Below, piece by piece: positions 1 through 64,000 of a DNA stretch of 64,000 bases. Under the pieces are notes generated by a model. That model saw nothing but the letters and a program-made list of their open reading frames with translations. It did not search any database and had not been told where the DNA came from. This stretch comes from an uncultured Alphaproteobacteria bacterium. GTDB lineage: Bacteria > Pseudomonadota > Alphaproteobacteria > Rs-D84. The stretch's first letter is position 1, and each line of letters starts with the position of its first letter. The translations under genes were made by a program, and so were the position numbers. The stretch covers positions 150,338 to 214,337 of the forward strand of contig CALXMY010000002.1 of the NCBI GenBank assembly GCA_944389595.1, read 5' to 3'.

Positions 1-724
1 ATATTAAATTATAATGTTCGTCACCTGTTTTGTCGGATAATGGGGCGCGTTTCTGTATGGCGGAATCTAACGCATCGGGGGATAATTTCTTTTTAAAATT
101 TGCATTTGTTAAATATTCAATGGTGTTTAATAAAAATCGTGCATCGCCATCGGCCATTTGCGCCAAATGCAGACGCGCGGCATCATCCAATGGTAATTTT
201 TTATTTAAAAATTTTTCGGCACGTGACATCAGTGTCATTAAATCTGATGTCCCCAGTGGTTGTAATACGCCGACATGGCATCGTGATAATAACGCATTGT
301 TTAAATTAAAACTGGGGTTTTCGGTGGTGGCACCCATGAACACCACTGTTCCATCTTCGAGATAGGGTAACAATGTATCCTGTTGTGTTTTATTGAACCG
401 GTGAATTTCGTCGATAAACAATAATGTTCCACGGCCAATCTCACGATTCATACGTGCGGCCTCCATCGCCTTTTTGATATCCGATGTTCCTGAAAATACC
501 GCAGACATTGGTACAAAATCCATATCAACCGATTTGGCCAATGCGCGCGCAATTGTCGTTTTGCCGCATCCCGGTGGGCCCCATAAAATCAGATTTGATA
601 ATTTATGATTATCAACCATTCGCCGAACCAATCCGTTTTCGCCCAATAATTGTGATTGACCCACAATTTCATCAATTGTTGATGGGCGCATTAAATCAGC
701 CAATGGTCTGTTTTCTGATTGCAT
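1..724 (-). CDS. rarA: Replication-associated recombination protein A (AAA+ ATPase RarA/MgsA), C-terminus runs off window start
   Basis: Reverse-strand translation MQSENRPLADLMRPSTIDEIVGQ...LWGPPGCGKTTIARALA (Walker A)...LFIDEIHRFNK (Walker B); ATG at 722-724. Confidence 0.85.
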   Translation of the reverse strand, partial: MQSENRPLADLMRPSTIDEIVGQSQLLGENGLVRRMVDNHKLSNLILWGPPGCGKTTIARALAKSVDMDFVPMSAVFSGTSDIKKAMEAARMNREIGRGTLLFIDEIHRFNKTQQDTLLPYLEDGTVVFMGATTENPSFNLNNALLSRCHVGVLQPLGTSDLMTLMSRAEKFLNKKLPLDDAARLHLAQMADGDARFLLNTIEYLTNANFKKKLSPDALDSAIQKRAPLSDKTGDEHYNLI

Positions 725-802
725 TTTATTGTTTTACTTGCGTTTTATTTAGTCTTTATTTGTGATATAATAAATCTTAGTAAATAAACATGGGGTTTTC
801 AA

Positions 803-1177
803 TTGGTAAGTGTAAATAAAGATTCGTCTGAATTTGCATTGGCGGTGGCGAATTTGGCCGCTGCGGCAATTGCGGCCAATCCGGCATTAAGCATGGACGA
901 TGCTGTGCGTGCCGCACGTGAAAGTTTGTGTGGCGTGTCGGTTAGTCCGCAACAAATTGCTGCGTCGGTTCAACCTGATAAAATTCAATGTCTGGAGGAT
1001 GGCACATGGCATGTCATGCTGCGGCGATATGTGCGTCGGAAATTTAATATGACACCGCAACAGTACAGAAAAAAATGGGGTTTGGGTGACGATTACCCAT
1101 TTGTTGCGCCGAATTATTCGCTGCGACGATCAAAAATTGCAAAGAAAACAGGACTGGGCAAAAAAAGGAAAAACTAA
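803..1177 (+). CDS. mucR: Ros/MucR family transcriptional regulator (TTG start)
   Basis: C-terminal ...CLEDGTWH...MTPQQYRKKWGLGDDYPFVAPNYSLRRSKIAKKTGLGKKRK matches the conserved Ros/MucR zinc-finger/C-terminal signature. Confidence 0.65.
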   Translation: MVSVNKDSSEFALAVANLAAAAIAANPALSMDDAVRAARESLCGVSVSPQQIAASVQPDKIQCLEDGTWHVMLRRYVRRKFNMTPQQYRKKWGLGDDYPFVAPNYSLRRSKIAKKTGLGKKRKN

Positions 1178-3108
1178 TGGCAGAAAAATTTCGAAAAGTT
1201 GTTGCAACTCCGGAACAGGCGACCGCAAAATTACGCAAAATAATTGAAAAAACGCATCCAGAAAAATATGTACGTGCACGTCGTACGGAAAAAAATGCTG
1301 ATGGTACGACTGGTCGATTTCCGGAATTAAATGATACCGTCGCAATTATGGGACTGGGGACGGCAAAATGGACTGCCTGGTTGGCGGCGGGTGGTGCCCA
1401 GTTTTTATTAACTTTGGCGCGGTGGATGACGATGGATAATGTGTTCCTGCGAAAAATGGAAAATCATTTCGCTGGGCGAAATGCTGGCAAACGGCGAAAA
1501 ACAACAAAATTATCGGCAATTGCAAAAAAGTATCCGAACGCATCGGCACATATTTTATGGTGGTTGGGATTGGCCGCGGTCGCAGGTGGTGGTTATTTTG
1601 GGACAGAAATCGCACCCGAAGTAATTACCCAGGTTAAAGAGTGGCAGAATGCGCGCGATGCAGAACGCTGGGCCGAGCAAGAAGCCCAGGGTACATATCG
1701 TGCGTTTTTAAATAAAATACGTCCGATTACACCGTTTATAATTGCTGATTTGATTGCCAAAGAAGGTGTGCATTTGGATGAACACGGACTGCATAAACCA
1801 TACCGGGATTCCAAGGGCGTGGCAACAATCGGATTTGGATCAACTGTGTTAAAAGATGGCAGTCGGGTTACAATGGATACTGCACCAATCACCACCGAAG
1901 AAGCATACGAATTGGCGCGGTGGCATTTGGAAGAGGCCGAAACTTATTTCGTTCTGTATTGTTATGATGTTGGATTGCAAAATGTAAATGTTAATACAAC
2001 CAGTGAAGCGTTTGGTATGAGTTCAATTATGTACAATACGTACGCTGATATAATTGAAAAACCAGACGATGAAAATTATCAAAACAGATTTGGTGAATTA
2101 AGAAAATTGCTGGATGAATATGGATATGCCGTGTCTGATGAACAAGTGCGACATGTGTTTGATAAATATCCCGTTACAAATTTAACCAGTTTTGGTGATG
2201 CTTGGATCAATGATTCTGATGCAAATATGATGGCTGATAAATTGGGTGAATTTTTGGCCGGTGGGCGCGGTATGCAATGGCGACGGTGGTTAGAGGCTGG
2301 ATTGCTGACCGGAAAGATAACGCCCCAGATGATGTTGGATTGTCCTGCGAATGGAATGTATGAATTTTACAAATATATGGGCAAAAAGAAGTCTGCATTT
2401 TTTACCGGTGCGGTTAATTCGCGCCAGGTTAATTTGGATACGTACGAAATATTCCAACAGTGGTTAAAAAATCCTGTGGATGAAAAGGGGCATTCACTGA
2501 CAAAGTGGAACAAAGTTGGCGATTGCCTGCCGGGCGATATATTGGCGTATTGTCAAAGTGGAGAATGCAAATTTGACAATAAAGATTTTAATAAGCATAT
2601 TGATAAACGTAAAAAAGTAGAATTGGAAACTTATACTTTGGGATATGATGCGCAGTATAAAAACGCAATCGCACAGTATAATGCGGGCGAATATGCGGGC
2701 GCGGCGCAATCTTTCCAAGATATGATAAAAAAATATCCAAACAATGCGTTGCTGCATAATGATTTGGCCGCGACTTATAACAAACTAGGTCAATATAATG
2801 ATGCTGTACAACAGGCGCGTGAAATACTGCATCGCATCGGGGATAAAAGCCAATATGCCGCGGCGCAATATAACGCAGGTGTCGCGTACGAGCAACTTGG
2901 CGATTATGACAGGGCGTTAATGAACTATAAATTATCCGTAAAAAATGGTAATTCGCGTGTGGCAAATGATGTGGCGCGTGTACAAAAAATGATAAGGGGC
3001 AAAACCATCGCGTTCCATGATGCGGCGGATAAATTAAATGTGAATGGTAAAACGTCTGGGGTTGATATAAATCAAGTCGTTAAACAATCCGGGCAAAAAC
3101 GGGTATAG
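1177..3108 (+). CDS. Membrane-anchored GH24 phage-type lysozyme-like domain protein with C-terminal TPR repeats
   Basis: Hydrophobic segment ILWWLGLAAVAGGGYF; lysozyme motif IAKEGVHL..KPYRDSKGVATIGFGST..ITTEEAYELARWHLEEA (T4L Glu/Asp/Thr-like positions); C-terminal TPR-like repeats (AIAQYNAGEYAGAAQSF...YNKLGQYNDAVQQA...); start overlaps mucR stop (TAATG). Confidence 0.55.
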   Translation: MAEKFRKVVATPEQATAKLRKIIEKTHPEKYVRARRTEKNADGTTGRFPELNDTVAIMGLGTAKWTAWLAAGGAQFLLTLARWMTMDNVFLRKMENHFAGRNAGKRRKTTKLSAIAKKYPNASAHILWWLGLAAVAGGGYFGTEIAPEVITQVKEWQNARDAERWAEQEAQGTYRAFLNKIRPITPFIIADLIAKEGVHLDEHGLHKPYRDSKGVATIGFGSTVLKDGSRVTMDTAPITTEEAYELARWHLEEAETYFVLYCYDVGLQNVNVNTTSEAFGMSSIMYNTYADIIEKPDDENYQNRFGELRKLLDEYGYAVSDEQVRHVFDKYPVTNLTSFGDAWINDSDANMMADKLGEFLAGGRGMQWRRWLEAGLLTGKITPQMMLDCPANGMYEFYKYMGKKKSAFFTGAVNSRQVNLDTYEIFQQWLKNPVDEKGHSLTKWNKVGDCLPGDILAYCQSGECKFDNKDFNKHIDKRKKVELETYTLGYDAQYKNAIAQYNAGEYAGAAQSFQDMIKKYPNNALLHNDLAATYNKLGQYNDAVQQAREILHRIGDKSQYAAAQYNAGVAYEQLGDYDRALMNYKLSVKNGNSRVANDVARVQKMIRGKTIAFHDAADKLNVNGKTSGVDINQVVKQSGQKRV

Positions 3109-3112
3109 CAAA

Positions 3113-5116
3113 ATGAAAGTATATGTAAATTATAATGATACGCGATGGCGTAAATGCAAAATTGATTTTGAACGTATTGCAAATGCGGCTGCATTGCAGT
3201 GTGGCCCCGATGCCGAGGTTTCGATTACATTAACCAATGATTCCGAAATTCATAATTTGAATCGCGAGTATCGCGGAATTGACCGACCAACAAATGTTTT
3301 ATCGTTTGAATTGGGCGATGATATTTTGTTGGGTGATATTTATATATCGTTTGATACAGTTTTGCGCGAGGCGGATGCGCAAAATATTTCGTTTGACGAT
3401 CATGTGACGCATATGGTGGTGCATGGTATGTTACATTTACAGGGGTATGATCATATAAAAAATCGTGATGCGCATCGTATGGAAAATATGGAAATAAAAA
3501 TATTGAAAAATTTAAACGTAAAAAATCCGTATATGGACGATTCCGCCGTATGCAGCGATTTATCATGTTGCCCGGGAAATAAATTTTTTACATTGTTGCA
3601 GCGCATTAAAATTCGTCCTGATGGATTTTGGCAATATGTTATTATGGCTGTTTTGGGTGCGGTTGCGGCATTGGGGTTTGCGCCATTTAATATATGGTGG
3701 GCGACATTAATTGCAATTGCGGGGGCATATAAATTAATGGTTCGTGTACCATCGCGAAATGTATGGCGGGCATTTTTGCGAATTTTACCGTTCAGTGCGG
3801 TATATGCAATTACTATGTTTTGGTGGGTTACAAATTCGATATATGTTGTGCCCGAATTGGCGGCACAGTTTGCAATATGGACGGTGCCGGCATTGATTGG
3901 AATTGGAATTGTTGGTGGAATAATATTTGCAATTCCATTTGTTATAATTTCACGTATACGCACGTTTCCGGCATGCAGACCATTTTTGTTTGCCGGCATG
4001 TGGACATTTGTTTTATGGTTGCGTGAATGGTTGTTTACCGGATTTCCATGGAATCCGATTGCAAATATAACAATGCCGATGCCGATGATTGCAAATTCTA
4101 TGTCGCTGTGGGGGGCATTGGGATTAACATTTGTAATAATTGGGCTGATTGCCACAGTGGTCGAAATATTGGGGGCACGGCGTGATAAATATTGTTGGAC
4201 GACATTGGTTATATTTATGTTATTGGTATTTTTAGGCGTGGCATGGGGACATAAAAATATACAATTATCACATCGTGTATCTGAAAATAGCCCGGTTATG
4301 CGCATAGTTCAACCCGCGCGCAGCGCATCACAAAAAGCCACACATTCACGTGCAGATGCATTACGAAATGCAACCGAAAATGTGCGCATGTTGTCCGATT
4401 TGGCCGGTGCACCCGGCAATCCGGATGTGGTTGTGTTCCCGGAAACATCGTATCCATTTGTTATTGTGGATGGTGATAATATGCCATTGGCAAAAATGTT
4501 GGGACGCGATACAGTTATTGGTGCGAATTCATATTTAAATGGAAATATGTATAATTCAATGATTGTTGCATCCCCAGATGGGGAAATAGAAACCGTATAC
4601 AGCAAATCGCATTTAGTACCATTTGGTGAATACAGACCATTTGGTGATATTATTCCAACGCCTGGCCAATTGTCGCGCGGGGCGGGTGCGACGGTTATAA
4701 ATATTGGGAATTTTTCATTTGCGCCGGCAATTTGCTATGAAATTATTTTTTCAGATTCGTTGATTCCGGTTGGCGAAAATCCGAATGCGATTATTAATAT
4801 TACAAATGATACATGGTTTGGCACAACGCCGGGTACGTACCAACATTTGGATATGGTGCGTCGTTATGCAATTGAATCGGGGCTGCCAATTGTGCGGGCG
4901 AATTATTCCGGAATCAGTGCGTTTGTTTTATCAGATGGTACAATTACATCGCAAATACCAGTTGGTCATGCAGGATACGCCGATGGTGTTGTATTTGGTG
5001 CACATATGACACTATATCGTAAAATTGGTCGTGATTGGTGGATGTTTGTTATTTTGATGTTTTCGTGTATATGCACGATTTCGCTGTATACAATACAACA
5101 GAAAAAATATTTATAA
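3113..5116 (+). CDS. In-frame fusion ORF: rRNA maturation endoribonuclease YbeY (N-terminus) plus apolipoprotein N-acyltransferase Lnt (C-terminus)
   Basis: YbeY zinc motif HGMLHLQGYDH; Lnt N-terminus FFTLLQRIKIRP (cf. E. coli FASLIERQRIRL), LFTGFPW, CN-hydrolase motifs VVFPETSYPF and ICYEIIF; no stop codon between the modules; internal ATGs at 3533 and 3644. Confidence 0.7.
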   Translation: MKVYVNYNDTRWRKCKIDFERIANAAALQCGPDAEVSITLTNDSEIHNLNREYRGIDRPTNVLSFELGDDILLGDIYISFDTVLREADAQNISFDDHVTHMVVHGMLHLQGYDHIKNRDAHRMENMEIKILKNLNVKNPYMDDSAVCSDLSCCPGNKFFTLLQRIKIRPDGFWQYVIMAVLGAVAALGFAPFNIWWATLIAIAGAYKLMVRVPSRNVWRAFLRILPFSAVYAITMFWWVTNSIYVVPELAAQFAIWTVPALIGIGIVGGIIFAIPFVIISRIRTFPACRPFLFAGMWTFVLWLREWLFTGFPWNPIANITMPMPMIANSMSLWGALGLTFVIIGLIATVVEILGARRDKYCWTTLVIFMLLVFLGVAWGHKNIQLSHRVSENSPVMRIVQPARSASQKATHSRADALRNATENVRMLSDLAGAPGNPDVVVFPETSYPFVIVDGDNMPLAKMLGRDTVIGANSYLNGNMYNSMIVASPDGEIETVYSKSHLVPFGEYRPFGDIIPTPGQLSRGAGATVINIGNFSFAPAICYEIIFSDSLIPVGENPNAIINITNDTWFGTTPGTYQHLDMVRRYAIESGLPIVRANYSGISAFVLSDGTITSQIPVGHAGYADGVVFGAHMTLYRKIGRDWWMFVILMFSCICTISLYTIQQKKYL

Positions 5117-5123
5117 GATAATT

Positions 5124-5327
5124 TTATTGTCTGTATTGTTTTAAAATCCAAACGCGAATGGCGGCGGATAAATTTGTATCTGGGGTGCGATTGTCGTCAA
5201 TATGTTCAATTATTGATGCAACGGATTTATTTTGTATATGTGCCAAATCATGCAGCGCATCAATAAATTCAGGCTCCAGTGATATACTGGTTTGGTGACC
5301 CGATAAAGATACCGATATTTTTTTCAT
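5124..5327 (-). CDS. Ribbon-helix-helix (CopG-like) small protein
   Basis: MKKISVSLSGHQTSISLEPEFIDALHDLA...LSAAIRVWIL resembles the alphaproteobacterial RHH family; start overlaps stop of upstream gene. Confidence 0.5.
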   Translation of the reverse strand: MKKISVSLSGHQTSISLEPEFIDALHDLAHIQNKSVASIIEHIDDNRTPDTNLSAAIRVWILKQYRQ

Positions 5328-5794
5328 TATATTTTCCCCGCAGCCAGGCAATCCGATAATGCGCGCCATGCATCATCATACTTGCGCAATGGGTTTAATG
5401 TTAAATTATCAATCATAAAAAAGTTGCCAAACGAATCAAAAGAAAACCAAAATAAATCATTACGGCCAAAAACCGTATGTCCACGCAGACGTGAAAACCC
5501 GATTAAATCATTGTTTATTTTTTGAATTGATGGGAATAAAAATTTTGGTCCTTCCATTGCGTCGATTGTGCCAAATATATAACCATTCCCCAGATTTATT
5601 CCATTACATTGTGTATATAAATCAATCATTTGTTGGGGTAATATTGCCGAGCGCATATGTTGTAATGTGGTATTTGCAATTGCAACAGATTGTGGTGTGG
5701 CCGGTGGCGCGCACCACGCATTTTGTTTTTTTACAAATATCATAAATTCATCATGTGTCATTTTTTTATTGTCCGTTTCCACGTGCCGCAACAA
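5327..5794 (-). CDS. SUKH (Smi1/Knr4)-like protein, immunity-protein family candidate (alternative start at 5761)
   Basis: ILPQQMIDLYTQCNGINLGNGYIFG ... GRNDLFWFSFDSFGNFFMID ... DDAWRALSDCL matches the LP..Y..fl...NGg / ...gnylcfd / ..sFeefl pattern of SMI1_KNR4. Confidence 0.45.
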   Translation of the reverse strand: MLRHVETDNKKMTHDEFMIFVKKQNAWCAPPATPQSVAIANTTLQHMRSAILPQQMIDLYTQCNGINLGNGYIFGTIDAMEGPKFLFPSIQKINNDLIGFSRLRGHTVFGRNDLFWFSFDSFGNFFMIDNLTLNPLRKYDDAWRALSDCLAAGKI

Positions 5795-6278
5795 TTTGTG
5801 CCGCGATTTGGCTTAATCGGTCAGATGTTGCATTTCCGCCATCTCCCCCCGATGTTTCGTGTGATGTGACGTACACCTTTTTCGCAGGATTGGGCAGCCA
5901 TATTGTATCCGCCCCGGATTGTTCAATTATAAATGTATCCAAACGCCACGATTGCGGGAAAGTGCGGCACATGAACAAATTATTTAATTCCAATTTGCCG
6001 CCCCATACCAATGGAACCCGGAATCGTATGGATGTGTTTTGTGGCATTGCACGTCCCATAATCAGTGCCATGAATTCGTCCTGGGTCAGGCCCATGAACA
6101 TGGCCAACTCTTCGATTGAATCGGTTAATGATTCCATAAATTCATGACATAATTTTTTATATTTTAGAAACCAATCAGAATCCACACGCGTTGGTTTTGG
6201 GCGTATTTCCATTACCGGCATATCGTTCATATGCATATCAGATAAACGCTTTTGTGCAGATTCATGACTTAATTGCAT
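5766..6278 (-). CDS. Hypothetical protein (candidate toxin partner of the downstream SUKH-like gene)
   Basis: 170-aa ORF translationally coupled on both sides; no recognisable family. Confidence 0.4.
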   Translation of the reverse strand: MQLSHESAQKRLSDMHMNDMPVMEIRPKPTRVDSDWFLKYKKLCHEFMESLTDSIEELAMFMGLTQDEFMALIMGRAMPQNTSIRFRVPLVWGGKLELNNLFMCRTFPQSWRLDTFIIEQSGADTIWLPNPAKKVYVTSHETSGGDGGNATSDRLSQIAAQIVAARGNGQ

Positions 6279-7240
6279 TACATTTTACCCATATGTGTTA
6301 TGACGGCATCGATGTATTGCGAATATGCATCAAACATACCGTCATCGTCCGGTGGTATCGGTGGATTTGGATTTTGTTCCATATATTCACGTAACTCACC
6401 CATTGAATTAAATTTTAATATATCCTGAAATTCCGATGTGTCGGCATCGGGTGCGGTTATCGCAAAAGCGTTTATGTCAATATATGTTTCGTCCAATGTA
6501 TCTGTGAATATACCGCGGAATTTTTCAACTATGTTATGCACATCGGTTGTTTTAACACCAACGCATCCAATCCATATTGTTTGTTCGGTTCCAATCGCGG
6601 TCAGGGCAATTTGAATTCCATTTACACGTGGGGATGGTTTTATAACATATCCGGCGTTTGTAAATATTTCGCGCAATTCGGGCCAATTTTCTGTTTTTGT
6701 TGGCGTTGTTTGTATCACGGGCGTGGTACCAATCGGCGCATTTTGCGTTGCGGTGTGTGTGGCGCGTGGTGGCGCAGAATATTGATTGCCCAATGCTGAT
6801 GGCATTAATCTGGGTGGGCGTGCGGATGTCGATGGTGCCATTGTTTCAGATTGGGGTGACATTTGTGCAGGGTGCGTTTCCGTTGCCGGTATTTCCAATA
6901 CAGATGCGTCATTATCGGGTAATTCGTGCGCCGCTTTTTCAATATTGTTTTTTTCATGCGTGTTTTTTGATACGCGCATAATTGGTAATCTGATACGACG
7001 GGTGCGGGGACGTAACACCATGTATAGCCCCAATATGGTTATAAAAATTGTTACCGCAATTGATACATAAAAACCATTTTTAACCGGTGTTTGCGCCGCC
7101 TGTAGCGATGCGATGTATTCCCAGTGTGCCGCGGAAAATATGTTAAACCCAAATGCGGTGTTGAACCAAAAACTGGTGGCCAGTGTTACAGCCACCACCC
7201 ATAAAATACATATTAATATGTTGTCGGTACGTATTCTCAT
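6278..7240 (-). CDS. Hypothetical membrane protein with Pro/Thr-rich linker and C-terminal globular domain
   Basis: Two N-terminal TM segments, low-complexity P/T/S/A linker, conserved-looking C-terminal approx 130 aa; first gene of a 4-gene overlapping operon. Confidence 0.45.
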   Translation of the reverse strand: MRIRTDNILICILWVVAVTLATSFWFNTAFGFNIFSAAHWEYIASLQAAQTPVKNGFYVSIAVTIFITILGLYMVLRPRTRRIRLPIMRVSKNTHEKNNIEKAAHELPDNDASVLEIPATETHPAQMSPQSETMAPSTSARPPRLMPSALGNQYSAPPRATHTATQNAPIGTTPVIQTTPTKTENWPELREIFTNAGYVIKPSPRVNGIQIALTAIGTEQTIWIGCVGVKTTDVHNIVEKFRGIFTDTLDETYIDINAFAITAPDADTSEFQDILKFNSMGELREYMEQNPNPPIPPDDDGMFDAYSQYIDAVITHMGKM

Positions 7241-7283
7241 TTGGCTTTAATTATATCATATTTATGATAAAGTAAAAAGAGTA

Positions 7284-7949
7284 ATGATTTATTCTGATGA
7301 AATTCTTGATAAGATTTATAACGCCGGATTATGGTGTGGGGCGGATAATGATTCCGCTGATTTGGCGCGTGCGGCATCAATTGCAATTGATGCGGGATTG
7401 GATATCATATCGGTGGTGCCGGATTCTGTGCCAATTTTATGGCCGTGGCTGGAAAATAAGAAAATAAAAATAATGGCCCGATTTTATTTGAATGCGGCTG
7501 ATTCGGAAAATATTTCGCACAGTGTTGAAAAAATTAACACTGCATTACGGCGTGGTGCGGATGGGGTACAGATTTTTTTGGCCCCGCGTGATTTGGATGC
7601 GTTTGTGTCGCAATTATATTTAATACGTGATGATTTATTTTTTAATCGGCATGTATATATCGGGTTTGATATTGAAAAAATAGGGCCGTTTGATTGGGCA
7701 AATGTATATGCTGCGGTGGCCAAAATGCGTGCCACGGGGGTTGTATTGGCATTGGTAACCGACAGGGGGGACAAATCTGATTTTGTTGGTCGGGTATATG
7801 CGGCAATTAATACGGCGGATGTGCCCAGGGATATTAATTTGCATTTTGTTATTGGTAAAAATCCCGCGCGTGCGGAACAGGCGGCGCGATTGGTAAAATC
7901 TGTGCGGCCCGATTTATATCAGAATTTACGTTTTTTTGTGAATGTTTAA
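7284..7949 (+). CDS. Hypothetical protein
   Basis: 221-aa ORF divergent from the 6278-7240 operon; no confident family assignment. Confidence 0.4.
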   Translation: MIYSDEILDKIYNAGLWCGADNDSADLARAASIAIDAGLDIISVVPDSVPILWPWLENKKIKIMARFYLNAADSENISHSVEKINTALRRGADGVQIFLAPRDLDAFVSQLYLIRDDLFFNRHVYIGFDIEKIGPFDWANVYAAVAKMRATGVVLALVTDRGDKSDFVGRVYAAINTADVPRDINLHFVIGKNPARAEQAARLVKSVRPDLYQNLRFFVNV

Positions 7950-8578
7950 TGTTTGATAATTAAATACCTGGGCGATTCGGTGCCGGCCTTGTTCTTTTTC
8001 TGGTATCTGGTTTGTATTGTTTCGATGTCTGGGGTGTAATATTTTAAATTCGCGGCAACAGATTGTGCGCAAATCCAATCAAAATATTCCCAATGATCGG
8101 TGCCAATAATTATTTCGCCATTTTGGGCCAGGTATTTTATTAATGTTTTTAAGAAATCGGCATTTAACAGGCGACGTTTTTCATGTCGTGCCTTGGGCCA
8201 GGGGTCGGGATGCAGAATCCAAATTTGTTCAAATTGCGAATCGGTTTGGCGCAAAAAATCACGCACATCGTCGGCAAAAATTCTGATATTTTTATATTCA
8301 TCGCGAACAGTATTCGATTCGTTTGTAATTGCCGATAATAATGATGCAACGCCATTCATAAATGGTTCTGCGCCAATTATGATTTTACCCGGGTTTTGCC
8401 GGGCAATTTCACGCAAATGTTCGCCCGCACCAAAACCAATTTCCAGTATTTTACCGGTATTTGCCGGCAAATTTGTTGGTGAAATTGTCGGTAAAATCCG
8501 GTCAATCAGCATTGTTTGACGGGCTGATAATTTTTTGCCGTGTCTGCGGCCAAATGTTCTTAATTCTTGTTTTTCCAT
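7946..8578 (-). CDS. trmB: tRNA (guanine-N7)-methyltransferase
   Basis: SAM-MTase motif ILEIGFGAGEHL and TrmB-type C-terminus. Confidence 0.8.
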   Translation of the reverse strand: MEKQELRTFGRRHGKKLSARQTMLIDRILPTISPTNLPANTGKILEIGFGAGEHLREIARQNPGKIIIGAEPFMNGVASLLSAITNESNTVRDEYKNIRIFADDVRDFLRQTDSQFEQIWILHPDPWPKARHEKRRLLNADFLKTLIKYLAQNGEIIIGTDHWEYFDWICAQSVAANLKYYTPDIETIQTRYQKKNKAGTESPRYLIIKH

Positions 8579-8624
8579 ATATTTAGTATAAAATTCAAAA
8601 GTTGATAAAACAAGGATTTATAAA

Positions 8625-9185
8625 ATGACCGATTTTCCAAAAACAATAGACTGTGGTGATTTCCGTTTGGAAAAAGTTGCGCCAACATTCGATACGGCGC
8701 GTTATCTGTTTGAATTGGTGGATTCCCAACGTGAGTATATGGCCCAGTGGTTGGGATGGGTGGATAAGTCAAATTGCCCAGAAGATATGTATCCGCATTT
8801 GTTGAAGTCTTCTGAAATCACGACATCGAATTACTATATCATTATGGATGGTAAAATTGTCGGTTCGATTGATTTCGTAAGAATGGATAAAAACCATAAA
8901 ACGGCCGAGATTGGGTATTGGTTATCGCGCGATTATAATGGGCGTGGAATTGTGACGCGTGCGGTGCGTGCAATGGAAAAATTGGCGTTTGATATGTTGG
9001 AAATGCGCCGGGTGGAAATTCGCGCGGATGTGCGTAATAAAAAATCATGTGCGGTGGCCGAACGCGCCGGATACGTGTATGAAGGTGTCTTGCGTGGCGC
9101 GTATATTTTGCGCGACGAGTCAACTGATGTTGCGGTGTATTCAAAATTAAAATCAGAATGGGAAAAGGAAAATAAAAATGCGTAA
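8625..9185 (+). CDS. GNAT family N-acetyltransferase (RimJ/RimL-like)
   Basis: Acetyl-CoA binding region RGIVTRAVRAMEKLAFD...; approx 186 aa. Confidence 0.6.
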   Translation: MTDFPKTIDCGDFRLEKVAPTFDTARYLFELVDSQREYMAQWLGWVDKSNCPEDMYPHLLKSSEITTSNYYIIMDGKIVGSIDFVRMDKNHKTAEIGYWLSRDYNGRGIVTRAVRAMEKLAFDMLEMRRVEIRADVRNKKSCAVAERAGYVYEGVLRGAYILRDESTDVAVYSKLKSEWEKENKNA

Positions 9186-10752
9186 TGGTTTATCGGCTGA
9201 TTTAATTGCACGTGTGTTGGGCGACGCGCCAAAATATACTTTGGCGGAACTGGAGGAAAAATTCCCGCCACGCAATTTGCCGGATGGTGCGTTTGTAACG
9301 CGCTTTGCACCCAGTCCCACGGGTTATATGCATATTGGTGGCCTGTACCAGGCATTGATTGATTGCAAATTGGCATATGATACGGGTGGTGTTTTTATGC
9401 TGCGCATCGAAGATACAGATACCAAGCGCGAGGTTGCAGATGCCGTAGAAATAATCAAAAATTCAATGCAACGATTCGGGTTGAAGTATAATGATATGCC
9501 TGAATATGGGCCGTATTATCAGTCCCAGCGGCGCGATATTTATCACAGTGTGGCGGCCGATTTATTGGCGCGTGGTTTGGCGTATCCGTGCTTTTTAACC
9601 GCGGACGAGATGGCGCGTATTCGTGAAAATCAAAAGGCTGCGGGCTTTGCCACCGGCATTTATGGTGAATTTGCGCGCGACCGCGATATTACTGATGATG
9701 AAATAATTCGCCGTCTGGACGCGGGAGATGTTCCATCGATTCGTTTGTATTCAACCGGTAATCCGCAACAGCGAATTTTCTGTAAAGATGCCGTTCGTGG
9801 TTCAATTGGTTTCCCAGAAAATAACGAAGATATTGTTTTAATTAAATCAAATGACGGTTTGCCAACGTATCATTTCGCGCACCTGTGCGATGACCATTTT
9901 ATGCGCACAACACATGTTGTGCGTGGCGAAGAATGGTTGCCGTCATTTCCGTTGCATATTCAATTGTTTCGCATGATGGGGTGGGCACCGCCGATGTATA
10001 TTCATACATCAACAATTGATAAAATTGATGCGGATACTGGAAAACAGCGAAAATTATCCAAGCGTCATGACCCCGAGGCAAATGTTGCATTCTTTCTGGC
10101 CGATGGTTGGCCGGTCGAGGCTGTGTTGGAATATTTATTCAATATTGCGGCATCTGGATATGAAGAGGCAAAAAACAAAGGACAGGTTAAAAATATTTGG
10201 GAATACCAATTGCGACCCAAAAAAATTCCGATGTCGGGCGCGTTGTTTGATATGAAAAAGTTAGAATGGTGGGCGCGTGAATTTATCGGGACGTTGCCGG
10301 TTGATGAATTGGCGCGGCGCGTTCGTGATTGGGCAAATGAATATGACCCGGTGTGGGCGGCGCGAATCGGTGATAAACCGGAATATCTGAAAAATATTTT
10401 GGCAATTGAACGTGATAATCCAAAACGCATTCGCAAAGATTTTATTACGTGGAAACAAACTTTGGACGAAGTGTCTTATTTTTGGGACGATTTATTCGCG
10501 CCGAATACCGAATATGCGTTTAATTATGATTTGTTGCGCGCGTTTTTGGATGGGTTTGACATTTGTGATGATAAAGATACTTGGTGGAATAAAATTGTTG
10601 CGATTGCCGCAAATGCGGGTGTTAAAAATGGTGATGTTGCGATGAATCTGCGTGTGGCGGTGACGGGACGCACAAATACCCCGGACCTGTATTCGATTAT
10701 GCGGGTTATGGGGCAAGAACGTGTTGTGCAAAGAGTAAAAAATGCAATTTAA
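9178..10752 (+). CDS. gltX: Glutamate--tRNA ligase
   Basis: FAPSPTGYMHIGG (HIGH motif) and KLSKRH (KMSKS-like motif). Confidence 0.85.
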   Translation: MRNGLSADLIARVLGDAPKYTLAELEEKFPPRNLPDGAFVTRFAPSPTGYMHIGGLYQALIDCKLAYDTGGVFMLRIEDTDTKREVADAVEIIKNSMQRFGLKYNDMPEYGPYYQSQRRDIYHSVAADLLARGLAYPCFLTADEMARIRENQKAAGFATGIYGEFARDRDITDDEIIRRLDAGDVPSIRLYSTGNPQQRIFCKDAVRGSIGFPENNEDIVLIKSNDGLPTYHFAHLCDDHFMRTTHVVRGEEWLPSFPLHIQLFRMMGWAPPMYIHTSTIDKIDADTGKQRKLSKRHDPEANVAFFLADGWPVEAVLEYLFNIAASGYEEAKNKGQVKNIWEYQLRPKKIPMSGALFDMKKLEWWAREFIGTLPVDELARRVRDWANEYDPVWAARIGDKPEYLKNILAIERDNPKRIRKDFITWKQTLDEVSYFWDDLFAPNTEYAFNYDLLRAFLDGFDICDDKDTWWNKIVAIAANAGVKNGDVAMNLRVAVTGRTNTPDLYSIMRVMGQERVVQRVKNAI

Positions 10753-11758
10753 ACCAGACGAAACTTTCATTGATATGGGAAAGCCAATGGAGGCTGGTAT
10801 GCGGCGGCCACCGTATGTTGCAGTATTTGAACGAGACGGAAAAAAATTATTTTATTTAGCGGAAACGCATTCGACTGTCGAATCGTTTAATATGGTTAAT
10901 GATTGCTTTAAACATAAAGATTTGCCTGATGTTTTTGTTGTTGAGTATGAAAGTTCCGGGCGAAAACTACATGATTTAGATAGCGATGCATTGGTATCTC
11001 GTATAAAGTTTTATAACATATTATCGGCGATGCAAAAATTGGAACCCGGTAAAGAATTTACAATTAGTAGTGATAAGAGTTTGAATACATTAGAGTACGG
11101 AGCGGCTATGGCCACAAGTCTGGGTGTTCCAGTCGTCTTGGCAGATATTGGGCACGATGCGCGTCAAGCGGCATTAAATGATGCATTTCCTGGGCATAAA
11201 ATAGATGTTCGGGCAGCGGTTGCGGCGACGCCGAAAACTGGATGTACTAATATGGTTGAGGCGTTTGAGCTTCAGGTTTTTAATGCGTTGCAAGAAATTT
11301 ATCCCGGTTATAAATTTGATAGGCAGAAATTATTGCGTGTTTTTAATGCTGGATGCAGGGAAAATTGTAATGTAGCGGATATTTCGGTTCAAAAGTTATT
11401 ACGACGAAATATGGTACGCGCATGGAATGAAAATTTCCCAGATTTACCAATTGATATTAATGGTATGAATAATATTTTGAATTCAAAGTGGGTTCAGGAT
11501 TTTGAGTTTTTGAAACAAAATCCAAATGCATATCTGCAAATGACTATGCTGTTTCGTGATCCGTATATGTTGAATCAAATTGCTGATGCGTTAAATAAAA
11601 ATGATACTGTATGGTGTCATTTTGGTGAAGGGCATTTCCGCAGCCAGTATAAAAATCTTGTTAAGTGGATGGGTATGCCAAAATATTATATTGATTATGC
11701 GAATAATCGTAAAAATAAAGTAAATTTAAAGCAATTGGAACAGGAGTACGATAAATGA
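10742..11758 (+). CDS. TraB/GumN (Tiki-like) family protein, putative; atypical codon usage
   Basis: N-terminal LFYLAETH and C-terminal HFGEGHF resemble the LGTxH ... GxxHL motifs of TraB/GumN; codon usage (CTT, TCT, AGT, GGA) differs from neighbours. Confidence 0.35.
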   Translation: MQFKPDETFIDMGKPMEAGMRRPPYVAVFERDGKKLFYLAETHSTVESFNMVNDCFKHKDLPDVFVVEYESSGRKLHDLDSDALVSRIKFYNILSAMQKLEPGKEFTISSDKSLNTLEYGAAMATSLGVPVVLADIGHDARQAALNDAFPGHKIDVRAAVAATPKTGCTNMVEAFELQVFNALQEIYPGYKFDRQKLLRVFNAGCRENCNVADISVQKLLRRNMVRAWNENFPDLPIDINGMNNILNSKWVQDFEFLKQNPNAYLQMTMLFRDPYMLNQIADALNKNDTVWCHFGEGHFRSQYKNLVKWMGMPKYYIDYANNRKNKVNLKQLEQEYDK

Positions 11759-12501
11759 CAAAAACAACAAAAGTTATACGTAAAAAATTGAAAGAAGTTA
11801 AACACAATCCTCGGGGTAGTCGTTTATTACGTATTCTACGTGCTACGGGCTTGTTTCGTTGGGAAAGACCAAGTACGAAGTCGGAAGAAGTCTTAAATAT
11901 CTTGACGCATGGGATTGGTATTGGTCTTGCAATAGCCGGTTTAACTTTATTGGTTGTCTTTGCGGCTTTGTCTGGTAATGCGTGGTCAATTGTTTCTTGT
12001 GCTATATTTGGCGTAACTATGTTTACGTTGTACTTCGGTTCCACAATGTGCCATGCAACGATTGGCAAAAAAAGCGAATGTTTTTTTGAAGTGTGGGACA
12101 GCGTTGCCATCTATGCATTGATTGCCGGCACATACACGCCATTTTTGCTGGTAAATTTGCGTGGTGGATTGGGATGGACTGTGTTCGGCATTTTATGGGC
12201 CATTGTGATTTTGGGCGCGATTATGAAAATGCGCAGTCCAAAACAGCAACCAAAATGGATTGTTGCGTTGTATCTGGTTATGGGGTGGACATTGTTGTTC
12301 ATATTGCCGGCAATGTTGCATAATATTCCGCCGCGTGGATTGTGGTTTATTTTGGCGGGCGGATTGTCGTATTCGTTGGGGGTAATATTTTACCTGTGGC
12401 GGAAAATGAAGTTTTCACATGCGATTTGGCATCTGTTTGTAATCGGGGGCAGTGTGTGTTTCTTTTTCGCGGTTTTGTTCGGATGCATAATTGATTTTTA
12501 G
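11755..12501 (+). CDS. Hemolysin III family channel protein (PAQR)
   Basis: 7-TM protein with ...THGIG..., HAT...D..IY..IAGTYTPF, ...HAIWHLFV motifs. Confidence 0.75.
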   Translation: MTKTTKVIRKKLKEVKHNPRGSRLLRILRATGLFRWERPSTKSEEVLNILTHGIGIGLAIAGLTLLVVFAALSGNAWSIVSCAIFGVTMFTLYFGSTMCHATIGKKSECFFEVWDSVAIYALIAGTYTPFLLVNLRGGLGWTVFGILWAIVILGAIMKMRSPKQQPKWIVALYLVMGWTLLFILPAMLHNIPPRGLWFILAGGLSYSLGVIFYLWRKMKFSHAIWHLFVIGGSVCFFFAVLFGCIIDF

Positions 12502-12505
12502 CATA

Positions 12506-12534
12506 TTGACATTTATATAAATTGGTACTATTAT
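12506..12534 (+). promoter_or_regulatory. Sigma70-type promoter TTGACA-N17-TATTAT upstream of thrS leader
   Basis: ttgaca at 12506-12511, 17-nt spacer, tattat at 12529-12534. Confidence 0.6.
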
Positions 12535-12544
12535 TCATTTTGTT

Positions 12545-12604
12545 ATGAAAAAATATTTTATTTTCTTTGTCACAACAACAACTACAACCCCCGCGGGGGT
12601 GTAA
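12545..12604 (+). CDS. Thr-rich leader peptide (MKKYFIFFVTTTTTTPAGV) upstream of thrS
   Basis: ATG 12545; six consecutive Thr codons aca aca aca act aca acc; stop TAA 12602-12604 embedded in a 12-nt perfect palindrome cccccgcggggg. Confidence 0.55.
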   Translation: MKKYFIFFVTTTTTTPAGV

Positions 12605-12687
12605 GATTCTGTTTGCGGTTTTTACCGCGTAATGCAATAATTTAATCAATTCGAAATTTAACAAAATAACTGACAAAGGAATTTATT

Positions 12688-14421
12688 ATGTCATATCCAA
12701 TTGAAACTGTACGACATTCGCTGGCGCATGTTATGGCGGCGGCGGTGAAAAAACTATATCCAGATGTAAAGTTCGCGGGTGGCCCGGCCATCGAAAATGG
12801 CTTTTATTACGATTTTGATACTGAACACCGTTTTTCCGAGGAGGATTTTGAAAAAATCGAACGTGAAATGCGCGATTTAATCAAATCAAACGGTCGTTTT
12901 GAACAGCGTAATGTATCACTGGACGAGGCCAAGGAAATATTCGCATCCCAACCGTATAAAATGGAATGGTTGAACGAATATGATGCCGCGGGCGAGGCTT
13001 TATCGATATATACTTTCCGCGATTTTGTGGATTTGTGTCGTGGGCCGCACGTTGAAAGTTCCAAGGATTTACCGCGTGACGCGTTCAAAATTCGCACTGT
13101 TGCCGGCGCGTATTGGAAGGGCGACGCAAAAAATAAAATGCTGCAACGTATTTATGTTGATGCGTTTGCAAGCAAGGAAGAACTGGACGAATTTTTGAAA
13201 ATGCAGGCCGAGGCCGCCGCGCGTGATAACCGCAAATTGGGCAAAGAAATGGATTTGTTCCATTTTGAACCAGATTACGCGCCGGGCGCAGTGTTTTGGC
13301 ATGACAAGGGATATAAAATTTATCGCAAACTGATTGACTATATTCGTCATCGCCAGGAACGCGCTGGTTACCTGGAAATTTCCACGCCGTCGGTTATGGA
13401 CCGGTCGCTGTGGGAACGCAGTGGGCATTGGGCCAAATACGGTGAACACAATTATTCCGGAAAAACCCAGGATGGTAAAATATTCTGTGTAAAGCCTATG
13501 TCTTGCCCGGGTGGGATGTTGGTGTTTGGACAGGGTATTAAATCGTACAAAGATTTACCGATGTATTTGGCCGAATTTGGCAAAGTTAATCGGTACGAGG
13601 CCGCAGGCGGTCTGTCCGGCCTGATGCGTGTGCGCGAATTTACCCAGGATGATGCGCATATTTTCTGTACCGAAGAACAGTTGGAGGACGAGGTTGTAAA
13701 AATCCTGCGGTTTATCAAGGATGTTTATGCTAAATTCGGATTTACCAATATTTCCATGAAGTTGGCCACGCGTAAAGATTCTGAATTCCGTATCGGATCG
13801 GACGAAATTTGGGACAAGGCCGAAGGCGCATTAAAACACGCGTTGGATGCAAATGGTATCGAATACGAAATCGAACCGGGTGATGCCGCGTTTTATGGGC
13901 CGAAAATCGATAACTATCTGAAAGATGCGCTGGGGCGCACGTGGCAATGTGGCACCGTGCAATTGGATATGAATTTGCCGGAACGCTTTGATTTGTCGTA
14001 TATCGGCGAAGATGGCGAAAAGCATCGTCCGATTATGTTGCATCGTGCTATGTTGGGTTCTATTGAACGGTTTATGGGTATATTGCTGGGATCAACGGGT
14101 GGAAATTTGCCGCTGTGGTTATCGCCTGAACCCGTGGTTGTGACCCCGATTTCGGAAAAATTCCGCGAATATGCCGTTGAAATCGCGGACCGTCTGCGCG
14201 ACGCGGGTGTGTATGCACGTGCTGATTTGCGTGATGAAAAGGTTAATTATAAAATCCGCGAATTGTCGTTGGCAAAAACGCCAATCATCGCGATAGTAGG
14301 CGAAAAGGAAATGGAAAATAAATCTGTGACGCTGCGCCGTTTGGGTGTGGAAAAGCAAGAAACCATTCCCGTCGATGAATTTATTGCGCAAATGGTGGAT
14401 GCGGTTAAAATGCCTGCATAA
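12688..14421 (+). CDS. thrS: Threonine--tRNA ligase (lacks N-terminal TGS domain)
   Basis: HSLAHVMAAAVKKLYP (N2 editing domain), class II catalytic core, anticodon-binding C-terminus; 577 aa versus approx 640 in E. coli. Confidence 0.85.
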   Translation: MSYPIETVRHSLAHVMAAAVKKLYPDVKFAGGPAIENGFYYDFDTEHRFSEEDFEKIEREMRDLIKSNGRFEQRNVSLDEAKEIFASQPYKMEWLNEYDAAGEALSIYTFRDFVDLCRGPHVESSKDLPRDAFKIRTVAGAYWKGDAKNKMLQRIYVDAFASKEELDEFLKMQAEAAARDNRKLGKEMDLFHFEPDYAPGAVFWHDKGYKIYRKLIDYIRHRQERAGYLEISTPSVMDRSLWERSGHWAKYGEHNYSGKTQDGKIFCVKPMSCPGGMLVFGQGIKSYKDLPMYLAEFGKVNRYEAAGGLSGLMRVREFTQDDAHIFCTEEQLEDEVVKILRFIKDVYAKFGFTNISMKLATRKDSEFRIGSDEIWDKAEGALKHALDANGIEYEIEPGDAAFYGPKIDNYLKDALGRTWQCGTVQLDMNLPERFDLSYIGEDGEKHRPIMLHRAMLGSIERFMGILLGSTGGNLPLWLSPEPVVVTPISEKFREYAVEIADRLRDAGVYARADLRDEKVNYKIRELSLAKTPIIAIVGEKEMENKSVTLRRLGVEKQETIPVDEFIAQMVDAVKMPA

Positions 14422-14488
14422 ACGCAAAAAAATATGGCGCGGCGTGTCCGCGCCATTATAATATGTGTATAAGCAAAGGAATGGAATT

Positions 14489-14632
14489 ATGAAAAAAGCA
14501 TTTTTATTGTTGGCAATATTGGTCGCGCCAATCGTTTTGACGGCATGTGCCGGTTCATGTGAAACGGAACCAATAGTCGAAGAAAATCATAAATTAATTG
14601 TGCCACCAAATTTTGGGCAAATGCCGAAATAA
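14489..14632 (+). CDS. Small lipoprotein (47 aa)
   Basis: MKKAFLLLAILVAPIVLTAC... lipobox LTAC; below the ORF-track size cutoff. Confidence 0.4.
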   Translation: MKKAFLLLAILVAPIVLTACAGSCETEPIVEENHKLIVPPNFGQMPK

Positions 14633-14707
14633 CGGAATGTACATAATTTTTGGAATTCATGGTTTTTTATGATATAATATATGGGACAGAACCATGGGGG
14701 ACAACCA

Positions 14708-15520
14708 ATGAATAATGACGACAATTTGGATTTATTGGATTTAAATGATGATACGGATGGTGCCGATTCGTTACCTGATGCCGCGCCATTGGCGGCACCA
14801 CGGCCAAAAAAACCGTGGTTGTTGCTGGGGGTTGGTGTATTAATAATTATATTGGCAACATATGTTATTATCCGTGTCGTTGGCGGTGATTCGTCATCTA
14901 CGATGGAAATTGATTTGGATGCACCGGCCGTTATTGTCGAGGGTGTTGATCCAAATGCGCCATTGGTTGTTGGAAATGCTGTCCCCGGGGCACCAGATGC
15001 AAATGTACCAAATGTGCCACCGGCACCCGCACCACAACCGGCGGTGGTTGCACCCGCGCCCGCGCCAGTGCCACAACCTGTTGTTCAAAATACCACGCCT
15101 GGGGTGCCCGTGCGTGTTATAGAGGACAGAAAGGAAGTAACGTTTAATCCGAATGTGGCGGTTGAAAAGCCGGCAAGCAAACCGGCGGCAAAACCAGTGG
15201 CCAAACCAAAAAATGTTGAAAAACCAGTGCGGCGTGCAAACGCACAAACGCAACGTGCACAAACTGCACCGGCCAGCGCGGCGTGGTATGCACAAATTGG
15301 ATCATACAGTACGCGTGCATTGGCGGAAAGTGGCCAACGGCAGTTAACCGCATCGCATAAATCACTGTTTTCCGGACATCAATTTGTAATTTTGGCGGCT
15401 GTTTTACCAAATGGAAAAAACACATACAGATTGCGTGTGGGATTTGATACATCGGCCGCGGCAAATAATTTCTGTCGTAATGCCAAGGCAGATGGTTTGG
15501 AATGCTATGTGACGAAATAA
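14708..15520 (+). CDS. SPOR domain-containing protein with Pro/Ala-rich linker
   Basis: TM helix LLLGVGVLIIILATYVII, P/A-rich repeats, C-terminal SPOR fold WYAQIGSYSTRALAE...YRLRVGFDTSAAANNFC...CYV; RBS gggggA 9 nt before ATG 14708. Confidence 0.7.
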   Translation: MNNDDNLDLLDLNDDTDGADSLPDAAPLAAPRPKKPWLLLGVGVLIIILATYVIIRVVGGDSSSTMEIDLDAPAVIVEGVDPNAPLVVGNAVPGAPDANVPNVPPAPAPQPAVVAPAPAPVPQPVVQNTTPGVPVRVIEDRKEVTFNPNVAVEKPASKPAAKPVAKPKNVEKPVRRANAQTQRAQTAPASAAWYAQIGSYSTRALAESGQRQLTASHKSLFSGHQFVILAAVLPNGKNTYRLRVGFDTSAAANNFCRNAKADGLECYVTK

Positions 15521-15540
15521 ATTCATACGGGGGTATAAAA

Positions 15541-15834
15541 ATGTTTGGACGTTTGGGCGGTTGGGAAATTCTGATAATTGTTTTGCTGGTTGTTATATTG
15601 TTTGGGCACAGCAAAATTCCCGGCATGATGAAAAATTTGGCCGATGGCATTAATACATTTAAAAAAGAAATAAAAAACAAGTCGGAAAAAAGTACTAAAA
15701 AGCCGGCAAAGGCCGGTGATGTCCCCCAGGGTGACAAAGGTGCCAAAAATCATGCAACAGATAAAAAAACGGTAAAAAAGCCGGTAAAAGCCGGGGGCAA
15801 AAAAACACCGGGCAGAAAGTCGACAACAAAATAA
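15541..15834 (+). CDS. tatA: Twin-arginine translocase subunit TatA with Lys-rich C-terminal tail
   Basis: MFGRLGGWEILIIVLLVVILFGHSKIPGMMKNLADGINTFKKE. Confidence 0.8.
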   Translation: MFGRLGGWEILIIVLLVVILFGHSKIPGMMKNLADGINTFKKEIKNKSEKSTKKPAKAGDVPQGDKGAKNHATDKKTVKKPVKAGGKKTPGRKSTTK

Positions 15835-15902
15835 TTATTATAAAAAATGTATAAAAAAGCCGGTAAATATCGGCGATGCAATAATTAGAAAATTTATTAA
15901 TT

Positions 15903-15940
15903 TGCGTGGTGCGCGTGCGTCACGCATTTTTTATTTTTTT
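15903..15940 (+). terminator. Rho-independent terminator after tatA
   Basis: GC-rich hairpin tgcgtggtgcgcgtgcgtcacgca followed by ttttttattttttt. Confidence 0.7.
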
Positions 15941-15968
15941 ATACTTAAATTTATGGTATCATATTTTG

Positions 15969-16148
15969 TGACATAACGTATTGTTGTGTCGGGGTATAGC
16001 AACCCTTATTCAAGAGCGTCTGTTATGACGTAAAAACTCCTGCTGCAGGCAGGAGGATGTGTGGAATATACAGAATACACCATACTATTATCTCTTGAAT
16101 ATAGTTGCTAACCTCCTGCCACCTTATAATTTTTGGTGGTTTTTTATT
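15969..16148 (+). ncRNA. Structured leader RNA or sRNA with alternative CCUCCUGC/GCAGGAGG pairings and 3' intrinsic terminator
   Basis: Extended -10 TGgTATCAT at 15954-15962; long helix 15995-16016 with 16092-16110; ctcctgc (16037-43), ggcaggagg (16048-56), cctcctgcc (16112-20) mutually exclusive; terminator ccacc-loop-ggtgg plus T-run 16119-16145; downstream RBS gcaggggg. Confidence 0.5.
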
Positions 16149-16168
16149 AAAAAAAGCAGGGGGACAAA

Positions 16169-17077
16169 TTGAAGTATTTTCTGTTAATATTTGCGCTTTA
16201 TGCGTTGGGTTGTGGCAAATGTGTTGCGGCCGATAAAATCGTGCCCGGTACAAACAATTTGCCATTGGGTAGGAATAGTTTACAAACAGAAAATAGTAAT
16301 TTAACCACAGAAGAATACAAGGCCGCCGCAGAATTACAGGCGGAATTAATAAATTCTGAATTGAATGAAATTGCGGCACAAATTAAACAGTTAAACCCGG
16401 ATTTATATAATCAAATGCAGTCTGAATCAGCAATGAAACAGTTATATGCGTATCGCAGTTGGTTGGCCAGGCAGGCATTTGATTGGTATAAAACACGTTT
16501 GATTGCCGATTTAAAATTAAAAAGTAAAAATACCGGGCGTAATATAAAAAAAATAGGTGAACAAAATAAAGATTATATTTTTTCAAATGAACAAGAGTTT
16601 GATGATTATATCGCTGTAAATTGTGGTGATGATAATGCGTGTCAATTTTGGCTGGATCGTGGCAAGTATGATTCGCCTGAATGTTATACCAAAGATGGTT
16701 ACCGCGATTTTGGCATATGTGAATATGCATTAGATTTTGAAGAATATACATTGTCGTTGTCACCAAATAATATATTCGTTATCAAGGGTGATGCCACAGA
16801 TAATACATTTACTTTTTATGATATTGTTTTGTCACAAACAGAACAGGAATATTTTTTGGATGTTACGGCAACGGTTGGTGATTTGTCTGAATGGATAACG
16901 CATGATAATCAATCAATAAAATTTTATAAGGCGTTGAATGAATTACAAGGACGTGAAAAAAGGCAGTTTATTAAACAATATAGTCAATCATATATGAATG
17001 GTGAAATTGATAATACTGTTCCTGGCAGTGATGTGTGGGGGGTAAGTGTTAATGGTATGGGGGTATTTAATAAATGA
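16169..17077 (+). CDS. Secreted lipoprotein, hypothetical (TTG start)
   Basis: Signal peptide with lipobox ALGCG, Cys-containing C-terminal region; AT-rich lineage-specific gene. Confidence 0.5.
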   Translation: MKYFLLIFALYALGCGKCVAADKIVPGTNNLPLGRNSLQTENSNLTTEEYKAAAELQAELINSELNEIAAQIKQLNPDLYNQMQSESAMKQLYAYRSWLARQAFDWYKTRLIADLKLKSKNTGRNIKKIGEQNKDYIFSNEQEFDDYIAVNCGDDNACQFWLDRGKYDSPECYTKDGYRDFGICEYALDFEEYTLSLSPNNIFVIKGDATDNTFTFYDIVLSQTEQEYFLDVTATVGDLSEWITHDNQSIKFYKALNELQGREKRQFIKQYSQSYMNGEIDNTVPGSDVWGVSVNGMGVFNK

Positions 17078-17805
17078 AATTAGTCCCATATTTGTTCGGA
17101 ATTTTTTTTATAAATGTAACGTTTGCCGCGGAATTGGATGTTTTATGGTTGGGTGATAACCCGTATGCATCCATTTATAATAAAACGAATTCATTACTAA
17201 TTATTAATACATACGATAAAATATCAGAATTAGAAGAAAAATATAATTTGGCGGTTGGCCGCGAACAATCATATGCAAATCGTATGCTGGGTGCGGTATC
17301 GATTGGTGCCGGTGGTATTGGTGGGATGATGTTGGCATCTGGCATTGCGGAACAATCGGCCGATGCGGCGGCGGAACGTGATATGTCTGCATATTTGGCA
17401 ACATTTCGTTGTGATTATGGGGCGGGTAAAAACATTCGTGGTGGTGAAACAAACATAACATTACCGGGTGCAAATATATTGTTAAACCTGCGGACGGAAT
17501 ATATAACATTGGCGGCGGATATAAAGGAACGAAAAACGATGTTGGGGTTAAGTCCCGGGATAGAATCAGCAGTAATAGATGATGCAACGGAATATAATTT
17601 ATATAACAACACCAGCCTAGGAAAGACAGATGGTGCGTATACATCAATATCGCGCGCATTAAGCGAGCCCGGTGGCGATGATGCGACTGAATGGGCGGCG
17701 CAAAAATCAGAATCACAACAACAAACGCAGACAGGTGGTATAGTTGGTGGTGCCGGTGTTGGCATTGGAATAATTGGTAATGTCATTATTAACGGGAAAA
17801 AATAA
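17074..17805 (+). CDS. Secreted glycine-zipper protein, hypothetical
   Basis: Signal peptide MKLVPYLFGIFFINVTFAA; Gly-zipper segments GAVSIGAGGIGGMMLASGIA and GGIVGGAGVGIGIIGNVII; ATGA overlap with upstream gene. Confidence 0.5.
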   Translation: MKLVPYLFGIFFINVTFAAELDVLWLGDNPYASIYNKTNSLLIINTYDKISELEEKYNLAVGREQSYANRMLGAVSIGAGGIGGMMLASGIAEQSADAAAERDMSAYLATFRCDYGAGKNIRGGETNITLPGANILLNLRTEYITLAADIKERKTMLGLSPGIESAVIDDATEYNLYNNTSLGKTDGAYTSISRALSEPGGDDATEWAAQKSESQQQTQTGGIVGGAGVGIGIIGNVIINGKK

Positions 17806-17831
17806 ATTGTAAAATTTTAGATAATAAAAAA

Positions 17832-17853
17832 ACGCGCGTCATTTGGCGCGCGT
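17832..17853. terminator. Bidirectional terminator hairpin between convergent genes
   Basis: acgcgcg-tcatttgg-cgcgcgt flanked by A/T runs. Confidence 0.6.
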
Positions 17854-17869
17854 TAGTTATTGATAAAGT

Positions 17870-18301
17870 TTATGGATTTCGTTTTTCGTGTTCTTCCTGT
17901 TCGTCAACGGTCATTGTTGCCAACGGACGTGCCAACATGCGTGACAAACCAATTTCATCACCAGATACAACACTGTATCCAAATGTGCCGTTTTCGATTC
18001 GTTCCAATGCCGCATTAATTTTCTTTAACAGGTTATTATCACGTTCCGACATGCGCAGATTCATGGTTATTTCCTGTTCAAATGTGGCATTGTCTGATTC
18101 GTCGCCAACGCCCGCAGAATCGGCCTGGTCAGCGGTGCGAACAGCGTTTAACGCCGATCTGGAATCCTGTAATAATTCTGCCTTTTGTGCATTTAACAAA
18201 TGATAAAAATATGCCAAATGCTGTGGACACATATATGGTTCCGATTTTTTTGGAACGTATTTTGGCGGTAATTCAATGTTTTTATAATTTTTGGTTGCCA
18301 T
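17870..18301 (-). CDS. dksA: RNA polymerase-binding transcription factor DksA (zinc-finger-less variant)
   Basis: DksA/TraR coiled-coil region with acidic tip (DSAGVGDESD); C-terminus lacks the C4 cysteines. Confidence 0.65.
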   Translation of the reverse strand: MATKNYKNIELPPKYVPKKSEPYMCPQHLAYFYHLLNAQKAELLQDSRSALNAVRTADQADSAGVGDESDNATFEQEITMNLRMSERDNNLLKKINAALERIENGTFGYSVVSGDEIGLSRMLARPLATMTVDEQEEHEKRNP

Positions 18302-18303
18302 CT

Positions 18304-18624
18304 TTAGGATCCTTTTAGTTCACGTATCCAATCCACAAGAGTATCCTGGTCCATAAGACCGGTGCGTGCCTCTATTAATTCGCCATCGCGAAATGCCAAA
18401 ACACTGGGGATGCTGCGAATGCCGTATTTGGCCGGTGTACGACGATTTGATTCATCAATTTCGAATTTGACGAATTTTACGTCCGTTATTGCGTCAGATG
18501 TTGATTCAAAGATAGGTCCAAACATACGACATGGACCGCACCAAGGTGCCCAGAAATCAACCAGCGTTACACCGGATCCAATAAATGATTCGAATGTTGC
18601 ATCGGTTGCATGTTCTATAGCCAT
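18304..18624 (-). CDS. trxA: Thioredoxin
   Basis: WAPWCGPCRMFGP active site. Confidence 0.85.
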   Translation of the reverse strand: MAIEHATDATFESFIGSGVTLVDFWAPWCGPCRMFGPIFESTSDAITDVKFVKFEIDESNRRTPAKYGIRSIPSVLAFRDGELIEARTGLMDQDTLVDWIRELKGS

Positions 18625-18697
18625 CTTTTGCTCCTTCCTTGTTGATATTTCACAGGAGTGTATTATAATCCCCACAAAATGCAAGAGAAATCATAAA

Positions 18698-19837
18698 ATG
18701 AATAATATCATATACTTAGATGCTGCCGCCAGTGCGTTGAAGCCTGAATCCGTGATACAGGCGGAAATTGATTTTTTACAGAATGACTATGCAAACGCAG
18801 GGCGGGGGATTTGTGCACGGGCCAGTAATGTGGACAATATGGTTGCAAATGCGCGTGCGCGCGTTGCACGGTTTATAAATGCGGCACCAGACCAGATTGT
18901 TTTCACGTCCGGTACAACTGATGGTATGAACAGAATCGCCCATATAATAAATGATCGTGTGTGTGGGGCGGGGGTTAAAAATAAAACCGTGATGGTGTCT
19001 GATTTGGACCATCACAGTGCGCGTTTGCCATTTGAGTTATTATATGATTCTGATTTGTGCAATATTGTTTTGTGTCCAATGGATGCACAATATAATTTGA
19101 TGTGTTCAGATTTACCAAGGGCAGATGTTTTTGTCATAACTGCTATGTCAAATGTTATGGGCGTGCCCCAAGATGTCGCAGGATTGATTGCTGCGGCGCG
19201 TAAAAAAAATCCAGATGTTATAACTGTTGTTGATGCGGCGCAATATATTGTGCATAACGAAATTGATGTTCAAAAATGGGATTGTGATTTTGTGTGTTTT
19301 TCGGCGCATAAAATCGGGGCTGATACAGGTTTGGGAATTATGTATATGAAAAATCCTGAACGATGGGTCAGTCCTGATAAGTTTGGTGGCGGAATGATTT
19401 CAAAAATAACGGGCAGCGCGGTTGAACATAATGTCTGTTTTCAATGGGAAAGTGCGCCGGCTAAATTTGAAGCGGGCACGTTACCATTGACCCAAATTAT
19501 TGGTTTGCCGGCGGCCATTGATTATTTGTCTGCGAATCGGCCCAATTTGGATTTAATAAAATATTTATATGACAGATTGTCTAAAAATCCGCGTATAAAA
19601 ATTATTACCCCGCGTGATTCGGCATTATTCACATTTTATATTGATGGTATGCATATACTGGATTTTGGGGCATCTGTCGGTGCGCGCGGGGTATGTTTGC
19701 GGATTGGTAATATGTGTGCCAGTTGGATTCACAAGTGTTTGGGTGTGGCCGGTACTGCGCGGATTTCGGTTGGGCCGTGGAATACGATGGATGATGTGGT
19801 GCGCGGGGCTGATATAATCGAAAGTGTGGTTAAATAA
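18698..19837 (+). CDS. sufS: Cysteine desulfurase (SufS/NifS-like, class V aminotransferase)
   Basis: Aminotransferase class V fold; SAHKIGADTGLGIMY (PLP-Lys region); adjacent sufT and sufE. Confidence 0.7.
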   Translation: MNNIIYLDAAASALKPESVIQAEIDFLQNDYANAGRGICARASNVDNMVANARARVARFINAAPDQIVFTSGTTDGMNRIAHIINDRVCGAGVKNKTVMVSDLDHHSARLPFELLYDSDLCNIVLCPMDAQYNLMCSDLPRADVFVITAMSNVMGVPQDVAGLIAAARKKNPDVITVVDAAQYIVHNEIDVQKWDCDFVCFSAHKIGADTGLGIMYMKNPERWVSPDKFGGGMISKITGSAVEHNVCFQWESAPAKFEAGTLPLTQIIGLPAAIDYLSANRPNLDLIKYLYDRLSKNPRIKIITPRDSALFTFYIDGMHILDFGASVGARGVCLRIGNMCASWIHKCLGVAGTARISVGPWNTMDDVVRGADIIESVVK

Positions 19838-19838
19838 A

Positions 19839-20156
19839 ATGACAGATTTGACACGTGAAAATATTATAGATGCATTAAAAACCGTGTATGACCCGGAAAT
19901 ACCCGTGAATATTTGGGATTTGGGTTTGATATACGATATTAATATAACCGATTCGTTGGTTAATATTACCATGACTTTTACCAGTCCGACATGTCCCATG
20001 ATGGAGGATTTATTACAACAGGTTCATGACAGCGTTATTGCAATATCGGGTGGGCGTGATGTTCATGTTGATTTGGTTTGGGATCCGCCATGGGATTTGT
20101 CGCGTATGTCTGATGCGGCGCGATTGGAACTGGATTTAACAGAACAGGGATGGTAA
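19839..20156 (+). CDS. sufT: Fe-S assembly protein SufT-like (DUF59/MIP18 family)
   Basis: YDPEIPVNIWDLGLIYDI...TSPTCP motif. Confidence 0.65.
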   Translation: MTDLTRENIIDALKTVYDPEIPVNIWDLGLIYDINITDSLVNITMTFTSPTCPMMEDLLQQVHDSVIAISGGRDVHVDLVWDPPWDLSRMSDAARLELDLTEQGW

Positions 20157-20160
20157 TGCG

Positions 20161-20523
20161 ATGACTTATTCGGAAATGAAAAAATTTTTATCAATGATAT
20201 CAGACCCGGTTGAACGGCTGAACGCCGTGATGGATTTTGGCACTCAAATGGCCCCAGTGCCGGATTCGGCCGTATGCAGTGAAATTCATGGATGTGCGTC
20301 GTGGGTTGAAATATGTCGCGATGGAAATAACTTTTATGGCCGGGCCGATTCGGCATTGGTGCGCGGAATTGTTGCAATTATTACCGCAATGGTTGATGGG
20401 AAAAGCCCGCAACAGATAAAAAAAATGGATTTGGCCGGTGAATTCGCATCGTTGAATATAAATTTGGGTACCGGCCGGCTGGGTGGTGTCAATTCTATGA
20501 TTCGTTTTTTGCAAAATTTGTGA
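20161..20523 (+). CDS. sufE: Cysteine desulfuration protein SufE
   Basis: SufE fold with conserved Cys-containing region IHGCASWVEI. Confidence 0.65.
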   Translation: MTYSEMKKFLSMISDPVERLNAVMDFGTQMAPVPDSAVCSEIHGCASWVEICRDGNNFYGRADSALVRGIVAIITAMVDGKSPQQIKKMDLAGEFASLNINLGTGRLGGVNSMIRFLQNL

Positions 20524-20560
20524 TAACATTAAATGCAGGTATATTTTATATGGTGAAAAT

Positions 20561-20863
20561 ATGGGCGAATCAAAAAAAATGTTACATATTGGGTTTGGTG
20601 CATTGTGTTTGGTGTTGATGTTGTCCGCGATTTTACAGGTTTGCTATCGTACACAAAACAGGGCGCGAAACCGTGTTCGCAACGCAATTGTCCAAACACA
20701 ACAGGATATTGCTGTTGCACAGGCTGATTTTGCATCATATGTTAGACCGGAAATTTTGCGTAATATGGTAACAAGTGTATACCCAAACGCCGAAACTATC
20801 AGTTTTCATAAACATGTGTCTGTGCACGATTTGCCGGCACGCAAAGTGGCATTGCAGCAATAA
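20561..20863 (+). CDS. ftsL: Cell division protein FtsL-like
   Basis: 100-aa bitopic protein (TM GFGALCLVLMLSAIL) immediately upstream of ftsI. Confidence 0.5.
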   Translation: MGESKKMLHIGFGALCLVLMLSAILQVCYRTQNRARNRVRNAIVQTQQDIAVAQADFASYVRPEILRNMVTSVYPNAETISFHKHVSVHDLPARKVALQQ

Positions 20864-22476
20864 TGTTTGAAATAGGTCGCGATATTTTTAAGCATGGGTC
20901 ATTAAACGCGTCAAGTGATAGACGTGGACATCGGCGTATGCGAATCGTTTATTATGTGTTTGTTGTTGCATTCGCAATTTTTGTTGTGCGCACATTGGCA
21001 TTGGGAATCGAAGGTACAGACAGGGCGCGACGTGCCGGGGCGGATGGTGCATGGACGGCCCAGCGTGCGGATATTATTGACCGAAATGGTGATATATTGG
21101 CAAAAAATATTATGTCGGGGCATATTACTTTGCGGCCGCCGTATGTTGAAAATCGTGATGCTGTGGCGCAAACTATACACCAAATTTTGCCATATGAATA
21201 TACATTGGCCCAGGCATTGAATTTGGTTAATTCGTCGCGTAAATTTATATATGTGAAAAAATATGCGTCTGATGATCAACGGACTGTTGTTGAAAAAGCA
21301 AAATTGCCCGGACTGGAAATCGAGGCAGAGCAAAAACGTCGGTACCCAAAACGCAGATTGTTTTCGCATATTATAGGATTTGTTGGGCGCGATGGATATG
21401 GGCTGGAGGGTATTGAACGTATATATAATGATTATTTGTCTGAAAATTCTGATCCGTTACAATTATCGTTGGATTCGCGAATTCAGGCGGTTTTTTATGA
21501 CCAATTAACAATCGCAATGCAAAAATATCAGGCACGCGCCGCGATGGGATTGTTGATGAATTCGCGCACAGGCGAAATGATTGCAATGGTTTCTTTGCCG
21601 GATTTTGACCCGGAAAACAGGGAACTGGACCCTGTATCAAATCGTATGTTTATGCCGTTGCGCGGGGTGTTTGAAATGGGATCTATATTTAAAATATTTA
21701 ACACCGCAATGGCCATGGAAAATGGCATAGACAAAGAATATTATGTGGCCGAACCGTTCCCAATTACTGACAAATTCGGTCGTGTTGTAAAACGTGTGCG
21801 TGATGTCAGCAGTTTTAAACCACCGCGACCAAATTTAAGCATAGAAGAAATTATGTTGCATTCATGTAATGCCGGCAGTGCGCAAATTGCGCTGGATTTG
21901 CCGGATGGCACGCAACAGGAATTTTTCCGGCGGTTACATTTTGATGAGCCATTGGAACTGGAATTTGGAACAACAGAGCGGCCATTGCCACCGGCAAAAT
22001 GGGGGCCTGTGGAACGCGCAACCGTATCATATGGGCATGGTATTTCTGTTACGCCAATGCATTTATTGTTGGCCGTAAATGCGATGACAAATGGCGGAAT
22101 TTATATTTACCCAACAATTTTAAAACGTGGGGTGGGGCCCGTTCGTGGGGAACGCGTGGTGTCCGATGAAATATCGGCACGATTGCGGAATATAATGTTT
22201 AATATTGCCGAACAAACCAGCGGTAAACAGGCCCGTGTTGCCGGAATACAAATTGGTGGTAAAACCGCCACGGCCGAAAAATATGGAAACAGTAAAAAAA
22301 ATCTGACGGCGTTTGCGGGTATCTTTCCGGTATCTGCACCACAGTATACAATTTTAGTTATATTGGATGAACCCAAAGGAACCAAAGAATCATTTGGTCT
22401 GCGTACTGCGGCGTGGAACGCCGTGCCGACAACGGGAAAAATTCTTGATAGTATACTGCCGTTGCTATTTGAATAA
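20863..22476 (+). CDS. ftsI: Peptidoglycan D,D-transpeptidase FtsI (PBP3)
   Basis: SIFK (SxxK), SCN (SxN), GGKTATAE (KTG) transpeptidase motifs; N-terminal TM. Confidence 0.8.
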   Translation: MFEIGRDIFKHGSLNASSDRRGHRRMRIVYYVFVVAFAIFVVRTLALGIEGTDRARRAGADGAWTAQRADIIDRNGDILAKNIMSGHITLRPPYVENRDAVAQTIHQILPYEYTLAQALNLVNSSRKFIYVKKYASDDQRTVVEKAKLPGLEIEAEQKRRYPKRRLFSHIIGFVGRDGYGLEGIERIYNDYLSENSDPLQLSLDSRIQAVFYDQLTIAMQKYQARAAMGLLMNSRTGEMIAMVSLPDFDPENRELDPVSNRMFMPLRGVFEMGSIFKIFNTAMAMENGIDKEYYVAEPFPITDKFGRVVKRVRDVSSFKPPRPNLSIEEIMLHSCNAGSAQIALDLPDGTQQEFFRRLHFDEPLELEFGTTERPLPPAKWGPVERATVSYGHGISVTPMHLLLAVNAMTNGGIYIYPTILKRGVGPVRGERVVSDEISARLRNIMFNIAEQTSGKQARVAGIQIGGKTATAEKYGNSKKNLTAFAGIFPVSAPQYTILVILDEPKGTKESFGLRTAAWNAVPTTGKILDSILPLLFE

Positions 22477-22518
22477 TTTTTGATTATAATTATTCCGATA
22501 ATAATAAAAGAGTAAAGT

Positions 22519-24282
22519 GTGAGAAAAGTAGTGGACAAGTCCATGCTGGGGCAGGCATGGGCGGTGGCGACGTATCCGGGTGCGGACGATGTTCCAAGTT
22601 CGGCAGATAATTTATTACAAAAAATTTTAATCAGTCGCGGTATTACCGATATGGCCGCGATGGATAAATTCTTGAACCCTTGTGTTAAAGATTATATGCC
22701 TAATCCATCGGTGTTGTGCGATATGGACAAGGCCGCCGCCATAATTGCGGACAGTGTTTTAAATGGTGATAAAATTGCAATTTATGGTGATTATGATGTT
22801 GATGGAATAACATCCACGGCTGTGTTTGTGAAATATTTACGTTCGTTGGGCGTGGATGTAATGTGGCATTTGCCCACACGCGAAGGCGAAGGTTACGGGT
22901 TAAATATTGGTGCCATTGACGAGATTGCCCAACATGGCGCGAAATTGATAATAACCGTTGATTGCGGTATAAGTGGTGTGGCCGAGGTCGCGCATGCAAA
23001 ATCGTTGGGTTTACGTATTGTGGTGACGGATCATCATTCCCCGGACGAGGTTTTGCCCGCTGCGGATGCGGTTGTAAATCCAAAACGCGCGGATGATGTA
23101 TCTGGGTTGTCGTATTTGGCGGGGGTTGGTGTTGCTTTTTTGACAATAGTTGCATTGCGTCGCGAATTGAAATCGCGTGATTTATCACCAGATATGGCCC
23201 AGAAAATCGCAGATGCCAATCCAATGAATTTTTTGGATTTGGTCGCATTGGGTACAATATGTGACACCATGCCATTAATTGGATTAAATCGCGCCTTTGT
23301 TGCAACGGGATTAAAAGTTTTGGATTTGCGTAATAATTTGGGGTTGCGTACATTAATGGATGTTGCGGGGATAAAAAAATCGTCTGTGTATGCGGCCGGA
23401 TTCGCAATAGGACCGCGGTTGAATGCGGCGGGGCGTTTGGATTCGGCGGCACCGGCATTGGATTTGTTGTTGACTGATAACCCATTAATTGCAAATGATT
23501 TGGCACAAAAATTGCATCGTATGAATCAGGAACGTATTGATATTCAAAATGCAATTATGTTGTCCGCCGGTGAAATGGCGCAAAAATGTTGCGATTCGGG
23601 ACGGTGCAGTTTGTTTGTTTGTGGTGATAATTGGCATGGTGGGGTTATGGGCATTATTGCCGGCAGACTAAAAGATAAATATAATTTGCCGTCATGTGTG
23701 GCAACCCGTTGTGATGGAATAATAAATGGTTCGGGGCGTTCAATACCGGGTGTTGATTTAGGGCGCATCATACATGACGCATTAGGGGCAGGTATTATAA
23801 CCGAAGGCGGCGGGCATGCAGCGGCGGCGGGATTTTCATTAAATGCAGATAACGAAGCGCGTTTTTGTGAATTTTTGGAAGATGCCGTCAGAACCCAATT
23901 AAATGGTCATTTGCCGCACAAGGAAATAGTTGCAGATGCAGAAATGGATGCCGGGGGTGCCACTTTAAAATTAGTAAATAAATTGGCATCATTGGAACCG
24001 TATGGCCAGGGCAATCCGGAACCAACGTTGATATTACATGGGGCATCGTTACGATATGCAACAACAATGGGGCATGGCGCGCATTTGCGCGGGGCCGTTA
24101 TGACCAGCAGTGGCACGCAATTATCATTTGTGGGATTTAATTTGGTTGGTACGCCCGTTGGTGATTTTTTGCTGGACGATGCAAACACAAACACTAAAAT
24201 AAAAATGTTAGGTAAATTAAAAGAAAATGAATACAATGGACATGTAAACGCACAATTTTTTGTCGAGGATATTGCCAAATAG
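22519..24282 (+). CDS. recJ: Single-stranded-DNA-specific exonuclease RecJ
   Basis: DHH motifs YGDYDVDGITS, VTDHHSP; DHHA1 domain GGGHAAAAG. Confidence 0.8.
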   Translation: MRKVVDKSMLGQAWAVATYPGADDVPSSADNLLQKILISRGITDMAAMDKFLNPCVKDYMPNPSVLCDMDKAAAIIADSVLNGDKIAIYGDYDVDGITSTAVFVKYLRSLGVDVMWHLPTREGEGYGLNIGAIDEIAQHGAKLIITVDCGISGVAEVAHAKSLGLRIVVTDHHSPDEVLPAADAVVNPKRADDVSGLSYLAGVGVAFLTIVALRRELKSRDLSPDMAQKIADANPMNFLDLVALGTICDTMPLIGLNRAFVATGLKVLDLRNNLGLRTLMDVAGIKKSSVYAAGFAIGPRLNAAGRLDSAAPALDLLLTDNPLIANDLAQKLHRMNQERIDIQNAIMLSAGEMAQKCCDSGRCSLFVCGDNWHGGVMGIIAGRLKDKYNLPSCVATRCDGIINGSGRSIPGVDLGRIIHDALGAGIITEGGGHAAAAGFSLNADNEARFCEFLEDAVRTQLNGHLPHKEIVADAEMDAGGATLKLVNKLASLEPYGQGNPEPTLILHGASLRYATTMGHGAHLRGAVMTSSGTQLSFVGFNLVGTPVGDFLLDDANTNTKIKMLGKLKENEYNGHVNAQFFVEDIAK

Positions 24283-24290
24283 GTATAAAA

Positions 24291-25250
24291 ATGAAGACCG
24301 TGGATTTAAAATTTTTATCACAAAAAATATGCGATGCAAAACGTATTTTGATTGCCGGACATAAAAATCCAGATGGCGATTCGTTATGTTCTGTATTGGC
24401 GTTGGCACAATTAATTAAATTAAATTTTAGTAAAGATGCGGTGTGCGCATATGATGGTAATATACCTGATATGTTGGATAATATGCCGATGCGAAGTGAA
24501 ATGCAATATTACGCACATATCGATGCGGGCACACCATTTGATTTGGTGTTTATATTGGATTATGGAACGAAAAATCATATTGGTGGCGTGATGCCGTTTG
24601 TCAAATCGGCCCGGTATGTTATTGAAATAGATCATCATAATAATTGTGATTTAATTGGCGATTTGGCGTTTTGTGATGATGCATCCGCTGCGACGGGGGA
24701 AATTATATTTAATATCGCAAATAAATTAAAATGGACACACGATGCGACCGTAAACGATTTATTGGCCGCATCTGTTTTGACCGATACAGGTTTCTTTAAA
24801 TATGTGCGTCGTGGCCGTGTATTGCGTATGATGGCTGATTTGGTTGATGCGGGTGTTGATATTGAAAAGATATCAAATGCATTAAATAATAAACCACGGA
24901 AAACCGTCTTGACCGAGGCGGGGGTTGTTTCGCGGGCCGAATTTTTTTATCACGGGCGGTTGGCGTTGGCAATCATAGATGAACATGATTATAAAAATTT
25001 AGATGGACGTGGCGAAATGGTTTTGTCGTTATTGGGACAAATCAAGGGTGTTGAATATGTTGCGTTATTAAAACGACAAAAAGAAATGCAAACTGGTGTT
25101 TCGTTGCGTGGGAAAACAATGCCTGTGGATGAAATTGCGGCCAAATTGGGTGGTGGTGGGCATACGTATGCCGCTGGTGCCGTTGTTGCCGATTCGTTGG
25201 AAAATGTACGCACGCGTGTTTTGGAATTGTTCAGGGGGGCGAAAAAATGA
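24291..25250 (+). CDS. DHH/DHHA1 family phosphoesterase (NrnA-like oligoribonuclease/pAp phosphatase)
   Basis: HKNPDGDSL, IEIDHHNN, GGGGHTYAAGA. Confidence 0.6.
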   Translation: MKTVDLKFLSQKICDAKRILIAGHKNPDGDSLCSVLALAQLIKLNFSKDAVCAYDGNIPDMLDNMPMRSEMQYYAHIDAGTPFDLVFILDYGTKNHIGGVMPFVKSARYVIEIDHHNNCDLIGDLAFCDDASAATGEIIFNIANKLKWTHDATVNDLLAASVLTDTGFFKYVRRGRVLRMMADLVDAGVDIEKISNALNNKPRKTVLTEAGVVSRAEFFYHGRLALAIIDEHDYKNLDGRGEMVLSLLGQIKGVEYVALLKRQKEMQTGVSLRGKTMPVDEIAAKLGGGGHTYAAGAVVADSLENVRTRVLELFRGAKK

Positions 25251-25861
25251 AAAAATTAATATTTGGATTGTGCGGAATTATGATGTGTGGTGTGGCGTAT
25301 GCGGATGTGAATGGTACATTGGTGACAATGGCCGAAAAATATTTGAATTCCATAACGGGACTGACGGGTACATTTGTTCAAACAGCAAATGGTAAACAGG
25401 AACAGGGTGTGTTTTCTATGCTGCGGCCGGGGCGTGTGCGTTTGGATTATGATAATATGCCGGTACAGTTAATTTCGGATGGACGTGATTTATATTTTTT
25501 TGATAAATCGTTGGACCAAATTACAACTGTGCCATTGACCAGTACGCCGGCCGGAATTTTAATTCGTGAAAATATAGATTTGCGAAATGCGGATATTAAT
25601 GTTGTTGAAACGGCCGATATGGGTGAAACGTTTTCGTTAAAAATGAACCTGCGTGGCCAGGAAGGCATTGGTAATATGAATGTGATTTTTGATAAAAGCC
25701 CCGTAAAATTAAACGCATGGACAGTTGTTGATGCAACGGGGGCAAAAACAGATGTGGCGTTTTATAATTTGGGGGTGCGGACAGATTTTCCGTCTGATTA
25801 TTTCCAAATTCAACGGCACAGAACAATCAGTACCAGTGGTGGTGACGCGTTTTATGATTAA
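25247..25861 (+). CDS. lolA: Outer-membrane lipoprotein carrier protein LolA-like
   Basis: Signal peptide plus LolA-like beta-barrel sequence pattern; approx 200 aa. Confidence 0.55.
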   Translation: MKKLIFGLCGIMMCGVAYADVNGTLVTMAEKYLNSITGLTGTFVQTANGKQEQGVFSMLRPGRVRLDYDNMPVQLISDGRDLYFFDKSLDQITTVPLTSTPAGILIRENIDLRNADINVVETADMGETFSLKMNLRGQEGIGNMNVIFDKSPVKLNAWTVVDATGAKTDVAFYNLGVRTDFPSDYFQIQRHRTISTSGGDAFYD

Positions 25862-25863
25862 AA

Positions 25864-26202
25864 ATGTTTGGAATCAGTTGGGCCGAATTTTTAGTGATTT
25901 TATTGGTTGGTGTGTTGGTTATTCCCGCACGCATGTGGCCCGATGTTGCACGGTTTTTGGCGGGGGCGGTAACATTTGTTCGTAAATTAATTTGGAAAAT
26001 TACGGATGCATCTGAACAAATAAAGCATCAAATTGATTTGGAAAAACCAATTGATGATTTAATTCGTACAACCACATCTGATATGCTGGATGGATTTTCC
26101 GAACCAATTAAACAGATAAAGAAAACTGGAAAAAAGCAATCCGTCACCCGGGGGCGTGTGGTTACAAAAACACGTGTTAAGTCAGGGGGGCGGCGCAAAT
26201 GA
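25864..26202 (+). CDS. tatB: Twin-arginine translocase subunit TatB
   Basis: MFGISWAEFLVILLVGVLVIPARMWPDVARFLAGAV, followed by tatC. Confidence 0.75.
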   Translation: MFGISWAEFLVILLVGVLVIPARMWPDVARFLAGAVTFVRKLIWKITDASEQIKHQIDLEKPIDDLIRTTTSDMLDGFSEPIKQIKKTGKKQSVTRGRVVTKTRVKSGGRRK

Positions 26203-26924
26203 AAAAAAATACCCGTATGACCATGGGACAACATTTTGCAGAATTGCGCCGGCGCATATTATGGACTTTTACAGTGTTTGTGGCGGCATTGGTTGGTGGG
26301 TGGTATGTTGCGCCATGGTTGCAGGCATTATTGACCGTGCCATTAATGAATGTTTGGCCGAATGGTGAATTGCTGTATACCGGATTAACAGATGGGTTAA
26401 TGATTCGTTTTTCATTGGCCGTGTTGTTTTCATTATTTGTAACTGTGCCTGTTGCGTTGTGGCATTTATGGCGATATATTGCGCCGGGACTACGTGTGAA
26501 CGAGCGTCGTATTGTATGGCCTGTTTTAATTGCATCGCCAATATTGTTTTTAATCGGGGCGGCGTTTGCGTTTTATATTTTATTTCCGTTTGTGTTTGGA
26601 TTTTTTATCGAGTTGAACCAAAATACCCCCGTGCCGGCAGTTTTGTTGCCGGCCGCGACAAATTATTTATCATTTTCGATTGGTATGTTGAAAGTATTTG
26701 GAATTGCGTTTCAATTGCCATTGGTTTTGGTTTTATTAAATCGCGTTGGGATTTTATCGCGTGCGCGCGCGGTTAAAATGCGGCGGTATGCAATTGTTTT
26801 AATTGTTGTTGTGGCCGCTGTTTTAACACCACCGGATGTTGTGTCGCAAATATTGTTGGCGTTACCAATGTGGGGGCTGTTCGAATTAAGTTTATTATTT
26901 ATGCACGATGATGAAAATAGATAA
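26199..26924 (+). CDS. tatC: Twin-arginine translocase subunit TatC
   Basis: 6-TM protein with HFAELRRRIL N-terminal motif. Confidence 0.8.
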   Translation: MKKNTRMTMGQHFAELRRRILWTFTVFVAALVGGWYVAPWLQALLTVPLMNVWPNGELLYTGLTDGLMIRFSLAVLFSLFVTVPVALWHLWRYIAPGLRVNERRIVWPVLIASPILFLIGAAFAFYILFPFVFGFFIELNQNTPVPAVLLPAATNYLSFSIGMLKVFGIAFQLPLVLVLLNRVGILSRARAVKMRRYAIVLIVVVAAVLTPPDVVSQILLALPMWGLFELSLLFMHDDENR

Positions 26925-26957
26925 GATTTATTTTCTTTTTTGTGATATAATTGTCGT

Positions 26958-28253
26958 GTGAAAAAAATCTGGATTGGTTTTGCGGGTGTTTTTGTGCTGC
27001 TGGTTGCGGCATGTGATTTACAACCAAAAATATTGGCGTTGCCTGATACAGTTGGTGAATTTATTTCGTCGCGTTATCCGGCATTGTTGGCCGATCCGGA
27101 AACTGAACCAGAAATTTATAATGCCGCATCAATTGATTATGGCGTTTATGCATCGCCGACATTGTATGGCTCGGTTGGGAATTCTGATTATGTTGAATAT
27201 GCCAGTGTGAATGATTATATTGTTCCGCCACAAACGATCAGTGCAAGTGCCGCGGCAATGTATGGTGATGTGTCGTCTGTTGATTTTGGGGGCCAGATTG
27301 TAACCAGTCATACTGCCGGGGACGATTATTTGCGTGTACCAATGTATGGTGGAATGAAAACTGTGCAAACAACATCGGAAATAACAGTTGCCGCCGGTGA
27401 TACATTGTATTCATTGGCCCAGATGTATGGGACAACAGTTGATGAGTTGATAAATGAAAATAATTTATCTGCGCCGTTTACGTTATCGGTCGGACAAAAA
27501 TTAAAGGTGCCGGTGGAAACTGTTGCCAATGGTGTGCAAACTGTTACTGTGCCGGTTGCAGATGTGGATGTGGGCACCGCGACAAATACAAAAACACGTG
27601 TTGATTTAACGGAAATAACGGTTGCTGCCGGTGATACTTTATATTCTTTGTCACGGCGATATTCTGTTCCGGTCAATGATTTGGCGGTTATGAATAATTT
27701 ATCTGCGCCGTTTACGCTGTCGGTCGGGCAAAAATTAAAGGTGCCCAATTTGGCCGATGCACCGATTCGCACAACAAATGTGGTACAGGCCACATCATCG
27801 GGTACATCGACCGCCCAGCCAAAACAAAAAATTTCGTCGGACCCAACGCAAAAGCTACCGAAAATTAGCGCGCGTTCGTCATCAAAGTTTTCATGGCCGG
27901 TGCGGGGCAAGGTATTATCAGCATATGGTGCCAAGGGGGATGGTTTATTTAACGACGGAATTAATATTGCCGCTGTGCGGGGAACAGCTGTGGGGGCGGC
28001 CGAAAATGGTGTTGTTGCGTATGCCGGGAATGAAGTAAAAGGTATGGGAAACTTAATAATTATTCAACATTCTGGTGGATGGATGACCGTATATGCGCAT
28101 TTAGATTCAATGTCGGTACGTCGTGGAAACAAGGTATCTGTGGGACAAAAAATTGGCACAGTTGGTGAAACAGGCAAGGTTGATGAACCACAGTTACATT
28201 TTGAAATTCGTAAAGGAACCAAGGCGTATAATCCATCGTCTTATTTAAAATAA
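26958..28253 (+). CDS. nlpD: LysM-LysM-M23 peptidase lipoprotein (NlpD/EnvC-type murein hydrolase activator)
   Basis: Lipobox LVAAC; two LysM repeats (TVAAGDTLYSLA...LSVGQKLKVP); M23 domain GINIAA..G..V.A..NGVVAYAG...GNLIIIQH..G..TVYAHL. Confidence 0.75.
   Translation: MKKIWIGFAGVFVLLVAACDLQPKILALPDTVGEFISSRYPALLADPETEPEIYNAASIDYGVYASPTLYGSVGNSDYVEYASVNDYIVPPQTISASAAAMYGDVSSVDFGGQIVTSHTAGDDYLRVPMYGGMKTVQTTSEITVAAGDTLYSLAQMYGTTVDELINENNLSAPFTLSVGQKLKVPVETVANGVQTVTVPVADVDVGTATNTKTRVDLTEITVAAGDTLYSLSRRYSVPVNDLAVMNNLSAPFTLSVGQKLKVPNLADAPIRTTNVVQATSSGTSTAQPKQKISSDPTQKLPKISARSSSKFSWPVRGKVLSAYGAKGDGLFNDGINIAAVRGTAVGAAENGVVAYAGNEVKGMGNLIIIQHSGGWMTVYAHLDSMSVRRGNKVSVGQKIGTVGETGKVDEPQLHFEIRKGTKAYNPSSYLK
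27373..27745 (+). repeat. Near-identical tandem duplication of the LysM-coding module
   Basis: approx 27373-27510 and approx 27606-27745 share long identical nucleotide runs (aatttatctgcgccgtttacg...tcggtcgg.caaaaattaaaggtgcc). Confidence 0.7.
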
Positions 28254-28263
28254 TAAAAATGAT

Positions 28264-28300
28264 GTATGTGTATGAAGTTCTGCACATACAGCTTTTTTGT
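28264..28300 (+). terminator. Rho-independent terminator after nlpD
   Basis: tgtatgtg-loop-cacataca hairpin followed by gctttttt. Confidence 0.65.
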
Positions 28301-28344
28301 GTGAATAAAAGCCACACTTTATTTGGGAAATTTTACTGTTATAC

Positions 28345-28385
28345 AGCAATAAAAAAGCCACACTTCGCACAAGGCTTCGTGTGGC
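28345..28385 (-). terminator. Minus-strand intrinsic terminator downstream of tRNA-like element
   Basis: gccacacgaagccttgtgcgaagtgtggc followed by ttttttatt on minus strand. Confidence 0.6.
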
Positions 28386-28428
28386 ACTAAAATTTCTTAA
28401 ACTCACTGCGTTCGTTAACGAAATTTTG

Positions 28429-28567
28429 TGGTGGGCGCACAGGGACTCCCTCGCACGGTGTGGAACACCGGCTGCGGGGCATTCGTGACGATTTGACCAC
28501 GTTGCACTTGTCAAATCTACTCGTTGTCGAACCCTGAGGCAGGGTTCTCGTCCGGTTTGTCCGGACC
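28429..28567 (-). other. tRNA-Lys 3'-half-derived element (T-arm/acceptor mimic ending CCA with approx 80-nt insertion in T-loop); pseudo-tRNA or att remnant
   Basis: Ends ...gagtccctgtgcgcccacca, identical to last 20 nt of adjacent tRNA-Lys; upstream cagggttcga matches tRNA T-stem/loop 5' half; no 5' acceptor strand; sits between two minus-strand terminators. Confidence 0.5.
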
Positions 28568-28576
28568 AAAAAAATA

Positions 28577-28593
28577 AAACCGCGTTGCGGTTT
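28577..28593 (-). terminator. Terminator hairpin after tRNA-Lys (minus strand)
   Basis: aaaccgc-aac-gcggttt followed by T-run on minus strand. Confidence 0.55.
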
Positions 28594-28600
28594 ATATTTT

Positions 28601-28676
28601 TGGTGGGCGCACAGGGACTCGAACCCTGGACCCACTGATTAAGAGTCAGTTGCTCTACCAACTGAGCTATGCACCC
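28601..28676 (-). tRNA. tRNA-Lys (anticodon CUU), CCA encoded
   Basis: GGGUGCAUAGCUCAGUUGGUAGAGCAACUGACUCUUAAUCAGU...GGGUUCGAGUCCCUGUGCGCCCACCA cloverleaf; anticodon loop CUCUUAA. Confidence 0.9.
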
Positions 28677-28876
28677 GGGTCCACTTGAAATGTATCAATT
28701 TTTGATTGACTGGGGCAATTATAGCCCTTTTTTCAATAAATGCAAGGGCTTTGTATTTATTTGCGTGCCATGATATTGGGCATCCATACCTATGTAAACT
28801 TTGTTTTTTGTCTGATAGAATTACAGTGTTGACATGAAAGAAACTTTATACAACAAACCTACAAAGGAGAGAGAAA

Positions 28877-29488
28877 ATGAAAAAAATAGTTATATCAACA
28901 TTGGCTGTGCTGGTTGCATGTCCGGCATTCGCAGCAGGACGTAATCCAAACGCCAGTTCGTGGCAATTGTTTGGATTGGATCCGTATATTGGGCTGCGTG
29001 GTGGTGCCAGTTATACAAATTTGAATTATCGCTATAACGACCATCGGGAAACTGTATCTGATATGGCGTTCCAGGGCAGGGCCGCATTAGGATTGGAAAT
29101 ATGCGACACGGTACGTGGCGAAATTGAATGGTCTATATTCAGCAAGACAAAAGATACTGCGACATTTGGTGATATTAACGATGTTAAAATAGAAACCAAA
29201 ATGCAGACGTTGTTATGGAACATGTATTGGGAATTTGGCGAATATCACATTGTTCGTCCATTCTTTGGATTGGGTGCCGGTGTGGCATTTACCAATGTTA
29301 AACGCGAAGTGCCGGTTGTTGGTGACCACAGCGAAAGCAACACCCGTTTTTCAGCAATGGGCGCATTGGGTGTAACGTTTGATATGGAACGTTTCGCAGT
29401 TGATATCGCGGCACGTTATAATTATGTAGATATTAATTCCGGTTTACATAATTTCGGCGGTGATATCGGTATCAGATTTATGTTTTAA
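28877..29488 (+). CDS. Outer-membrane beta-barrel protein (OmpA-like/OMP_b-brl family)
   Basis: Signal peptide AFAA, alternating amphipathic beta-strands, C-terminal ...IGIRFMF ending in Phe. Confidence 0.6.
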   Translation: MKKIVISTLAVLVACPAFAAGRNPNASSWQLFGLDPYIGLRGGASYTNLNYRYNDHRETVSDMAFQGRAALGLEICDTVRGEIEWSIFSKTKDTATFGDINDVKIETKMQTLLWNMYWEFGEYHIVRPFFGLGAGVAFTNVKREVPVVGDHSESNTRFSAMGALGVTFDMERFAVDIAARYNYVDINSGLHNFGGDIGIRFMF

Positions 29489-29561
29489 CTAAAATTGCGC
29501 TGTATGCATAAACAGTGCACACAGCGCAAAATACAATAAATAAAGTCAAAGGGAGAAAATA

Positions 29562-30107
29562 ATGAAAAATTTAATTAAAAAAATGTTGACGCTGTCATAT
29601 GTTTTGGGTGTGGCGGTATTGTTATCGGGTTGTGCGGGATGTGGCAAGCAACAACCACGGCGTGCACCACAGGCGGCACCGCAAACAACAGAAACAGTTG
29701 TTTTTTACCAAACATATGAAGATTCCGATGTCAGCCATGTGCATGCCAAAATGTACACACACAGCAGTCATGGTGGCGAATCCAGAATGGGGTATATCAA
29801 ATTCTTTGAAACTGATGCAGGTTTGAAGATGGAAGTTGATTTGAAAGATTTGCGTCCGGGCAAAGTGTATAACATTCGTATACACCAATGCAGCAGTTGC
29901 AACAATAACAGTATGTGCTGTGACAAAGAACCGATGTCTGTTAATTTGCCGACATTAAGTTCACAAAGAAGTGGCGGAAAGTTAAAAGAATCGTTCATTA
30001 TTCGTGGTTTGACCGCGGAACAGTTGAATAATGCAAAAATCTATCTGGAACGTGACGGCGGCTATAAAGCCGGTTGGGGCACGCTGGAAAAAGGCATGAT
30101 GTTATAA
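29562..30107 (+). CDS. Lipoprotein with Cu/Zn superoxide dismutase-like fold (tentative)
   Basis: Lipobox LLSGCAGC; SHVHA and DLKDLRPGKVYNIRIHQCSSC resemble SodC HGFHVHE / GL.PG motifs. Confidence 0.35.
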   Translation: MKNLIKKMLTLSYVLGVAVLLSGCAGCGKQQPRRAPQAAPQTTETVVFYQTYEDSDVSHVHAKMYTHSSHGGESRMGYIKFFETDAGLKMEVDLKDLRPGKVYNIRIHQCSSCNNNSMCCDKEPMSVNLPTLSSQRSGGKLKESFIIRGLTAEQLNNAKIYLERDGGYKAGWGTLEKGMML

Positions 30108-30199
30108 GTTGTTCGGTGGTAAAAAAACATTCCGGGGAACCGGAATGTTTTTTTAATAAAATACTTTAAGATTTTTTTCTTATATGCTAACCTGGGTAT

Positions 30200-31765
30200 G
30201 TGGTTTTAAGACATTGCATCTTTATTGCATTGATGGTATCCGTTGTCGCGGGTGAATTGCCAGCCGCGGCAACAATGTATATTGACCAGAATTTAATTTC
30301 ATCTTTTTATAATATTAGCGATGATACTATTGTTGCAGATTCTGTTATCGTTGATGTTGATAATATCAATATTTCTAATTTTATTTCGTTGGAAAATTAT
30401 GGATACATAGAGGGCGCAATAAACGTTGGCTATGGGTGCGCGGTGCGTATTAAAAATGCCGGTGAAATGAATACCACATTTAATGTGGCACCGGGCGCGA
30501 ATATTGTTCAGGTTATAAATGACAACGCAGATGTAAATAAAATTGGTGGCGCAACAGGGCATGAAATAAACGTTGAAAATGCAGACCGCATTTCATGGGG
30601 TGCGTTGCGTGATATTTCAAGTGATGCCGCCAGAATAAGTTTTACAAATTCTGGGTTGGTTTTGGATGAAATTGGTGCGGGTGCCGGTATTGAACGCCCG
30701 ATTTTATCATTAAATGGGAATATAACATTATACGTAAATGCCGACGATATCATATCGGGTGCGCCATTGTTGGACAATATATACAGTGACGGTATGATAA
30801 ATTTGGATGTATCAAATGCAAATACAATGTTTTTGTTTACGGCCAATGTTCGGGATAATGCGCTGTATGTTGATATTGTGCGTGATACTGATTATTCAAA
30901 AATATTGAATAATAATGTTGGTGAATTTTTGGATGAATTACGTATTATGCGTCCCGATGATAATTTGTTGAACGAATTGGATGCGGCATCAGATATGTCT
31001 GAATTAAATGATATCATGTCACGATCTGTGCGATTAAATCCGATAAAATTAATGGATGCAATTCGTATGTTTAATGCGTTTGAAATATCAATGCCAATTG
31101 GTGTACGCAAAGGACTTGATTTTTCGCCAATGTTTATTGCATTTGATGATTTTTATATCGGTGGGGTTACGCTGGGTGCCGCGTATACATTTGAAAATGG
31201 TTTTTCTGTTGGGCTATCTGGGTATGCGGCGCGCATGGATTATGCCAGTGATACAGATGTATATAAATCTGTTCTGTACGGCGGAAATGTGCATATAGGC
31301 TATATTGCACCCAAATGGTTCGCACGCGCATTGGTTGGTATGACAAATACAGAATTTGATATAGGGCCGGTTTTTGATGGTGAAAAATTAATTGTGAATC
31401 CGCGTGGAAAATCTGTATATTCAATGGCGGATGTTGGAATAAATTTGAATTTATCGAAATCTGTTACTGCGTCGCCATTTATCAGAATGAAATTTGATGA
31501 AATATCGATGTTTGATGTGGCCGATTCGGTTTTTGGTTTTGGTGGCGGCGCAAACATAATGATACGTGTCACGGGATATGATGTTTCATATGATTATGGT
31601 ATAACAGTTGGTGCGGATTTTAATGGCCAAATTGATGCAGCATTACGTATTAATGCTATTTCTGGGGCGGACAGTGCAGGCGGAAGCCTTGAGGCAGGAA
31701 TGATTTACGATGATTTTGGTGGGTTTGGGTATAAATTGCGTTTAGGCGGCAGAGTGGTCTTTTGA
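30200..31765 (+). CDS. Autotransporter (passenger plus C-terminal beta-barrel translocator), GTG start
   Basis: N-terminal signal peptide, repetitive passenger domain, C-terminal approx 270-aa beta-barrel with alternating aromatic pattern ending ...YKLRLGGRVVF. Confidence 0.6.
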   Translation: MVLRHCIFIALMVSVVAGELPAAATMYIDQNLISSFYNISDDTIVADSVIVDVDNINISNFISLENYGYIEGAINVGYGCAVRIKNAGEMNTTFNVAPGANIVQVINDNADVNKIGGATGHEINVENADRISWGALRDISSDAARISFTNSGLVLDEIGAGAGIERPILSLNGNITLYVNADDIISGAPLLDNIYSDGMINLDVSNANTMFLFTANVRDNALYVDIVRDTDYSKILNNNVGEFLDELRIMRPDDNLLNELDAASDMSELNDIMSRSVRLNPIKLMDAIRMFNAFEISMPIGVRKGLDFSPMFIAFDDFYIGGVTLGAAYTFENGFSVGLSGYAARMDYASDTDVYKSVLYGGNVHIGYIAPKWFARALVGMTNTEFDIGPVFDGEKLIVNPRGKSVYSMADVGINLNLSKSVTASPFIRMKFDEISMFDVADSVFGFGGGANIMIRVTGYDVSYDYGITVGADFNGQIDAALRINAISGADSAGGSLEAGMIYDDFGGFGYKLRLGGRVVF

Positions 31766-31766
31766 T

Positions 31767-33068
31767 TTATTCAATAATTTTTCCGCGCAGTGATGCCTTG
31801 TTTGCCGCGGTTATTTTTATTTTTGCGGTTAGTGGGGCTGTATCCGCGGGAATGTTTACAATGCAGGTTTGCATATATGGGGTGCGATAAATTGTATGTT
31901 TACCTGTTTTGTCGGGGCCCTCGGCCAGGCATTCTAAATCGGCATCGATGCATGATTCGTTAAATTCGCGTTGGATTTCATTTAATAATTCGTCCAATTT
32001 ATATAATCTTTCCGATTTGATTTTTTCAGGAATCTGGTTCGGCATTAACGTCGCCGCCGTGTGCGGGCGCGGCGAATATTTAAATGAAAATGAATTAATA
32101 TATTTTATACGCCGTGCAATTTCCAATGTTTGTTCAAAATCCGAATCGGTTTCGCCGGGGAATCCAACGATAAAGTCGCTGGAAATTTGAACATCTGGTC
32201 GGGCGGATTTTAATTTGTCAACAATATCTATATATAGATCCAGCGTGTATGGACGGTTCATTCTTGTCAATACATTTTGCGACCCACTTTGTATAGGCAT
32301 GTTTAAAAACGGCAATAGTTTTGGTTCGGTTCGAAACCGCTCTATTAAATCATCGGTCATTTCGGTTGGGTAACTGGATGTAAAACGAATGCGTTTGATT
32401 GCATCCAGTTTGGCGGCCGCGTCAATTAAATCCGACAGGCGATATATTTTTTCACTGTCATCGGTGTATTTATACCCATTTACATTTTGCCCCAGAAAGC
32501 AGATTTCAATTGCGCCCGTGTTGGCGGCATGTACAGTGTCGCGCACAACATCATCAAATGGGCGCGATATTTCACGACCACGCGTGTATGGCACGATACA
32601 GTACGTACAGCAATGATTACATCCTTCCTGGATTGGTATGTATGCAACCGCGGGCGATGCATCCATTTGTGGCATTTCGTCGAATTTTTCCAATCCACCC
32701 AGGTCGATGTTAAACAGTCTGGAATCCGGGTTTTCCAAAATTTCCGGTAATTTATGATAACTTTGTGGCCCCAACACAAAATTTAATTCGGGCACACGAC
32801 GGAATGCATCCGCGCCCGATTCGCGTGCCACGCATCCAACAATACCCATCAGTGCATCAGGTTTTTTTTCGGCGCGCATACGCCCCAATGCGCTGAATAC
32901 TTTGTCGGTTGCCTTGGCACGTACGGCACAAGTGTTTAATATAATTATGTCTGCATCGGTGTAATCGTCGGTCTGGGTATATCCACGGCCACGCAGCATG
33001 GATGCAATGCGTTGCCCGTCATATACGTTCATTTGACAACCAAATGTATGAATAAAAAATTTTTTCAT
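31767..33068 (-). CDS. miaB: tRNA-2-methylthio-N6-dimethylallyladenosine synthase
   Basis: MTTase N-terminus FGCQMNVYD, radical-SAM CNHCCTYCIVP, TRAM domain. Confidence 0.85.
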   Translation of the reverse strand: MKKFFIHTFGCQMNVYDGQRIASMLRGRGYTQTDDYTDADIIILNTCAVRAKATDKVFSALGRMRAEKKPDALMGIVGCVARESGADAFRRVPELNFVLGPQSYHKLPEILENPDSRLFNIDLGGLEKFDEMPQMDASPAVAYIPIQEGCNHCCTYCIVPYTRGREISRPFDDVVRDTVHAANTGAIEICFLGQNVNGYKYTDDSEKIYRLSDLIDAAAKLDAIKRIRFTSSYPTEMTDDLIERFRTEPKLLPFLNMPIQSGSQNVLTRMNRPYTLDLYIDIVDKLKSARPDVQISSDFIVGFPGETDSDFEQTLEIARRIKYINSFSFKYSPRPHTAATLMPNQIPEKIKSERLYKLDELLNEIQREFNESCIDADLECLAEGPDKTGKHTIYRTPYMQTCIVNIPADTAPLTAKIKITAANKASLRGKIIE

Positions 33069-33078
33069 AATGGGTATT

Positions 33079-33264
33079 TTATTTTTGCTTTTGTTTTTCG
33101 GCGCGTATGCGTTTTGATTTTATCGCATGCAAGCGTTTTTGATACGTGTCAATTTCAGTGGGGGGCAGTGTTTTATACGGAACATTGGCTGTGCCATATT
33201 CAACACCAGTAATTGGATCGTCTTTGACGATGGTTACAATAGAAAATGTTGATTCGTTTGACAT
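33079..33264 (-). CDS. Small hypothetical protein (61 aa)
   Basis: ORF between miaB and gatB with basic C-terminus; no family assignment. Confidence 0.3.
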   Translation of the reverse strand: MSNESTFSIVTIVKDDPITGVEYGTANVPYKTLPPTEIDTYQKRLHAIKSKRIRAEKQKQK

Positions 33265-33283
33265 TTTGCACTCCCATTATTTT

Positions 33284-34807
33284 TTATGATAATTTTTTAC
33301 GCAGTATTTCATTTACAACGGCCGGATTCGCTTTGCCACCGGTTGATTTCATAACCGCACCAACAAAGAATCCCAGCAATCCCGTTTTGCCGGATTTATA
33401 TTGTTCAACCTGGGGGGCATTTTTGGCAATTACATCATCAACAACCGATTCGATTGCGGCGGTATCGGTAATTTGCTGCATACCGAATTTTTCGGCAATC
33501 GTGCGCGGGGTGCCTGTTTCGCCATCCAACATTTTGATAAATATTTCCTTGGCCTGTTTTCCGTTGATTGCGTTTTCGGCAATCATATCGACCAATTCGG
33601 CCAAATCAGACGGAGTGATAATCCGCGCTGTGCCGTGCTCAGATGTATCCAGCGCGTTTTTTGCATCCCAATTTTCTGGGTGTGCGAACAATTCAGAAAT
33701 CATCCAATTCGCGATGGATTTCGCGCGTTTTGGGTTGTTTCCAACCGCCGCATCAAACCATTTTGATATGTCCGTTGTTTCCGTCAGACGCGCGGCATCA
33801 TATTCAGACAGCCCGAAATCATGCACATAGCGCGCGCGGGTTGCCGCCGGCAATTCGGGCATATTGCTGCGAATGCGTTCAATCGTTTCTTCGCTGATTT
33901 CCAGTGGCAGCAGGTCCGGGTCCGGGAAGTAACGATAATCCAATGCGTCTTCTTTGCTGCGCATTACCGATGTTGTGCCGTCGGCCTGGGAATAACGCAT
34001 TGTGTCCTGGGACACCGTGCCACCGTTTTCGTATATTTCGATTTGACGGCGGGCCTCGTATTCAATGGCGGTTTTAATAAATTTAAATGATACCATATTT
34101 TTCGTTTCGGTGCGTGTACGGAATTCGGTTGAACCAACGGGGCGCACGGATACATTAACGTCGGCACGCATGGATCCTTCCTCCATATTTGCCTTGGACA
34201 CACCCAGTGCACGCGCAATTTCACGAATTTCACGCAGGTAACGTTCGGCCTCGTCCGGGGATGATATATATGAATTATTTTCCGGATTTTTGGTATCCAA
34301 AAATGTCACGATTTCCAGCAAGGCAACCCCCGTACGATTATAATCAGCAAATGATTTGGTTGGATGTACATCGTGTTTTAATTTTCCGGCATCTTGTTCC
34401 AAATGTGCGCGTTCGATAAATATTTTTTTGGTGTTACCATCATCGCCCATAATTTCAACCCAGCCACGACCAACAATTGGTGGTTCTGCGGGTGGTTGGG
34501 AAATCTGATATCCCTGGGGCAGGTCAGGGTAAAAATATTGTTTACGGGCAAATTTACTGCGGCGGGATATTTCCGCATTCAGTCCCAGTCCCATTTTTAT
34601 CGCCTGCTCAACACAGTACTCGTTTAATACCGGCAACATGCCCGGCATGGCGACATCAACCATTGAAACCTGGGTATTGGGGGATATCGACGGGTTATAG
34701 TCCGCGGATGCGCCACTGAACAGTTTGCTGTTGGACAGAACCTCGATATGAGTTTCAAGTCCGATAACCAATTCCCAATCTGTTGTTTTGCCCTTTATCG
34801 TAAACAT
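33284..34807 (-). CDS. gatB: Asp-tRNA(Asn)/Glu-tRNA(Gln) amidotransferase subunit B
   Basis: WELVIGLETHIEV... GatB N-terminal signature and YqeY-like C-terminal domain. Confidence 0.85.
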   Translation of the reverse strand: MFTIKGKTTDWELVIGLETHIEVLSNSKLFSGASADYNPSISPNTQVSMVDVAMPGMLPVLNEYCVEQAIKMGLGLNAEISRRSKFARKQYFYPDLPQGYQISQPPAEPPIVGRGWVEIMGDDGNTKKIFIERAHLEQDAGKLKHDVHPTKSFADYNRTGVALLEIVTFLDTKNPENNSYISSPDEAERYLREIREIARALGVSKANMEEGSMRADVNVSVRPVGSTEFRTRTETKNMVSFKFIKTAIEYEARRQIEIYENGGTVSQDTMRYSQADGTTSVMRSKEDALDYRYFPDPDLLPLEISEETIERIRSNMPELPAATRARYVHDFGLSEYDAARLTETTDISKWFDAAVGNNPKRAKSIANWMISELFAHPENWDAKNALDTSEHGTARIITPSDLAELVDMIAENAINGKQAKEIFIKMLDGETGTPRTIAEKFGMQQITDTAAIESVVDDVIAKNAPQVEQYKSGKTGLLGFFVGAVMKSTGGKANPAVVNEILRKKLS

Positions 34808-34860
34808 TTTTATTTTTCCTTGCTTTTTATCATTTGATACTTTATTATTCGTTTCACGTT

Positions 34861-34936
34861 GGCCAGATAGCTCAGTTGGTAGAGCAAGGGACTGAAAATC
34901 CCTGTGTCAGTGGTTCGATTCCACTTCTGGCCACCA
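34861..34936 (+). tRNA. tRNA-Phe (anticodon GAA)
   Basis: ggccagatagctcagttggtagagcaagggactgaaaatccct...ggttcgattccacttctggccacca; anticodon loop cuGAAaa. Confidence 0.9.
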
Positions 34937-34940
34937 TTTT

Positions 34941-36407
34941 TTATTTCCCCATTATTTTTGTTGGACGATTATCAACGCCGGCGAATTGCTCGATATGCTT
35001 TGCCAATTGCATCACACGCATATCATCAAATTTGCGGCCAACCGTTTGCATACCCAATGGTAACCCATTAGTGGCCAAACCCGCCGGAACACTGCATGCC
35101 GGGATGCCGGCCAGGTTCATCGCCACTGTGAATAAATCTAATGCGTAATATTCCAGGGGCGATAAATCTGAATCCAATGGCAGTGCCGTGCCCGCGCCCG
35201 CCGGGCATACAATTAAATCGCATTGTTCAAATGCGCGATCAAATGCATCGGCAATCAATCTGCGAACACGTGCGGCCTGCATAAAATAGACATCGTACGA
35301 TTCGCTGGATAAAACGGCCGTGCCAATCAGAATGCGGCGTTGGACTTCGGTTCCAAATCCCGCGGCGCGGGTTTTTTTATATGTATCAATTAAATCGGTG
35401 CCATCAACCCGCAGACCATAACGCATACCATCATAACGCGCCAGGTTGGATGAAGCCTCGGCCGGGGCAACAACATAGTATACCGCCAATGCGTCCAAAA
35501 TGTTTGGAATGGATACTTCGACAATTTCTGCGCCCAATGATTTTAAATCTGCGATGCGCGCATCAAATATTCGTTTCATATCGGGCGAAATTTCAACATT
35601 TGCAAATTCCTTTATCACACCGACGCGTAATTTTTTTCCGTCGCCCAAAATTGGTTCAAGCGGTGTATGTGCATGAAATCCGGCATCCGCGCTGGTTGAA
35701 TCCTTTGGATCATGGCCCGCCATCGCGCTTAATAATAACGCGGCATCATCAACAGTGCGTGCCACGGGGCCCGGTGTATCCAGACTGGATGCGAATGCAA
35801 CACAACCCCAACGACTGCACAGGCCATATGTTGGTTTCATACCAACCAACCCCGTTATGGATGCAGGAAAACGAATCGAACCACCCGTGTCCGTGCCCGT
35901 GCCACCCATGGCCAAACCGGATGCGACCGCACTGGTTGTGCCACCGGATGAACCACCAGCGGTTAATTTGCGTTCCAATTGCCACGGATTGACCGGTGCG
36001 CCAAAGTAACTGGTTTTACTGAATGTGCCCATGGCAAATTCGTCCAGGTTTGTTTTGCCCAACAAAACCGTGCCGGCATCGATAAATTTTTGCGAAACGG
36101 TGGATTCATATTGTGGAACAAAATTTTCCAACATATGTGATGCCGCGGTTGTACGAATACCGCGTGTTGCAAACAGATCCTTCATACCAATTGGAATACC
36201 GTCCAAAGGCAGGGGATTGCCCGCCGCATAGCGTGCGTCGGCGGCCGCTGCATCCGATAATGCACGTTCGGGTGTTAAGGTTATATAGCAATTTAATTCG
36301 GGACCATATTTTTCGATGCGTTCCAAATGTGCACGCGTCAATTCGGTTGCGCTGATGTCGCCAGATTTTAATTTTTCCAATGCTTCTGTAATTGTTAAAT
36401 CAATCAT
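34941..36407 (-). CDS. gatA: Glutamyl-tRNA(Gln) amidotransferase subunit A
   Basis: Amidase signature GGSSGGT...GTDTGGSIRFPA. Confidence 0.85.
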   Translation of the reverse strand: MIDLTITEALEKLKSGDISATELTRAHLERIEKYGPELNCYITLTPERALSDAAAADARYAAGNPLPLDGIPIGMKDLFATRGIRTTAASHMLENFVPQYESTVSQKFIDAGTVLLGKTNLDEFAMGTFSKTSYFGAPVNPWQLERKLTAGGSSGGTTSAVASGLAMGGTGTDTGGSIRFPASITGLVGMKPTYGLCSRWGCVAFASSLDTPGPVARTVDDAALLLSAMAGHDPKDSTSADAGFHAHTPLEPILGDGKKLRVGVIKEFANVEISPDMKRIFDARIADLKSLGAEIVEVSIPNILDALAVYYVVAPAEASSNLARYDGMRYGLRVDGTDLIDTYKKTRAAGFGTEVQRRILIGTAVLSSESYDVYFMQAARVRRLIADAFDRAFEQCDLIVCPAGAGTALPLDSDLSPLEYYALDLFTVAMNLAGIPACSVPAGLATNGLPLGMQTVGRKFDDMRVMQLAKHIEQFAGVDNRPTKIMGK

Positions 36408-36419
36408 TGTATTTCGCTT

Positions 36420-36827
36420 TTATTTTGTTTTTGTGTATTTGTTTGCAAAAAATTTTAATCCGATGTGTTTTATAACAAATTTATCGCGGCATGTTCCGGC
36501 AGCAATATTCTTAATACAATCCCCATAAAAACACATGGGGCTGTTTTTTAACCCAAATAATAATTCAATATATTTACCATCCGAATTTTGTGGCGTGTTT
36601 TCCTTACAATGGGGTCGGGTTAGTCTGGCTATGTTTTTGTTGTATTGATAATTGGTTTTTATATATTGAATACAACTGCTTTCTGGTATTTTTTTGCCGG
36701 CCAGTGTTTCTATGTAATCTGTGACACTTTGGGGGTCTTGTTTTATTTTGCATGACACAGGGAAGCAAATGTTACGCTCGCTCATCATATTGGTAATTGT
36801 GATGTTGGTTGTTTTTTTTGTGCCCAT
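36420..36827 (-). CDS. Cys-rich hypothetical protein inserted between gatC and gatA
   Basis: 135-aa AT-rich ORF with 9 Cys (CFPVSC, HCKEN, MCFYGDC, GTCRD); no family. Confidence 0.35.
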   Translation of the reverse strand: MGTKKTTNITITNMMSERNICFPVSCKIKQDPQSVTDYIETLAGKKIPESSCIQYIKTNYQYNKNIARLTRPHCKENTPQNSDGKYIELLFGLKNSPMCFYGDCIKNIAAGTCRDKFVIKHIGLKFFANKYTKTK

Positions 36828-36838
36828 ACGTGCCCCCT

Positions 36839-37132
36839 TTATTCGTCCATAACTTTTGGTACTGCAAAATAACCGCGGGATACCCCGGCGGTATCAGGAT
36901 CGTTTGCCAAAACCGCATCGCGAATATTGCCATCGGTCACCACGTCTGCACGGCGGGGTAATTTGTGTTCGGCCGGGTTTAACATTGGTTCAACACCGGT
37001 CGTGTCGATTTTTTGCAATTTATCCAGCCATTCAATAACCGAATCGATATTCATTTGTTCCAGTTTGTCATCTGTTATTTCAATGTGTATCAAATCAGCA
37101 AATTTTTGTAATTGTTGCTTGCTAAATGCCAT
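36839..37132 (-). CDS. gatC: Glutamyl-tRNA(Gln) amidotransferase subunit C
   Basis: MAFSKQQLQKFADLIHIEITDDKLEQM...DTTGVEPM GatC pattern. Confidence 0.75.
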   Translation of the reverse strand: MAFSKQQLQKFADLIHIEITDDKLEQMNIDSVIEWLDKLQKIDTTGVEPMLNPAEHKLPRRADVVTDGNIRDAVLANDPDTAGVSRGYFAVPKVMDE

Positions 37133-37184
37133 TTTGAATCCTATTCTGTTTATAATCTGTAAAAGTATCAAGGGGAATTATACA

Positions 37185-37637
37185 ATGATTTTGCCGAATT
37201 TCAACGATTTTCCGCGCATGGGGCGCATAATTGGAATTGATTGGGGCGCGCGTCGCACGGGGGTTGCGGTGTCTGATGTGTCGCGTGAATTTGTGTTTGT
37301 TCGTCCGGCGATTTTATCGGGACGGGGGGCGCAATCAATTGCACGACAAATCGCAGATTTGGCGCGTGTGGAAAATGCGGTTGGTATTGTATTTGGGTTG
37401 CCGTTGCATGCGGATGGTTCGCCGTCAGATACAACCGATGCGGTTCGTGCGTGTGCGGCGGAATTGTGTACATACGTCGATTTACCAATTGCGTTTATAG
37501 ATGAAACATTAACCAGTCGCGCCGCCCAGGATGATATGGGACGCGTGCGTGTTGCTGATATAAAACGTGGATTGGATTCACAATCTGCGCGTGTCATTTT
37601 GGAAAATGCAATTGCGGTTATGCGTCGTTTGAAATAA
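37185..37637 (+). CDS. ruvX: Putative pre-16S rRNA nuclease / Holliday junction resolvase-like YqgF
   Basis: IIGIDWGARRTGVAVSD...GLPLHADGSPS RNase H-like YqgF motifs. Confidence 0.75.
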   Translation: MILPNFNDFPRMGRIIGIDWGARRTGVAVSDVSREFVFVRPAILSGRGAQSIARQIADLARVENAVGIVFGLPLHADGSPSDTTDAVRACAAELCTYVDLPIAFIDETLTSRAAQDDMGRVRVADIKRGLDSQSARVILENAIAVMRRLK

Positions 37638-37674
37638 TAAAAAATGGCGGAAACGGTGCATACAGCACCGTTTA

Positions 37675-38721
37675 TTATTCGTCATTTTTATCCGGAATTT
37701 TCCCGTCGGCGGACAACAGTACCGCAATCCAACGTGTGGAATCAAATTGTGCGGTGATGATAAATATTGCAACCAATAATGGCACACTGAAAAACATGCC
37801 GGCCACACCCCAAATCATGCCCCAGAATACCAGGTTTATCAATATTGCCAATGTTGACAGGTTTAATGTTTTTCCCGTTAATTTGGGTTCCAATATGTTG
37901 CCAAATATAACTTGTAATGCGATTAATCCCGCCGCGGTCAGCAATGGCTGTTGTAATGATGGGGCGGTGACCAATGAATACAATATTGGCAATGCGCATG
38001 CGACAATGGCACCAATTGTTGGAATATAACTGGTGATAAAAACTATAAACGCCCATATACCCGCAAATTCAACGCCAATCATTTGCAGCCAGAAATATGA
38101 CAGCACGCCCGTGATTCCCGACAGTAACGTTTTCATAAATAAATATTTTTTCATATTATCGTCAATACTGTCGACGATAAAGCGGGCCTTTTTATATTCT
38201 TTTTTATTTGGAATTAATGCTGAAAATTTTTTGTTAAACGTGCTTTGTTCAACAAACAGGAATATCATATATACCAAAATCATGCCTGTGGATGTGACTA
38301 TGCCGGCAACAGATGCGCCAATTCCCGCGGCTATGTTTGCGATGTTTGGTATCATGCCCGCATCAAAATGCACGCCCAATGATTGGGACAGATAGTTTCC
38401 AAACTGTACAAATTTATGTTGTAATTCGGGCAGGGCGGCCGCCAATTCACGGAACATTGGTTGAATTTGTGTTGCAAAGAAATATAACAATCCGCACATA
38501 GCCAATACCGACAAAATATTTGATACCCAATCAAATGTGCGTGCCACAATTGGCCGTGTTACACGCATCTTTGCCGAATTAAATGGAAATAATTTTCGTA
38601 CGTACGTTGCGGTGGCATTTATCAAATACCATAAGAATGTTGCAACCAACAATGGTATCAGAATTGATCGGCCCAGCCACAGGAACATAATCAATGCGAC
38701 AAATAAAATTATTCCATTCAT
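37675..38721 (-). CDS. AI-2E family transporter (PerM/UPF0118)
   Basis: 8-TM permease with AI-2E-like topology and motifs. Confidence 0.6.
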   Translation of the reverse strand: MNGIILFVALIMFLWLGRSILIPLLVATFLWYLINATATYVRKLFPFNSAKMRVTRPIVARTFDWVSNILSVLAMCGLLYFFATQIQPMFRELAAALPELQHKFVQFGNYLSQSLGVHFDAGMIPNIANIAAGIGASVAGIVTSTGMILVYMIFLFVEQSTFNKKFSALIPNKKEYKKARFIVDSIDDNMKKYLFMKTLLSGITGVLSYFWLQMIGVEFAGIWAFIVFITSYIPTIGAIVACALPILYSLVTAPSLQQPLLTAAGLIALQVIFGNILEPKLTGKTLNLSTLAILINLVFWGMIWGVAGMFFSVPLLVAIFIITAQFDSTRWIAVLLSADGKIPDKNDE

Positions 38722-38765
38722 GATAAAACCTCCTGTGCGTTGTATATGTGCATCCAGCGCGTTTT

Positions 38766-39674
38766 TTATTGTACACTGGTTGGTGCAATATCACTGATGT
38801 TCATTGCAATGTTCATGGTATTATTTGGTGCGGTGGCAGCAAACAATATAACGCCAATTAATATTAATATGTTTACCGCAATTGCAACATATGTATATAT
38901 TTTTTTGAAATGTTGGCGAAATGTGGACAGCCCGGCAAAGCGATACCATAATGCAAATATAATCGCGCTGCACATTGTCAGCATTGTCATGCGAAAACCA
39001 AAAAAGAATCCGGAATAAATTGTTATTAATACAAAAGATGCCGTTACATGCGTCGGTGTTGCAATAATCCAATCTGTTAATTTTGAATACCATTTTGCGT
39101 GCACTGAAACCGATGAGTTGCTTTTGTTTTTATCGTCCATCAGATATCCGGGTATCCACAACATGCCCAATCCAAATGGAATTGTTAATATTATTTGCCA
39201 TGGTGCCAACCCCATTTCGCGGCATCGTTGATATTTTGCATACAGGTTTGTTAAACATATGCCACATAAATACATGAAAAACAGACCAACAAAAATTATC
39301 AGGCTGAAAAAGACATTCGGATTTATTGACCCGTATAATGCCAGTTTTGCAACCATTTGATTTTGATATGCGTATGCAATCAAAAATGCGGCAATCCAAA
39401 ATAAAGTAGTGGTCAAAAATATTTGTGCATTATTTAATGCGACAAAACCCCGTCTGTCCATATTACCGCGTGGCATGGCCCAAAAAGTTAATGCGGCGGC
39501 ACATGCCATTGATATTAATATTGCCATGGTTATTGGCCAGTTATTGTCCACATTTGGTATGGTCAGATTTAAAATAATTGTTGTCAGCATTATTAACAGA
39601 AATGCAATAACCGCAAATTTAAATGGGTGCCACAGTAACCATTTTAATATTGATTGTGATGGTTCAGGTTTCAT
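38766..39674 (-). CDS. Hypothetical polytopic membrane protein
   Basis: approx 8 predicted TM helices; no family assigned. Confidence 0.45.
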   Translation of the reverse strand: MKPEPSQSILKWLLWHPFKFAVIAFLLIMLTTIILNLTIPNVDNNWPITMAILISMACAAALTFWAMPRGNMDRRGFVALNNAQIFLTTTLFWIAAFLIAYAYQNQMVAKLALYGSINPNVFFSLIIFVGLFFMYLCGICLTNLYAKYQRCREMGLAPWQIILTIPFGLGMLWIPGYLMDDKNKSNSSVSVHAKWYSKLTDWIIATPTHVTASFVLITIYSGFFFGFRMTMLTMCSAIIFALWYRFAGLSTFRQHFKKIYTYVAIAVNILILIGVILFAATAPNNTMNIAMNISDIAPTSVQ

Positions 39675-39712
39675 GAAAAATCCCCTTTGTGTGTTCAGGT
39701 TATAAATCTGTA

Positions 39713-40405
39713 TTATTTTATCATAACTTTGCCATGTGATAAAGTTGTTATATTTGTTGGATGAACTAAATCCGTAAAGTTTTTTTGATGGCTGATGAAT
39801 AAAAATGTTGTATTTGGCATTTCACGCATAGCTTCAACGATTTGGTTTTGTGTTGCGGCATCTGCGCCGGAATCCGGTTCGTCCAAAATTGCCAATTTCG
39901 GTTCCGTCATAATCAGCCGCAATAACATCAGGCGTTTTCGTTCCCCACCGGAAAATCCAACGTTAATGCCGCGATTCAGCCATTCTTTTGGTATATCTAA
40001 TTTTTCACGTACTGATTCCAATTTGGTTAAAAATTCCCCCATTGATAAATCGCGACCGGTATTAAAATGTTGATGTGCAACCATGGAATGTTTTAAAAAA
40101 CTGAGTACGGTTAATCCCGGAATTTCCGGAACATTTTGTGCCCCCAGAAATATTCCCATCAATGCACGTGTGGTTATATTTTCATGCGTTATATCGCGGC
40201 CATCAAATATAATTTGTCCCGCATCCACCGTATATTCGGAATTTCCCGCAATTGTACCAACCAATGTGGATTTCCCAGAACCGTTATGGCCCGACAGTAA
40301 ATGTCGTGCACCATGTGAAACAGTCATATTTATATCATCCAGCAATTTTTTGCCGTCCAATGATACGGATAAATTTTTTATTTCCAAAATATTTGTTTTT
40401 TTCAT
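39713..40405 (-). CDS. sufC: Fe-S cluster assembly ATPase SufC
   Basis: Walker A GHNGSGKST, ABC signature FSGGERKR, Walker B ILDEPDSG. Confidence 0.8.
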   Translation of the reverse strand: MKKTNILEIKNLSVSLDGKKLLDDINMTVSHGARHLLSGHNGSGKSTLVGTIAGNSEYTVDAGQIIFDGRDITHENITTRALMGIFLGAQNVPEIPGLTVLSFLKHSMVAHQHFNTGRDLSMGEFLTKLESVREKLDIPKEWLNRGINVGFSGGERKRLMLLRLIMTEPKLAILDEPDSGADAATQNQIVEAMREMPNTTFLFISHQKNFTDLVHPTNITTLSHGKVMIK

Positions 40406-41739
40406 TTTCGTTCCAATGCCATTTGAATTAATTGTTTCGATTCCACCAAAAATTCCATTGGTAATCGCGATATTACGGGGGCCGCCGTGGCACCAATTAT
40501 TAATGCAGTGGCCGTATCTTCGTCAATACCCGATTGCATTAAAAATTGCAGTTGGCGCGCATCGATTGCACCGGTTGTTGCCTCGTGACTTTGCAGATTT
40601 TCGCCGTTTCCGTGTACAATTGTTGGAATTGTGTTTGCGGTTGCATTGTTGCCAATTAAGCGGGTGTCGCATTTTGACGCATTTTTTCCGCCACGGCCGG
40701 TAAAACTGACCAAACTGCGAAATGTTTGGCGCGATGTGTCCGTTGCCACGCCATATGATACAATGTTTGATACCGTGTTATTGCCAATGTGAATCATTTT
40801 TGTTCCGGTATCGGCCTGTTGCCCGCCACGTGTTATTGACAGTGAATAAAAATCTGATGCCGCCCCATCACCCGCCAGAATTGTTGATGGATATTTCCAT
40901 GTCATTGCAGAACCGATTTCAACCTGGGTCCAATCCAGTCGGGCATTTTTATCGCAACGCCCACGTTTGGTTACAAAATTTAATATGCCACCAGTTGATG
41001 CATTTTTTTTATTATTGGTCCAGTTGCCGGCGTACCAATTTTGTACGGTTGCATATTTTACGTATGCGTCGTCATGTGCGATAATTTCCACAACACCACT
41101 GTGTAATTGGTGATTTGGGCGACGTGGCGCACTGCAGCCCTCCATATAACTTAATTCGGCACCCGTATCAGCAATTATTAATGTGCGTTCAAATTGTCCG
41201 ATTTTTGCGGTTTCGATTCTGAAATAACTGGCCAAATCAATTGGGCATTTGGTGTGTGGTGGAATATATACAAATGTACCGTCTGAAAATACCGCAGCAT
41301 TTAATGCGGCAAAAAAATTATCTGTGGCCGGGACAACAGTGCCCAAATATTTTTTTACCAAATCAGGATGTATTTTTACCGCATCGGAAAATGGTAAAAA
41401 TATTATTCCCAATTTGTTCAATGTGTCTGTATATGATGTATGAACAGAACGACTGTCAATTACGGTATCTGTTGCCATACCCAACAGGGCGTTTTGTTCA
41501 TTTTTGGGCAAACCCATTTTTTCATATGTTGCCCGCAAGTCTGAATTATCAATTGGCTTTGGTTCGTTATAATAATTTAATTCATCATAATTAATTGGGG
41601 CATAATCAATTTCGGCCCAATGTGGTTCGTGCATTTTTTGCCATGCACGTAATGCGGCAATTCGCCAATCCAGCAACCAATTTGGTTCGCCACGCATATT
41701 TGATATTTCACAGACAAGTTTTTCAGATAATTTTGCCAT
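40402..41739 (-). CDS. sufB: Fe-S cluster assembly protein SufB
   Basis: SufB/SufD beta-helix family with C-terminal ...PMEFLVESKQLIQMALE; located immediately upstream of sufC. Confidence 0.7.
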   Translation of the reverse strand: MAKLSEKLVCEISNMRGEPNWLLDWRIAALRAWQKMHEPHWAEIDYAPINYDELNYYNEPKPIDNSDLRATYEKMGLPKNEQNALLGMATDTVIDSRSVHTSYTDTLNKLGIIFLPFSDAVKIHPDLVKKYLGTVVPATDNFFAALNAAVFSDGTFVYIPPHTKCPIDLASYFRIETAKIGQFERTLIIADTGAELSYMEGCSAPRRPNHQLHSGVVEIIAHDDAYVKYATVQNWYAGNWTNNKKNASTGGILNFVTKRGRCDKNARLDWTQVEIGSAMTWKYPSTILAGDGAASDFYSLSITRGGQQADTGTKMIHIGNNTVSNIVSYGVATDTSRQTFRSLVSFTGRGGKNASKCDTRLIGNNATANTIPTIVHGNGENLQSHEATTGAIDARQLQFLMQSGIDEDTATALIIGATAAPVISRLPMEFLVESKQLIQMALERK

Positions 41740-41745
41740 TTGTTG

Positions 41746-42291
41746 TTATTCTGTTGTTTGTGCGGCCAGTTGTTTTGCCTGGGCAAAAAATGTCAGCGAT
41801 TGCCCCAACAAACCGTCTGTGAATGTCGCAGCCAAGATTCCGTCGGGGTCGGTTGTTGTTAAATGATTTAAAAATCCGTCTGCGCGGTTCATGTAATTAT
41901 CAATACTGCGCGAAACTTCGGCATCCAATTTTATGCAGCGGCGTAATTTTTCCAATGCAAATGGATTTTTTGCGTATTCATCCATTATACCACCCAGTGC
42001 GCGCCATAATGGATGTTCGTTTGTGTTGCGCGGCATTACATCAATTGCCGCCATAATTGGAATCAGGTTTTGTAATAAATCCTGGTAAATCATTTCGGCA
42101 TTTTCGGCAACCGCATTTGTCGCAGATTTATTTTTTAATATTGATTGTATTTTTATTATAAGGTTGTTTTGATAATTTAATGTTTTTGCCATGCCGCGTT
42201 CGCGGGCAATTATTAAATATATAAAATATGCCATAATAATTTGAATCAATAAAATAACGCCGATTCCAATAGTGATAATCATATCCTGCAT
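41746..42291 (-). CDS. Hypothetical membrane-anchored protein upstream of sufB
   Basis: Single N-terminal TM; no family. Confidence 0.4.
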   Translation of the reverse strand: MQDMIITIGIGVILLIQIIMAYFIYLIIARERGMAKTLNYQNNLIIKIQSILKNKSATNAVAENAEMIYQDLLQNLIPIMAAIDVMPRNTNEHPLWRALGGIMDEYAKNPFALEKLRRCIKLDAEVSRSIDNYMNRADGFLNHLTTTDPDGILAATFTDGLLGQSLTFFAQAKQLAAQTTE

Positions 42292-42474
42292 AAAAACACC
42301 CCGTAATTTATTTTGTTATCGTTTTAGTATAGCATTTTTTAGCGATTCGTGCGATTTTATCTTTTGCATAAATTTTGTTAAAAAATCTGATGCGTTTTAG
42401 TCTTGCACAGATTCGGTCAAGTTGTTATAATAATACATAATAATATGATAACGCGTTCAGGAAAGGAAGTTTTT

Positions 42475-43557
42475 ATGTTCCGTAAATTTTTAATTGTTGC
42501 AATGTTGGCAACCGCTGCGGGCTATTGTTTCGCGGCTGAAAATCCACCCCAGGTTGTGACATCAGAAGTTTTTTATTCACAGCAACCGGTACAAACGGAT
42601 GCACAAAGTGCGCAGACATCGGATGAAAATGCCGCACAGCAAATTCCAGTGTGGCCGATTGCGGGCACCGATGCGGACATCGAAATTGCGTACGAGGGTA
42701 ATCCTTTGTCCGCCAGTGACAAGGACAATATTCGCATTGTGTCGAAAATAGGTGCCGATTTGGTTGTTGAAAATAATTTTAATTTAGGGTCCACGGCGGA
42801 CGGTGATTTTAATGGTTGGTCTGGGGGGGCAAATATGTTGCATGGTTCCCAGGTGCCGGCCGGATTTGATGACCCGTGCAACAGTGGAACTGAAATGCCG
42901 TTGCTGTCGCGTGAAATGTTGGAGGATGATGGCGGTTCGGTTTTGTCTGTTGCGCGCAGCAGTCGCCAGGATTGCAATAAATATCGCAATGGGTACGAGG
43001 CGTTTATGGCAAAAATCGGTATGAGCAAAGAGGAAATTGCCGCCGCAAACGATGCAAATACCAGTGTTTATATTGATTCCGATGGTAATACGGTGGAATT
43101 GGTCAGTGAAAAATATTATTTGAATACTGATGGAAATGTGGTTGACCGTGAAACAGATGAAGTGCAATTGGCATTATATGTTGATAATGATGGAAATGTG
43201 GTCGATCGCGTGACCGGGAATATTGTTGACAGAACAACGGCAAATATGGAAATTGCTGTGGATGTTAATGCGGACGAAGAGGCCCCAACCATTGTTTTAG
43301 ACCAGGTGCGTTCGTGGGTTGTTGCCAGTGGCCAAACTTTGCGCCAGGTTTTACAAGATTGGTGTAATAAAGAAGGATGGGATTTGGTTTGGGCGACATC
43401 ACGCGAATACCCAATAGAGGCCAGTGCCGTATTCAAGGGACGTTTTGTTGATGTGGCATCTGCGCTGGTGCGTAATTTTGCGCGCGCAACACCGATACCA
43501 TATGCTAAATTTTATAAGGGTAATCGTGTTTTGGTGATTTCAACAACCGAAGAATAA
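42475..43557 (+). CDS. Secreted protein, possible TcpQ/PilL-like secretin partner (tentative)
   Basis: Signal peptide MFRKFLIVAMLATAAGYCFAA; C-terminal domain TIVLDQVRSWVVASGQTLRQVLQDWCNKEGWDLVW... ; immediately upstream of lipoprotein secretin; RBS aggaaggaag. Confidence 0.35.
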   Translation: MFRKFLIVAMLATAAGYCFAAENPPQVVTSEVFYSQQPVQTDAQSAQTSDENAAQQIPVWPIAGTDADIEIAYEGNPLSASDKDNIRIVSKIGADLVVENNFNLGSTADGDFNGWSGGANMLHGSQVPAGFDDPCNSGTEMPLLSREMLEDDGGSVLSVARSSRQDCNKYRNGYEAFMAKIGMSKEEIAAANDANTSVYIDSDGNTVELVSEKYYLNTDGNVVDRETDEVQLALYVDNDGNVVDRVTGNIVDRTTANMEIAVDVNADEEAPTIVLDQVRSWVVASGQTLRQVLQDWCNKEGWDLVWATSREYPIEASAVFKGRFVDVASALVRNFARATPIPYAKFYKGNRVLVISTTEE

Positions 43558-43584
43558 TTACTCTTGCCGTAGGAGAAAAGAAGT

Positions 43585-45213
43585 ATGACCAACCCGATAA
43601 AATATTTTGTTATGTGTGCAATAATGGGGCTGAGTGTCGCGGGGTGCACAACAAAAGAATCTGCCAAGGTTGCGGCATCTGTTGACCAGGATTTTATTAA
43701 TGCATATGATGCGTTTGAAATGTCAAAAAATCCGCCGGCCAAGGTCGCCAGTGGTGATACTGTTACCATGTCCGAAGGTGTGTGGTTGGGTGCGTCGTCA
43801 ACGTTATTGGAACATCGTAATAATTTGCCGTCACAATTTGAATCCAATACCGGGATTACAATATTATTAAATGAACCGGTAACATTACAGGCATTGGCAA
43901 ACGATATTACGTCAATTACCAAAATTCCGGTAAAAATTGATAATCAAATTAATTCTGAAAAATTAAGAAAAACAATAAATGTTGCATATACAGGCAGCTT
44001 ATCAGGGTTGTTATCGCAAATCGCAACTGATTTAGATTTATTATGGTATTACGATAAATCCGCAATCGTTTTTTATGAAACAGAAACCAGAACGTTTACA
44101 TTATATGCATTGGGGACGGATGTTTCGTATCAAACCGCGGTTGAAACAGACGATGGAAATACAGTGTCGTTGGAATCCACATTAAAGGAATGGGATGAAA
44201 TTGAAAACGCGTTGGGTACCATCATCGGAAATGTTGATAATGCTAATTTTACAGTGTCGCGCAGTTTGGGGACAATTACTGTTACCGCGCCACCATCAAC
44301 ATTGGCACGTGTCGAAGATTATATTGCACGTCAAAATAGACGGTTGTCGCAATTGGTGACAATTGATGTAAAGGTTTTACAGGTGTCTGTATCCAATGAT
44401 TCGGCATTTGGATTGAATTTGGCGGCCGCGATTAATTCTGCGTCGGGGTTAAATATTGTTGCAAATCCGAAAAATAATTTAAGCAACACAGATGCCAGTT
44501 CAATGAATATTGCGGTTCTGTCAAATACGGTATCTGCGATGACGGGTGCCACGCACCAAGAAGGCAACAGCACTGTTTCAGGGGCATATACCCAGGATCA
44601 AATTAAAAATGGTTCGTTGTCTGGATTGGCGGGCACGGATGCATTGATTCAGGCACTGGCCAAGCAGGGCAAAGTGTCGTTGGTTACAAATGTTGGTGTT
44701 ACAACACGAAACAATCGGGTTGCGCCGGTAAATAATACGCGTACAACGGGGTATATCAAACGTTTTGAATCGCGTAACTTTACAACTGTGGAATCCAGCA
44801 CTGTTGACCAGGATGATTTGGAAACCGGTTTTTCAATGCAGCTGCTGCCCAATGTTTTGGAAAACGGCAAAATATTGTTGTTGTTCAGAATGTCGGTGCG
44901 TGAATTGCTGCGTATGCAGACACAAACAATTGGCGAAGTTACATTGCAATTGCCCGAGGTTGAAGAGCGCAGTTTCATGCAGGAAGTTATAATGGAATCC
45001 GGACAAATGTTGGTTGTTTCTGGTTTTGAAAAACAGGAAAACAACGACACGCGTTATGGATTGGGTGATCCGGACTTTATGGCGTTGTCTGGGTCGCGTG
45101 AAACATCGGCCACGCGTGATGTGTTGGTGGTTATATTGACACCCCAGGTATTGGTCAGTCCAATGGATGCAGAACGCACAATACAACAACATTGGGGGGC
45201 ACCGCTGAATTAA
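43585..45213 (+). CDS. Lipoprotein secretin (type IVb pilus / BfpB-TcpC-PilN-like)
   Basis: Lipobox LSVAGCTT; C-terminal secretin domain ...SGQMLVVSGFEKQENNDTRYGLGDPDFMALSGSRETSATRDVLVVILTPQVL (cf. DGqtvvlGGL..d...VPiLGDIP.LG.LF......ELLIFiTP.IV). Confidence 0.6.
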   Translation: MTNPIKYFVMCAIMGLSVAGCTTKESAKVAASVDQDFINAYDAFEMSKNPPAKVASGDTVTMSEGVWLGASSTLLEHRNNLPSQFESNTGITILLNEPVTLQALANDITSITKIPVKIDNQINSEKLRKTINVAYTGSLSGLLSQIATDLDLLWYYDKSAIVFYETETRTFTLYALGTDVSYQTAVETDDGNTVSLESTLKEWDEIENALGTIIGNVDNANFTVSRSLGTITVTAPPSTLARVEDYIARQNRRLSQLVTIDVKVLQVSVSNDSAFGLNLAAAINSASGLNIVANPKNNLSNTDASSMNIAVLSNTVSAMTGATHQEGNSTVSGAYTQDQIKNGSLSGLAGTDALIQALAKQGKVSLVTNVGVTTRNNRVAPVNNTRTTGYIKRFESRNFTTVESSTVDQDDLETGFSMQLLPNVLENGKILLLFRMSVRELLRMQTQTIGEVTLQLPEVEERSFMQEVIMESGQMLVVSGFEKQENNDTRYGLGDPDFMALSGSRETSATRDVLVVILTPQVLVSPMDAERTIQQHWGAPLN

Positions 45214-45245
45214 AAATCGCCCAGTTGGGCGATTTTAATTTTGTA
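45214..45245 (+). terminator. Terminator after secretin gene
   Basis: atcgcccagttgggcgat followed by tttaatttt. Confidence 0.55.
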
Positions 45246-45249
45246 TACG

Positions 45250-45290
45250 TAAAATACCGCCCAAATGGGCGGCGATTTTTTTCAGAATTC
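45250..45290 (-). terminator. Terminator after rpsT (minus strand)
   Basis: ccgcccatttgggcgg followed by T-run on minus strand. Confidence 0.55.
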
Positions 45291-45301
45291 TGAAAACGTA
45301 A

Positions 45302-45562
45302 TTATGCCATTTTGGCAACACGTTTGGTCAGACGAGAAATCTTGCGCGAGGCACGTTTTTTCGGCATAATTTTGCCCGCAGATTTCATTATACGACTTTC
45401 GGCATTACGCAGTGCCGTTGTTGCGGCCGCTTTGTCACCAGATTCGACAGCCACCAAAACCTTTTTCGCAGCGGTTTTCATTGTGCTGCGACGTGCGTTG
45501 TTAACGGCGTTTTTCTTTGCCGTTACCAGAATTCTTTTTTTAGACGATTTGTGATTTGCCAC
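45302..45562 (-). CDS. rpsT: 30S ribosomal protein S20
   Basis: MANHKSSKKRILVTAKKNAVNNARRSTMKT... Confidence 0.85.
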   Translation of the reverse strand: MANHKSSKKRILVTAKKNAVNNARRSTMKTAAKKVLVAVESGDKAAATTALRNAESRIMKSAGKIMPKKRASRKISRLTKRVAKMA

Positions 45563-45635
45563 TTTATTTTCCTTTTATTTGGTCACATTTTTTGTTATTT
45601 TATAGAAAACAAACATAAAATCAAGGAAAAATAAA

Positions 45636-46244
45636 ATGATGACAATATCTGATGGTTGGATTGCGGTGTTAACAATCGTGGTCGCGTACTTGTTGGGTTC
45701 AATTCCAATGGGATTAATTTTAACAAAAATCACGGGGCGGGGCGATTTGCGCCGTGTGGGCAGTGGCAATATCGGCGCAACGAATGTTTTGCGCGTTGGT
45801 GGGCTGCGTTTGGCGGCAATTACGTGGATTTTGGATATGACCAAGGCGATAATTGCGGTTTTAATTGGCGCAAATGTTGGTGGGGCGATATTTGGCGCAT
45901 GGTGTGGATTTGCGGCAATTGTTGGACATTGTTACCCAATATGGTTGGGCTTTCGTGGTGGCAAGGGGATTTCTTCGTTATTTGGGGTGTTGTTAATTAC
46001 ATCGCCATTGGCATTTATAACGTGCGGGGTTGAATGGCTGATTGTGGCGTTGACATCTGGTTATTCGTCATTGGGGGCGGTTGTTGCGTTTTGTTTAATG
46101 CCAATTTTGGGATTTGTAATAGATATTAATATGGGGTGGCCATTTTTGGCAATTGCGTTGCTGTGCCTGTGGCGACATCGTGGGAATATTAAACGGTTGC
46201 TTGACGGGACAGAATCGAAAATAGAATGGAAGTGGAAGAAGTGA
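45636..46244 (+). CDS. plsY: Glycerol-3-phosphate acyltransferase PlsY
   Basis: GSGNIGATNVLR and CYPIWLGFRGGKG motifs. Confidence 0.85.
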   Translation: MMTISDGWIAVLTIVVAYLLGSIPMGLILTKITGRGDLRRVGSGNIGATNVLRVGGLRLAAITWILDMTKAIIAVLIGANVGGAIFGAWCGFAAIVGHCYPIWLGFRGGKGISSLFGVLLITSPLAFITCGVEWLIVALTSGYSSLGAVVAFCLMPILGFVIDINMGWPFLAIALLCLWRHRGNIKRLLDGTESKIEWKWKK

Positions 46245-46338
46245 AAAAGAAAGATATATTTTTTTATTATATGTATTTAGTCTTTATTTCTTGGGTATTT
46301 TATGGTATAATGCGAAAAAGAAAATCAGGGAAAGAGAG

Positions 46339-47235
46339 ATGAAAAAATTACTGTCATTTTTTGCAATATTAATGGTTGCATCGCCCGCATTGGCAATGAA
46401 TGTGACGAATCAGGCACGGCGTTCTGTGGCGGCACAAATGGTGGCCCCGGCACCACGTGCAACCGCGTCAACAAATCAGATTACGGCCATGGCCAATGCA
46501 AATGCACCGGCCGGCAGTGCGGTTGTTGATATGTCCAGTATTCGTGTGCCGGTTGGTAATGGAACGGTTGATAATAATAATGGTGGTGATGGCGGCGATA
46601 ATAACCAGGGCGGTAATGGTGGCAATAATAATGAAAAGCCAGAGTGGCAAAAGCAAAAGGAAATTTGTCTGAATAATAATATCGGCGTGGGAAATACATA
46701 TGTTTGGGCTTCGCGGTACAGTAATACAAATAATTATGCATCAATGGTAGAGGATGTAAATAACCCTGAAAATAATGTTTGTTTTGTGTTGGTGGAAATT
46801 AAATCGGCCGACCCCAGAATAAGTGTATCTGATGTGCCGGATAAATATTTCCAAATGGGGCAAAACATAACATGTGGCAGCTGGGCCGATGCGGATGTAT
46901 TGCGTCAACGTATTTTGGACGCAAAAAAATCAGGGCGCACATGGGCAACCGTTGGTGGTGCGGTTGGCGGTGCCGGTTTGGGTGTCGGTATGATGGAATT
47001 ATTTGGTAACAGTTTAATTGGTGGTTCGGTTGAGGGGCAAAAGGCTTTATCTGGTGATGCGCAGTTAATGGCACAATTGCGTGCATTGAAAAATAAAAAT
47101 TCTGCGGAATTTGATCAGTTTATCAAGGCATTGCGCACATTAAGGACGGAATGCAACAAGGATATATGGCAATCAGACATGCCCGCCGAATGCACTCAAT
47201 ATAATTATGAATATTTGCTGAATGCGGCAAATTAG
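46339..47235 (+). CDS. Secreted Gly/Asn-rich hypothetical protein
   Basis: Signal peptide MKKLLSFFAILMVASPALA; low-complexity NNNGGDGGDNNQGGNGGNNN; Cys pairs. Confidence 0.5.
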   Translation: MKKLLSFFAILMVASPALAMNVTNQARRSVAAQMVAPAPRATASTNQITAMANANAPAGSAVVDMSSIRVPVGNGTVDNNNGGDGGDNNQGGNGGNNNEKPEWQKQKEICLNNNIGVGNTYVWASRYSNTNNYASMVEDVNNPENNVCFVLVEIKSADPRISVSDVPDKYFQMGQNITCGSWADADVLRQRILDAKKSGRTWATVGGAVGGAGLGVGMMELFGNSLIGGSVEGQKALSGDAQLMAQLRALKNKNSAEFDQFIKALRTLRTECNKDIWQSDMPAECTQYNYEYLLNAAN

Positions 47236-47261
47236 TTCGTAAATTATAATAACTTTTTATC

Positions 47262-47290
47262 CCGCGAAAAAAATCGCGGGATTTTTGTTT
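47262..47290 (+). terminator. Rho-independent terminator
   Basis: cccgcgaaaaaaatcgcggg followed by atttttgttt. Confidence 0.6.
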
Positions 47291-47324
47291 GAATTAGATG
47301 TGATAATTCATTTATAGTACAAAC

Positions 47325-48353
47325 ATGACAGATAATGATTTATTTAAACGGTTATTGATTTTGCGTACGCCCGGTGTTGGGCCGGTGCGGTATCGTGAAT
47401 TAATCAAACAGTTTGGTGGTGTGGATGCGGCCGCCGATGCGGTTGAACAAAGCGATTCGATTCGTGATGCTGTTTTACGTGAAATTGAAAATGCCAAAAA
47501 ATTGAATGTATATTATATATGTGATGATATGCCCGAATATCCAATCCAATTGCGGAAATTAAAAAATCATCCGCCGGTGTTAAGTGTTCGTGGAAATATT
47601 ACAACTTTGTCACGACCAACGGTTGGAATCGTGGGCACGCGTCATGCAACAGCGGCGGGAATGGGGTTTGTGGCCGAATTGGCACAAAAATTTGCCGAAC
47701 ATAATATTGTGGTGGCATCTGGGATGGCGATGGGCACCGATACCGCGGCGCATCGTGGTGCGTTGCGGGCCAATGGTGAAAATCAAACAATTGCCATATT
47801 GGCGGGCGGGGTTGATTCAATATGGCCATTGGAAAACGAATCGCTGTATTGGGAAATTATTGCGCGTGGCGCGGTTATCAGTGAAATGCCGGTTGGGTTT
47901 GCGCCAATGGCACAAAATTTTGTTCAACGTAATCGATTAATCGCCGGAATCAGCGAAAAATTAATATTGGGCGAGGCTGATTTAAAATCGGGCAGTATGA
48001 CAACCGTGCGATTCGCAATACAGGCAAATCGGGAAATATGGGCAATACCGTCGCATCCGTCGGATTCCCGGGCCGCGGGGCCAAATTCATTGATAAAATC
48101 GGGCGCGGCAAGGTTGTGCAGTGGACAAAGTGATTTTTTTAAAAATGAAAAAAAGACATTCATAAATGTTAAAAATGAAAAAAATTTCGATTCGGAAAAT
48201 CCGATATTGGATGCATTAGGAATGATTCCTGTGTCTGAATCTGTATTGTCAGAAATTGTCAAAAAAACGATTTCGGAAATAAAGTCTGAATTGGTTGTTT
48301 TGGAATTACAGGGATTGGTGCGAAAAGTTGACGGTGGTTATGTTCGCGTGTGA
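47325..48353 (+). CDS. dprA: DNA processing protein DprA (Smf)
   Basis: Rossmann-like core VVASGMAMGTDTAAHRGAL ... ILGEADLKSGSMTTVRFA. Confidence 0.75.
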   Translation: MTDNDLFKRLLILRTPGVGPVRYRELIKQFGGVDAAADAVEQSDSIRDAVLREIENAKKLNVYYICDDMPEYPIQLRKLKNHPPVLSVRGNITTLSRPTVGIVGTRHATAAGMGFVAELAQKFAEHNIVVASGMAMGTDTAAHRGALRANGENQTIAILAGGVDSIWPLENESLYWEIIARGAVISEMPVGFAPMAQNFVQRNRLIAGISEKLILGEADLKSGSMTTVRFAIQANREIWAIPSHPSDSRAAGPNSLIKSGAARLCSGQSDFFKNEKKTFINVKNEKNFDSENPILDALGMIPVSESVLSEIVKKTISEIKSELVVLELQGLVRKVDGGYVRV

Positions 48354-48789
48354 AAAAAATCTTGTCTATACATTGTATATACAACGCGCGGAAATCCGGC
48401 AAAAAAACGAATCGTTGTCAAAAAATAAATGTTGAAAAATTGTTTAACAAACTGTTGCAATGTCGAATTAATCTTATAACTTATCTGACGTATCCAAACG
48501 ATTGAGAGTTAATCCCAATCAAAATAAACAGGCGGGTGACATAAAATAATTTTCGTGTTACCCCGGCGCACAGAGAGAGATGATAAATTGCGGTGTCGAT
48601 TTATAACAGCAGTGTGATAAATCAACATGCCAATTTATAAAAGGGCGCAAAAGAGAGAGTTAAATGTAGGGCATAACATAAATACTAAATTTTTATGTAA
48701 CAGTAAAATTTAGCGTTTATGTGCGGGTGGTTTTTATACCCCTGGGGGCATGTGAAACCCTTTGTCAAAGGAAGGAAAGGAGGAAAAAC
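48354..48789. promoter_or_regulatory. Candidate oriC / dnaA upstream control region (tentative)
   Basis: 436-nt non-coding AT-rich region directly upstream of dnaA with weak DnaA-box-like 9-mers (tgtgataaa approx 48613, ttatctgac approx 48481, gatgataaa approx 48580). Confidence 0.3.
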
Positions 48790-50076
48790 ATGATGCAGAC
48801 AGCGGCAATAAAAACAATGGTGGATTTGAATCAAGTCAAGGGGGCCATTGCCGCAAAAATGGATTCTGCTGGGTTTACATCATGGATTGCGCCGTTACAG
48901 TTTGATGTTTGTGATGATACATTGGTTTTAACCGCACAAAATCAATTTTCTGCTGATTTTATTGGGGCTGTTCATAAAAACGTTTTAACGGATGTGGCAA
49001 ATCAATTTGGTTTGGGTTTAAAAATTGCGGTGCGTGGTACGGCTGTGTCAGCATCGGTTGCGAACGACAATAATATTCAATCATATACACCGGCGACGGA
49101 AACAAATACGCACACAAACACATTAAACGCATTTGATTCATTTGTATGTTGTGATGAAAATGCATTTGTGTTGTCGGCATGTAAAAAAATAGCGGCGGGG
49201 ACGGTTTCGTTTTCGCCACTGTTTATTTATGGTGTGGCGGGGTGCGGAAAATCGTTGTTGATGGATTGCATTGAAAATGCCGCCGCGGGGCGTGTAATAA
49301 AAATGTCGGGGGGACAGTTTGTTTCCGAATTTACGCGTGCATTGCATGATCGCACAATTTTCGCATTCAAGGATTTTTGTCGCAATTGTGACACATTTAT
49401 ATTGGATGATGTTCAATCATTGGCGGGCAAGCGGGCAACATGTGCGGAATTTGCACAATTGGTTATGGATTTGCGTGCGGCGGGTAAAAATGTTGTTTTA
49501 ACCGCAAATGTGGCACCGGGTAATTTGAACGGATTTGATCGCCGTACACAATCATTATTGGCATCGGGGTTGGTTGCCGATGTTATGGGGCCGAATGAAA
49601 ATGTGCGTCGTGTTATGTTGATGCGCGCGGGCGTTTCGGCAAATACTGCGGCGGAAATTGCATCGCATATTTCGGGCGATGGGCATTTGGTTGCGGGTGT
49701 TGCAATGAAAATTAAAACATATGCCGAATTAATGGGTGAAAATGTAACAATGGATGTTGCACAGCATTTATTATCAGATACATTGCAAAAATCAAAAACA
49801 CCGATTGCAATGGTTAAAATGATGTGTGAAAAATTGGGTGTGGCGTATGATGCGGTATGTGGTCGCGGGCGCAGTCGGGCAATTGTATTGGCGCGCCAGA
49901 TTATGATGGTGGTGTTGAAAAGTGCGACAAATTTGTCATTAAGTGAAATTGGGTGCGTATGCGGGGATCGTGATCATGCAACAGTGGTGTATGCAATTGC
50001 ACAAATTGAAAAATTAAAAAAGTCTGATTTGGTTTTGGCGGCGCAAATTAATCAATTGATTGCGGAATGCAAATAA
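48790..50076 (+). CDS. dnaA: Chromosomal replication initiator protein DnaA
   Basis: AAA+ box FIYGVAGCGKSLL; domain IV GRGRSRAIVLARQIMMVVLKSATNLSLSEIGCVCGDRDHATVVYA. Confidence 0.85.
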   Translation: MMQTAAIKTMVDLNQVKGAIAAKMDSAGFTSWIAPLQFDVCDDTLVLTAQNQFSADFIGAVHKNVLTDVANQFGLGLKIAVRGTAVSASVANDNNIQSYTPATETNTHTNTLNAFDSFVCCDENAFVLSACKKIAAGTVSFSPLFIYGVAGCGKSLLMDCIENAAAGRVIKMSGGQFVSEFTRALHDRTIFAFKDFCRNCDTFILDDVQSLAGKRATCAEFAQLVMDLRAAGKNVVLTANVAPGNLNGFDRRTQSLLASGLVADVMGPNENVRRVMLMRAGVSANTAAEIASHISGDGHLVAGVAMKIKTYAELMGENVTMDVAQHLLSDTLQKSKTPIAMVKMMCEKLGVAYDAVCGRGRSRAIVLARQIMMVVLKSATNLSLSEIGCVCGDRDHATVVYAIAQIEKLKKSDLVLAAQINQLIAECK

Positions 50077-50082
50077 TAATAT

Positions 50083-50108
50083 GCCACAAAATGTGGCACT
50101 TTTTTTTA
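50083..50108 (+). terminator. Rho-independent terminator after dnaA
   Basis: gccacaaaatgtggc followed by acttttttttatt. Confidence 0.65.
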
Positions 50109-50229
50109 TTTATGATGAAAATTCATTATTGGAATGATAATTAAAATATGATAAAATGCAGTATAATGAATGTAGTTTTATTATGCGAAAATAAATTTTG
50201 TTATTTTCGTCATAAAATGGGGGATAAAT

Positions 50230-51552
50230 ATGAAAAAGTTATTTTTAATTGTGACGGCATTTTGTGGAATATGCTTGTTTTCTGGACACGGCATGGCCAA
50301 CGTGGGTTGTGTGCCGACCAGTTGCGATGAAAGTATGGGGGACGACAGGTTAAATGCAAGTACGTTGGAGATTTCTGGCAAGGCCAGAAGACAGGCGGGT
50401 TCATGCTTTATCTGTGAACCCGGTTTTTGCGAAGATGGTGATATTGTTTATACCGCCGATTTTTCAAAATTTGCAGTTTGCAGACAGTCGCATGGGTGGG
50501 TTGGCAATGATCGCTGGCTGGAATTTACGCCAAAGCATTGCGCACTTGAAGAAGATTTAACCGCTGCATATAATCGTGGTAATACGAATGGTTTACACAA
50601 ACGCTGGAAGGTTAATGGTGTTGAATATGGGGAAACACAAGATACATTGAATAATTCCACAACGACAAGGGCCGGACAAGATATATGTTATTATTATACG
50701 TGTCCAGATGGCATGACATATAATGTAGAAAAAATGCAATGTGTTAGTGATGAACCGGAAACAGTAGTTGTTGTGCCAGTAGAGGCGACAACACCACCGG
50801 CACAAACAACAGTTACGCCACCGGCAAATACCACAACGCCCGGCACCAGCAGTAATTGCGAGGCCAGATGCAAGGGCATGACCGGGGAAAGACGTTCGCA
50901 GTGTGTTACATGTTGTGCCGTGTCGCGAAGTGTTGCGGAATGGCGGGATCCAAAATGTGTATGTGTTGACAATACCAAGGTGTGGGATGTGGAAACTGCG
51001 CAATGTGTGACACCAACGCCAACACAACCAACCCAACCGGTTCAACCAGTTGCGGATTATGAATGTTCGGCCAGTATGATTAGCCAATTAAATGTGTGGA
51101 TTGATAATTACCCGGATTGTGTTGTGCAAATAAATAATTTGATTGAATATTGTGATTCCGACCCACAGGCATCAGAAGCAAACAGTATATATGCACAAAT
51201 ACAACAATGTGTAAATAATGCCCAGGCCGCAGCAGAAGCAGCCCAGGCAACCGCTTTGTTGCAATCACAAAATGCATCGCGCCAAAATATTACAAGTGCG
51301 ATTTCAACATTGGATGGAATTAAATCTGGATTGAAAGTGACCGTGTGGCGTGACGAAGAAGGTAAATTTAATACATCACGTTTGCTGTCTGATTCCATTG
51401 CGGGTGTGGTTTTGGGAACCGCCGGCGGATTGATTACCAGTAATGTTGTAAAGAAAAATCAGGTCGAAGACGGATTCGAAGATTTACAATGCGCCATCGG
51501 TGGCCAGGCTGTGGCCGGATGGGGCGACGAGTTCCGCGTCGGTATCCAATAG
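50230..51552 (+). CDS. Secreted Cys-rich protein with Thr/Pro-rich linkers, hypothetical
   Basis: Signal peptide MKKLFLIVTAFCGICLFSGHGMA; >30 Cys; TTPPAQTTVTPPANTTTPG and TPTPTQPTQPVQP linkers. Confidence 0.5.
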   Translation: MKKLFLIVTAFCGICLFSGHGMANVGCVPTSCDESMGDDRLNASTLEISGKARRQAGSCFICEPGFCEDGDIVYTADFSKFAVCRQSHGWVGNDRWLEFTPKHCALEEDLTAAYNRGNTNGLHKRWKVNGVEYGETQDTLNNSTTTRAGQDICYYYTCPDGMTYNVEKMQCVSDEPETVVVVPVEATTPPAQTTVTPPANTTTPGTSSNCEARCKGMTGERRSQCVTCCAVSRSVAEWRDPKCVCVDNTKVWDVETAQCVTPTPTQPTQPVQPVADYECSASMISQLNVWIDNYPDCVVQINNLIEYCDSDPQASEANSIYAQIQQCVNNAQAAAEAAQATALLQSQNASRQNITSAISTLDGIKSGLKVTVWRDEEGKFNTSRLLSDSIAGVVLGTAGGLITSNVVKKNQVEDGFEDLQCAIGGQAVAGWGDEFRVGIQ

Positions 51553-51576
51553 AGAGAGTAAGATGGGGAAAACAAA

Positions 51577-51598
51577 AACACCGGCATATGCCGGTGTT
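51577..51598. terminator. Bidirectional terminator hairpin
   Basis: aacaccggcatatgccggtgtt between convergent genes. Confidence 0.6.
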
Positions 51599-51604
51599 TG
51601 TTCA

Positions 51605-52087
51605 TTAGTGTTGATTTTCGTTGATTTTATCAATGAATTTTTGACGAATTGCCATTTGCCGTTTAAAGTCACGGCGTGTGGCATGATTCATGCGTGATAT
51701 AAAATCCGGATCCATTGGGTTATGAACAACGCGATTTGTCGGAAATAACAGTGCAACCGTTTCGCGGGTATCCTTGTCCAGATATTCAACAATTGTGCGC
51801 GCCAATTTTTCGCCCATAACCGGTTTAAATATTTTAAATGAACATGCCATTTTGTATGCGGCCGGGTTTGGAAAATCCAGCCGCATTAAACCATTTGTTT
51901 GTCCGACAACAGGTTCGCCATTTATTGTTTCGATTATAAATGGTGTTGAACGCTGTGATTCATAATAAAATGCGCTGCCCGGGATTTTTACAACATATGT
52001 GTTTTTATCTTTCTTGCCTATGACAGGATTTTTTTTGTTGCTATCATTCATATCATGTGTCCTTTGTTCTGTTATAAAATAATACAA
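51605..52087 (-). CDS. Hypothetical protein
   Basis: 160-aa ORF (possible start at internal Met); no family assignment. Confidence 0.4.
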   Translation of the reverse strand: MYYFITEQRTHDMNDSNKKNPVIGKKDKNTYVVKIPGSAFYYESQRSTPFIIETINGEPVVGQTNGLMRLDFPNPAAYKMACSFKIFKPVMGEKLARTIVEYLDKDTRETVALLFPTNRVVHNPMDPDFISRMNHATRRDFKRQMAIRQKFIDKINENQH

Positions 52088-52161
52088 AAATTATAATTGT
52101 CAAGTTGCATTGTGTGTATAATTAACATGTTGGTAAAATTAAAATTATCATAACGGGTTAT

Positions 52162-54141
52162 TTATACGAATAAATCCTTTACAAATTGGGCATGTTCGGT
52201 GATGAATTTAAAACGAAATTCCGGTTTTTTACCCATTAATTCGGAAACAATTGTGCGGGTTTTTTCCGTATCTTCGGCACCGTCGTCCGTGCGCGGGGGT
52301 AATTCAACGCGTATTAATCGCCGCGTTTTTGGCGACATGGTTGTTTCCTTTAATTGATTTGGCATCATTTCACCCAGGCCCTTGAATCGTGAAATTTCAA
52401 CCTTTTTATTTTTATATTTTGTGGATTTTAATTGTTCCAATTCTTCGTCCGTATCGACATATACCGATTCGGTGCCGCATGTTAATTTATACAGTGGCGG
52501 ACACGACAGGTATAAATGGCCGCCATAGATTAACTGGGGCATAACCTGGTAAAAAAACGCCATTAATAATGATGCGATATGGCTGCCGTCGACATCGGCA
52601 TCGGTCATAACAATAATTTTTTCATAACGCAGTTTTGATTCGTCCCAATCACGTGCCGTGCCGGCACCAATGATATCAATTAATTCGTTTAATTCCTTGT
52701 TCGCGCTGAAACGTTCGTCGGAATTGGAAATAACATTTAACACCTTGCCGCGCAGGGGCATGATTGCCTGGGTCGCGCGGTCGCGTGCCTGTTTGGCGGT
52801 GCCGCCGGCCGATTCGCCCTCTACAATAAACAATTCGGTGCCGTCCACGCCATGTTTTGAACAATCCGCCAATTTGGCCGGCATGCGAATACGCTTGGTC
52901 GGGGTTTTGCGGGCAATTTCCTTGACCTGTTTGGTTTTTATGCGGGCGTTTGCCAAATTTATTACAAATTCCAATACGGCGTTTGCCGTTTTGGGATCAG
53001 ATGCCAAAAATATTTCCCACGGATCGCGCAGCGCGTTTTCCGTATAGCGCGCAATTTCGGGGTTTGACAGTTTTTCCTTGGTCTGGCCCAAAAATTGCGG
53101 TGTTTTATAAAATACGGATACAATCGCCGCAACGGAATCGAACACATCATCGCTGATTATATTGGCGGCGGATTTATTATTTATTTTATCGCCATATGAT
53201 TTTATTCCACGGGTAATCGCGGATTTAAAACCCGTTTCATGTGTGCCGCCATCAACAGTTGCAATGGTGTTGCAATATGATGCAAAGAATCCGTCATCGG
53301 ATGCCGCGCCATTTTCATCTGTTAAAAATGTTAATGCCCATTCAACACGGCCTGATGAATCCGGGAAATCAACCGTGCCACTGAAAATTTTTGGCAAGAT
53401 GCGCGGTTTGTCGCGGGTGCGTTCATCCAAAAAATCCGCCACGCCATTTGGGTAATAAAAATCTGTTTGCGCGGGAATATTCATATCGTCGGTTAATAAT
53501 TCCGGATTACAAATCCATTTTACGCGCACGCCGCGTGACAAAAATGATTTAGCACGCGCCATGCGATAAATTTTAACCGGTTTGAATACCGCGTTTATGC
53601 CGAATATTTCATCGTCCAATGTGAAACGAATTTTTGTGCCATGATTTTTTGTTGCATCCCCACGGGTCATACAACTGGTTGGTTTGCCGCGCGAAAAAGT
53701 TTGCCGCCATTCGTAACCATCGCGGGAAATTGTTACAATCATTTCAGATGACAGGGCGTTTACAACCGAACTGCCCACACCGTGCAGACCACCACTGGTT
53801 TTATACACATTATTATTAAATTTGCCACCGGAATGCAGTGTGGTTAAAATAACCTCCAGCGCGGATTTGCCGGGGAATTTCGGATGTTCATCAACCGGAA
53901 TGCCGCGACCATCATCGGTAATTTCAATTGTTTTGGCATCAATCAGGTTCACGGTGATATTTTTAGCATAGCCGGCAACAGCCTCGTCAATGGAATTGTC
54001 CAAAATTTCCACCGGTAAATGATGCCATGCCTTTTCATCTGTGCCGCCAATGTACATCCCAGGGCGCAGGCGAACCGGTTCCAGCCCTTCGAGTACCTGG
54101 ATATCTGATGCGTCATATGTATGTGTATTTTGTTCAGTCAT
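52162..54141 (-). CDS. parE: Type IIA topoisomerase B subunit, probably topoisomerase IV ParE (659 aa; lacks GyrB-specific insertion)
   Basis: GHKL ATPase N-terminus, EGDSAGG (EGESAGGT), Toprim PLRGK, DVDGSHI; length fits ParE rather than proteobacterial GyrB. Confidence 0.65.
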   Translation of the reverse strand: MTEQNTHTYDASDIQVLEGLEPVRLRPGMYIGGTDEKAWHHLPVEILDNSIDEAVAGYAKNITVNLIDAKTIEITDDGRGIPVDEHPKFPGKSALEVILTTLHSGGKFNNNVYKTSGGLHGVGSSVVNALSSEMIVTISRDGYEWRQTFSRGKPTSCMTRGDATKNHGTKIRFTLDDEIFGINAVFKPVKIYRMARAKSFLSRGVRVKWICNPELLTDDMNIPAQTDFYYPNGVADFLDERTRDKPRILPKIFSGTVDFPDSSGRVEWALTFLTDENGAASDDGFFASYCNTIATVDGGTHETGFKSAITRGIKSYGDKINNKSAANIISDDVFDSVAAIVSVFYKTPQFLGQTKEKLSNPEIARYTENALRDPWEIFLASDPKTANAVLEFVINLANARIKTKQVKEIARKTPTKRIRMPAKLADCSKHGVDGTELFIVEGESAGGTAKQARDRATQAIMPLRGKVLNVISNSDERFSANKELNELIDIIGAGTARDWDESKLRYEKIIVMTDADVDGSHIASLLMAFFYQVMPQLIYGGHLYLSCPPLYKLTCGTESVYVDTDEELEQLKSTKYKNKKVEISRFKGLGEMMPNQLKETTMSPKTRRLIRVELPPRTDDGAEDTEKTRTIVSELMGKKPEFRFKFITEHAQFVKDLFV

Positions 54142-54253
54142 AGCATAATATTATTAATACATTTCGAAAATTCTTGCAAGTGCTTTAAATCATCTTGATT
54201 TTTTTACAGTTATACTTATATATTTTGGGACAAGATAATTTTGGGACAGAAAA

Positions 54254-55384
54254 ATGAATAAAAATCCATATGAAGTTTTGGGCGTTGCACGAAATGCGTC
54301 GGATGATGAAATTAAAAAGGCTTACCATAAATTGGTGATGAAATATCATCCTGATCGAAATCCGGGTGACAAGGATGCCGAAGAAAAGTTTAAGGAAGTA
54401 AATAACGCGTTTGATATATTAAAAGATCCGCAAAAGCGGGCTGCGTATGACAGATTCGGTGATGCCGCGTTTGCCGGTGGAAATGCATCGGGGGCAAATC
54501 CCTTTGGGGCCGGTGGAAATCCATTTGGGGATGGCGCGTTCCATTTCAATATGGGCGGCGGTGCCGGAATGGACGATATCTTGCGCGAGGCAATGCGCGG
54601 ATTCGGTTTTGATATGGGCGGCGGGGATGCCCGTCGGAATGCCCAACGCCGTGGTCGCGATTTGTTGGATGATGTAACAATTGATTTGCGCGATGCGTAT
54701 TTTGGAACAACACATACAGTAAAATTTACAACAAATGTTGAATGTGAAAAATGCCACGGTTTTGGTACCGATGATGGCAAAGAGGCACCCGCGTGTCCGC
54801 GTTGTCATGGTTCGGGCTATGTGCGCACATCGCGTGGTTTCTTTGCAATGGAAACACCGTGTCCGGACTGTAATGGTTTGGGGCGCAAGATTGATAAAAA
54901 ATGTACCCAGTGTGATGGGGCGGGCGTGTTGCGGAAAACACGTACGTTGGATGTGAAAATTCCCGCCGGAATCGAAGATGGGGCGCGTCTGCGATTGGCC
55001 GGCCAGGGCGAGGCCGGGCAAAATGGTGCGCCGGCGGGCGATTTATATATAGATATTCATATCCGTCCGGATAAACATTTTATGCGTAATGGTGCAGATT
55101 TAATAACGCGCGCAGATGTGCCGTTTACTACATTGGCATTGGGTGGCGAAATTGAAATTGATACAATTGACGATAAGAAATTATCGGTCAAGGTTCCGGC
55201 CGGTACACAGGTTGGTGAAAAACTGCGCGTACGTGGGCATGGAATGCCAGGGCGGCGTGCGGGAACATTTGGTGATTTGTATATTGAAATAAATATGCCG
55301 GTGCCAACAAAATTAACAGATAAACAGAAAAAAATTCTGGCCGAATTTGCGGGCACAAAAAGTACCAAGAAAGGATGGTTTTAA
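54254..55384 (+). CDS. dnaJ: Molecular chaperone DnaJ
   Basis: J-domain with HPD (YHPDRNP), G/F-rich region, four CxxCxGxG zinc-finger repeats. Confidence 0.9.
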
Positions 55385-55470
55385 AAATTGCGCTGGATGC
55401 ATGAAATACTGCATACAGCGCATTTTTTTTGTAATAAAAAATCCCGCCATTTTGACGGGATTTTTATATG

Positions 55471-56088
55471 TTATTTTTTTATTTGTTTTAATTTTTGAAC
55501 AAACGTAAATGTATATTGGGTTGCCGACCATACTGATGCAAATAATGCCAACCATATGCCCCATATACCAATGTATGTCAAAATATTTATTATACGCATG
55601 ATGGTGCCCTCGGCGTTTATGTCTGATACCAGTGTGCTGAGTGCAAATAACAACAAGAATGCGCATATTGCAATCATTTGTAATGTTGTTTTTATTTTAC
55701 CCATTGAAAAGCGTGCCTTGGGTACCGGCATTTCAATTTTTTGTGTGCCCAGGAATTCGCGCAGACCACTGATATACAATTCACGTGCAATCATTATTAT
55801 TATCGGCACGATTATAAACCACAGTGGTGTTAAAACGGTCAACATAATTAATGTATTTGCGACCAATAATTTATCACCAATATGATCCATTACGCCGCCC
55901 AATTTTGTGCATACATTATATTTACGGGCCAAAAATCCATCAAACCAATCCGACATTGCCGCCAATACAAATAAGCCAAATGACCACCAAAATAGTACCG
56001 GGTTATACAGTGAAAACATTAATAATGGAATCAGCGCAAATGCGGATGCAATGCGGAATGCTGATAAAAAATTTACAAAAAATTTCAT
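55471..56088 (-). CDS. pgsA: CDP-diacylglycerol--glycerol-3-phosphate 3-phosphatidyltransferase
   Basis: CDP-alcohol phosphatidyltransferase motif SDWFDGFLAR...GGVMDHIGDK. Confidence 0.75.
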   Translation of the reverse strand: MKFFVNFLSAFRIASAFALIPLLMFSLYNPVLFWWSFGLFVLAAMSDWFDGFLARKYNVCTKLGGVMDHIGDKLLVANTLIMLTVLTPLWFIIVPIIIMIARELYISGLREFLGTQKIEMPVPKARFSMGKIKTTLQMIAICAFLLLFALSTLVSDINAEGTIMRIINILTYIGIWGIWLALFASVWSATQYTFTFVQKLKQIKK

Positions 56089-56115
56089 AATATACTCCTT
56101 TTATATACCATGATA

Positions 56116-57540
56116 TTATACCACTTCTGTATGAAAATGGGCATATATTTTTTTTGCGGCCGATTTGCCCAAGCCTGGTACGCGCATCAGTGCATCCAGA
56201 TTTGCATCTGTAATTGCGCGGACCGAACCAAAATGGTTTAACAATGCGCGTTTGCGCGTTGGGCCAATGCCATCAATTTCATCCAGTACCGATGATGTCA
56301 TTTGTTTCGCGCGCACGGTGCGATGAAATGTGATAACAAAACGGTGCGCTTCGTCACGTACGGCGCGTAATAATAAAAACAGGCGTGAATCCTTTGGTAT
56401 GTCACGACATACGGTGGAATCGGGCATAATAAAATGTTCGTCGCCATCGCGAACTTCGCCCTTGGTTACGCCCAATATTGGTATATCGGGTGCTGTTTTA
56501 TGGGCAATGTTCCATTGGGCGGGGCCACCATCAACAATTAATAAATCCAATTTTGGGCCACGTGCGGTTGCGCGCTGTACAAATTCGGCCATCATTGCAA
56601 TGTCGTTGCCGGCACGTGCCGCATCGCGCAGTTTGAAATGACGGTATCCGGATTTTATAAATCCATCGTGACCAAATGTTATCATTGCACCAACAGGATT
56701 TCGCCCGAACAGGTGCGAATTGTCAAATACACCCGCCATTTCAATTTTTATGCCCAACCATTTTTCCAAATCGGCCACTGCGTCGGTCCAATTGAAATTT
56801 GCGCTGTGTGCACGATTCCGCCGTATACCGCGTGTTGATGTTTGGGTTAATGCGGCAATTTTATCACGAATGATTGCGGCCGATTCAAAATCCATCATGT
56901 CGGAAAATTTTTTCATTTGTTTGGTTAAATCGGCAATAATAGGTTCGCTGTCACCGGTCAATATTCGTCGTGCCAACGCGACGTTTTCGGCATAATTGTT
57001 TTGTTGAATTGTGCATGGCGCGCTGCATCGGCCAATTTGATATAATAAACATGGTCGGGTGCGATTGCGCATAAATGTATCCGTGCATGTGCGCAGACGA
57101 CATACCTTTTGAATTGTTTTTATTGTTTCGTTTAGTGCGGTGACCGATGGGTATGGACCGTATACATCGCGACGTTGTGATATTTTACCACGAAATTTTA
57201 ACAGGCGCGGGAATTCTGATTGGGTTAATGCAATCATAGGGTACATTTTCCCATCAGTTAACATAATGTTATATTTTGGTTTTAGTGTCTTGATTAATTT
57301 TTGTTCCAAAATCAGTGCATCAGATTCTGTTGGTGTTATTTCCCATTCGACACGTGTGACCAATGTGCGCATAACCTGTTTGTGGGGTTCCAGCTTTGAT
57401 ATATCCATGTATTGTTTTAGCCGATTGGACAGATTTTTAGCCTTGCCCACGTATAACAGAACCCCGTCCGCGTCATACATTTTATAGACACCGGGGGCAT
57501 TAGGACTGTTTTCAATTAAATCAGAAAATTGAATATTCAT
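56116..57540 (-). CDS. uvrC: Excinuclease ABC subunit C-like protein (short, approx 474 aa)
   Basis: GIY-YIG N-terminus GVYKMYDADGVLLYVGKAKNLSNRLKQY; RNase H-like/endonuclease V region; C-terminal (HhH)2 GIGPTRKRALLNHFGS. Confidence 0.65.
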   Translation of the reverse strand: MNIQFSDLIENSPNAPGVYKMYDADGVLLYVGKAKNLSNRLKQYMDISKLEPHKQVMRTLVTRVEWEITPTESDALILEQKLIKTLKPKYNIMLTDGKMYPMIALTQSEFPRLLKFRGKISQRRDVYGPYPSVTALNETIKTIQKVCRLRTCTDTFMRNRTRPCLLYQIGRCSAPCTIQQNNYAENVALARRILTGDSEPIIADLTKQMKKFSDMMDFESAAIIRDKIAALTQTSTRGIRRNRAHSANFNWTDAVADLEKWLGIKIEMAGVFDNSHLFGRNPVGAMITFGHDGFIKSGYRHFKLRDAARAGNDIAMMAEFVQRATARGPKLDLLIVDGGPAQWNIAHKTAPDIPILGVTKGEVRDGDEHFIMPDSTVCRDIPKDSRLFLLLRAVRDEAHRFVITFHRTVRAKQMTSSVLDEIDGIGPTRKRALLNHFGSVRAITDANLDALMRVPGLGKSAAKKIYAHFHTEVV

Positions 57541-57591
57541 GATATTTATGATAAAATATAAAAAAACAAATAGCAAATAGAGGTTAAAAAT

Positions 57592-58056
57592 ATGAAATAT
57601 GAATCTGGACGTTCAATGATTGAAATGATGGGTGTTTTGGCCATTATGGGGGTTATTACCGTTGCCGCAATTGCCGCAATTTCCAGCGCGATGAATATAC
57701 AAAAGCGTAACGAGGTTAATGACCAGGTTTTACAAATGGTGACCCAGGTACGTCAACTGTTCACGGAATATGACGATTTTTCAAACATAAATAGTGCGAC
57801 TATATTTGGTGCAATTGGAATGTCTAATCAAAATCCGTATGGTGGAACATATGAAATATCTGTGAATCCGGCTGATACGCGGCAATTTGTTGTTTCAATA
57901 ACGGGGTTGTCGCAATCTGATTGTGAACATTTTGTAATCAAGGGATGGAATGGTTCGGTCGGTTATGAAATGTCGGGGCATACACAAAGTGGTGCCAGCG
58001 GCACATGTACAAATCCAAATGGGCAAAATGTTGTCCAAATAACATATGGCGAATAA
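57592..58056 (+). CDS. Type IV pilin / pseudopilin-like protein (prepilin-type N-terminal cleavage/methylation domain)
   Basis: MKYESG|RSMIEMMGVLAIMGVITVAAIAA: class III signal with Gly(-1), Glu(+5) and hydrophobic alpha1-N helix. Confidence 0.6.
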   Translation: MKYESGRSMIEMMGVLAIMGVITVAAIAAISSAMNIQKRNEVNDQVLQMVTQVRQLFTEYDDFSNINSATIFGAIGMSNQNPYGGTYEISVNPADTRQFVVSITGLSQSDCEHFVIKGWNGSVGYEMSGHTQSGASGTCTNPNGQNVVQITYGE

Positions 58057-58073
58057 TTCCACGGGTGGTTGCT

Positions 58074-59045
58074 ATGGCGGAAATGATAGAAGTTCCCAAA
58101 ACCGAGGATGGAACGCGGTTGTTGCGTTGGTTTTTGCGGAGATATCCCGCCATGCCCCAGCGTGAATTTTATAAATTATGTCGCGGTGGGCAAATTCGTG
58201 TAAATTCATCACGTGCGCAAGGTCAGGAAATTTTACGTGCCGGTGATGTTGTACGTGTGCCACCAACGTTGGGCAGTTATTCGGACGTGCCGGGTAAAAA
58301 AACAGAAAACGGCGCGCACTTTTCATTGGCCGATTTGGAATCCTTGCGTCAAAGTATTATACACAATGATGATGATATTGTTGTGTTTAATAAACCGGCC
58401 GGTTTGGCGGTCCAGGGTGGAACGGGTATACGCAAGTCTGTTGATAAAATGGCGGCGGCATTATTCCCGTATGATAAAGTTTCATTGGTTCATCGATTGG
58501 ATAGGGAAACAAGCGGTGTTTTGGTCGTTGCAAAAAATCAGCGTACTGCCCAGGAATTATCCAATGAATTTCAAAATAAAACTGCGCACAAGGAATATTT
58601 GGCGTTATTAAATGGTGATGTTCGGCCACAATATGGTGTGATTGATAATTATATGATAAAAGGCCAGGTTTTTGACAGTCCAAATCGGTTAAATGATGGC
58701 ACGGGTCAGCGGCCCCAGCGGGCAATTACGGAATATCGTGTATTGTCAACGGCCGGTGGGCATTTGTCGTGGGTGTTGTTTTCACCAAAAACTGGGCGTA
58801 CACACCAATTACGAATACACAGTGCATTATCACTGCATGCGCCAATTGTTGGCGATGATATTTATGGACGGGAACGTAAATTGGACGGAATGTTGCGTTC
58901 AATGTTATCAACAAATAACTTGTTTTTATTGGCGTATAGGTTAACATTCAGGCACCCCGGCAGCGGCAAAATGATGACATTTTGTGCGCCTGTGCCGGAT
59001 TTTATGCAGCCGGTATTAAAATTTTTGGAATTTAAATTGCCGTAA
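58074..59045 (+). CDS. RluA-family 23S rRNA pseudouridine synthase (RluC/RluD-like)
   Basis: S4 domain plus catalytic HRLDRETSGVLVVAKN motif. Confidence 0.8.
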   Translation: MAEMIEVPKTEDGTRLLRWFLRRYPAMPQREFYKLCRGGQIRVNSSRAQGQEILRAGDVVRVPPTLGSYSDVPGKKTENGAHFSLADLESLRQSIIHNDDDIVVFNKPAGLAVQGGTGIRKSVDKMAAALFPYDKVSLVHRLDRETSGVLVVAKNQRTAQELSNEFQNKTAHKEYLALLNGDVRPQYGVIDNYMIKGQVFDSPNRLNDGTGQRPQRAITEYRVLSTAGGHLSWVLFSPKTGRTHQLRIHSALSLHAPIVGDDIYGRERKLDGMLRSMLSTNNLFLLAYRLTFRHPGSGKMMTFCAPVPDFMQPVLKFLEFKLP

Positions 59046-59062
59046 AATTTAGTGATGAAAAA

Positions 59063-61162
59063 ATGGTTAAGAAAAAAAAGAAAAAGGGTACTTTTTTTAA
59101 AATAATGCGCGTTTTGGTCCTGTTTGTAATGGGACTGGTTGTGGCGGTGGTAATAGCGTTATCACAGATAAATTTGGAATCGTTGCGCAGCAGTTTGGTG
59201 GCGGTTTTACAGGATGCCACAGGTTTACCCGTGGAAATAGATGGGGCCGTGTCATGGAAATTATCGTTGCGCCCCCAGGTTGAGTTAAATCAGGTGCGTG
59301 TGGCAAATGCCGCGTGGGCAAAAAACAAGGATGGTTTTGTAGCAAAAAAAATAGATGTGACATTGGATTTGTTTTCACTGTTTCAGGCCAGACCAACAAT
59401 TCAAAATATAAAAATTTATGACGCAATTATTAATATGGAAAAAAATTTGGATGGCGATTTTTCCATGATGTCAAATATTATGCGCAGTATAAAATCCGAC
59501 AGTACGACAAAGGAAAAGCACGCTGTGCCGGATGATTTCCCGTTTGCAGATCCGGGGTTGGGCGGTTTGGAAATTCAAAATTTAAAGATAAATTTAGTGG
59601 ATGCATCATATGCAATTGATGGATTTCAAATTCGATATATGTCGCATGATGACAGTCGCGAATACAGCGGATGGATAAAAAATGATGGTAAATTATTTCC
59701 ATTTATTTTGGTGTTTTCAGAATACAATTCTGAACGTCGTGTATATCCAATGCGCATTGCGTTTGCCACCAGTGGCGATGCATTGATTGCAAATGTTGCA
59801 TTGGAAGGCACCAGTAAAGCCCCAATAGATTTTATTATCAAGGGCGATATTCCTGATATTGCCGAAATTGGGAAAATATTTAATATGGATTTGGAACCTA
59901 TGCCGACAATGAGTGTTAATATTGCCGGTGGATACGATTGGCAAAAATTATCGTTGCGAAGTTCGTCAATTACCGTACGTGGAAATAAATTGGCGTTTTC
60001 AGGGGTTGTTGATTGGTCGGGCGATTTACCAATTTTAACCGCTACATTTGAATCAAAATATATTAATTTGTCTGAATTATTTCCGGACTTATATGATGGA
60101 AATTGGACGCGGCCAAACAGGGATTTAAACGTATTCAAAGATATTCCATTATTTGGTGATGAATTTTTAAAATTTAATGCCGATGTGCATATTATGCTGG
60201 ATGATTTTATTGTATACCGTAATTTTAATTTAAAAGATACTGATGTTACATTAAATTTAAAAAATGGATATGCACGGGTTGATGCATCAATGGTGATTGC
60301 CGGTGGTGCAACGCGCGTGGGGGCAAATATAAATATTGCCAGTGATGGTAAAATGTATGCACGTGTTGGCGGTGTTGGGCGCGGTTTGGTAATAGGGCAA
60401 TTGTTGGATGAAATAAATGTTAAAAATTTGATTTCGGAATTGCCGGTGAATTTTGATATGTATGTCGAGGCCGAGGGCAACAATTTATCTGAATGGATGC
60501 AAACAATAACGGGGCCAGTGCGCGCGTATTCTGATGCACCGGGGTATGCGCATTCGGCATTAGTATCAAATATATATGGTACAGATTTCCTGACCACATT
60601 GCGCCATAGCATCCAGGATTTATTTAGTTCCGAAAAGAAATATAATCAAATGAAAATATCGTGTGTATCGGTAAATACTAAATTACGTAATGGATTAATT
60701 GAAACTGAAAATGGGGTGGCGATTGAAACAAACGCCATAAATGTCAGATTGGCGGGCGATTTGGATTTGGGACGCGAAACTATTCAGTTATCTTTGACAA
60801 CGGTTCCTGTTCGTGGATTAAAATTATCATTAACCGGCAATGTTGTAAATTCAATTGAAATTACCCAAAATTTGGCAGAGCCAACCATCCAAATCAGCGG
60901 TGCCGCCGTCGCAGGCAAGGTTGCATCAGCAACCGGTATAGGTTTGTTATTGGCACCATTTACCGGTGGAATTGGGTTGGTTGCCGGGGCCGGGGTCGGA
61001 TTGTTGGCGGGCGATTTATTGGAAAATTGGCTGGCCGATGATAAACCATGTGAAACGGCATTGTCACGTGGTGCGCCGTCGCGCCCAGATGACCCCGAAT
61101 GGATGGATATGCCGGTGACAGATTTGGCGGAATCAATAATAAATCCAAACGTCCGGGAATAA
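59063..61162 (+). CDS. AsmA family protein
   Basis: N-terminal TM anchor then ...LSLRPQVELNQVRVANAAW AsmA-like start; approx 700 aa. Confidence 0.6.
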   Translation: MVKKKKKKGTFFKIMRVLVLFVMGLVVAVVIALSQINLESLRSSLVAVLQDATGLPVEIDGAVSWKLSLRPQVELNQVRVANAAWAKNKDGFVAKKIDVTLDLFSLFQARPTIQNIKIYDAIINMEKNLDGDFSMMSNIMRSIKSDSTTKEKHAVPDDFPFADPGLGGLEIQNLKINLVDASYAIDGFQIRYMSHDDSREYSGWIKNDGKLFPFILVFSEYNSERRVYPMRIAFATSGDALIANVALEGTSKAPIDFIIKGDIPDIAEIGKIFNMDLEPMPTMSVNIAGGYDWQKLSLRSSSITVRGNKLAFSGVVDWSGDLPILTATFESKYINLSELFPDLYDGNWTRPNRDLNVFKDIPLFGDEFLKFNADVHIMLDDFIVYRNFNLKDTDVTLNLKNGYARVDASMVIAGGATRVGANINIASDGKMYARVGGVGRGLVIGQLLDEINVKNLISELPVNFDMYVEAEGNNLSEWMQTITGPVRAYSDAPGYAHSALVSNIYGTDFLTTLRHSIQDLFSSEKKYNQMKISCVSVNTKLRNGLIETENGVAIETNAINVRLAGDLDLGRETIQLSLTTVPVRGLKLSLTGNVVNSIEITQNLAEPTIQISGAAVAGKVASATGIGLLLAPFTGGIGLVAGAGVGLLAGDLLENWLADDKPCETALSRGAPSRPDDPEWMDMPVTDLAESIINPNVRE

Positions 61163-61290
61163 ATATACTTTTTGATATTTTTGTATATGGTGCAAATGAT
61201 ATGAATAACCCTTGCACCGAATCGGCATTTTTTGATAAACTGATTCAGAAAAGGATGTAGGGACGAAAATATTTATAACAGGAGCACATT

Positions 61291-62409
61291 ATGGAATTTT
61301 CAGTATTTCGTCAGGTTTTAATTCGTGCGCTGGGGCATATGCAGTCTATTGTTGAAAAACGTGCGACTTTACCGATACTGGTTAATGTAAAGATAGAGGT
61401 TGCCGATGATTTAATTTTGTCGGCGACAAATGTTGATTTGGAATTGGTTGAACATGTCGCGGCTGATATTACGTTGGGCGGTAAAACAACTGTCCCGGTT
61501 CAGATGTTATACGATATTGTTCGCAAATTGCCGGATGATGCCGAAATTTCGTTCAAGCAATCGGGTGATCAATTGGTTGTTTCCAGTGGTCGTGCTGTAT
61601 TTCATTTGCCAACATTGCCGGCCGAAAATTTCCCGGCGATGGCGGGCAGTAATTTGACCACAAAATTCCAAATGACAACGGGCGATTTGGCGCATTTGAT
61701 TAATCAAACCAAGTTTGCAATTCCGACCGATGATGTGCGCTATCATTTGGGGGGAATTTATTTCCATATATCTGACGAGGGCAAGGAAAAAATGTTAACT
61801 GCGGTTGCAACCGATGCCCAGCGTATGGCATTGTGCGCAATGCCGGCCCCCGCGGGCAGTGCGGAAATGCCGGCCGTGATTTTGCCGCGTCGTGTTATTG
61901 GTGAATTGTCTAAATTATTAGAGGATGCGACCGTTGATGATGTGACGGTGGAATTATCAGATACCAAGGCACGTTTTACCGTTGGGGCCGCAACATTAAC
62001 CAGTAAATTGGTTGATGCGCAATATCCAAATTATCGCGTTGTTATTCCAAAGGGTAACGATAAAATCGCAATATTGGACAGAAAGCAATTTTTAAACGCT
62101 GTGGATTTGGTATCGGTGGCCAGTGTTGATAAAACTAAATCGGTGCAACTGACATTTTCAATGAATAAATTGGTTGTTAATGCATCCAGTCCGGATGCCG
62201 GAACTGCAACCCAGGAATTAGATGTCGAATACAATGGTGACAGTTCGTTTACCGTTGTGTTTAATGTTAAATTCTTGATGGATGTTGCCGGCCAGGTCGA
62301 AGGTGAAAAATTCCAAATGGAAATGCAGGATCCTTTATCGCCAACAATTATTAAGTCGACCGATAAAAATACCGACGCGTTGTTTGTTTTAATGCCAATG
62401 CGTATGTAG
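61291..62409 (+). CDS. dnaN: DNA polymerase III subunit beta
   Basis: Three-domain sliding clamp pattern; MEFSVFRQVLIRALGHMQSIVEKRATLPIL. Confidence 0.85.
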   Translation: MEFSVFRQVLIRALGHMQSIVEKRATLPILVNVKIEVADDLILSATNVDLELVEHVAADITLGGKTTVPVQMLYDIVRKLPDDAEISFKQSGDQLVVSSGRAVFHLPTLPAENFPAMAGSNLTTKFQMTTGDLAHLINQTKFAIPTDDVRYHLGGIYFHISDEGKEKMLTAVATDAQRMALCAMPAPAGSAEMPAVILPRRVIGELSKLLEDATVDDVTVELSDTKARFTVGAATLTSKLVDAQYPNYRVVIPKGNDKIAILDRKQFLNAVDLVSVASVDKTKSVQLTFSMNKLVVNASSPDAGTATQELDVEYNGDSSFTVVFNVKFLMDVAGQVEGEKFQMEMQDPLSPTIIKSTDKNTDALFVLMPMRM

Positions 62410-62423
62410 TGTTTGCGTAAATA

Positions 62424-62454
62424 AAAATCCCCATAATGGGGATTTTTATTTTGC
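62424..62454 (+). terminator. Rho-independent terminator after dnaN
   Basis: aaaaatcccc-ataa-tggggattttt followed by attttg. Confidence 0.7.
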
Positions 62455-62523
62455 CAAATTCGCAATTGTATATTTGTTTTTTTATGTTAATCTGAAATTA
62501 ATTGTAAAAAAGGTTATATAAAA

Positions 62524-63063
62524 ATGATGAATTTAGAAAATATTATTCCAGGTCAGGAACCACCAAAAAAAATGAACGCTATCATAGAAGTCCCAGAAAA
62601 CGGATATGTTAAATATGAAATTGATAAATCAACGGGACTGTTGCGCGTTGACAGAATTTTGCATACACCGATGGCATATCCGGCAAACTATGGATATTTT
62701 CCCGGAACATTGGGTGATGATGGCGACCCGTTGGATTGTGTTGTTGTGTGTAATGCGCCATTAAATCCGGGCGTATTAATCGAGGTTCGGCCCATTGGCG
62801 CATTGTTGATGGAGGATCAATCCGGTGGCGATGAAAAAATTATATGCGTTCCGCGCGATAATATTGATCCATATTATACGCAAACGGAATATATTGAACA
62901 ATTACCGGCAATTTTACGACATAAAATAGAATATTTCTTTCATCACTATAAAGATTTGCAACCAAACGCATGGTCACGGGTAAAGGGCTGGGCCGATCGT
63001 GCGACGGCCGATAAATTGATTATGGACAGTATCGACCGGTATCATAAATGTTCTGCGCAATAA
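62524..63063 (+). CDS. ppa: Inorganic pyrophosphatase (family I)
   Basis: DGDPLDCVVV and IEVPENGYVKYEIDK motifs. Confidence 0.85.
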   Translation: MMNLENIIPGQEPPKKMNAIIEVPENGYVKYEIDKSTGLLRVDRILHTPMAYPANYGYFPGTLGDDGDPLDCVVVCNAPLNPGVLIEVRPIGALLMEDQSGGDEKIICVPRDNIDPYYTQTEYIEQLPAILRHKIEYFFHHYKDLQPNAWSRVKGWADRATADKLIMDSIDRYHKCSAQ

Positions 63064-63126
63064 ATGCTTGCGTTGGGATGATTGAAAATTATAATAAGCA
63101 CATTAAAAAAACCAAGGGGTAAAACA

Positions 63127-63696
63127 ATGGCATCATATATTGCAAATGATATGCGTGTGGGTTGGGTGATTTCGCATAATGGCAAACGTTATTCTGTTAT
63201 GTCTATAACCAAGGTTAAACCGGGCAAGGGCGGCGCATTTGTTCAGGCTGATTTGCGCGATATTGATTCCGGAAACAAGGGAAATGATCGTTGGCGTGCC
63301 GAAGACAAGGTTGAAAAACTGATGGTCGAAGATATCGAATGCCAATATTTATATTCTGATGGCGCAGATGCATATTTTATGAATTTAAATGATTATGAAC
63401 AATTTACAGTGCCGGTCGAATCGTTGGGCGAACAAATGAAATTTTTGGCACCAGAAATGTCAGTTCGTGTAAATTTCGTAGAGGGTCAACCGGTATCGGT
63501 TTCGTTACCAAAAACAGTCATTGCTGTTGTCGAGGAAACAGAACCCGCATTAAAGGGTCAAACGGTTTCCAACAGTGGTGGTAAGCCTGCAATCTTGGAT
63601 AACGGTGTACGTGTTCAGGTGCCTTTGTTCATTGAACAGGGTGAAAAGATAGTGGTAAATACTGAAACCCTGGAATATGTTGAACGGGCTAAATAA
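63127..63696 (+). CDS. efp: Elongation factor P
   Basis: KPGKGGAFV loop and three-domain EF-P pattern. Confidence 0.85.
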   Translation: MASYIANDMRVGWVISHNGKRYSVMSITKVKPGKGGAFVQADLRDIDSGNKGNDRWRAEDKVEKLMVEDIECQYLYSDGADAYFMNLNDYEQFTVPVESLGEQMKFLAPEMSVRVNFVEGQPVSVSLPKTVIAVVEETEPALKGQTVSNSGGKPAILDNGVRVQVPLFIEQGEKIVVNTETLEYVERAK

Positions 63697-63715
63697 ATTA
63701 TAATAATGCATCTAG

Positions 63716-63770
63716 CAACGGGGAATATTGCTCATGTAGCATTGTGTACACTACGCAATATTCCCCGTTG
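63716..63770. repeat. 16-bp perfect inverted repeat (caacggggaatattgc / gcaatattccccgttg) with 23-nt loop between convergent efp and fba
   Basis: Direct reading of sequence; no adjacent T-run. Confidence 0.6.
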
Positions 63771-63789
63771 TTATCTGCATCATTCTAAT

Positions 63790-64000
63790 TTATTTTCCAC
63801 TGTTCATTATATTTTTTATTTCGTTTACACAATTTTCATACATATTATTTTTTGCGGCGGTTAAATATTCGCGTGGGTTAAAAATTTCCGGATTTTGCGC
63901 CAATGATTTGCGTACCCCGGCGGTGAACGCCAGGCGCAGGTCACTGTCCACATTTATTTTGCATATATTTTTTTGTACCGCGCGACGTAATTGGTCGGGG
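63790..64000 (-). CDS. fba: Class II fructose-bisphosphate aldolase, C-terminal part (N-terminus beyond window end)
   Basis: Reverse translation ...KINVDSDLRLAFTAGVRK...NPEIFNPREYL... Confidence 0.6.
   Translation of the reverse strand, partial: PDQLRRAVQKNICKINVDSDLRLAFTAGVRKSLAQNPEIFNPREYLTAAKNNMYENCVNEIKNIMNSGK

Follow-up and report, generated by a model that had tools for sequence, protein, structure and literature searches.

The pyr leaders of B. subtilis, which are bound by PyrR, are attenuators with an anti-antiterminator, an antiterminator and a terminator, and the pbuE adenine riboswitch is a transcriptional ON riboswitch. HK022 put and Bacillus EAR are cis-acting antiterminator RNAs that modify RNA polymerase processively and need no overlap with a terminator. 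sRNA-Xcc1 (RF02221) is a Xanthomonas campestris sRNA borne on integrons, transposons, phages and islands. It was detected on northern blots as an 88-nt RNA and has been described as a trans-acting sRNA with its 5′ end at the closing helix (PMC2996969), and published copies lie directly 5′ of genes, e.g., symE and an ORF6N gene (bioRxiv 10.1101/2025.06.18.660453; 10.1101/2020.03.17.996009). The locus analyzed here is from the order Rs-D84, to which Candidatus Enterousia belongs; the genomes of Candidatus Enterousia and its relatives, gut bacteria that have not been cultured, measure 0.75–1.0 Mb (PMC12306168). A literature search for Enterousia or Rs-D84 with riboswitch or anti-antiterminator returned nothing relevant.

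Within the window (the whole stretch of DNA that was analyzed, 64 kb), a structured RNA of ~180 nt on the + strand, the strand of all features below, probably acts in cis as a transcription-attenuation switch for the operon at 16169–17805, whose 5′ leader it occupies; it belongs to a family conserved in gut alphaproteobacteria of Rs-D84. Relatives were gathered from genomes and metagenomes with nhmmer and covariance models, which gave no fewer than 22 full-length members, along with 2 shorter variants, from Candidatus Enterousia (order Rs-D84) and from related alphaproteobacteria of gut and rumen (individual loci are denoted by L and a number). Each member folded separately into a common architecture, with the layout promoter, 5′ hairpin, three- or four-way junction, intrinsic terminator and a co-oriented gene a few tens of nt further on. 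The region is conserved among homologues together with its promoter position, terminator and co-oriented ORF.

The minimum free energy (MFE) of 15965–16146 was −69.4 kcal/mol, compared with −39.4 ± 4.0 for 200 dinucleotide shuffles (z = −7.45, 0/200). Since the minus strand of the same region folded nearly as strongly (z = −8.0), the + strand was assigned from the G-U pairs, promoter, U-run and direction of the genes. The helices, the three 8–9-nt motif copies and the terminator that had been described from the sequence in the initial annotation were all found in place, as was the extended −10 element (TGgTATCAT, 15954–15962), from which a start at ~15968–15970 is predicted. Promoter position is kept among relatives; a −10-like hexamer ends 6–7 nt ahead of the first P0 pair in 15/22, often with a TTGnnn −35 at a spacing of 16–18 nt. 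P0 is a 5′-terminal hairpin of 8 bp with a 5-nt loop (15970–15990, from the MFE structure), predicted in both of the states described below, and nearly all relatives have a version of it, with differing sequences. A repeat check within the window found the closing-helix 26-mer to be unique.

In state A, helix P1 (from the MFE structure and covariation) joins a 5′ strand at 15991–16006, with GGGGU (outer) and UAGCAAC (core), to a 3′ strand at 16104–16115, with GUUGCUA (core) and ACCUC (outer). A closing helix of 10+7 bp had been claimed initially, and this was borne out by the 7-bp P1 core (15997–16003/16104–16110) and the perfect 10-bp complement of P1b (5′ strand UAUUCAAGAG, 16007–16016; 3′ strand CUCUUGAAUA, 16092–16101), to which an outer P1 extension of 5 bp was added here (15991–15995/16111–16115). 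Conservation of the P1 core is partly ascertainment, as 15/22 sequences were retrieved by a pattern in which this core was fixed. P1b is specific to state A; its sequence differs in 21/22 relatives and is complementary in every one. The P2 hairpin (CGUC UGUUAU GACG, 16017–16030, from the MFE structure) is optional within the family and missing from the XRE-associated clade. Between P2 and P3 is an A-rich junction (UAAAAA, 16031–16036), conserved as invariant or near-invariant alignment columns. The P4 hairpin (16057–16083), with the conserved loop GAAUAU (16064–16069)...GAAUA (16073–16077), is common to both states and forms in every family member. Across state A, 92% of alignment cells were paired and 14 pairs showed changes on both sides (0/500 shuffles, with phylogeny ignored), while slid controls were 32–53% paired.

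The three motif copies were confirmed at 16037–16043, 16048–16056 and 16112–16120. Copy 1 (CUCCUGCU, 16037–16044, with ctcctgc at 16037–16043) is the 5′ arm of P3 and the proposed anti-antiterminator strand. Copy 2 (GGCAGGAGG, ggcaggagg, 16048–16056) has as its partner either copy 1 (state A) or copy 3 (state B), and copy 3 (CCUCCUGCC, cctcctgcc, 16112–16120) with copy 2 makes the putative antiterminator, which is the closing helix of state B. Within the 64 kb, CCTCCTGC and its complement are confined to these two sites, with 0.22 expected. In P3 (copy 1:copy 2), both sides were changed in 6/8 pairs. That the middle copy has alternative partners, as had been claimed, is supported by the copy 2:copy 3 pairing, which is kept in 22/22 full-length relatives despite sequence change (CCUCCUGCC, CCUCCAACC and CUCCCGACC; further variants included CUUCCGGUC, ACAUCCGCCC and CUCCCUC). 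When the copy 2:copy 3 partners were permuted (10 sequence types), the observed score of −154.5 compared with −97.3 ± 9.7, and 0/100000 permutations reached it. In L039, copies 1 and 3 are unlike in sequence, yet each is complementary to copy 2, which favors base pairing over a repeated protein-binding site.

For the state B closing helix, 93% of cells were paired and 6/9 pairs were changed on both sides, against 36–54% pairing in slid controls; this covariation was scored on an alignment that was not fitted to the structure, and the shuffle controls ignore phylogeny. RNAalifold predicted the same helix unaided. A second hairpin specific to state B, P5alt, has its 5′ arm (ACUAU, 16084–16088) in a stretch that state A leaves as an unpaired junction, and its 3′ arm (AUAGU, 16101–16105) shares nucleotides with the end of P1b and with the beginning of the P1 core 3′ strand; the 3′ strand of P1b becomes the P5alt loop and the 3′ strand of P1 a junction strand. 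On the same alignment and against the same slid controls, P5alt was 95.5% paired, with the swaps AU10/UA10/CG1 and AU14/GC7. The 5′ strand of P1 (15991–16006) has an alternative state B fold as a local hairpin, hp0 (GGGGU/ACCCU), and relatives carry the variants GGGG/CCCC, GGAG/CUCC and GGGA/UCUC in this region. P5alt, the 5′ hairpin P0 and the GGGG..CCC local hairpin had been overlooked in the initial annotation. There are two mutually exclusive folds, and the helices of each covary among relatives.

The intrinsic terminator (16118–16145) consists of GCCACC (16118–16123), an 11-nt U-rich loop, GGUGGU (16135–16140) and a U-run (16140–16145). It is modest in the window (6 bp, 11-nt loop) and was not listed by a simple scanner that allowed loops of 3–8. 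Its stem covaries in relatives (CCACC/GGUGG, CCAUC/GAUGG, CCGCC/GGCGG, GCCCGC/GCGGGC), and one relative, L134, has no U-run. The 3′ end of copy 3 overlaps the terminator stem, as had been noted for the window, and the overlap was found in every member, at 2–4 nt of the stem.

The first gene of the operon (16169–17077) encodes 302 aa with an N-terminal signal/lipoprotein-like sequence, and the second (17074–17805) encodes 243 aa with a signal peptide and a Gly-rich C-terminal hydrophobic tail; neither belongs to a Pfam family. Homologues of the second gene are also found 3′ of the RNA in L001. Across the family, the RNA is followed by genes for signal-peptide proteins, Cys-rich secreted proteins, an autotransporter, a weak CgtA-like protein and small XRE HTH regulators, and no common metabolite or ion theme was found among the downstream genes of these loci. 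In all 21 assessable loci a co-oriented ORF begins 10–62 nt past the match, a distance into which a promoter of its own would not fit. The gap between tatA and dksA is 100–250 nt in most Enterousia loci; in the window, L001, L002 and L018, the RNA and differing cargo genes are inserted between these two genes. Covariance models revealed no arrays of the element, and each locus has a single copy. Viral contigs gave 0 and 7 matches in two pattern scans, none of them confirmed by the model, and only 4 random matches with an Xcc1-style pattern.

The attenuator logic proposed initially is in this way supported by comparative evidence (covariation, terminator overlap and co-oriented genes), and the switch would work as follows. 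Transcription would start ~7 nt past the extended −10 element. In state A (OFF), P1, P1b, P3 (copy 1:copy 2), P4 and, where present, P2 would form a four-way junction, with one part of copy 3 at the base of P1 (GGGG:CCUC) and the other in the terminator; this hairpin would form and RNA polymerase would stop at 16140–16145, leaving an RNA of ~175 nt. In state B (ON), copy 2 would exchange copy 1 for copy 3 (9 bp), J4/1 would pair with the nucleotides 5′ of GUUGCUA to give P5alt, and GGGG would fold onto CCC as hp0. The resulting three-way junction (closing helix, P4 and P5alt) would resemble sRNA-Xcc1, the bottom 2–4 bp of the terminator stem would be lost, allowing read-through into the genes, and copy 3 would be held away from the SD. 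State A was stabler than state B by 5.5–25 kcal/mol at full length, and forcing state B before the terminator 3′ arm exists took 3.6–20 kcal/mol. Because state A is much stabler and its strands emerge first, termination is the presumed default; given so large an energy gap, state B may be rare unless something assists its formation. A small ligand or a protein, acting as effector, may favor state B by recognizing the P4 GAAUAU/GAAUAA loop and the junction. We infer that termination and read-through take place, which way the switch operates, and that an effector of one kind or the other exists.

The arrangement is similar to pyr-type attenuators in that a 1:2 hairpin sequesters the 5′ strand of a 2:3 antiterminator, which competes with a 3:4 terminator. 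It differs in that the anti-antiterminator sits inside a large junction fold and that the antiterminated state has a conserved three-way junction of its own. With pbuE-type riboswitches it shares a junction fold in the 5′ leader, a closing helix that removes the terminator 5′ arm and, presumably, termination by default; however, the OFF state here is an elaborate conserved fold and more than a terminator, the controlled genes share no metabolic theme, and no Rfam riboswitch model matched. The put and EAR elements are likewise promoter-proximal structured RNAs of 70–120 nt that precede terminators as well as surface or accessory genes, in some cases within mobile DNA. Unlike in these, the terminator overlap covaries here, and no sequence or model similarity to them was found.

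Several established identities were rejected. A leader-peptide attenuator does not fit, as the ORFs after copy 2 vary in frame and length (13, 19, 4 codons...), and by inspection the conserved GAAUAU lies in different reading frames among members. PyrR, TRAP, ANTAR and BglG attenuators were dismissed, as no Rfam leader or attenuator matched and the alignment is without a PyrR loop, 9–11 (G/U)AG repeats, dual hexaloops or RAT. A hammerhead or other ribozyme, a T-box and a c-di-GMP riboswitch had no Rfam support. Of the features by which a riboswitch is recognized, a covarying 5′-leader domain co-oriented with the gene and a mutually exclusive terminator and antiterminator were found; that the RNA is a riboswitch, with a small molecule as its effector, is a hypothesis.

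No Rfam family matched in the window at the gathering threshold. A search of 500 nt returned nothing beyond trivial terminator-type matches, upstream, and sRNA-Xcc1 was the sole meaningful sub-threshold match. RF02221 was the top match in the same register for the window (16048–16128, 25.9 bits), L157 (33.7 bits) and L018 (31.7 bits), all three below the gathering cutoff of 53 bits. The likeness is to state B: both are three-way junctions, and the sRNA-Xcc1 closing helix GgCcGGggG/CccCCgGcC followed by aCC corresponds to copy 2:copy 3 and ACC, hairpin 1 (AAUAcAAuA...GAAuaa) to P4 (GAAUAU..GAAUAA), the second short hairpin to P5alt, and the junction UUugAg to UUCGAA/UUGCUA. Against the Xcc1 loop and junction consensus (AAUAcAAuA...GAAuaa; UUugAg; CaCCC), the present family has GAAUAUAcAGAAUA, UUGCUA/UUCGAA and CCACC, which are similar but not identical. 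The RNA here is ~2x as long, and its extra 5′ half (P0, the 5′ strands of P1/P1b, P2 and copy 1) builds a competing, stabler fold. A separate canonical terminator is present 3′ of the RNA, unlike in sRNA-Xcc1 (compared by the Rfam model and the published description), and the host lineage (Rs-D84 Alphaproteobacteria here) and downstream genes also differ. The family promoter is located ~80 nt further upstream than an Xcc1-type start, ahead of P0, and no promoter-like site was found directly ahead of copy 2 in the window. A BLAST of the Rfam Xcc1 consensus against plasmids gave spurious matches only; SymE-family plasmid loci were rejected as a source of Xcc1, as they carry SymR/isrA-type antisense RNAs.

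The initial annotation had held that the RNA could equally be an independent sRNA. In such a reading, a stand-alone trans-acting RNA like sRNA-Xcc1 would use the pairings to adjust the exposure of a C-rich, anti-SD-like seed (copy 1/copy 3) that binds target SDs, with the adjacent gene incidental or one target among others. The RNA does have its own promoter and terminator, a very stable fold and CCUCC-type motifs able to pair with SD sequences, and its top Rfam match, described as an sRNA, was seen as an 88-nt species on northern blots (PMC2996969). Equal standing was nevertheless not upheld, and we regard a trans-acting role as unlikely: a co-oriented ORF lies a few tens of nt past the terminator, without promoter space, in 21/21 loci; the seed-like copies vary among loci, which is unexpected for shared targets; the covarying helix overlaps the terminator stem specifically; and the published Xcc1 copies too adjoin genes (bioRxiv 10.1101/2025.06.18.660453; 10.1101/2020.03.17.996009).

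A mainly translational mechanism was judged less probable still. Here copy 3 and the P1 3′ strand would sequester the SD of the first gene, copy 2 would act as a releasing SD mimic, and the hairpin and U-run would be minor. The RBS had been described as a fourth complement, and the SD region (GCAGGGGG, 16156–16163, ahead of the TTG start at 16169) can indeed make 8 bp with copy 3. Own copy 3:SD partners scored −120.3, better than permuted partners (−96.8 ± 6.3; 20/100000), non-generic matches were present in L039 (GGAUGUU:AACAUCC), L149 (GGAAG:CUUCC) and L004, and L134 is without a U-run. This part of the initial description is, however, more weakly supported than the rest, as the complementarity is mostly generic SD/anti-SD (GGAG:CUCC) and only 4–5 bp in several members, whereas the terminator stem and U-run are conserved, the stem with covariation, in nearly all members.

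An attC-like recombination or cassette-boundary site acting as DNA is very improbable: sRNA-Xcc1 lies in integron cassettes, the P1 core ends AAC/GTT, the RNA is inserted with varied cargo between tatA and dksA (window, L001, L002, L018) and the minus strand also folds well, but the many G-U pairs are strand-specific and favor the top strand, promoter, U-run and RBS are conserved in the correct order, two covarying alternative folds are unexpected for attC, the element is single-copy with no arrays found, and the P1 cores (UAGCAAC/GUUGCUA, UCGAAAC/GUUUCGA) misfit RYYYAAC/GTTRRRY.

The cis-acting attenuation switch most likely represents an undescribed RNA switch family of gut bacteria with small genomes. 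What sets this family apart is that each conformer has covarying helices of its own (P1b vs. P5alt and copy 2:copy 3); comparative evidence for RNA bistability is seldom so direct. The sRNA-Xcc1 fold, which is associated with mobile elements and poorly understood, is now linked to terminator control, and this suggests that sRNA-Xcc1 be re-examined. As a tentative extension, the sRNA-Xcc1 three-way junction could be the ON conformer or sensor domain of a widespread cis switch and not a trans sRNA; the Rs-D84 module would then have gained a 5′ anti-fold and a terminator, becoming a bistable orphan riboswitch or protein-responsive leader of perhaps ~10 surface, secreted and regulator genes, with a signal that is possibly host-derived. 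Almost nothing is known about gene regulation in Candidatus Enterousia and its kin, and the leader RNA, encoded ahead of genes for surface proteins, secreted proteins and small regulators, provides a testable handle on how the repertoire that these bacteria present to host or community is controlled.

All elements that the initial annotation had listed in 15954-16168 were present in the window sequence at the positions it gave, on the plus strand. Inverted- and direct-repeat listings contained the three short motifs, ctcctgc at 16037 (copy 1), ggcaggagg at 16048-16056 (copy 2) and cctcctgcc at 16112-16120 (copy 3), and neither CCTCCTGC nor its complement occurs elsewhere in the 64 kb (0.22 expected). 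In the predicted fold, a perfect 10-bp inverted repeat, P1b (16007-16016/16092-16101), and the 7-bp P1 core (15997-16003/16104-16110) form a long closing helix around internal hairpins P2, P3 (copy 1 with copy 2) and P4, with a 5-bp outer extension of P1 (15991-15995/16111-16115) and a 5' hairpin, P0 (15970-15990). Folded alone, 15965-16152 had a minimum free energy (MFE) of -69.4 kcal/mol vs. -39.4 ± 4.0 for dinucleotide shuffles (n = 200; z = -7.45, 0/200). The terminator, whose 6-bp stem closes an 11-nt loop ahead of U6, is predicted to be modest in strength, and was missing from a simple terminator-scanner listing because the scanner's loop limit is 8; the tatA terminator just 5' of the RNA (15903-15926) was clear. 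The terminator loop (16124-16134) and its equivalents in relatives are unusually long (10-12 nt), are kept U-rich among relatives (UGAAUUUUUC, UGUAUUUUCU, UUAUAAUUUUU), and correspond to the 'aCCCuuuu' tail of sRNA-Xcc1 (RF02221) in the Rfam alignment. Read on the minus strand, P3 and, after it, the complement of the A-rich junction resemble a terminator (16037-16055; CTCCTGCCTGCAGCAGGAG + TTTTTA), which would oppose any antisense transcription out of the operon.

Using nhmmer with the window RNA, weakly similar sequences were found in five related loci, about 74% identical to it even where ThrRS was 94% identical, and a first covariance model was built from five sequences. Members were found with this model in Enterousia (loci L001, L002, L004, L009 and L032) and in a different genus, whose ThrRS is about 60% identical (L039 and L060), together with two shorter variants (L018 and L041). 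A single metagenome scan, by a pattern derived from the commonest P1 core, gave 15 further members from rumen and human-gut metagenomes, confirmed by covariance model; none of the pattern matches in viral contigs was real. A second covariance model gave zero extra copies in the 1.18 Mb searched, and one copy only in the window. The 22 full-length members, individually folded, all share one architecture. The window RNA is a member of an undescribed family: no family of Rfam release 15 matched at or above its cutoff, and no published description was found in literature searches.

In 15/22 family members, the 3' end of a -10-like hexamer lies 6-7 nt 5' of P0, often with a -35 TTGnnn, and the initially proposed promoter (TGgTATCAT, with a predicted start near 15969) agrees with this position. 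P0 is variable in sequence and constant in pairing, P1 comprises GGGG/GGAG and a core of 7-8 bp, and P1b is different in 21/22 members and complementary in all. P2 is optional, with an A-rich junction 3' of its position, and is followed by P3 (copy 1 with copy 2 throughout), by P4 with its conserved GAAUAU...GAAUAA loop (carrying an inserted hairpin in some members), and by the 3' strands of P1b and P1, copy 3, terminator and U-run. On a 12-sequence MAFFT alignment, 92% of cells were paired in state A (P1, P1b, P3 and terminator; proposed OFF) and 14 pairs had changed on both sides; 0/500 shuffles were as good, and slid controls reached 32-53%. As 15 sequences were recruited by a pattern fixing the P1 core, covariation of that core is read from the genome-derived members only (window, L004, L009, L002, L039).

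In every member, copy 2 (the 3' arm of P3) can also pair over 6-10 bp with copy 3, which lies between P1 and the terminator, with energies of -12.6 to -20.5 kcal/mol. The copy 2/copy 3 sequences vary (GGCAGGAGG/CCUCCUGCC, GGUUGGAGG/CCUCCAACC, GGUUGGGAG/CUCCCGACC, GAUCGGAAG/CUUCCGGUC, GGACGGAUGU/ACAUCCGCCC, GAGGGAG/CUCCCUC), and among ten distinct types the own copy 3 was the best or joint-best partner of copy 2 in 8 of 10 rows, with a summed energy of -154.5 kcal/mol vs. -97.3 ± 9.7 for permuted partners. With 0/100000 permutations as good, the covariation check on relatives found this pairing conserved and covarying. It was 90.6% paired on alignment A4 of family members (slid controls 33-62%) and 93% paired on an unfitted 22-sequence alignment, where 6/9 pairs had changed on both sides and RNAalifold, unaided, predicted the helix. 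Copies 1 and 3 of L039 differ in sequence, yet copy 2 pairs with either, which argues for base pairing and against a repeated binding site. Because every member has copy 3 running into the lowest 2-4 bp of its terminator stem, the copy2:copy3 helix is the predicted antiterminator, and P3 the predicted anti-antiterminator. The middle copy's choice of partners and the terminator overlap thus hold family-wide, and this comparative evidence supports the attenuator first suggested for the window.

A second helix, P5alt (ACUAU 16084-16088/AUAGU 16101-16105, plus strand), forms at the junction after P4 and loops out the P1b 3' strand. It was 95.5% paired on the unfitted 22-sequence alignment (slid controls 36-54%), with one pair AU x10/UA x10/CG x1 and another AU x14/GC x7. 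Since P5alt and P1b are mutually exclusive, each of the family's two states has covarying helices of its own. The alternative conformer, state B (copy2:copy3, P5alt and hp0; proposed ON), includes hp0, in which the GGGG of the P1 5' end can fold onto CCC/CUCC after the P1 core, with compensatory variants GGGG/CCCC, GGAG/CUCC and GGGA/UCUC. In a permissive Rfam scan of relatives, sRNA-Xcc1 was the top match for metagenome member L157 (33.7 bits); this, window 16048-16128 (25.9 bits, E = 0.006, small search) and L018 (31.7 bits) matched in a common register, all under the cutoff of 53. In the alignments, copy2:copy3 matches the closing helix of sRNA-Xcc1, P4 its first hairpin (AAUAcAAuA...GAAuaa) and P5alt its second; the P4 GAAUA/GAAUAA loop and a UUCGAA-type junction are conserved single-stranded features, similar but not identical in sequence to those of sRNA-Xcc1. 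The modelled antiterminated conformer thus resembles sRNA-Xcc1, but the family RNA fails the Rfam cutoff and differs in length, 5' anti-fold and terminator. The window RNA was classified as a probable terminator/antiterminator leader that contains an Xcc1-like module. The short class (L018 11369-11508, L041 11385-11559) has no P1/P1b; the 3' arm of its 5' hairpin (GGUCGGGGAU) pairs with AUCCCCGACC directly before the terminator, and its internal hairpins differ from the long form, with a common motif GGGUCAUUU..GU.UAUGAUUUUU. Given the L018 score, this class may lie between Xcc1 and the long form.

The main rival is a pure trans-acting sRNA, as sRNA-Xcc1 has been described (PMC2996969). However, three observations speak for a leader: a co-oriented ORF with a Shine-Dalgarno (SD) sequence starts 10-62 nt past the match in 21/21 assessable loci, leaving no promoter space, the 'seed' sequences are locus-specific, and the terminator overlap covaries. 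Published Xcc1 copies also lie directly 5' of genes (bioRxiv 10.1101/2025.06.18.660453; 10.1101/2020.03.17.996009). On small enterobacterial plasmids (L212 721-1488, L213 700-1536), toxin genes of the SymE family have an HTH regulator gene 5' and are overlapped by SymR/isrA-like antisense RNAs; sRNA-Xcc1 is absent at these loci, unlike in the Xanthomonas integron symE cassettes of the literature.

The RNA is preceded by genes for ThrRS, a SPOR-domain protein and TatA, and followed by two signal-peptide proteins without a Pfam family (p302 and p243, of 302 and 243 aa), then dksA and thioredoxin on the opposite strand. ThrRS relatives (82-94% identity) are from animal and human gut MAGs named Candidatus Enterousia or 'uncultured Alphaproteobacteria'; these are Rs-D84 bacteria, whose genomes, including Candidatus Enterousia, are 0.75-1.0 Mb (PMC12306168). 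The window ThrRS ORF (12688-14421; 577 aa, starting at MSYPIETVRHSLAHVM) lacks an N-terminal segment of ~64 residues found in the 641-aa ThrRS of a related genus (L060 7800-9725); the short form seems to be the norm in the Enterousia lineage, as all Enterousia-type loci align from residue 1. The tatA-dksA region is an insertion hot spot (window 15834-17870; L003 10985-11215; L004 11040-11640). The gap is just 100-250 nt in most Enterousia loci, holds the RNA and differing cargo genes in the window, L001, L002 and L018, and holds other inserts of 1.5-4.5 kb without the RNA in L012, L023 and L026. L004 retains the promoter and a remnant of P0, joined to a p302 homologue at its 3' end and with a p243 homologue behind it, an arrangement suggestive of a deletion derivative. 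In these comparisons the RNA and cargo behave as an accessory insertion between tatA and dksA, but a DNA-level cassette site is unlikely, given strand-specific G-U pairs, promoter, terminator and RBS in the expected order, and core sites not fitting attC. A leader-peptide mechanism was rejected, as the family has no conserved reading frame.

For the terminator/antiterminator leader, state A with the terminator was the MFE structure in every member, and forcing copy2:copy3 cost 5.5-25 kcal/mol at full length and 3.6-20 kcal/mol on transcripts ending before the terminator 3' arm. Because state A is more stable and the P1b and P1 3' strands emerge before copy 3, termination would be the default; reaching state B would take an effector, or else kinetic hindrance of P1/P1b. 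The obvious surface for an effector, metabolite or protein, would be the P4 loop with the UUCGAA-type junction.

The initial annotation had also named the RBS as a fourth complement. In the window, an 8-bp pairing of copy 3 with GCAGGGGG (16156-16163) is possible. Own copy3:SD partners beat permuted ones (-120.3 vs. -96.8 ± 6.3; 20/100000, 12 types), and pairing extends beyond generic GGAG:CUCC in L039, L149 and L004, but many members have just 4-5 bp. SD sequestration by free copy 3 is a possible secondary layer. In L032, L149, L137, L119 and L136 the SD-to-start spacer, UUGAA(A) or ACGAAA, complements the palindrome UUCGAA in the 3' strand of P1, by which a copy3:SD duplex could grow to two segments.

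Among the Enterousia-type members surveyed, the downstream gene products are signal-peptide proteins lacking known domains in the window and L001, Cys-rich secreted proteins in L002, L032, L123 and L018, and proteins whose N-terminus weakly resembles CgtA in L004 and L009. The downstream gene of L039, from the other genus, codes for an autotransporter that has PMP repeats. A second clade (L060, L151, L122, L149, L137, L136, L105) invariably has a gene for a small XRE-type HTH regulator in this position, lying among housekeeping genes in L060 and L137, the two loci with enough flank. Metagenome contig L154, with an abrupt GC-rich turn (ggggtatacccccctccggctgcgccgcactcccc) 3' of the RNA (370-430) and no convincing ORF start, may be an assembly chimera and was left out. 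The surveyed genes share no metabolic theme; their theme is cell surface and regulation.

Follow-up and report, generated by a model that had tools for sequence, protein, structure and literature searches.

A probable RtT-like tRNA-linked repeat downstream of tRNA-Lys(CUU) in an uncultured gut alphaproteobacterium

Downstream of the tRNA-Lys(CUU) gene in the window, the 64,000-nt stretch of DNA analyzed here, a 138-nt element was found that probably belongs, as a divergent representative, to the tRNA-linked repeats (TLRs; Rfam RtT), the class that also includes rttR of the tyrT operon. TLRs were first seen in 1978 (Egan and Landy 1978; reviewed by Stenum et al. 2021, PMC8144298). Escherichia coli K-12 harbors 22 of them, and no function has been demonstrated in more than 40 years (PMC8144298). 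They are defined by their position in a tRNA or rRNA operon, directly downstream of a gene and in the same orientation, by 3'-terminal 18-19 bp that repeat the 3' end of this upstream gene exactly, and by their occurrence in one to five copies per locus (PMC8144298, after Rudd 1999). The window element and its counterparts at 24 related loci and in metagenomes all lie downstream of a tRNA gene in the same orientation. In the window the 3' identity comprises 20 of 20 nt, CCA included, and a single copy is present, while tandem copies occur in relatives.

Layout of the tRNA-Lys locus

On the minus strand the locus shows the order tRNA-Lys(CUU), a first terminator-like hairpin (T1), the element and a second terminator-like hairpin (T2). 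The tRNA-Lys(CUU) gene, which encodes its CCA, is located at 28601..28676 (minus strand; ARAGORN, and Rfam RF00005 with 73.7 bits). Upstream of it lies a candidate sigma-70-type promoter, TTTACA-17-TATCAT (28770..28798, minus strand), proposed from its match to the consensus. This is the single promoter-like site on the minus strand across 27800-29200, and the consensus scan gave none in the gap between tRNA and element. The gap contains T1, AAACCGC-AAC-GCGGTTT followed by a T-run (28567..28593, minus strand). The element (28429..28566, minus strand) starts 35 nt past the end of tRNA-Lys and is supported by its fold and by a match of 118.5 bits at 28429-28565 to R1, a covariance model built from the sequences of relatives; according to R1 the window holds exactly one copy. 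It is followed by a 3' trailer (28351..28428, minus strand) with a weak AU-rich hairpin and then T2 (28351..28385, minus strand), which consists of a GCCACAC..GUGUGGC hairpin (28385..28357) and UUUUUU (28356..28351) and lies 43 nt beyond the CCA of the element. With a loop exceeding 8 nt, T2 was overlooked by the consensus terminator scan. The same 3' trailer is present in one relative, L019. These results bear out the preliminary description of this DNA, in which a minus-strand element of about 140 nt had been placed past tRNA-Lys(CUU) and its terminator, with a second terminator roughly 45 nt further on.

The element is flanked by genes for a LysM-M23 peptidase and an OMP beta-barrel protein. 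The same layout occurs in eight near-identical strains from public metagenome assemblies, which differ by 0-3 substitutions in tRNA and element. In one of these strains, L004, extra differences are confined to the first bases past the peptidase gene, where the ungapped comparison is out of register. A hairpin and T-run in the position of T1 were present in all related loci listed except L091 and L127, in which the element directly follows the tRNA.

The 3' end of the element, its tail (28429..28448, minus strand), exactly reproduces tRNA-Lys positions 57-76. The 20 nt with which the tRNA ends, GAGTCCCTGTGCGCCCACCA, are found again at 28448..28429 and supply the end of the T-loop, the T-stem 3' strand, the acceptor 3' strand and ACCA; in the element they form the 3' strand of helix P1. 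Viewed on the plus strand, the repeat is a 24-nt match with one mismatch. The chance odds of a 20-mer repeat inside 600 bp are estimated at about 1e-7. A second tRNA-derived segment, the 10-nt CAGGGTTCGA comprising the T-stem 5' half and the start of the T-loop, is repeated at 28536..28527, and 78 nt separate this copy from the tail. The exact 20-nt tRNA end with CCA, the internal T-stem 5' half and an intervening insert of about 80 nt had been reported before and are all confirmed.

The earlier proposal that the element is neither a tRNA nor a tmRNA also holds. ARAGORN recovered only two real tRNAs in the window, and the element was not matched by RF00005 even when the cutoff was relaxed to E<=10. 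ARAGORN reported no tmRNA anywhere in the window, Rfam gave no tmRNA match over the element, and tail position 70 is a C. Whether searched at the gathering score or at E<=10, Rfam yielded chance matches only in this region.

Fold, covariation and distribution among relatives

The 138-nt element has a minimum free energy (MFE) of -52.7 kcal/mol (z = -3.0), a value equalled by 0 of 200 shuffles, in agreement with the structured insert suggested previously. The 5' strand of P1 is located at 28550..28566 (minus strand). In the window copy this segment also forms a local hairpin, GGUCCGG-ACAAA-CCGGAC, which is the 5' hairpin noted earlier at the start of the element and which the MFE favours over the end-to-end helix. 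Within P1, GGAC at 28553..28550 pairs with GUCC at 28446..28443, and this pairing is present in 97% of the cells of the family alignment. The duplex of 5' strand and tail amounts to -13.1 kcal/mol in the window, where the end-to-end helix is poor, with two mismatches between the outer CGGAC and GCCCA. P1 is followed by a GAG junction, the P2 hairpin GAACCCUG-CCU-CAGGGUUC and GA (28527..28549, minus strand). This region represents the conserved core GGAC-GAGAACC..GGUUCGA and includes the 10-nt copy of the T-arm 5' half (28536..28527). The P3 hairpin GAUUUGAC / GUCAAAUC (28490..28517, minus strand) carries a 12-nt loop that opens with a conserved ACAAG. P4 (CCC:GGG) encloses a GCA/GA internal loop and the P5 hairpin CCGGUGU-UCC-ACACCG(U)G (28448..28478, minus strand).

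The helices covary among relatives. Compensatory changes were found somewhere in the family for all six modelled pairs of P3 and covariation for all four pairs of P5, and P4 occurs as CCC/GGG, GGC/GCC, CGC/GCG and CAC/GUG. In the family alignment 86.8% of the cells are paired, compared with at most 51% in slid controls, and double-sided changes occur in 15 of 24 pairs. Compensatory cells numbered 95 against 32 +/- 5 in shuffles, none of 500 of which reached 95, a control in which phylogenetic relatedness is partly retained. An independent MAFFT alignment gave a similar covariation result. The unpaired nucleotides of the junctions do not vary across the family. Wobble cells comprise 19 G-U and 17 A-C, numbers that favour neither strand as the functional one. 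This strong compensatory covariation argues that the core of the element is a conserved structure common to copies behind different tRNAs.

The ends of the element follow the neighbouring tRNA, the tail nearly always. Pairing of the 5' strand is stronger with the tail of the same element than with those of other copies (-8.3 vs -5.0 kcal/mol; Wilcoxon p = 1e-6), and in Val-linked copies this strand is identical to the 5' acceptor strand of the tRNA (GGATGTT, ATGTTT). It had been stated that the element has no 5' acceptor strand; this applies loosely to the window copy but not to the family, whose 5' end pairs with the tail and in the Val copies is the acceptor strand. Comparison of tail and neighbouring tRNA in the 30 non-E. 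coli elements with a recovered tRNA gave 19/19 identities in 20 elements and 18/19 in six more, and the match spans four tRNA-Lys tail variants as well as Val tails. The repeat comprises 20 nt in some lineages and up to about 120 nt in others. In L040, L047, L070, L082, L084 and L111 the tail is decayed or the copy truncated. Since several relatives carry such copies, the constraint is not universal.

Strong copies, defined as R1 scores above 43 bits, were recovered in 24 of 80 syntenic loci of Enterousia-like gut alphaproteobacteria (the 'Candidatus Enterousia' group), and all 24 lie immediately 3' of tRNA-Lys(CUU), in the same orientation. Metagenomes were scanned with a tail-independent pattern of the core, and candidate copies were then checked by covariance model. 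In this way copies were recovered behind tRNA-Lys(CUU), Lys(UUU), Val(UAC) and Val(CAC). A longer variant, missed by the covariance model and recognized by eye, is present behind a CCA-less tRNA-Lys(CUU) (L091) and behind tRNA-Thr(CGU) (L127); in the tRNA-Thr-linked case the tail lies beyond the contig end. Partial or full second copies in tandem occur in L043, L055 and L112, and L089 has a 9-nt stub. A second subtype, found in L055, L064, L088 and others, again differs in its 3' domain. The core is kept behind different types of tRNA and even where identity of the peptidase has fallen to about 50%. Most of the 80 loci of the metagenome scan were coding-sequence coincidences and were discarded; false positives of the pattern matching included a gut-bacterial gene ending in ..VDENPSLWATMTFVEE and thioredoxin-like 'VDENP' genes.

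Several other identities were rejected. A tmRNA or permuted tmRNA was considered in view of the alphaproteobacterial host and of the likeness of GGUUCGAC to the D-loop analogue of tmRNA, but ARAGORN and Rfam gave no support and G3:U70 is absent; an apparent mini-ORF, GAC-AAC-GAG-UAG, is not conserved in the second subtype. A T-box-like 'AAG specifier' in the P3 loop was dismissed, as several tRNA-Lys-linked copies have GAG or GCG. The same applies to a true T-arm with an insertion (CAGGG:CCCUG), as relatives with a short P2 (L069, L071, L080) lack CAGGG and retain GAAC:GUUC. For group II intron domain V, small ribozymes, retron ncRNA, REP/IS200-type ends and TnpB/IscB guide RNAs, the defining motifs or a linked protein gene were missing.

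Origin of the repeat and putative expression

The preliminary description had preferred a remnant attB/attP duplication. According to this explanation a tRNA-Lys-specific tyrosine integrase inserted at the T-loop/3' end of the gene, so that the repeats are attL and attR of a gene-less remnant resembling a CIME. The direct repeats do run from the T-loop to the CCA, which is the usual extent of the att core of tRNA-targeting integrases. Patchy presence, in about 25 of 80 relatives, would also fit, as would the tandem or partial second copies at some loci, which att-site accretion would give, and the tail of L151, which matches its adjacent tRNA at only 15 of 19 positions as if the element had originated elsewhere. 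However, Pfam scans of the neighbours revealed no integrase or mobility gene between or beside the repeats in the window and at three other loci, where the neighbours were housekeeping genes (S4, FabA-like, RlmN, MFS and aminotransferase). The repeats in the window are 152 nt apart, and every ORF of at least 60 aa that crosses this interval passes through the tRNA gene as well. A blastn search against 50,697 phage records matched the tRNA only, and the core-motif pattern found nothing in viral contigs. Furthermore, the body shows a conserved fold in which compensatory changes occur, something that integrase arm sites would not give, and an att duplication does not create a 5' strand that is complementary to the tail or equals the Val acceptor strand. 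The repeat does not appear to end at a fixed core, as lineages differ in its extent (20 to about 120 nt), and the same architecture in E. coli, with 22 TLRs, was never linked to an integrase (PMC8144298). An att scar is thus very unlikely, and the absence of mobility genes and phage matches together with the covarying body speak against the preference expressed earlier.

The second explanation offered at that time, a tRNA-derived small RNA, is the better one with regard to the TLR/RtT layout and the core motif; its part on expression stands as a prediction by analogy. In E. coli, three TLRs are read-through transcripts between dual terminators (PMC8144298). The window element, probably an RNA gene of about 140 nt, is composed of a tail-complementary 5' strand, a conserved core (GGAC-GAG, P2 GAACC..GGUUC, GA, P3 and P4/P5) and a tail copied from the tRNA. 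Its paired ends would form a long helix imitating the stacked T-stem/acceptor-stem 'minihelix' of the neighbouring tRNA, with the core in the place of the T-loop. The element, which appears to have no promoter of its own, would be transcribed from the tRNA-Lys promoter via read-through of T1, with a stop at T2, for which the T1/T2 arrangement and the lack of a promoter-like site in the gap give indirect support. Owing to the resemblance of its end to that of a tRNA, the element could be excised as a discrete RNA by enzymes that process tRNA ends, and the level of an RNA excised from the tRNA-Lys transcript would follow tRNA-Lys transcription. We can only guess, with low confidence, that the released RNA is a growth-rate-coupled protein-binding or decoy RNA. 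The direct repeats of tail and terminator have probably been homogenised by gene conversion or unequal crossing-over, a process that would also account for the tandem copies, truncated copies and frequent losses among relatives.

A selfish origin was also considered, in which a small non-autonomous mobile core spreads among tRNA genes at the RNA or DNA level, takes both ends from its target and provides no benefit to the host. The same core is indeed present behind at least four tRNA species with matched ends, and behind a fifth, tRNA-Thr, as the longer variant. Tandem arrays, truncated copies, decayed tails and patchy presence are compatible with such spreading, and so are the more than 40 years without a demonstrated TLR function (PMC8144298). 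However, no transposase, reverse transcriptase or recombinase accompanies the element. Copies in the Enterousia clade are not scattered but always occupy one syntenic tRNA-Lys locus, a pattern that vertical inheritance with loss would explain. The covariation points to selection for an RNA fold, though a fold would be required by a mobile RNA as well. On balance this origin appears unlikely.

The element might finally be a neutral by-product of replication slippage, in which the tRNA 3' end and the terminator were duplicated in tandem with junk in between and without any RNA function. Tail and terminator are duplicated together in many relatives, and copies are frequently lost or decayed, which would fit this origin. 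The conservation of the core, its invariant junction nucleotides, the compensatory changes in 15 of 24 stem pairs and the resemblance to E. coli RtT nevertheless make this origin highly improbable.

Similarity to E. coli RtT and comparison with known systems

Assignment of the window element to the TLR class is supported by covariance models built without E. coli sequences. With both R1 and R2, a broader model of 31 sequences, the four RtT copies of tyrT were the four best matches and were matched over their full length. R2 scored them with 17.1-19.6 bits, the rough E-values ranging from 7e-6 to 5e-5 in 4 kb, and the next match reached 6.9 bits; part of the score is due to the generic CCACCA and GGUUCGA. 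The 5S-linked TLR rrB was not detected by R2. In the opposite direction, the Rfam RtT model RF00391 found nothing at E<=10 in the 601 nt of window positions 28200-28800 and gave no match on eight other loci. Its best score outside the E. coli controls was a weak full-length match of 15.2 bits in L107, a GC-rich relative. The window element thus fails the gathering threshold of 45 bits, compared with 133-137 bits for the E. coli controls. Because RF00391 misses the window element, homology to RtT is based on weak reciprocal scores in combination with motif and layout. In the covariance model alignment, window element and E. coli RtT share the motif GGA(C/U)GAGAA-C..GGUUCGA and a closing helix made by the tail. 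The RF00391 core GGAUGAGAA-CUUCGA..AAGGUUCGA with its closing helix has its window counterpart in GGACGAGAACCCUGCCUCAGGGUUCGA and GGAC:GUCC, in register with the E. coli copies. RF00391 copies are also located behind E. coli tRNA-Lys genes, with five in the lysT-valT operon.

As the Rfam model misses the alphaproteobacterial relatives, the family is probably under-annotated. The version of TLR found here occurs in reduced-genome gut alphaproteobacteria behind several tRNAs, and its divergence is sufficient to reveal the conserved parts, namely the four-helix fold, the invariant junction nucleotides and the closing helix that imitates the acceptor/T-stem of the neighbour. Comparative evidence of this kind argues for a function and provides concrete features to mutate. 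A partial tRNA 3' end beside a tRNA gene should also not be taken for an integrase att scar as a matter of course. A wider interpretation, which we regard as rather doubtful, is that TLR/RtT elements are old and widespread structured RNAs of at least Alpha- and Gammaproteobacteria, possibly also of bacteria without an encoded tRNA CCA (L091, L127), that are re-templated at both ends on the preceding tRNA and carry its acceptor/T-stem minihelix. If this were true, either the active copying of tRNA ends onto a conserved core would constitute a new tRNA-targeted mobility or conversion, or the elements would have a tRNA-specific function, for instance by vying with the cognate tRNA for enzymes that recognise its ends or by signalling that this tRNA is being transcribed.

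Like the TLRs of E. coli, the alphaproteobacterial elements directly follow a tRNA gene in the same orientation, are present as single or tandem copies, and end in 18-20 nt that equal the 3' end of the upstream gene with CCA. As in RF00391 and in the small RNA RttR (rttR) of the tyrT-tyrV operon, the 5' strand pairs with the tail and joins an acceptor 5' part to the T-stem 5' strand, which is GGGG|AAGG in E. coli and GCA|CAG in most relatives. As in RttR, the tail spans tRNA positions 58 to 76, and the helix reaches two pairs further, to tRNA positions 59-60, where it covaries with the tRNA (U:A59 for Tyr, C:G59 for Lys/Val). In contrast to the enterobacterial TLRs, the host is an uncultured gut alphaproteobacterium. 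The 3' domain of the elements (P3-P5) cannot be aligned with the E. coli copies: the middle and 3' part of E. coli RtT consists of ..UCGAGCG-AGCGAGA..GUUGC-hairpin..CCCGAAGGG.., whereas the window element has P3 and P4/P5 instead. T1 separates tRNA and element in most of the alphaproteobacterial loci listed, whereas tyrT has a spacer only, and a tpr-like ORF is absent from the window element.

With attL and attR of tRNA-targeting elements (P4-like and other tyrosine integrases, CIMEs), the locus shares a direct repeat of the tRNA 3' end from the T-loop region and an intact tRNA on one side. It differs from them in that integrase and cargo are absent, the interval is a covarying RNA-like structure, the 5' end of the element also matches the tRNA and the repeat length is variable. 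The tRNA-like domain of tmRNA and minihelices likewise keep an acceptor/T-stem helix with a 3' ACCA while the remaining tRNA body is replaced. Unlike tmRNA, however, the element has no G3:U70, no tag frame and no pseudoknots, and the replacement is located at the T-loop and not at the position of the anticodon arm.

The element beside tRNA-Lys(CUU)

The gene for tRNA-Lys(CUU) is located on the minus strand at 28676..28601 (ARAGORN; Rfam tRNA 73.7 bits). It is followed on the same strand by a terminator-like hairpin with a T-run (T1, 28593..28567), an element of 138 nt (28566..28429) and a second hairpin with a U-run (T2, 28385..28351). The final 20 nt of the element, GAGTCCCTGTGCGCCCACCA, are an exact copy of the final 20 nt of the tRNA-Lys gene including the encoded CCA, and the T-arm 10-mer CAGGGTTCGA of the tRNA is repeated at 28536..28527, 78 nt upstream of this tail. 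The preliminary description was accurate on the locus, as the tRNA, T1, the tail copy, the T-arm 10-mer and T2 are all present. The fold of the element is more stable than shuffles (z = -3.0). The same arrangement was found in eight near-identical strains from public metagenome assemblies, with 0-3 substitutions across tRNA and element. In the close strains L006 and L007, tRNA-Lys harbors C4 for U4 (28673), which turns the U4:G69 wobble into C:G, and a variable-loop change (28633); their element differs at one base, 28465, at the top of the inner hairpin P5. The repeat extends 4 nt beyond the CCA with one mismatch (28425-28448 compared with 28597-28620; CAAA vs AAAA, minus strand), which makes the copied unit somewhat longer than a mature tRNA end. 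A 13-nt sequence, AAAAGCCACACTT on the plus strand, is present twice, at 28307-28319 and 28353-28365, 46 nt apart. The second copy corresponds to the 3' arm and U-run of T2, thus T2 has a partial duplicate immediately downstream.

One flank of the locus encodes RecJ, a DHH phosphoesterase, LolA, TatC and a LysM-M23 peptidase, the other an OMP beta-barrel protein, a radical-SAM enzyme with a UPF0004 domain and GatB. The duplicated tRNA end had been read as a likely scar of integrase-mediated recombination, a view that is not supported; no integrase, transposase or phage gene was found near the locus. Relatives of the peptidase among GTDB genomes all belong to uncultured gut Alphaproteobacteria, several of them named 'Candidatus Enterousia'. 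The peptidase gene is convergent to the element and has a terminator-like hairpin at 28263-28290 (+), about 60 nt from T2, so that the ends of the two units are no more than about 100 nt apart. Beside the second tRNA of the window, tRNA-Phe(GAA) at 34861-34936 (+), a covariance model search detected no such element.

Related copies and their turnover

In most of 80 related loci tRNA-Lys(CUU) is positioned close to the peptidase gene. About 20 of them have a second tail copy 156-191 nt downstream of the tRNA, or 280 nt downstream in one locus; each copy matches the tRNA of its own lineage, among four variants CCCTG[T/C]GCG[C/T]CCACCA, and the interval between tRNA and tail copy can be aligned across lineages. 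With the covariance model R1, strong copies were identified at 24 of these 80 loci, in each case directly 3' of tRNA-Lys(CUU) and in its orientation; the window has a single copy (118.5 bits). Two subtypes are distinguished by their 3' domain. The second (L055, L064, L088, L047, L040, L082, L111, L151) retains helices P1-P3 followed by ..ACGUAGYGAAAGGGGCCCAU-hairpin-AUGGGRAU..ACAGUCCC, with decayed tails in several copies.

In many relatives the terminator of the tRNA is also repeated 3' of the element. This repeat spans 64 nt in L089 and continues into a truncated second copy in L043 and L055, and L112 harbors a second copy in tandem. Tails are mutated in L040, L047, L082 and L111 and truncated in L070, and the 3' domain is lost in L084. 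This pattern is consistent with direct repeats subject to deletion, gene conversion and unequal crossing-over. Either of the last two processes would probably also explain why the tail, and in many cases the terminator, has stayed identical to that of the tRNA. In L074 (5689-5832), tRNA-Lys and the element are separated by an additional stretch of about 110 nt that contains its own hairpin, and the tail copy is positioned 280 nt downstream of the tRNA vs the usual distance of about 175 nt.

Metagenome contigs were scanned with a pattern from the P2 core alone. Most matches were chance matches in coding sequence; the true copies recovered by R1 adjoin tRNA-Lys(CUU), tRNA-Lys(UUU), tRNA-Val(UAC) and tRNA-Val(CAC), and housekeeping-type genes are the neighbors at three of these loci. 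A longer variant behind CCA-less tRNA-Lys(CUU) and tRNA-Thr(CGU) was identified visually through its core motif and was absent from the R1 matches. This variant (L091 14070-14317; L127 1-172) contains a GNRA-capped insert in P2 (GGACGAGAACCCACAAAGCGAAAGCUUUGUCUGGUUCGAG..), and no terminator separates it from the tRNA. Tails reproduce roughly positions 58 to 76 of the adjacent tRNA; the one clear exception is L151. There, a GC-rich copy at 580-833 behind tRNA-Lys(UUU) has a tail, CTGCGCGACC, that resembles the tRNA-Lys(CUU) tail and matches the adjacent tRNA at 15/19 positions; the terminator is nevertheless duplicated exactly. Chance coding matches to the core pattern GGACGAGAAYCC..GTTCG..AGT occurred in L094, L101, L103, L106 and about 20 further loci, and in L104, L117, L143 and L169. 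Among them are the end of a gut-bacterial gene (..VDENPSLWATMTFVEE*) and thioredoxin-like 'VDENP' genes, which calls for caution in pattern-based searches of this family.

Fold and the helix formed by the two ends

A hand-drawn structure consisting of the closing helix (P1) and the inner hairpins P2, P3 and P4/P5 was supported on a MAFFT alignment. It showed 83% pairing and 50 compensatory cells vs 19.6 +/- 3.3 in shuffles, and pairing in slid controls was at most 50%. Among 31 model-aligned sequences, 86.8% of cells were paired, double-sided changes occurred in 15/24 pairs, and 95 compensatory cells vs 32 +/- 5 were counted (reached in 0/500 shuffles), figures that overstate independence, given an alignment fitted to the model and the relatedness of its sequences. 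Compensatory series are also visible by eye, with CCC/GGG, GGC/GCC, CGC/GCG and CAC/GUG in P4 and many different stems in P3 and P5.

The 5' region is paired with the tail in nearly every copy, and GGAC:GUCC (tRNA positions 59-62) is paired in 97% of cells. Farther 5', pairing tracks the tail variant (GCACAG:CUGUGC vs GCGCAA:CUGCGC; UGGAC:GUCCA vs UGGGC:GCCCA vs GGCGC:GCGCC). The 5' strand pairs with its own tail at -8.3 vs -5.0 kcal/mol with other tails (p = 1e-6, uncorrected for phylogeny). In Val-linked copies it is identical to the acceptor 5' strand of the tRNA itself (GGATGTT in L131; ATGTTT in L097). Both ends of the element thus track the neighboring tRNA, and the RNA is in effect the acceptor/T-stem minihelix of that tRNA with a conserved core in place of the T-loop. 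The element in the window illustrates this poorly: two mismatches fall in the outer helix, and pairing between the ends has to compete with a local 5' hairpin.

Relation to the tRNA-linked repeats of E. coli

By class definition the element is a tRNA-linked repeat (TLR). As summarized in PMC8144298, the first description of TLRs is that of Egan and Landy (1978), and Rudd (1999) counted 22 across ten E. coli K-12 loci. Their deletion or overexpression caused modest phenotypes (PMC8144298, Stenum et al. 2021), and RtT-family RNAs are reported throughout Pasteurellaceae (PMC4986893). A literature search of limited reach found no report of TLRs outside Gammaproteobacteria, though one may exist. 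With the present finding, this orphan RNA class, known for 45 years, reaches a second class of Proteobacteria and gains covariation evidence for a defined fold.

In E. coli K-12, the tyrT-tyrV locus harbors four RtT copies (133-137 bits with Rfam RF00391, 'RtT RNA'). One separates the two tRNA-Tyr genes and the other three form a tandem array behind tyrV; one of the four carries the annotation RttR, a small RNA. Five further RF00391 matches follow tRNA-Lys genes in the lysT-valT operon. The view that the element is an expressed tRNA-derived small RNA, initially raised as an alternative, is supported by analogy. Most likely it would be co-transcribed with the tRNA by read-through of T1, and the RNA would be released by tRNA-end processing, invited by its minihelix-like ends.

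The E. coli RtT sequence (..GGGGAAGGAUGAGAAGCUUCGACCAAGGUUCGAC...GAGUAAUCCUUCCCCCACCACCA) follows the same plan: a 5' strand (acceptor positions 4-7 and T-stem 5' strand) is paired with the tail, which in tyrT RtT equals tRNA-Tyr 58-76, and the motif GGAYGAGAA-C..GGUUCGA is common to both. The top matches of R1, which was built without E. coli sequence, in the 4-kb tyrT-tyrV locus are exactly the four RtT copies. The broader model R2 (31 sequences) raised their scores to 17.1-19.6 bits (E 7e-6 to 5e-5), with the next match at 6.9 bits, and did not detect the 5S-linked TLR rrB. Conversely, the Rfam search gave no match at the window element, and RF00391 matched the GC-rich relative L107 weakly over its full length (15.2 bits) and none of eight other element-bearing loci. 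As rrB was missed by R2 and these eight loci by RF00391, the relationship is distant. Judged from sequence, by common layout, common motif and weak reciprocal model matches, the element is related to RtT but divergent, and lies outside the reach of the Rfam model.

Follow-up and report, generated by a model that had tools for sequence, protein, structure and literature searches.

A TcpQ-like protein and a lipoprotein secretin as the probable outer-membrane module of a chromosomal, split type IVb pilus in Candidatus Enterousia

Main finding

Candidatus Enterousia is a gut alphaproteobacterium of the order Rs-D84 whose genome measures ~0.9 Mb. One of its bicistronic operons probably specifies the outer-membrane module of a PilN/BfpB/TcpC-class type IVb pilus that is chromosomal and split, a reading to which we assign a probability of about 0.8. 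The operon lies in a 64-kb stretch of DNA (hereafter referred to as the window) and consists of a gene for a secreted TcpQ/BfpG-family protein followed by a gene for a lipoprotein secretin. The motor genes are separate in relatives, and the pair is therefore regarded as part of an ordinary but strongly conserved pilus whose genes are scattered, not as an orphan.

The lipoprotein secretin

Comparisons with Pfam, NCBIfam, PDB and AlphaFold2/Foldseek assigned the 542-aa product of the gene at 43585-45213 (+ strand) to the lipoprotein secretins of the type IVb (BfpB/TcpC/PilN) class, as a sequence-only reading of the window had proposed; all coordinates and motifs quoted in that reading are present in the sequence. 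The protein contains Cys21, an LG region, N0 (~88-175), N3 (~200-270) and a secretin domain (357-523). From its lipobox (GLSVAG, directly followed by Cys21), the secretin is predicted to be lipidated at Cys21, a residue shared by all relatives in two alignments (19 and 36 sequences). Residues 357-523 scored 52.6 bits with Pfam Secretin (PF00263; E 5.2e-14), for which the gathering cut-off is 27.5. With the NCBIfam model of the PilN type IVB secretin (TIGR02520), the window secretin scored 243 bits and the outgroup secretins 232-237 bits, all under the equivalog cut-off of 287.65, and this lineage is therefore a divergent branch rather than an equivalog.

BfpB (9u5s_A) matched the secretin with an E value of 5.4e-38 and was also the best PDB match of its AlphaFold2 model (mean pLDDT 68) in Foldseek (E 2.1e-31; next secretin, 5.7e-18). 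The secretin has no C-terminal S domain: 19 residues follow the secretin domain, and they are modelled as one short helix (527-535). Residues 290-346, in the region bearing on the third N3 barrel, were unaligned to BfpB and modelled at pLDDT <50. Most of the secretin matches among relatives cover residues 1-542.

The HMMER alignment to 9u5s_A placed residues D58-T73 (DTVTMSEGVWLGASST; 43756-43803, + strand) against D38-F53, the part of BfpB that binds BfpG, so that V66-W67-L68-G69 pair with I46-Y47-I48-G49; mutational and functional data on the BfpB residues of this region have been reported (PMC12531336). Among 19 relatives, L68, G69 and S72 do not vary, and among 36, W67 and G69 hardly do. 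In the AlphaFold2 monomer, residues 49-77, which cover this candidate partner-binding stretch, have pLDDT <50. Between the secretin stop and the convergent rpsT (45213-45272, strand unassigned), a terminator scan marked two putative stem-loops (45213-45236 and 45257-45272) by consensus match only.

The TcpQ/BfpG-type partner

The gene directly upstream, at 42475-43557 (+ strand) and 27 nt from the secretin gene, encodes a secreted secretin partner of the TcpQ/BfpG family (360 aa), identified by Pfam and PDB matches and by an alignment of 17 orthologues over their full length. This pairing is kept in the inspected loci and in the outgroup operons. An AGGA-type ribosome-binding site precedes the gene, and a putative promoter (42404-42431, + strand; consensus match only), composed of TGCACA, a 16-nt spacer and TG-TATAAT, is found ~45 nt upstream of its start, where it scored 10/12 in a consensus scan with an extended -10.

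The partner is laid out as a signal peptide (residues 1-20, MFRKFLIVAMLATAAGYCFA, with AE after the cleavage site), a conserved middle module (~58-165), a variable linker and a C-terminal, N0-like TcpQ domain (residues 279-356; 43309-43542, + strand). That the upstream gene product is secreted and may end in a TcpQ-like domain had been suggested before, and the profile searches bear this out: PF10671 matched residues 279-356 above the gathering score (E 4.8e-18; 65.5 bits, cut-off 27) and over profile positions 1-78 of 80. The same region matched PDB 9u5s chain R (BfpG) with an E value of 1.9e-14, or 8e-19 with a profile, and aligned with BfpG residues 27-111. By homology to BfpG, the role of which has been described (PMC12531336), the TcpQ domain should be the part that binds the secretin. 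The dN of this C-terminal domain is 0.055, compared to 0.247 for the N-terminal part.

Within the linker, an insertion of ~57 aa with D-x-DGN-x-V repeats (residues ~197-253; 43063-43233, + strand) is found in the window sequence only and is missing in the other 16 aligned orthologues, which are ~303 aa long as compared to 360 aa in the window. The middle module and the variable linker matched no family in Pfam or NCBIfam, and the whole partner matched no NCBIfam family at E <= 0.01. The partner is set apart from R64-type PilL by its signal, which ends in CFA before AE and has no lipobox, as well as by the lack of an NCBIfam PilL match, and from the small single-domain TcpQ/BfpG partners by a size three times theirs. 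The single-sequence structure model of the TcpQ-like protein was unusable (pLDDT 35).

The type IV pilin

A type IV pilin of 154 aa is encoded at 57592-58056 (+ strand) between uvrC (56116-57576, - strand) and a gene for an RluA-family pseudouridine synthase. No other pilin-like ORF occurs in the window. The assignment of this one is based on Pfam and PDB matches and on a class III signal, MKYESG before and RSMIE-MMGVLAIMGVITVAAIAAI after the predicted cleavage site (between G6 and R7), followed by a hydrophobic helix. The signal has Gly at -1 and Glu at +5, the leader is 6 residues long, and the residue at +1 is Arg rather than a hydrophobic one. The class III signal is kept in both orthologues in which the N-terminus was read (L092 and L056), and the pilin orthologues adjoin uvrC in 6 Enterousia loci.

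Matches to Pfam TcpA (E 0.027) and to PDB TcpA 8uhf (E 0.025) were weak, the latter alignment extending into the head domain, where the pilin has Cys111 and Cys139 and a TcpA-like motif, FVVSITGLSQSDC. The sequence-only reading had pointed to a lone type IV pilin at this position, which agrees with the class III signal and the TcpA-like head. It had also named the profiles by which its assignments could be checked; Secretin and TcpQ scored above their cut-offs, and N_methyl scored 17.6 bits on the pilin, under the cut-off of 21.2. The matches by which these genes were identified lie well outside what chance would produce. The product of 57592-58056 is presumed to be the major (fibre) subunit of the same pilus.

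The motor genes in relatives

Of the ORFs translated from the 64-kb window (110 aa or longer; part of them searched with Pfam), none was seen to encode an ATPase, a platform protein or a prepilin peptidase, consistent with the initial remark that no motor genes adjoin the pair. In outgroup MAGs, which are related alphaproteobacteria and the context of which came from a second protein search separate from the Enterousia scan, the genes form one contiguous operon, tcpQ-secretin-PilO (PF06864)-PilP-T2SSE-T2SSF; the secretins of the outgroup loci L089 and L087 are 64 and 41% identical to the window secretin, respectively. The scan itself, made with a 5-sequence secretin alignment, yielded 80 loci, all from Enterousia. 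In the Enterousia MAG GCA_045635705.1, the secretin, pilO-pilP-ATPase-platform and pilin genes are on one strand within 37 kb (contig JAZTWE010000001.1, read from two sequence pieces that overlap exactly over 3,713 bp).

Among the loci bearing the ATPase, pilO, pilP, ATPase and platform genes occur in this order in 76 of 95, and in these 76 loci the four-gene inner-membrane block is conserved beside lpxC and gyrB, apart from the secretin. PilP matched TIGR03021, the ATPase matched T2SSE and GspE/PilB models, and the platform protein matched T2SSF. The ATPase family is abundant, with 72-76% identity to the outgroup ATPase. Across 80 metagenome loci, no orthologue of any of the 57 window proteins lay 10 kb or less from the ATPase, the only match being a gyrB/parE paralogue with 38% identity, and two ATPase clusters had no contig or assembly in common with the secretin loci in contig look-ups. 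From its presence in the genus, we infer that the motor block also occurs in the species from which the window comes. A tblastn search of ~190 loci with an approximate PilD query found no prepilin peptidase, and neither a minor pilin nor a retraction ATPase was seen in any locus examined.

The secretin had been called an orphan, a label that, at the level of the lineage, does not fit pilO-pilP-ATPase-platform genes that are contiguous with it in the outgroups and on the same contig as secretin and pilin in the Enterousia MAG. A dispersed system, offered in the sequence-only reading as one alternative, is the one now backed by evidence, given that the motor genes are at a separate locus in relatives. 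The possibility that the genes are simple paralogues of a complete locus elsewhere does not apply because the distant genes are the rest of the same machine and not a second copy; no second secretin was seen.

Neighborhood, distribution and selection

Enterousia is uncultured and has been proposed to live off other cells, and type IV pili are treated in the genome analysis of the same study only for a different lineage, not for Rs-D84 (PMC12306168). Genomes of Rs-D84/Enterousia are <1 Mb (958,618 bp in one circular Enterousia MAG), without flagella and almost without biosynthesis or known transporters, and Enterousia is widespread in the gut of humans, ruminants and poultry. The tcpQ-secretin pair is kept between sufB and rpsT-plsY in the loci examined, which comprise six close relatives, four contigs with an identical secretin and a MAG from the termite gut (L091). 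We also noted dprA 2 kb downstream of the secretin, a neighborhood kept in the Enterousia and related loci examined. The TcpQ-like protein had tblastn matches in 91 of the 91 loci compared, which include 80 species-representative genomes, and an identical secretin protein is listed in 129 blocks of a public contig collection.

In a subset of the loci, the dN of the secretin was 0.064, compared to 0.124 for sufB, 0.119 for rpsT and 0.157 for dnaA, and it was also below that of plsY; its pN/pS of 0.09, likewise lower than in the neighboring housekeeping genes, indicates purifying selection. Only relative dN and pN/pS were used because synonymous sites approach saturation (pS ~0.65). The secretin thus changes at a lower rate than the adjacent sufB, rpsT and dnaA, ribosomal and replication genes among them, and is therefore not degenerate, contrary to what had been considered earlier.

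Alternative explanations

The reading of the genes as the decaying remains of a pilus that no longer exists might draw on the strongly reduced genome (~0.9 Mb) and on the separation of the pair from the rest of the system. It is hardly credible in view of reading frames that are intact for both genes in the orthologues examined, the 129 blocks with an identical protein, the low dN of the secretin relative to sufB, rpsT, plsY and dnaA, and the ribosome-binding sites, promoter-like site and terminator-like stem-loops that are in place. We also regard as highly unlikely that the pair is a true orphan in the window's species, kept for surface-protein export or as a general outer-membrane conduit. 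The absence of motor genes within 64 kb, the lack of a link between the motor block and this species in the contig and protein comparisons, and a cysteine-rich surface-protein gene directly after the secretin in one relative are consistent with such an orphan. The motor block is, however, widespread in Enterousia, a conserved type IVb-like pilin gene is retained in the window, and strong constraint acts on both the TcpQ domain and the partner-binding stretch; nothing points to co-option for another export function, as had once been suggested. The cysteine-rich protein, which is variable, was rejected as a secretin substrate because its family is usually encoded after dnaA; copies that adjoin the secretin are confined to L001-L006 and L038. 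A thin-pilus module of an integrated conjugative element, of the R64/PAPI-1 PilN kind and working with a VirB-type type IV secretion system, appears unlikely. PilN-family secretins do match 2,930 plasmid records, 2,475 of them predicted to be conjugative, the gene order is that of a conjugative plasmid cluster, and in an Enterousia-like contig of 935 kb, genes for VirB3 and VirB4 lie ~5-8 kb upstream of pilO. Yet the pilus genes lie amid housekeeping genes (sufBC, rpsT, plsY and dnaA; lpxC and gyrB) at positions that are conserved across the species examined, which indicates long vertical inheritance; the GC of the 2-kb bins over the operon (0.411-0.436) is not unusual for the window (0.377-0.479), identity to the plasmid proteins is 25-30%, and relaxase, integrase and shufflon were unseen nearby.

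A different question is that of role: a type IVb pilus mainly for DNA uptake, either in competence or in nucleotide scavenging, would use the same machinery, and we consider this role rather doubtful. The known DNA-uptake pili of Gram-negative bacteria are of type IVa and have PilQ-type secretins. An example of such a pilus is given in PMC7545093. Rs-D84 genomes are without nucleotide biosynthesis (PMC12306168), which would suit DNA uptake, as would the conserved neighborhood of secretin and dprA in the loci examined and, in one species, a gene for a secreted SNase-like nuclease 1.3 kb upstream of pilO. The SNase match is, however, weak (16.9 bits; cut-off 21), and retraction ATPase, ComEA and ComEC were unseen in any locus examined. 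The adjacency of dprA probably came from rearrangement because the outgroup pilus operons do not adjoin it, and a competence system deduced from this neighborhood was accordingly given low weight. Moreover, dprA is near-universal in bacteria.

Proposed mechanism and significance

For the split type IVb pilus that we favor, homology to BfpB-BfpG suggests how the outer-membrane module might be built. The lipidated secretin would reach the outer membrane without a pilotin, and its LG region would bear a beta-linker-beta stretch (residues 58-73) that the C-terminal, N0-like TcpQ domain may clamp, forming a ring around the multimeric channel. Comparison of relatives shows that the genes for PilO, PilP, a GspE/PilB-family ATPase and a GspF/PilC-type platform protein form a separate four-gene block elsewhere in the genome and that an ancestral single operon, tcpQ-secretin-pilO-pilP-ATPase-platform, has been broken up in Enterousia. 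The product of 57592-58056 would be the subunit of the fibre for which the channel serves as passage. Most likely, this pilus may attach the cells to a partner or to the surface of a host, with DNA uptake as the second possibility; attachment is favored because these bacteria are without most biosynthetic pathways and are thought to be partner-dependent.

A complete-looking type IVb pilus in Rs-D84 is a concrete candidate for partner attachment or for the uptake of material. More tentatively, we suggest that a vertically inherited PilN-class pilus could be a key organelle of the partner-dependent lifestyle of Enterousia/Rs-D84, by which the cells might attach to a partner bacterium, a protist or a host surface, possibly together with a nearby VirB-type secretion system or with DNA uptake, and that the enlarged TcpQ partner and the Arg(+1) pilin might be lineage-specific adaptations.

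Comparison with known systems

By sequence and fold, the best match to the window proteins is BfpB-BfpG of the EPEC bundle-forming pilus (9u5s; PMC12531336). Both have a lipoprotein secretin with LG, N0, N3 and secretin domains and without an S domain, an N0-like TcpQ-domain partner encoded immediately upstream, and a partner-binding motif, V-W-L-G here and I-Y-I-G in BfpB. They differ in that identity over the Foldseek structural alignment is 22%, the partner in the window has 360 aa with two extra N-terminal modules as compared to 114 aa in the 9u5s chain, and the window genes are chromosomal and apart from the rest, whereas the 14 bfp genes form a single operon on a plasmid. The 17-fold symmetry and the third N3 barrel are features described for BfpB.

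The PilN clusters (IncI R64; PAPI-1/PFGI-1-type) share with the Enterousia system the best NCBIfam model, TIGR02520 PilN, and the set of PilO (PF06864), PilP (TIGR03021), ATPase and platform protein, and the outgroup order tcpQ-pilN-pilO-pilP-ATPase-platform is that of plasmid pMsip01; in the plasmid PilN cluster compared, a pilin gene comes after the same gene order. In contrast to the plasmid systems, the window secretin scores under the equivalog cut-off and shares 25-30% identity with plasmid PilN, the window partner is not a lipoprotein and has no NCBIfam match, and the PilV adhesin/shufflon, PilM, PilT/PilU and conjugation genes were unseen beside the window genes. The Enterousia genes are also vertically inherited among housekeeping genes and split across loci.

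The secretin of the TcpC-TcpQ system of the V. cholerae toxin co-regulated pilus is likewise a lipoprotein, and its genes are in the order Q then C in the tcp operon, as in the window pair. The head of the window pilin has a TcpA-like motif around its first cysteine. The leader of TcpA is long and is followed by Met at +1, unlike the window pilin with its 6-residue leader and Arg at +1, and the similarity between them is weak (E 0.025-0.027). Neither an outer membrane nor secretins are known from Saccharibacteria. Their type IV pili provide an analogy of lifestyle only, the systems not being homologous at the outer-membrane level: in both lineages, a pilus is kept in a partner-dependent bacterium with a reduced genome and is likely an attachment organelle, the Saccharibacteria being ultra-small (PMC11623550).

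For pilus biology, the Enterousia system is little new in kind: a PilN/BfpB machine whose genes are chromosomal and scattered, with a partner larger than BfpG and a pilin with an atypical cleavage-site residue.

Secretin Gene Pair and Pilin Gene

The gene pair at 42475-45213 encodes the outer-membrane part of a type IVb pilus of the PilN/BfpB class whose genes are dispersed and vertically inherited. The layout of its open reading frames was as the sequence-only reading had described. The product of the first gene (42475-43557, forward strand) is 360 aa long and carries a cleavable signal peptide (MFRKFLIVAMLATAAGYCFA↓AE); its suspected TcpQ-like character was confirmed by the match of residues 279-356 to Pfam TcpQ (E 4.8e-18; 65.5 bits, cut-off 27). 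The secretin gene (43585-45213, forward strand) starts 27 nt past the stop of the tcpQ-like gene, has its own ribosome-binding site and encodes 542 aa with a lipobox (VAG↓C21) and, as had also been read, a C-terminal secretin domain (Pfam Secretin, E 5.2e-14). Its top NCBIfam model was TIGR02520 (PilN family type IVB secretin) at 243 bits, which did not reach the equivalog cut-off of 287.65. Given a promoter-like site upstream of the pair and two terminator-like hairpins in the stretch from the secretin stop codon to the convergent rpsT, all identified by consensus match only, the pair looks like a self-contained bicistronic operon.

The pilin gene (57592-58056, forward strand) is indeed flanked by uvrC and an RluA-family (pseudouridine) synthase gene, and it is solitary: a motif scan of all window ORFs gave no second pilin-like gene. 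Its 154-aa product has a class III signal (MKYESG↓RSMIE) and a hydrophobic helix. Orthologues adjoining uvrC are 51-66% identical to it, and the two with N-termini read both keep ESG↓RSMIEM. In the PDB and in Pfam the best, though weak, similarity is to TcpA, with an alignment that reaches the head domain (FVVSITGLSQSDC vs. FAISVDGLTQAQC); this similarity fits a type IVb machine. A hydrophobic residue is the norm at +1 of type IV pilins. The N-terminus encoded at 57592-57630 is unusual in its leader of only six residues and in Arg at +1 (G↓RSMIE), which is also found in the two orthologues read.

Motor Genes in Enterousia

None of the translated window ORFs of at least 110 aa was seen to encode an ATPase, a platform protein or a prepilin peptidase; the sequence-only reading had noted none adjacent to the pair. 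Its view of the secretin as an orphan is, however, contradicted at the lineage level. When 1.84 billion cluster representatives were searched, the Enterousia secretins fell into one 50% cluster, with the next relatives ~42% identical; a second, word-indexed search found intermediate relatives, 59-79% identical to the window secretin. Two outgroup alphaproteobacterial MAGs, GCA_016735395.1 and GCA_031549365.1 (secretins 41 and 64% identical to that of the window, respectively), possess a contiguous operon in the order tcpQ-secretin-PilO (PF06864)-PilP-like-T2SSE ATPase-T2SSF platform. The outgroup ATPase used as a query retrieved thousands of proteins 72-76% identical to it, one of which is encoded on the Candidatus Enterousia contig JAZTWE010000001.1 (GCA_045635705.1), together with a secretin 84% identical to that of the window. 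Two pieces of this contig, merged through an exact 3,713-bp overlap, yielded a 37-kb stretch that carries every pilus part on one strand: the secretin (10001-11620), pilO (from 25976), the ATPase (27908-29539) and the pilin (35992-36456). The Enterousia ATPase matched the T2SSE and GspE/PilB models, the platform protein T2SSF and, weakly, PilO the PAP_PilO model, and PilP matched TIGR03021 at 34.5 bits (cut-off 34.65).

The pilO-pilP-ATPase-platform genes form a separate block in 80 further metagenome loci, a 935-kb contig included, usually between lpxK-lpxC and gyrB in the loci inspected, and are complete and in order in 76 of the 95 ATPase-bearing loci. No window gene lay within 10 kb of this motor block in any locus compared, and contig look-ups gave no link between the motor-block contigs and the window's own species. 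Prepilin peptidase, minor pilin and retraction ATPase genes were not found in the loci examined, which cover part of the genome. Cognate inner-membrane genes and a pilin gene exist in the genus, and the dispersed pilus-like system that had been proposed is supported, with the secretin pair, motor block and pilin at separate places. We infer that, in Enterousia, an ancestral single operon came apart into three units: the outer-membrane pair, the inner-membrane block and the pilin gene.

The secretin-pilin distance varies from 2.7 kb in one species (locus L056) to 12.4 kb in the window and 24 kb in GCA_045635705.1, which is attributed to local rearrangements. The segment from the secretin to pgsA-uvrC-pilin is rearranged between species (window 45214-55470; L056 11630-14368; L072 and L092, the two pieces of JAZTWE010000001.1), and in GCA_045635705.1 the motor block sits between secretin and pilin. 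In this one Enterousia MAG, a gene for a small secreted protein resembling staphylococcal nuclease lies 1.3 kb upstream of pilO (L092 6386-6796; weak Pfam SNase match, 16.9 bits, cut-off 21).

Organism and Conservation

Secretin relatives numbered 442 in species-representative genomes. The best 80 of them, 82-93% identical, came from gut MAGs labelled Candidatus Enterousia, uncultured Alphaproteobacteria/proteobacterium or 'Rickettsiales' (one Bacteroides fragilis title is a mislabel) and included a circular chromosome of 958,618 bp. Enterousia belongs to GTDB order Rs-D84; its genomes are ~0.75-1.0 Mb and are without flagella and the standard sugar, amino acid and peptide transporters, and a lifestyle as obligate symbiont or parasite was proposed (PMC12306168). 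Type IV pili were reported there only for UBA9783, a different lineage, and not for Rs-D84. A public contig collection has the exact window secretin sequence in 129 blocks, and the order sufB-hyp181-tcpQ-secretin-(rpsT)-plsY-hyp-dprA-dnaA is retained across the relatives examined.

Nonsynonymous divergence was compared over up to 35 orthologous loci, with synonymous sites near saturation (pS about 0.65). The secretin (dN 0.064) was the slowest-evolving protein among the neighborhood genes compared, with rpsT (45302-45562) at 0.119, sufB (40402-41739) at 0.124 and dnaA (48787-50076) at 0.157; plsY was at 0.173. The TcpQ domain (0.055) was similarly low, whereas the N-terminal part of the partner protein reached 0.247 and the pilin 0.293. 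The channel is therefore under strong purifying selection, more constrained than its housekeeping neighbors, which excludes decay and contradicts the suggestion of a degenerate system. The parts had been correctly read, but their framing as orphan, degenerate or co-opted is unsupported. The interest of the system is modest and lies in its host organism and in how strongly the channel is conserved.

The neighborhood also encodes a cysteine-rich, secreted and highly variable protein family (window 50230-51552; L001 11685-13463 and L002 11836-13364 in relatives) that gives no Pfam match and whose members end in a conserved stretch of ~88 aa, made up of a hydrophobic segment and ...GFEDLQCAIGGQAVAGWGDEF.VG.Q. 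The usual arrangement is a single copy after dnaA; up to three occur in one human-gut species, one of them directly 3' of the secretin and frameshift-split in L002. These look like variable surface proteins. A phage-lysozyme-like domain precedes TPR repeats in the 643-aa product of 1177-3108, a possible cell-wall remodelling enzyme. No family match was obtained for predicted secreted or surface proteins encoded at 16169-17805, 30200-31765 (521 aa; its C-terminal region, judged by eye, resembles an outer-membrane beta-barrel) and 46291-47235, in keeping with reports of numerous unassigned membrane proteins in Rs-D84.

Possible Roles

Attachment to a partner or host is tentatively suggested as the most likely use of the pilus, because a partner-dependent lifestyle has been proposed and by analogy with Saccharibacteria pili (PMC11623550). 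DNA uptake is possible, given the nearby dprA and the absence of nucleotide synthesis, but dprA was not an ancestral neighbor, and the loci examined revealed no uptake genes. The sole hint of a link to conjugation-like transfer comes from VirB3 and VirB4 homologues (L112, the 935-kb Enterousia-like contig, 56-2770) about 5-8 kb upstream of pilO and its motor block on this one long contig, which indicate that these tiny genomes have also kept a type IV secretion system, at least in part.

Comparison with Known Type IVb Systems

Type IVb pili are set apart by lipoprotein secretins, in which an N-terminal 'LG' region takes the place of the missing S domain (PMC12531336). One solved complex, BfpB-BfpG of the EPEC bundle-forming pilus (PDB 9u5s), has chains matching both the window secretin and its partner, with E 5.4e-38 for the secretin and E 1.9e-14 for the TcpQ-like protein against the 114-aa BfpG chain (8e-19 using a 17-orthologue profile). 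An AlphaFold2 model of the secretin (mean pLDDT 68; N0, N3 and secretin barrel confident) retrieved BfpB far ahead in a Foldseek search of the PDB (E 2.1e-31; next secretin InvG, 5.7e-18). Residues 290-346, relevant to whether N3 forms a third barrel as in BfpB, did not align to BfpB and have low model confidence. Just 19 residues follow the secretin domain, so an S domain is absent. BfpG binds the beta1-linker-beta2 stretch of the BfpB LG region, where I46, Y47 and I48 matter (PMC12531336); D58-T73 of the window secretin align to BfpB D38-F53, placing V66-W67-L68-G69 opposite I46-Y47-I48-G49, and L68, G69 and S72 are invariant in 19 relatives with identity down to 31%. By analogy with the BfpB-BfpG structure, the secretin would be lipidated and targeted without a pilotin, the TcpQ domains would form a ring clamped onto its LG region, and the fibre of the 57592-58056 pilin would pass through the channel.

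The window partner is ~three times larger than BfpG. Its linker is variable and in the window contains a 57-aa insertion (~residues 197-253; 43063-43233) with three D-x-DGN-x-V repeats, which is missing from 16 other aligned orthologues (~303 vs. 360 aa); a weak Pfam FliC match to this insertion is spurious. The partner's middle module (~residues 58-165; 42646-42969; WP.AGSDAD...NIRIVSKIGADLVVENNFNLG...GWSGGANMLHG...EMPLL.REMLEDDGG) is conserved throughout Enterousia and partly in the outgroup, has no family or solved-structure match, and has no equivalent in BfpG or TcpQ. Plasmid PilN-type proteins, with matches on 2,930 plasmids, are 25-30% identical to the window secretin, and the gene order of plasmid PilN clusters equals that of the outgroup MAG operon, as on Methylovorus pMsip01, where genes for the major pilin, PilM and PilV come after these six.
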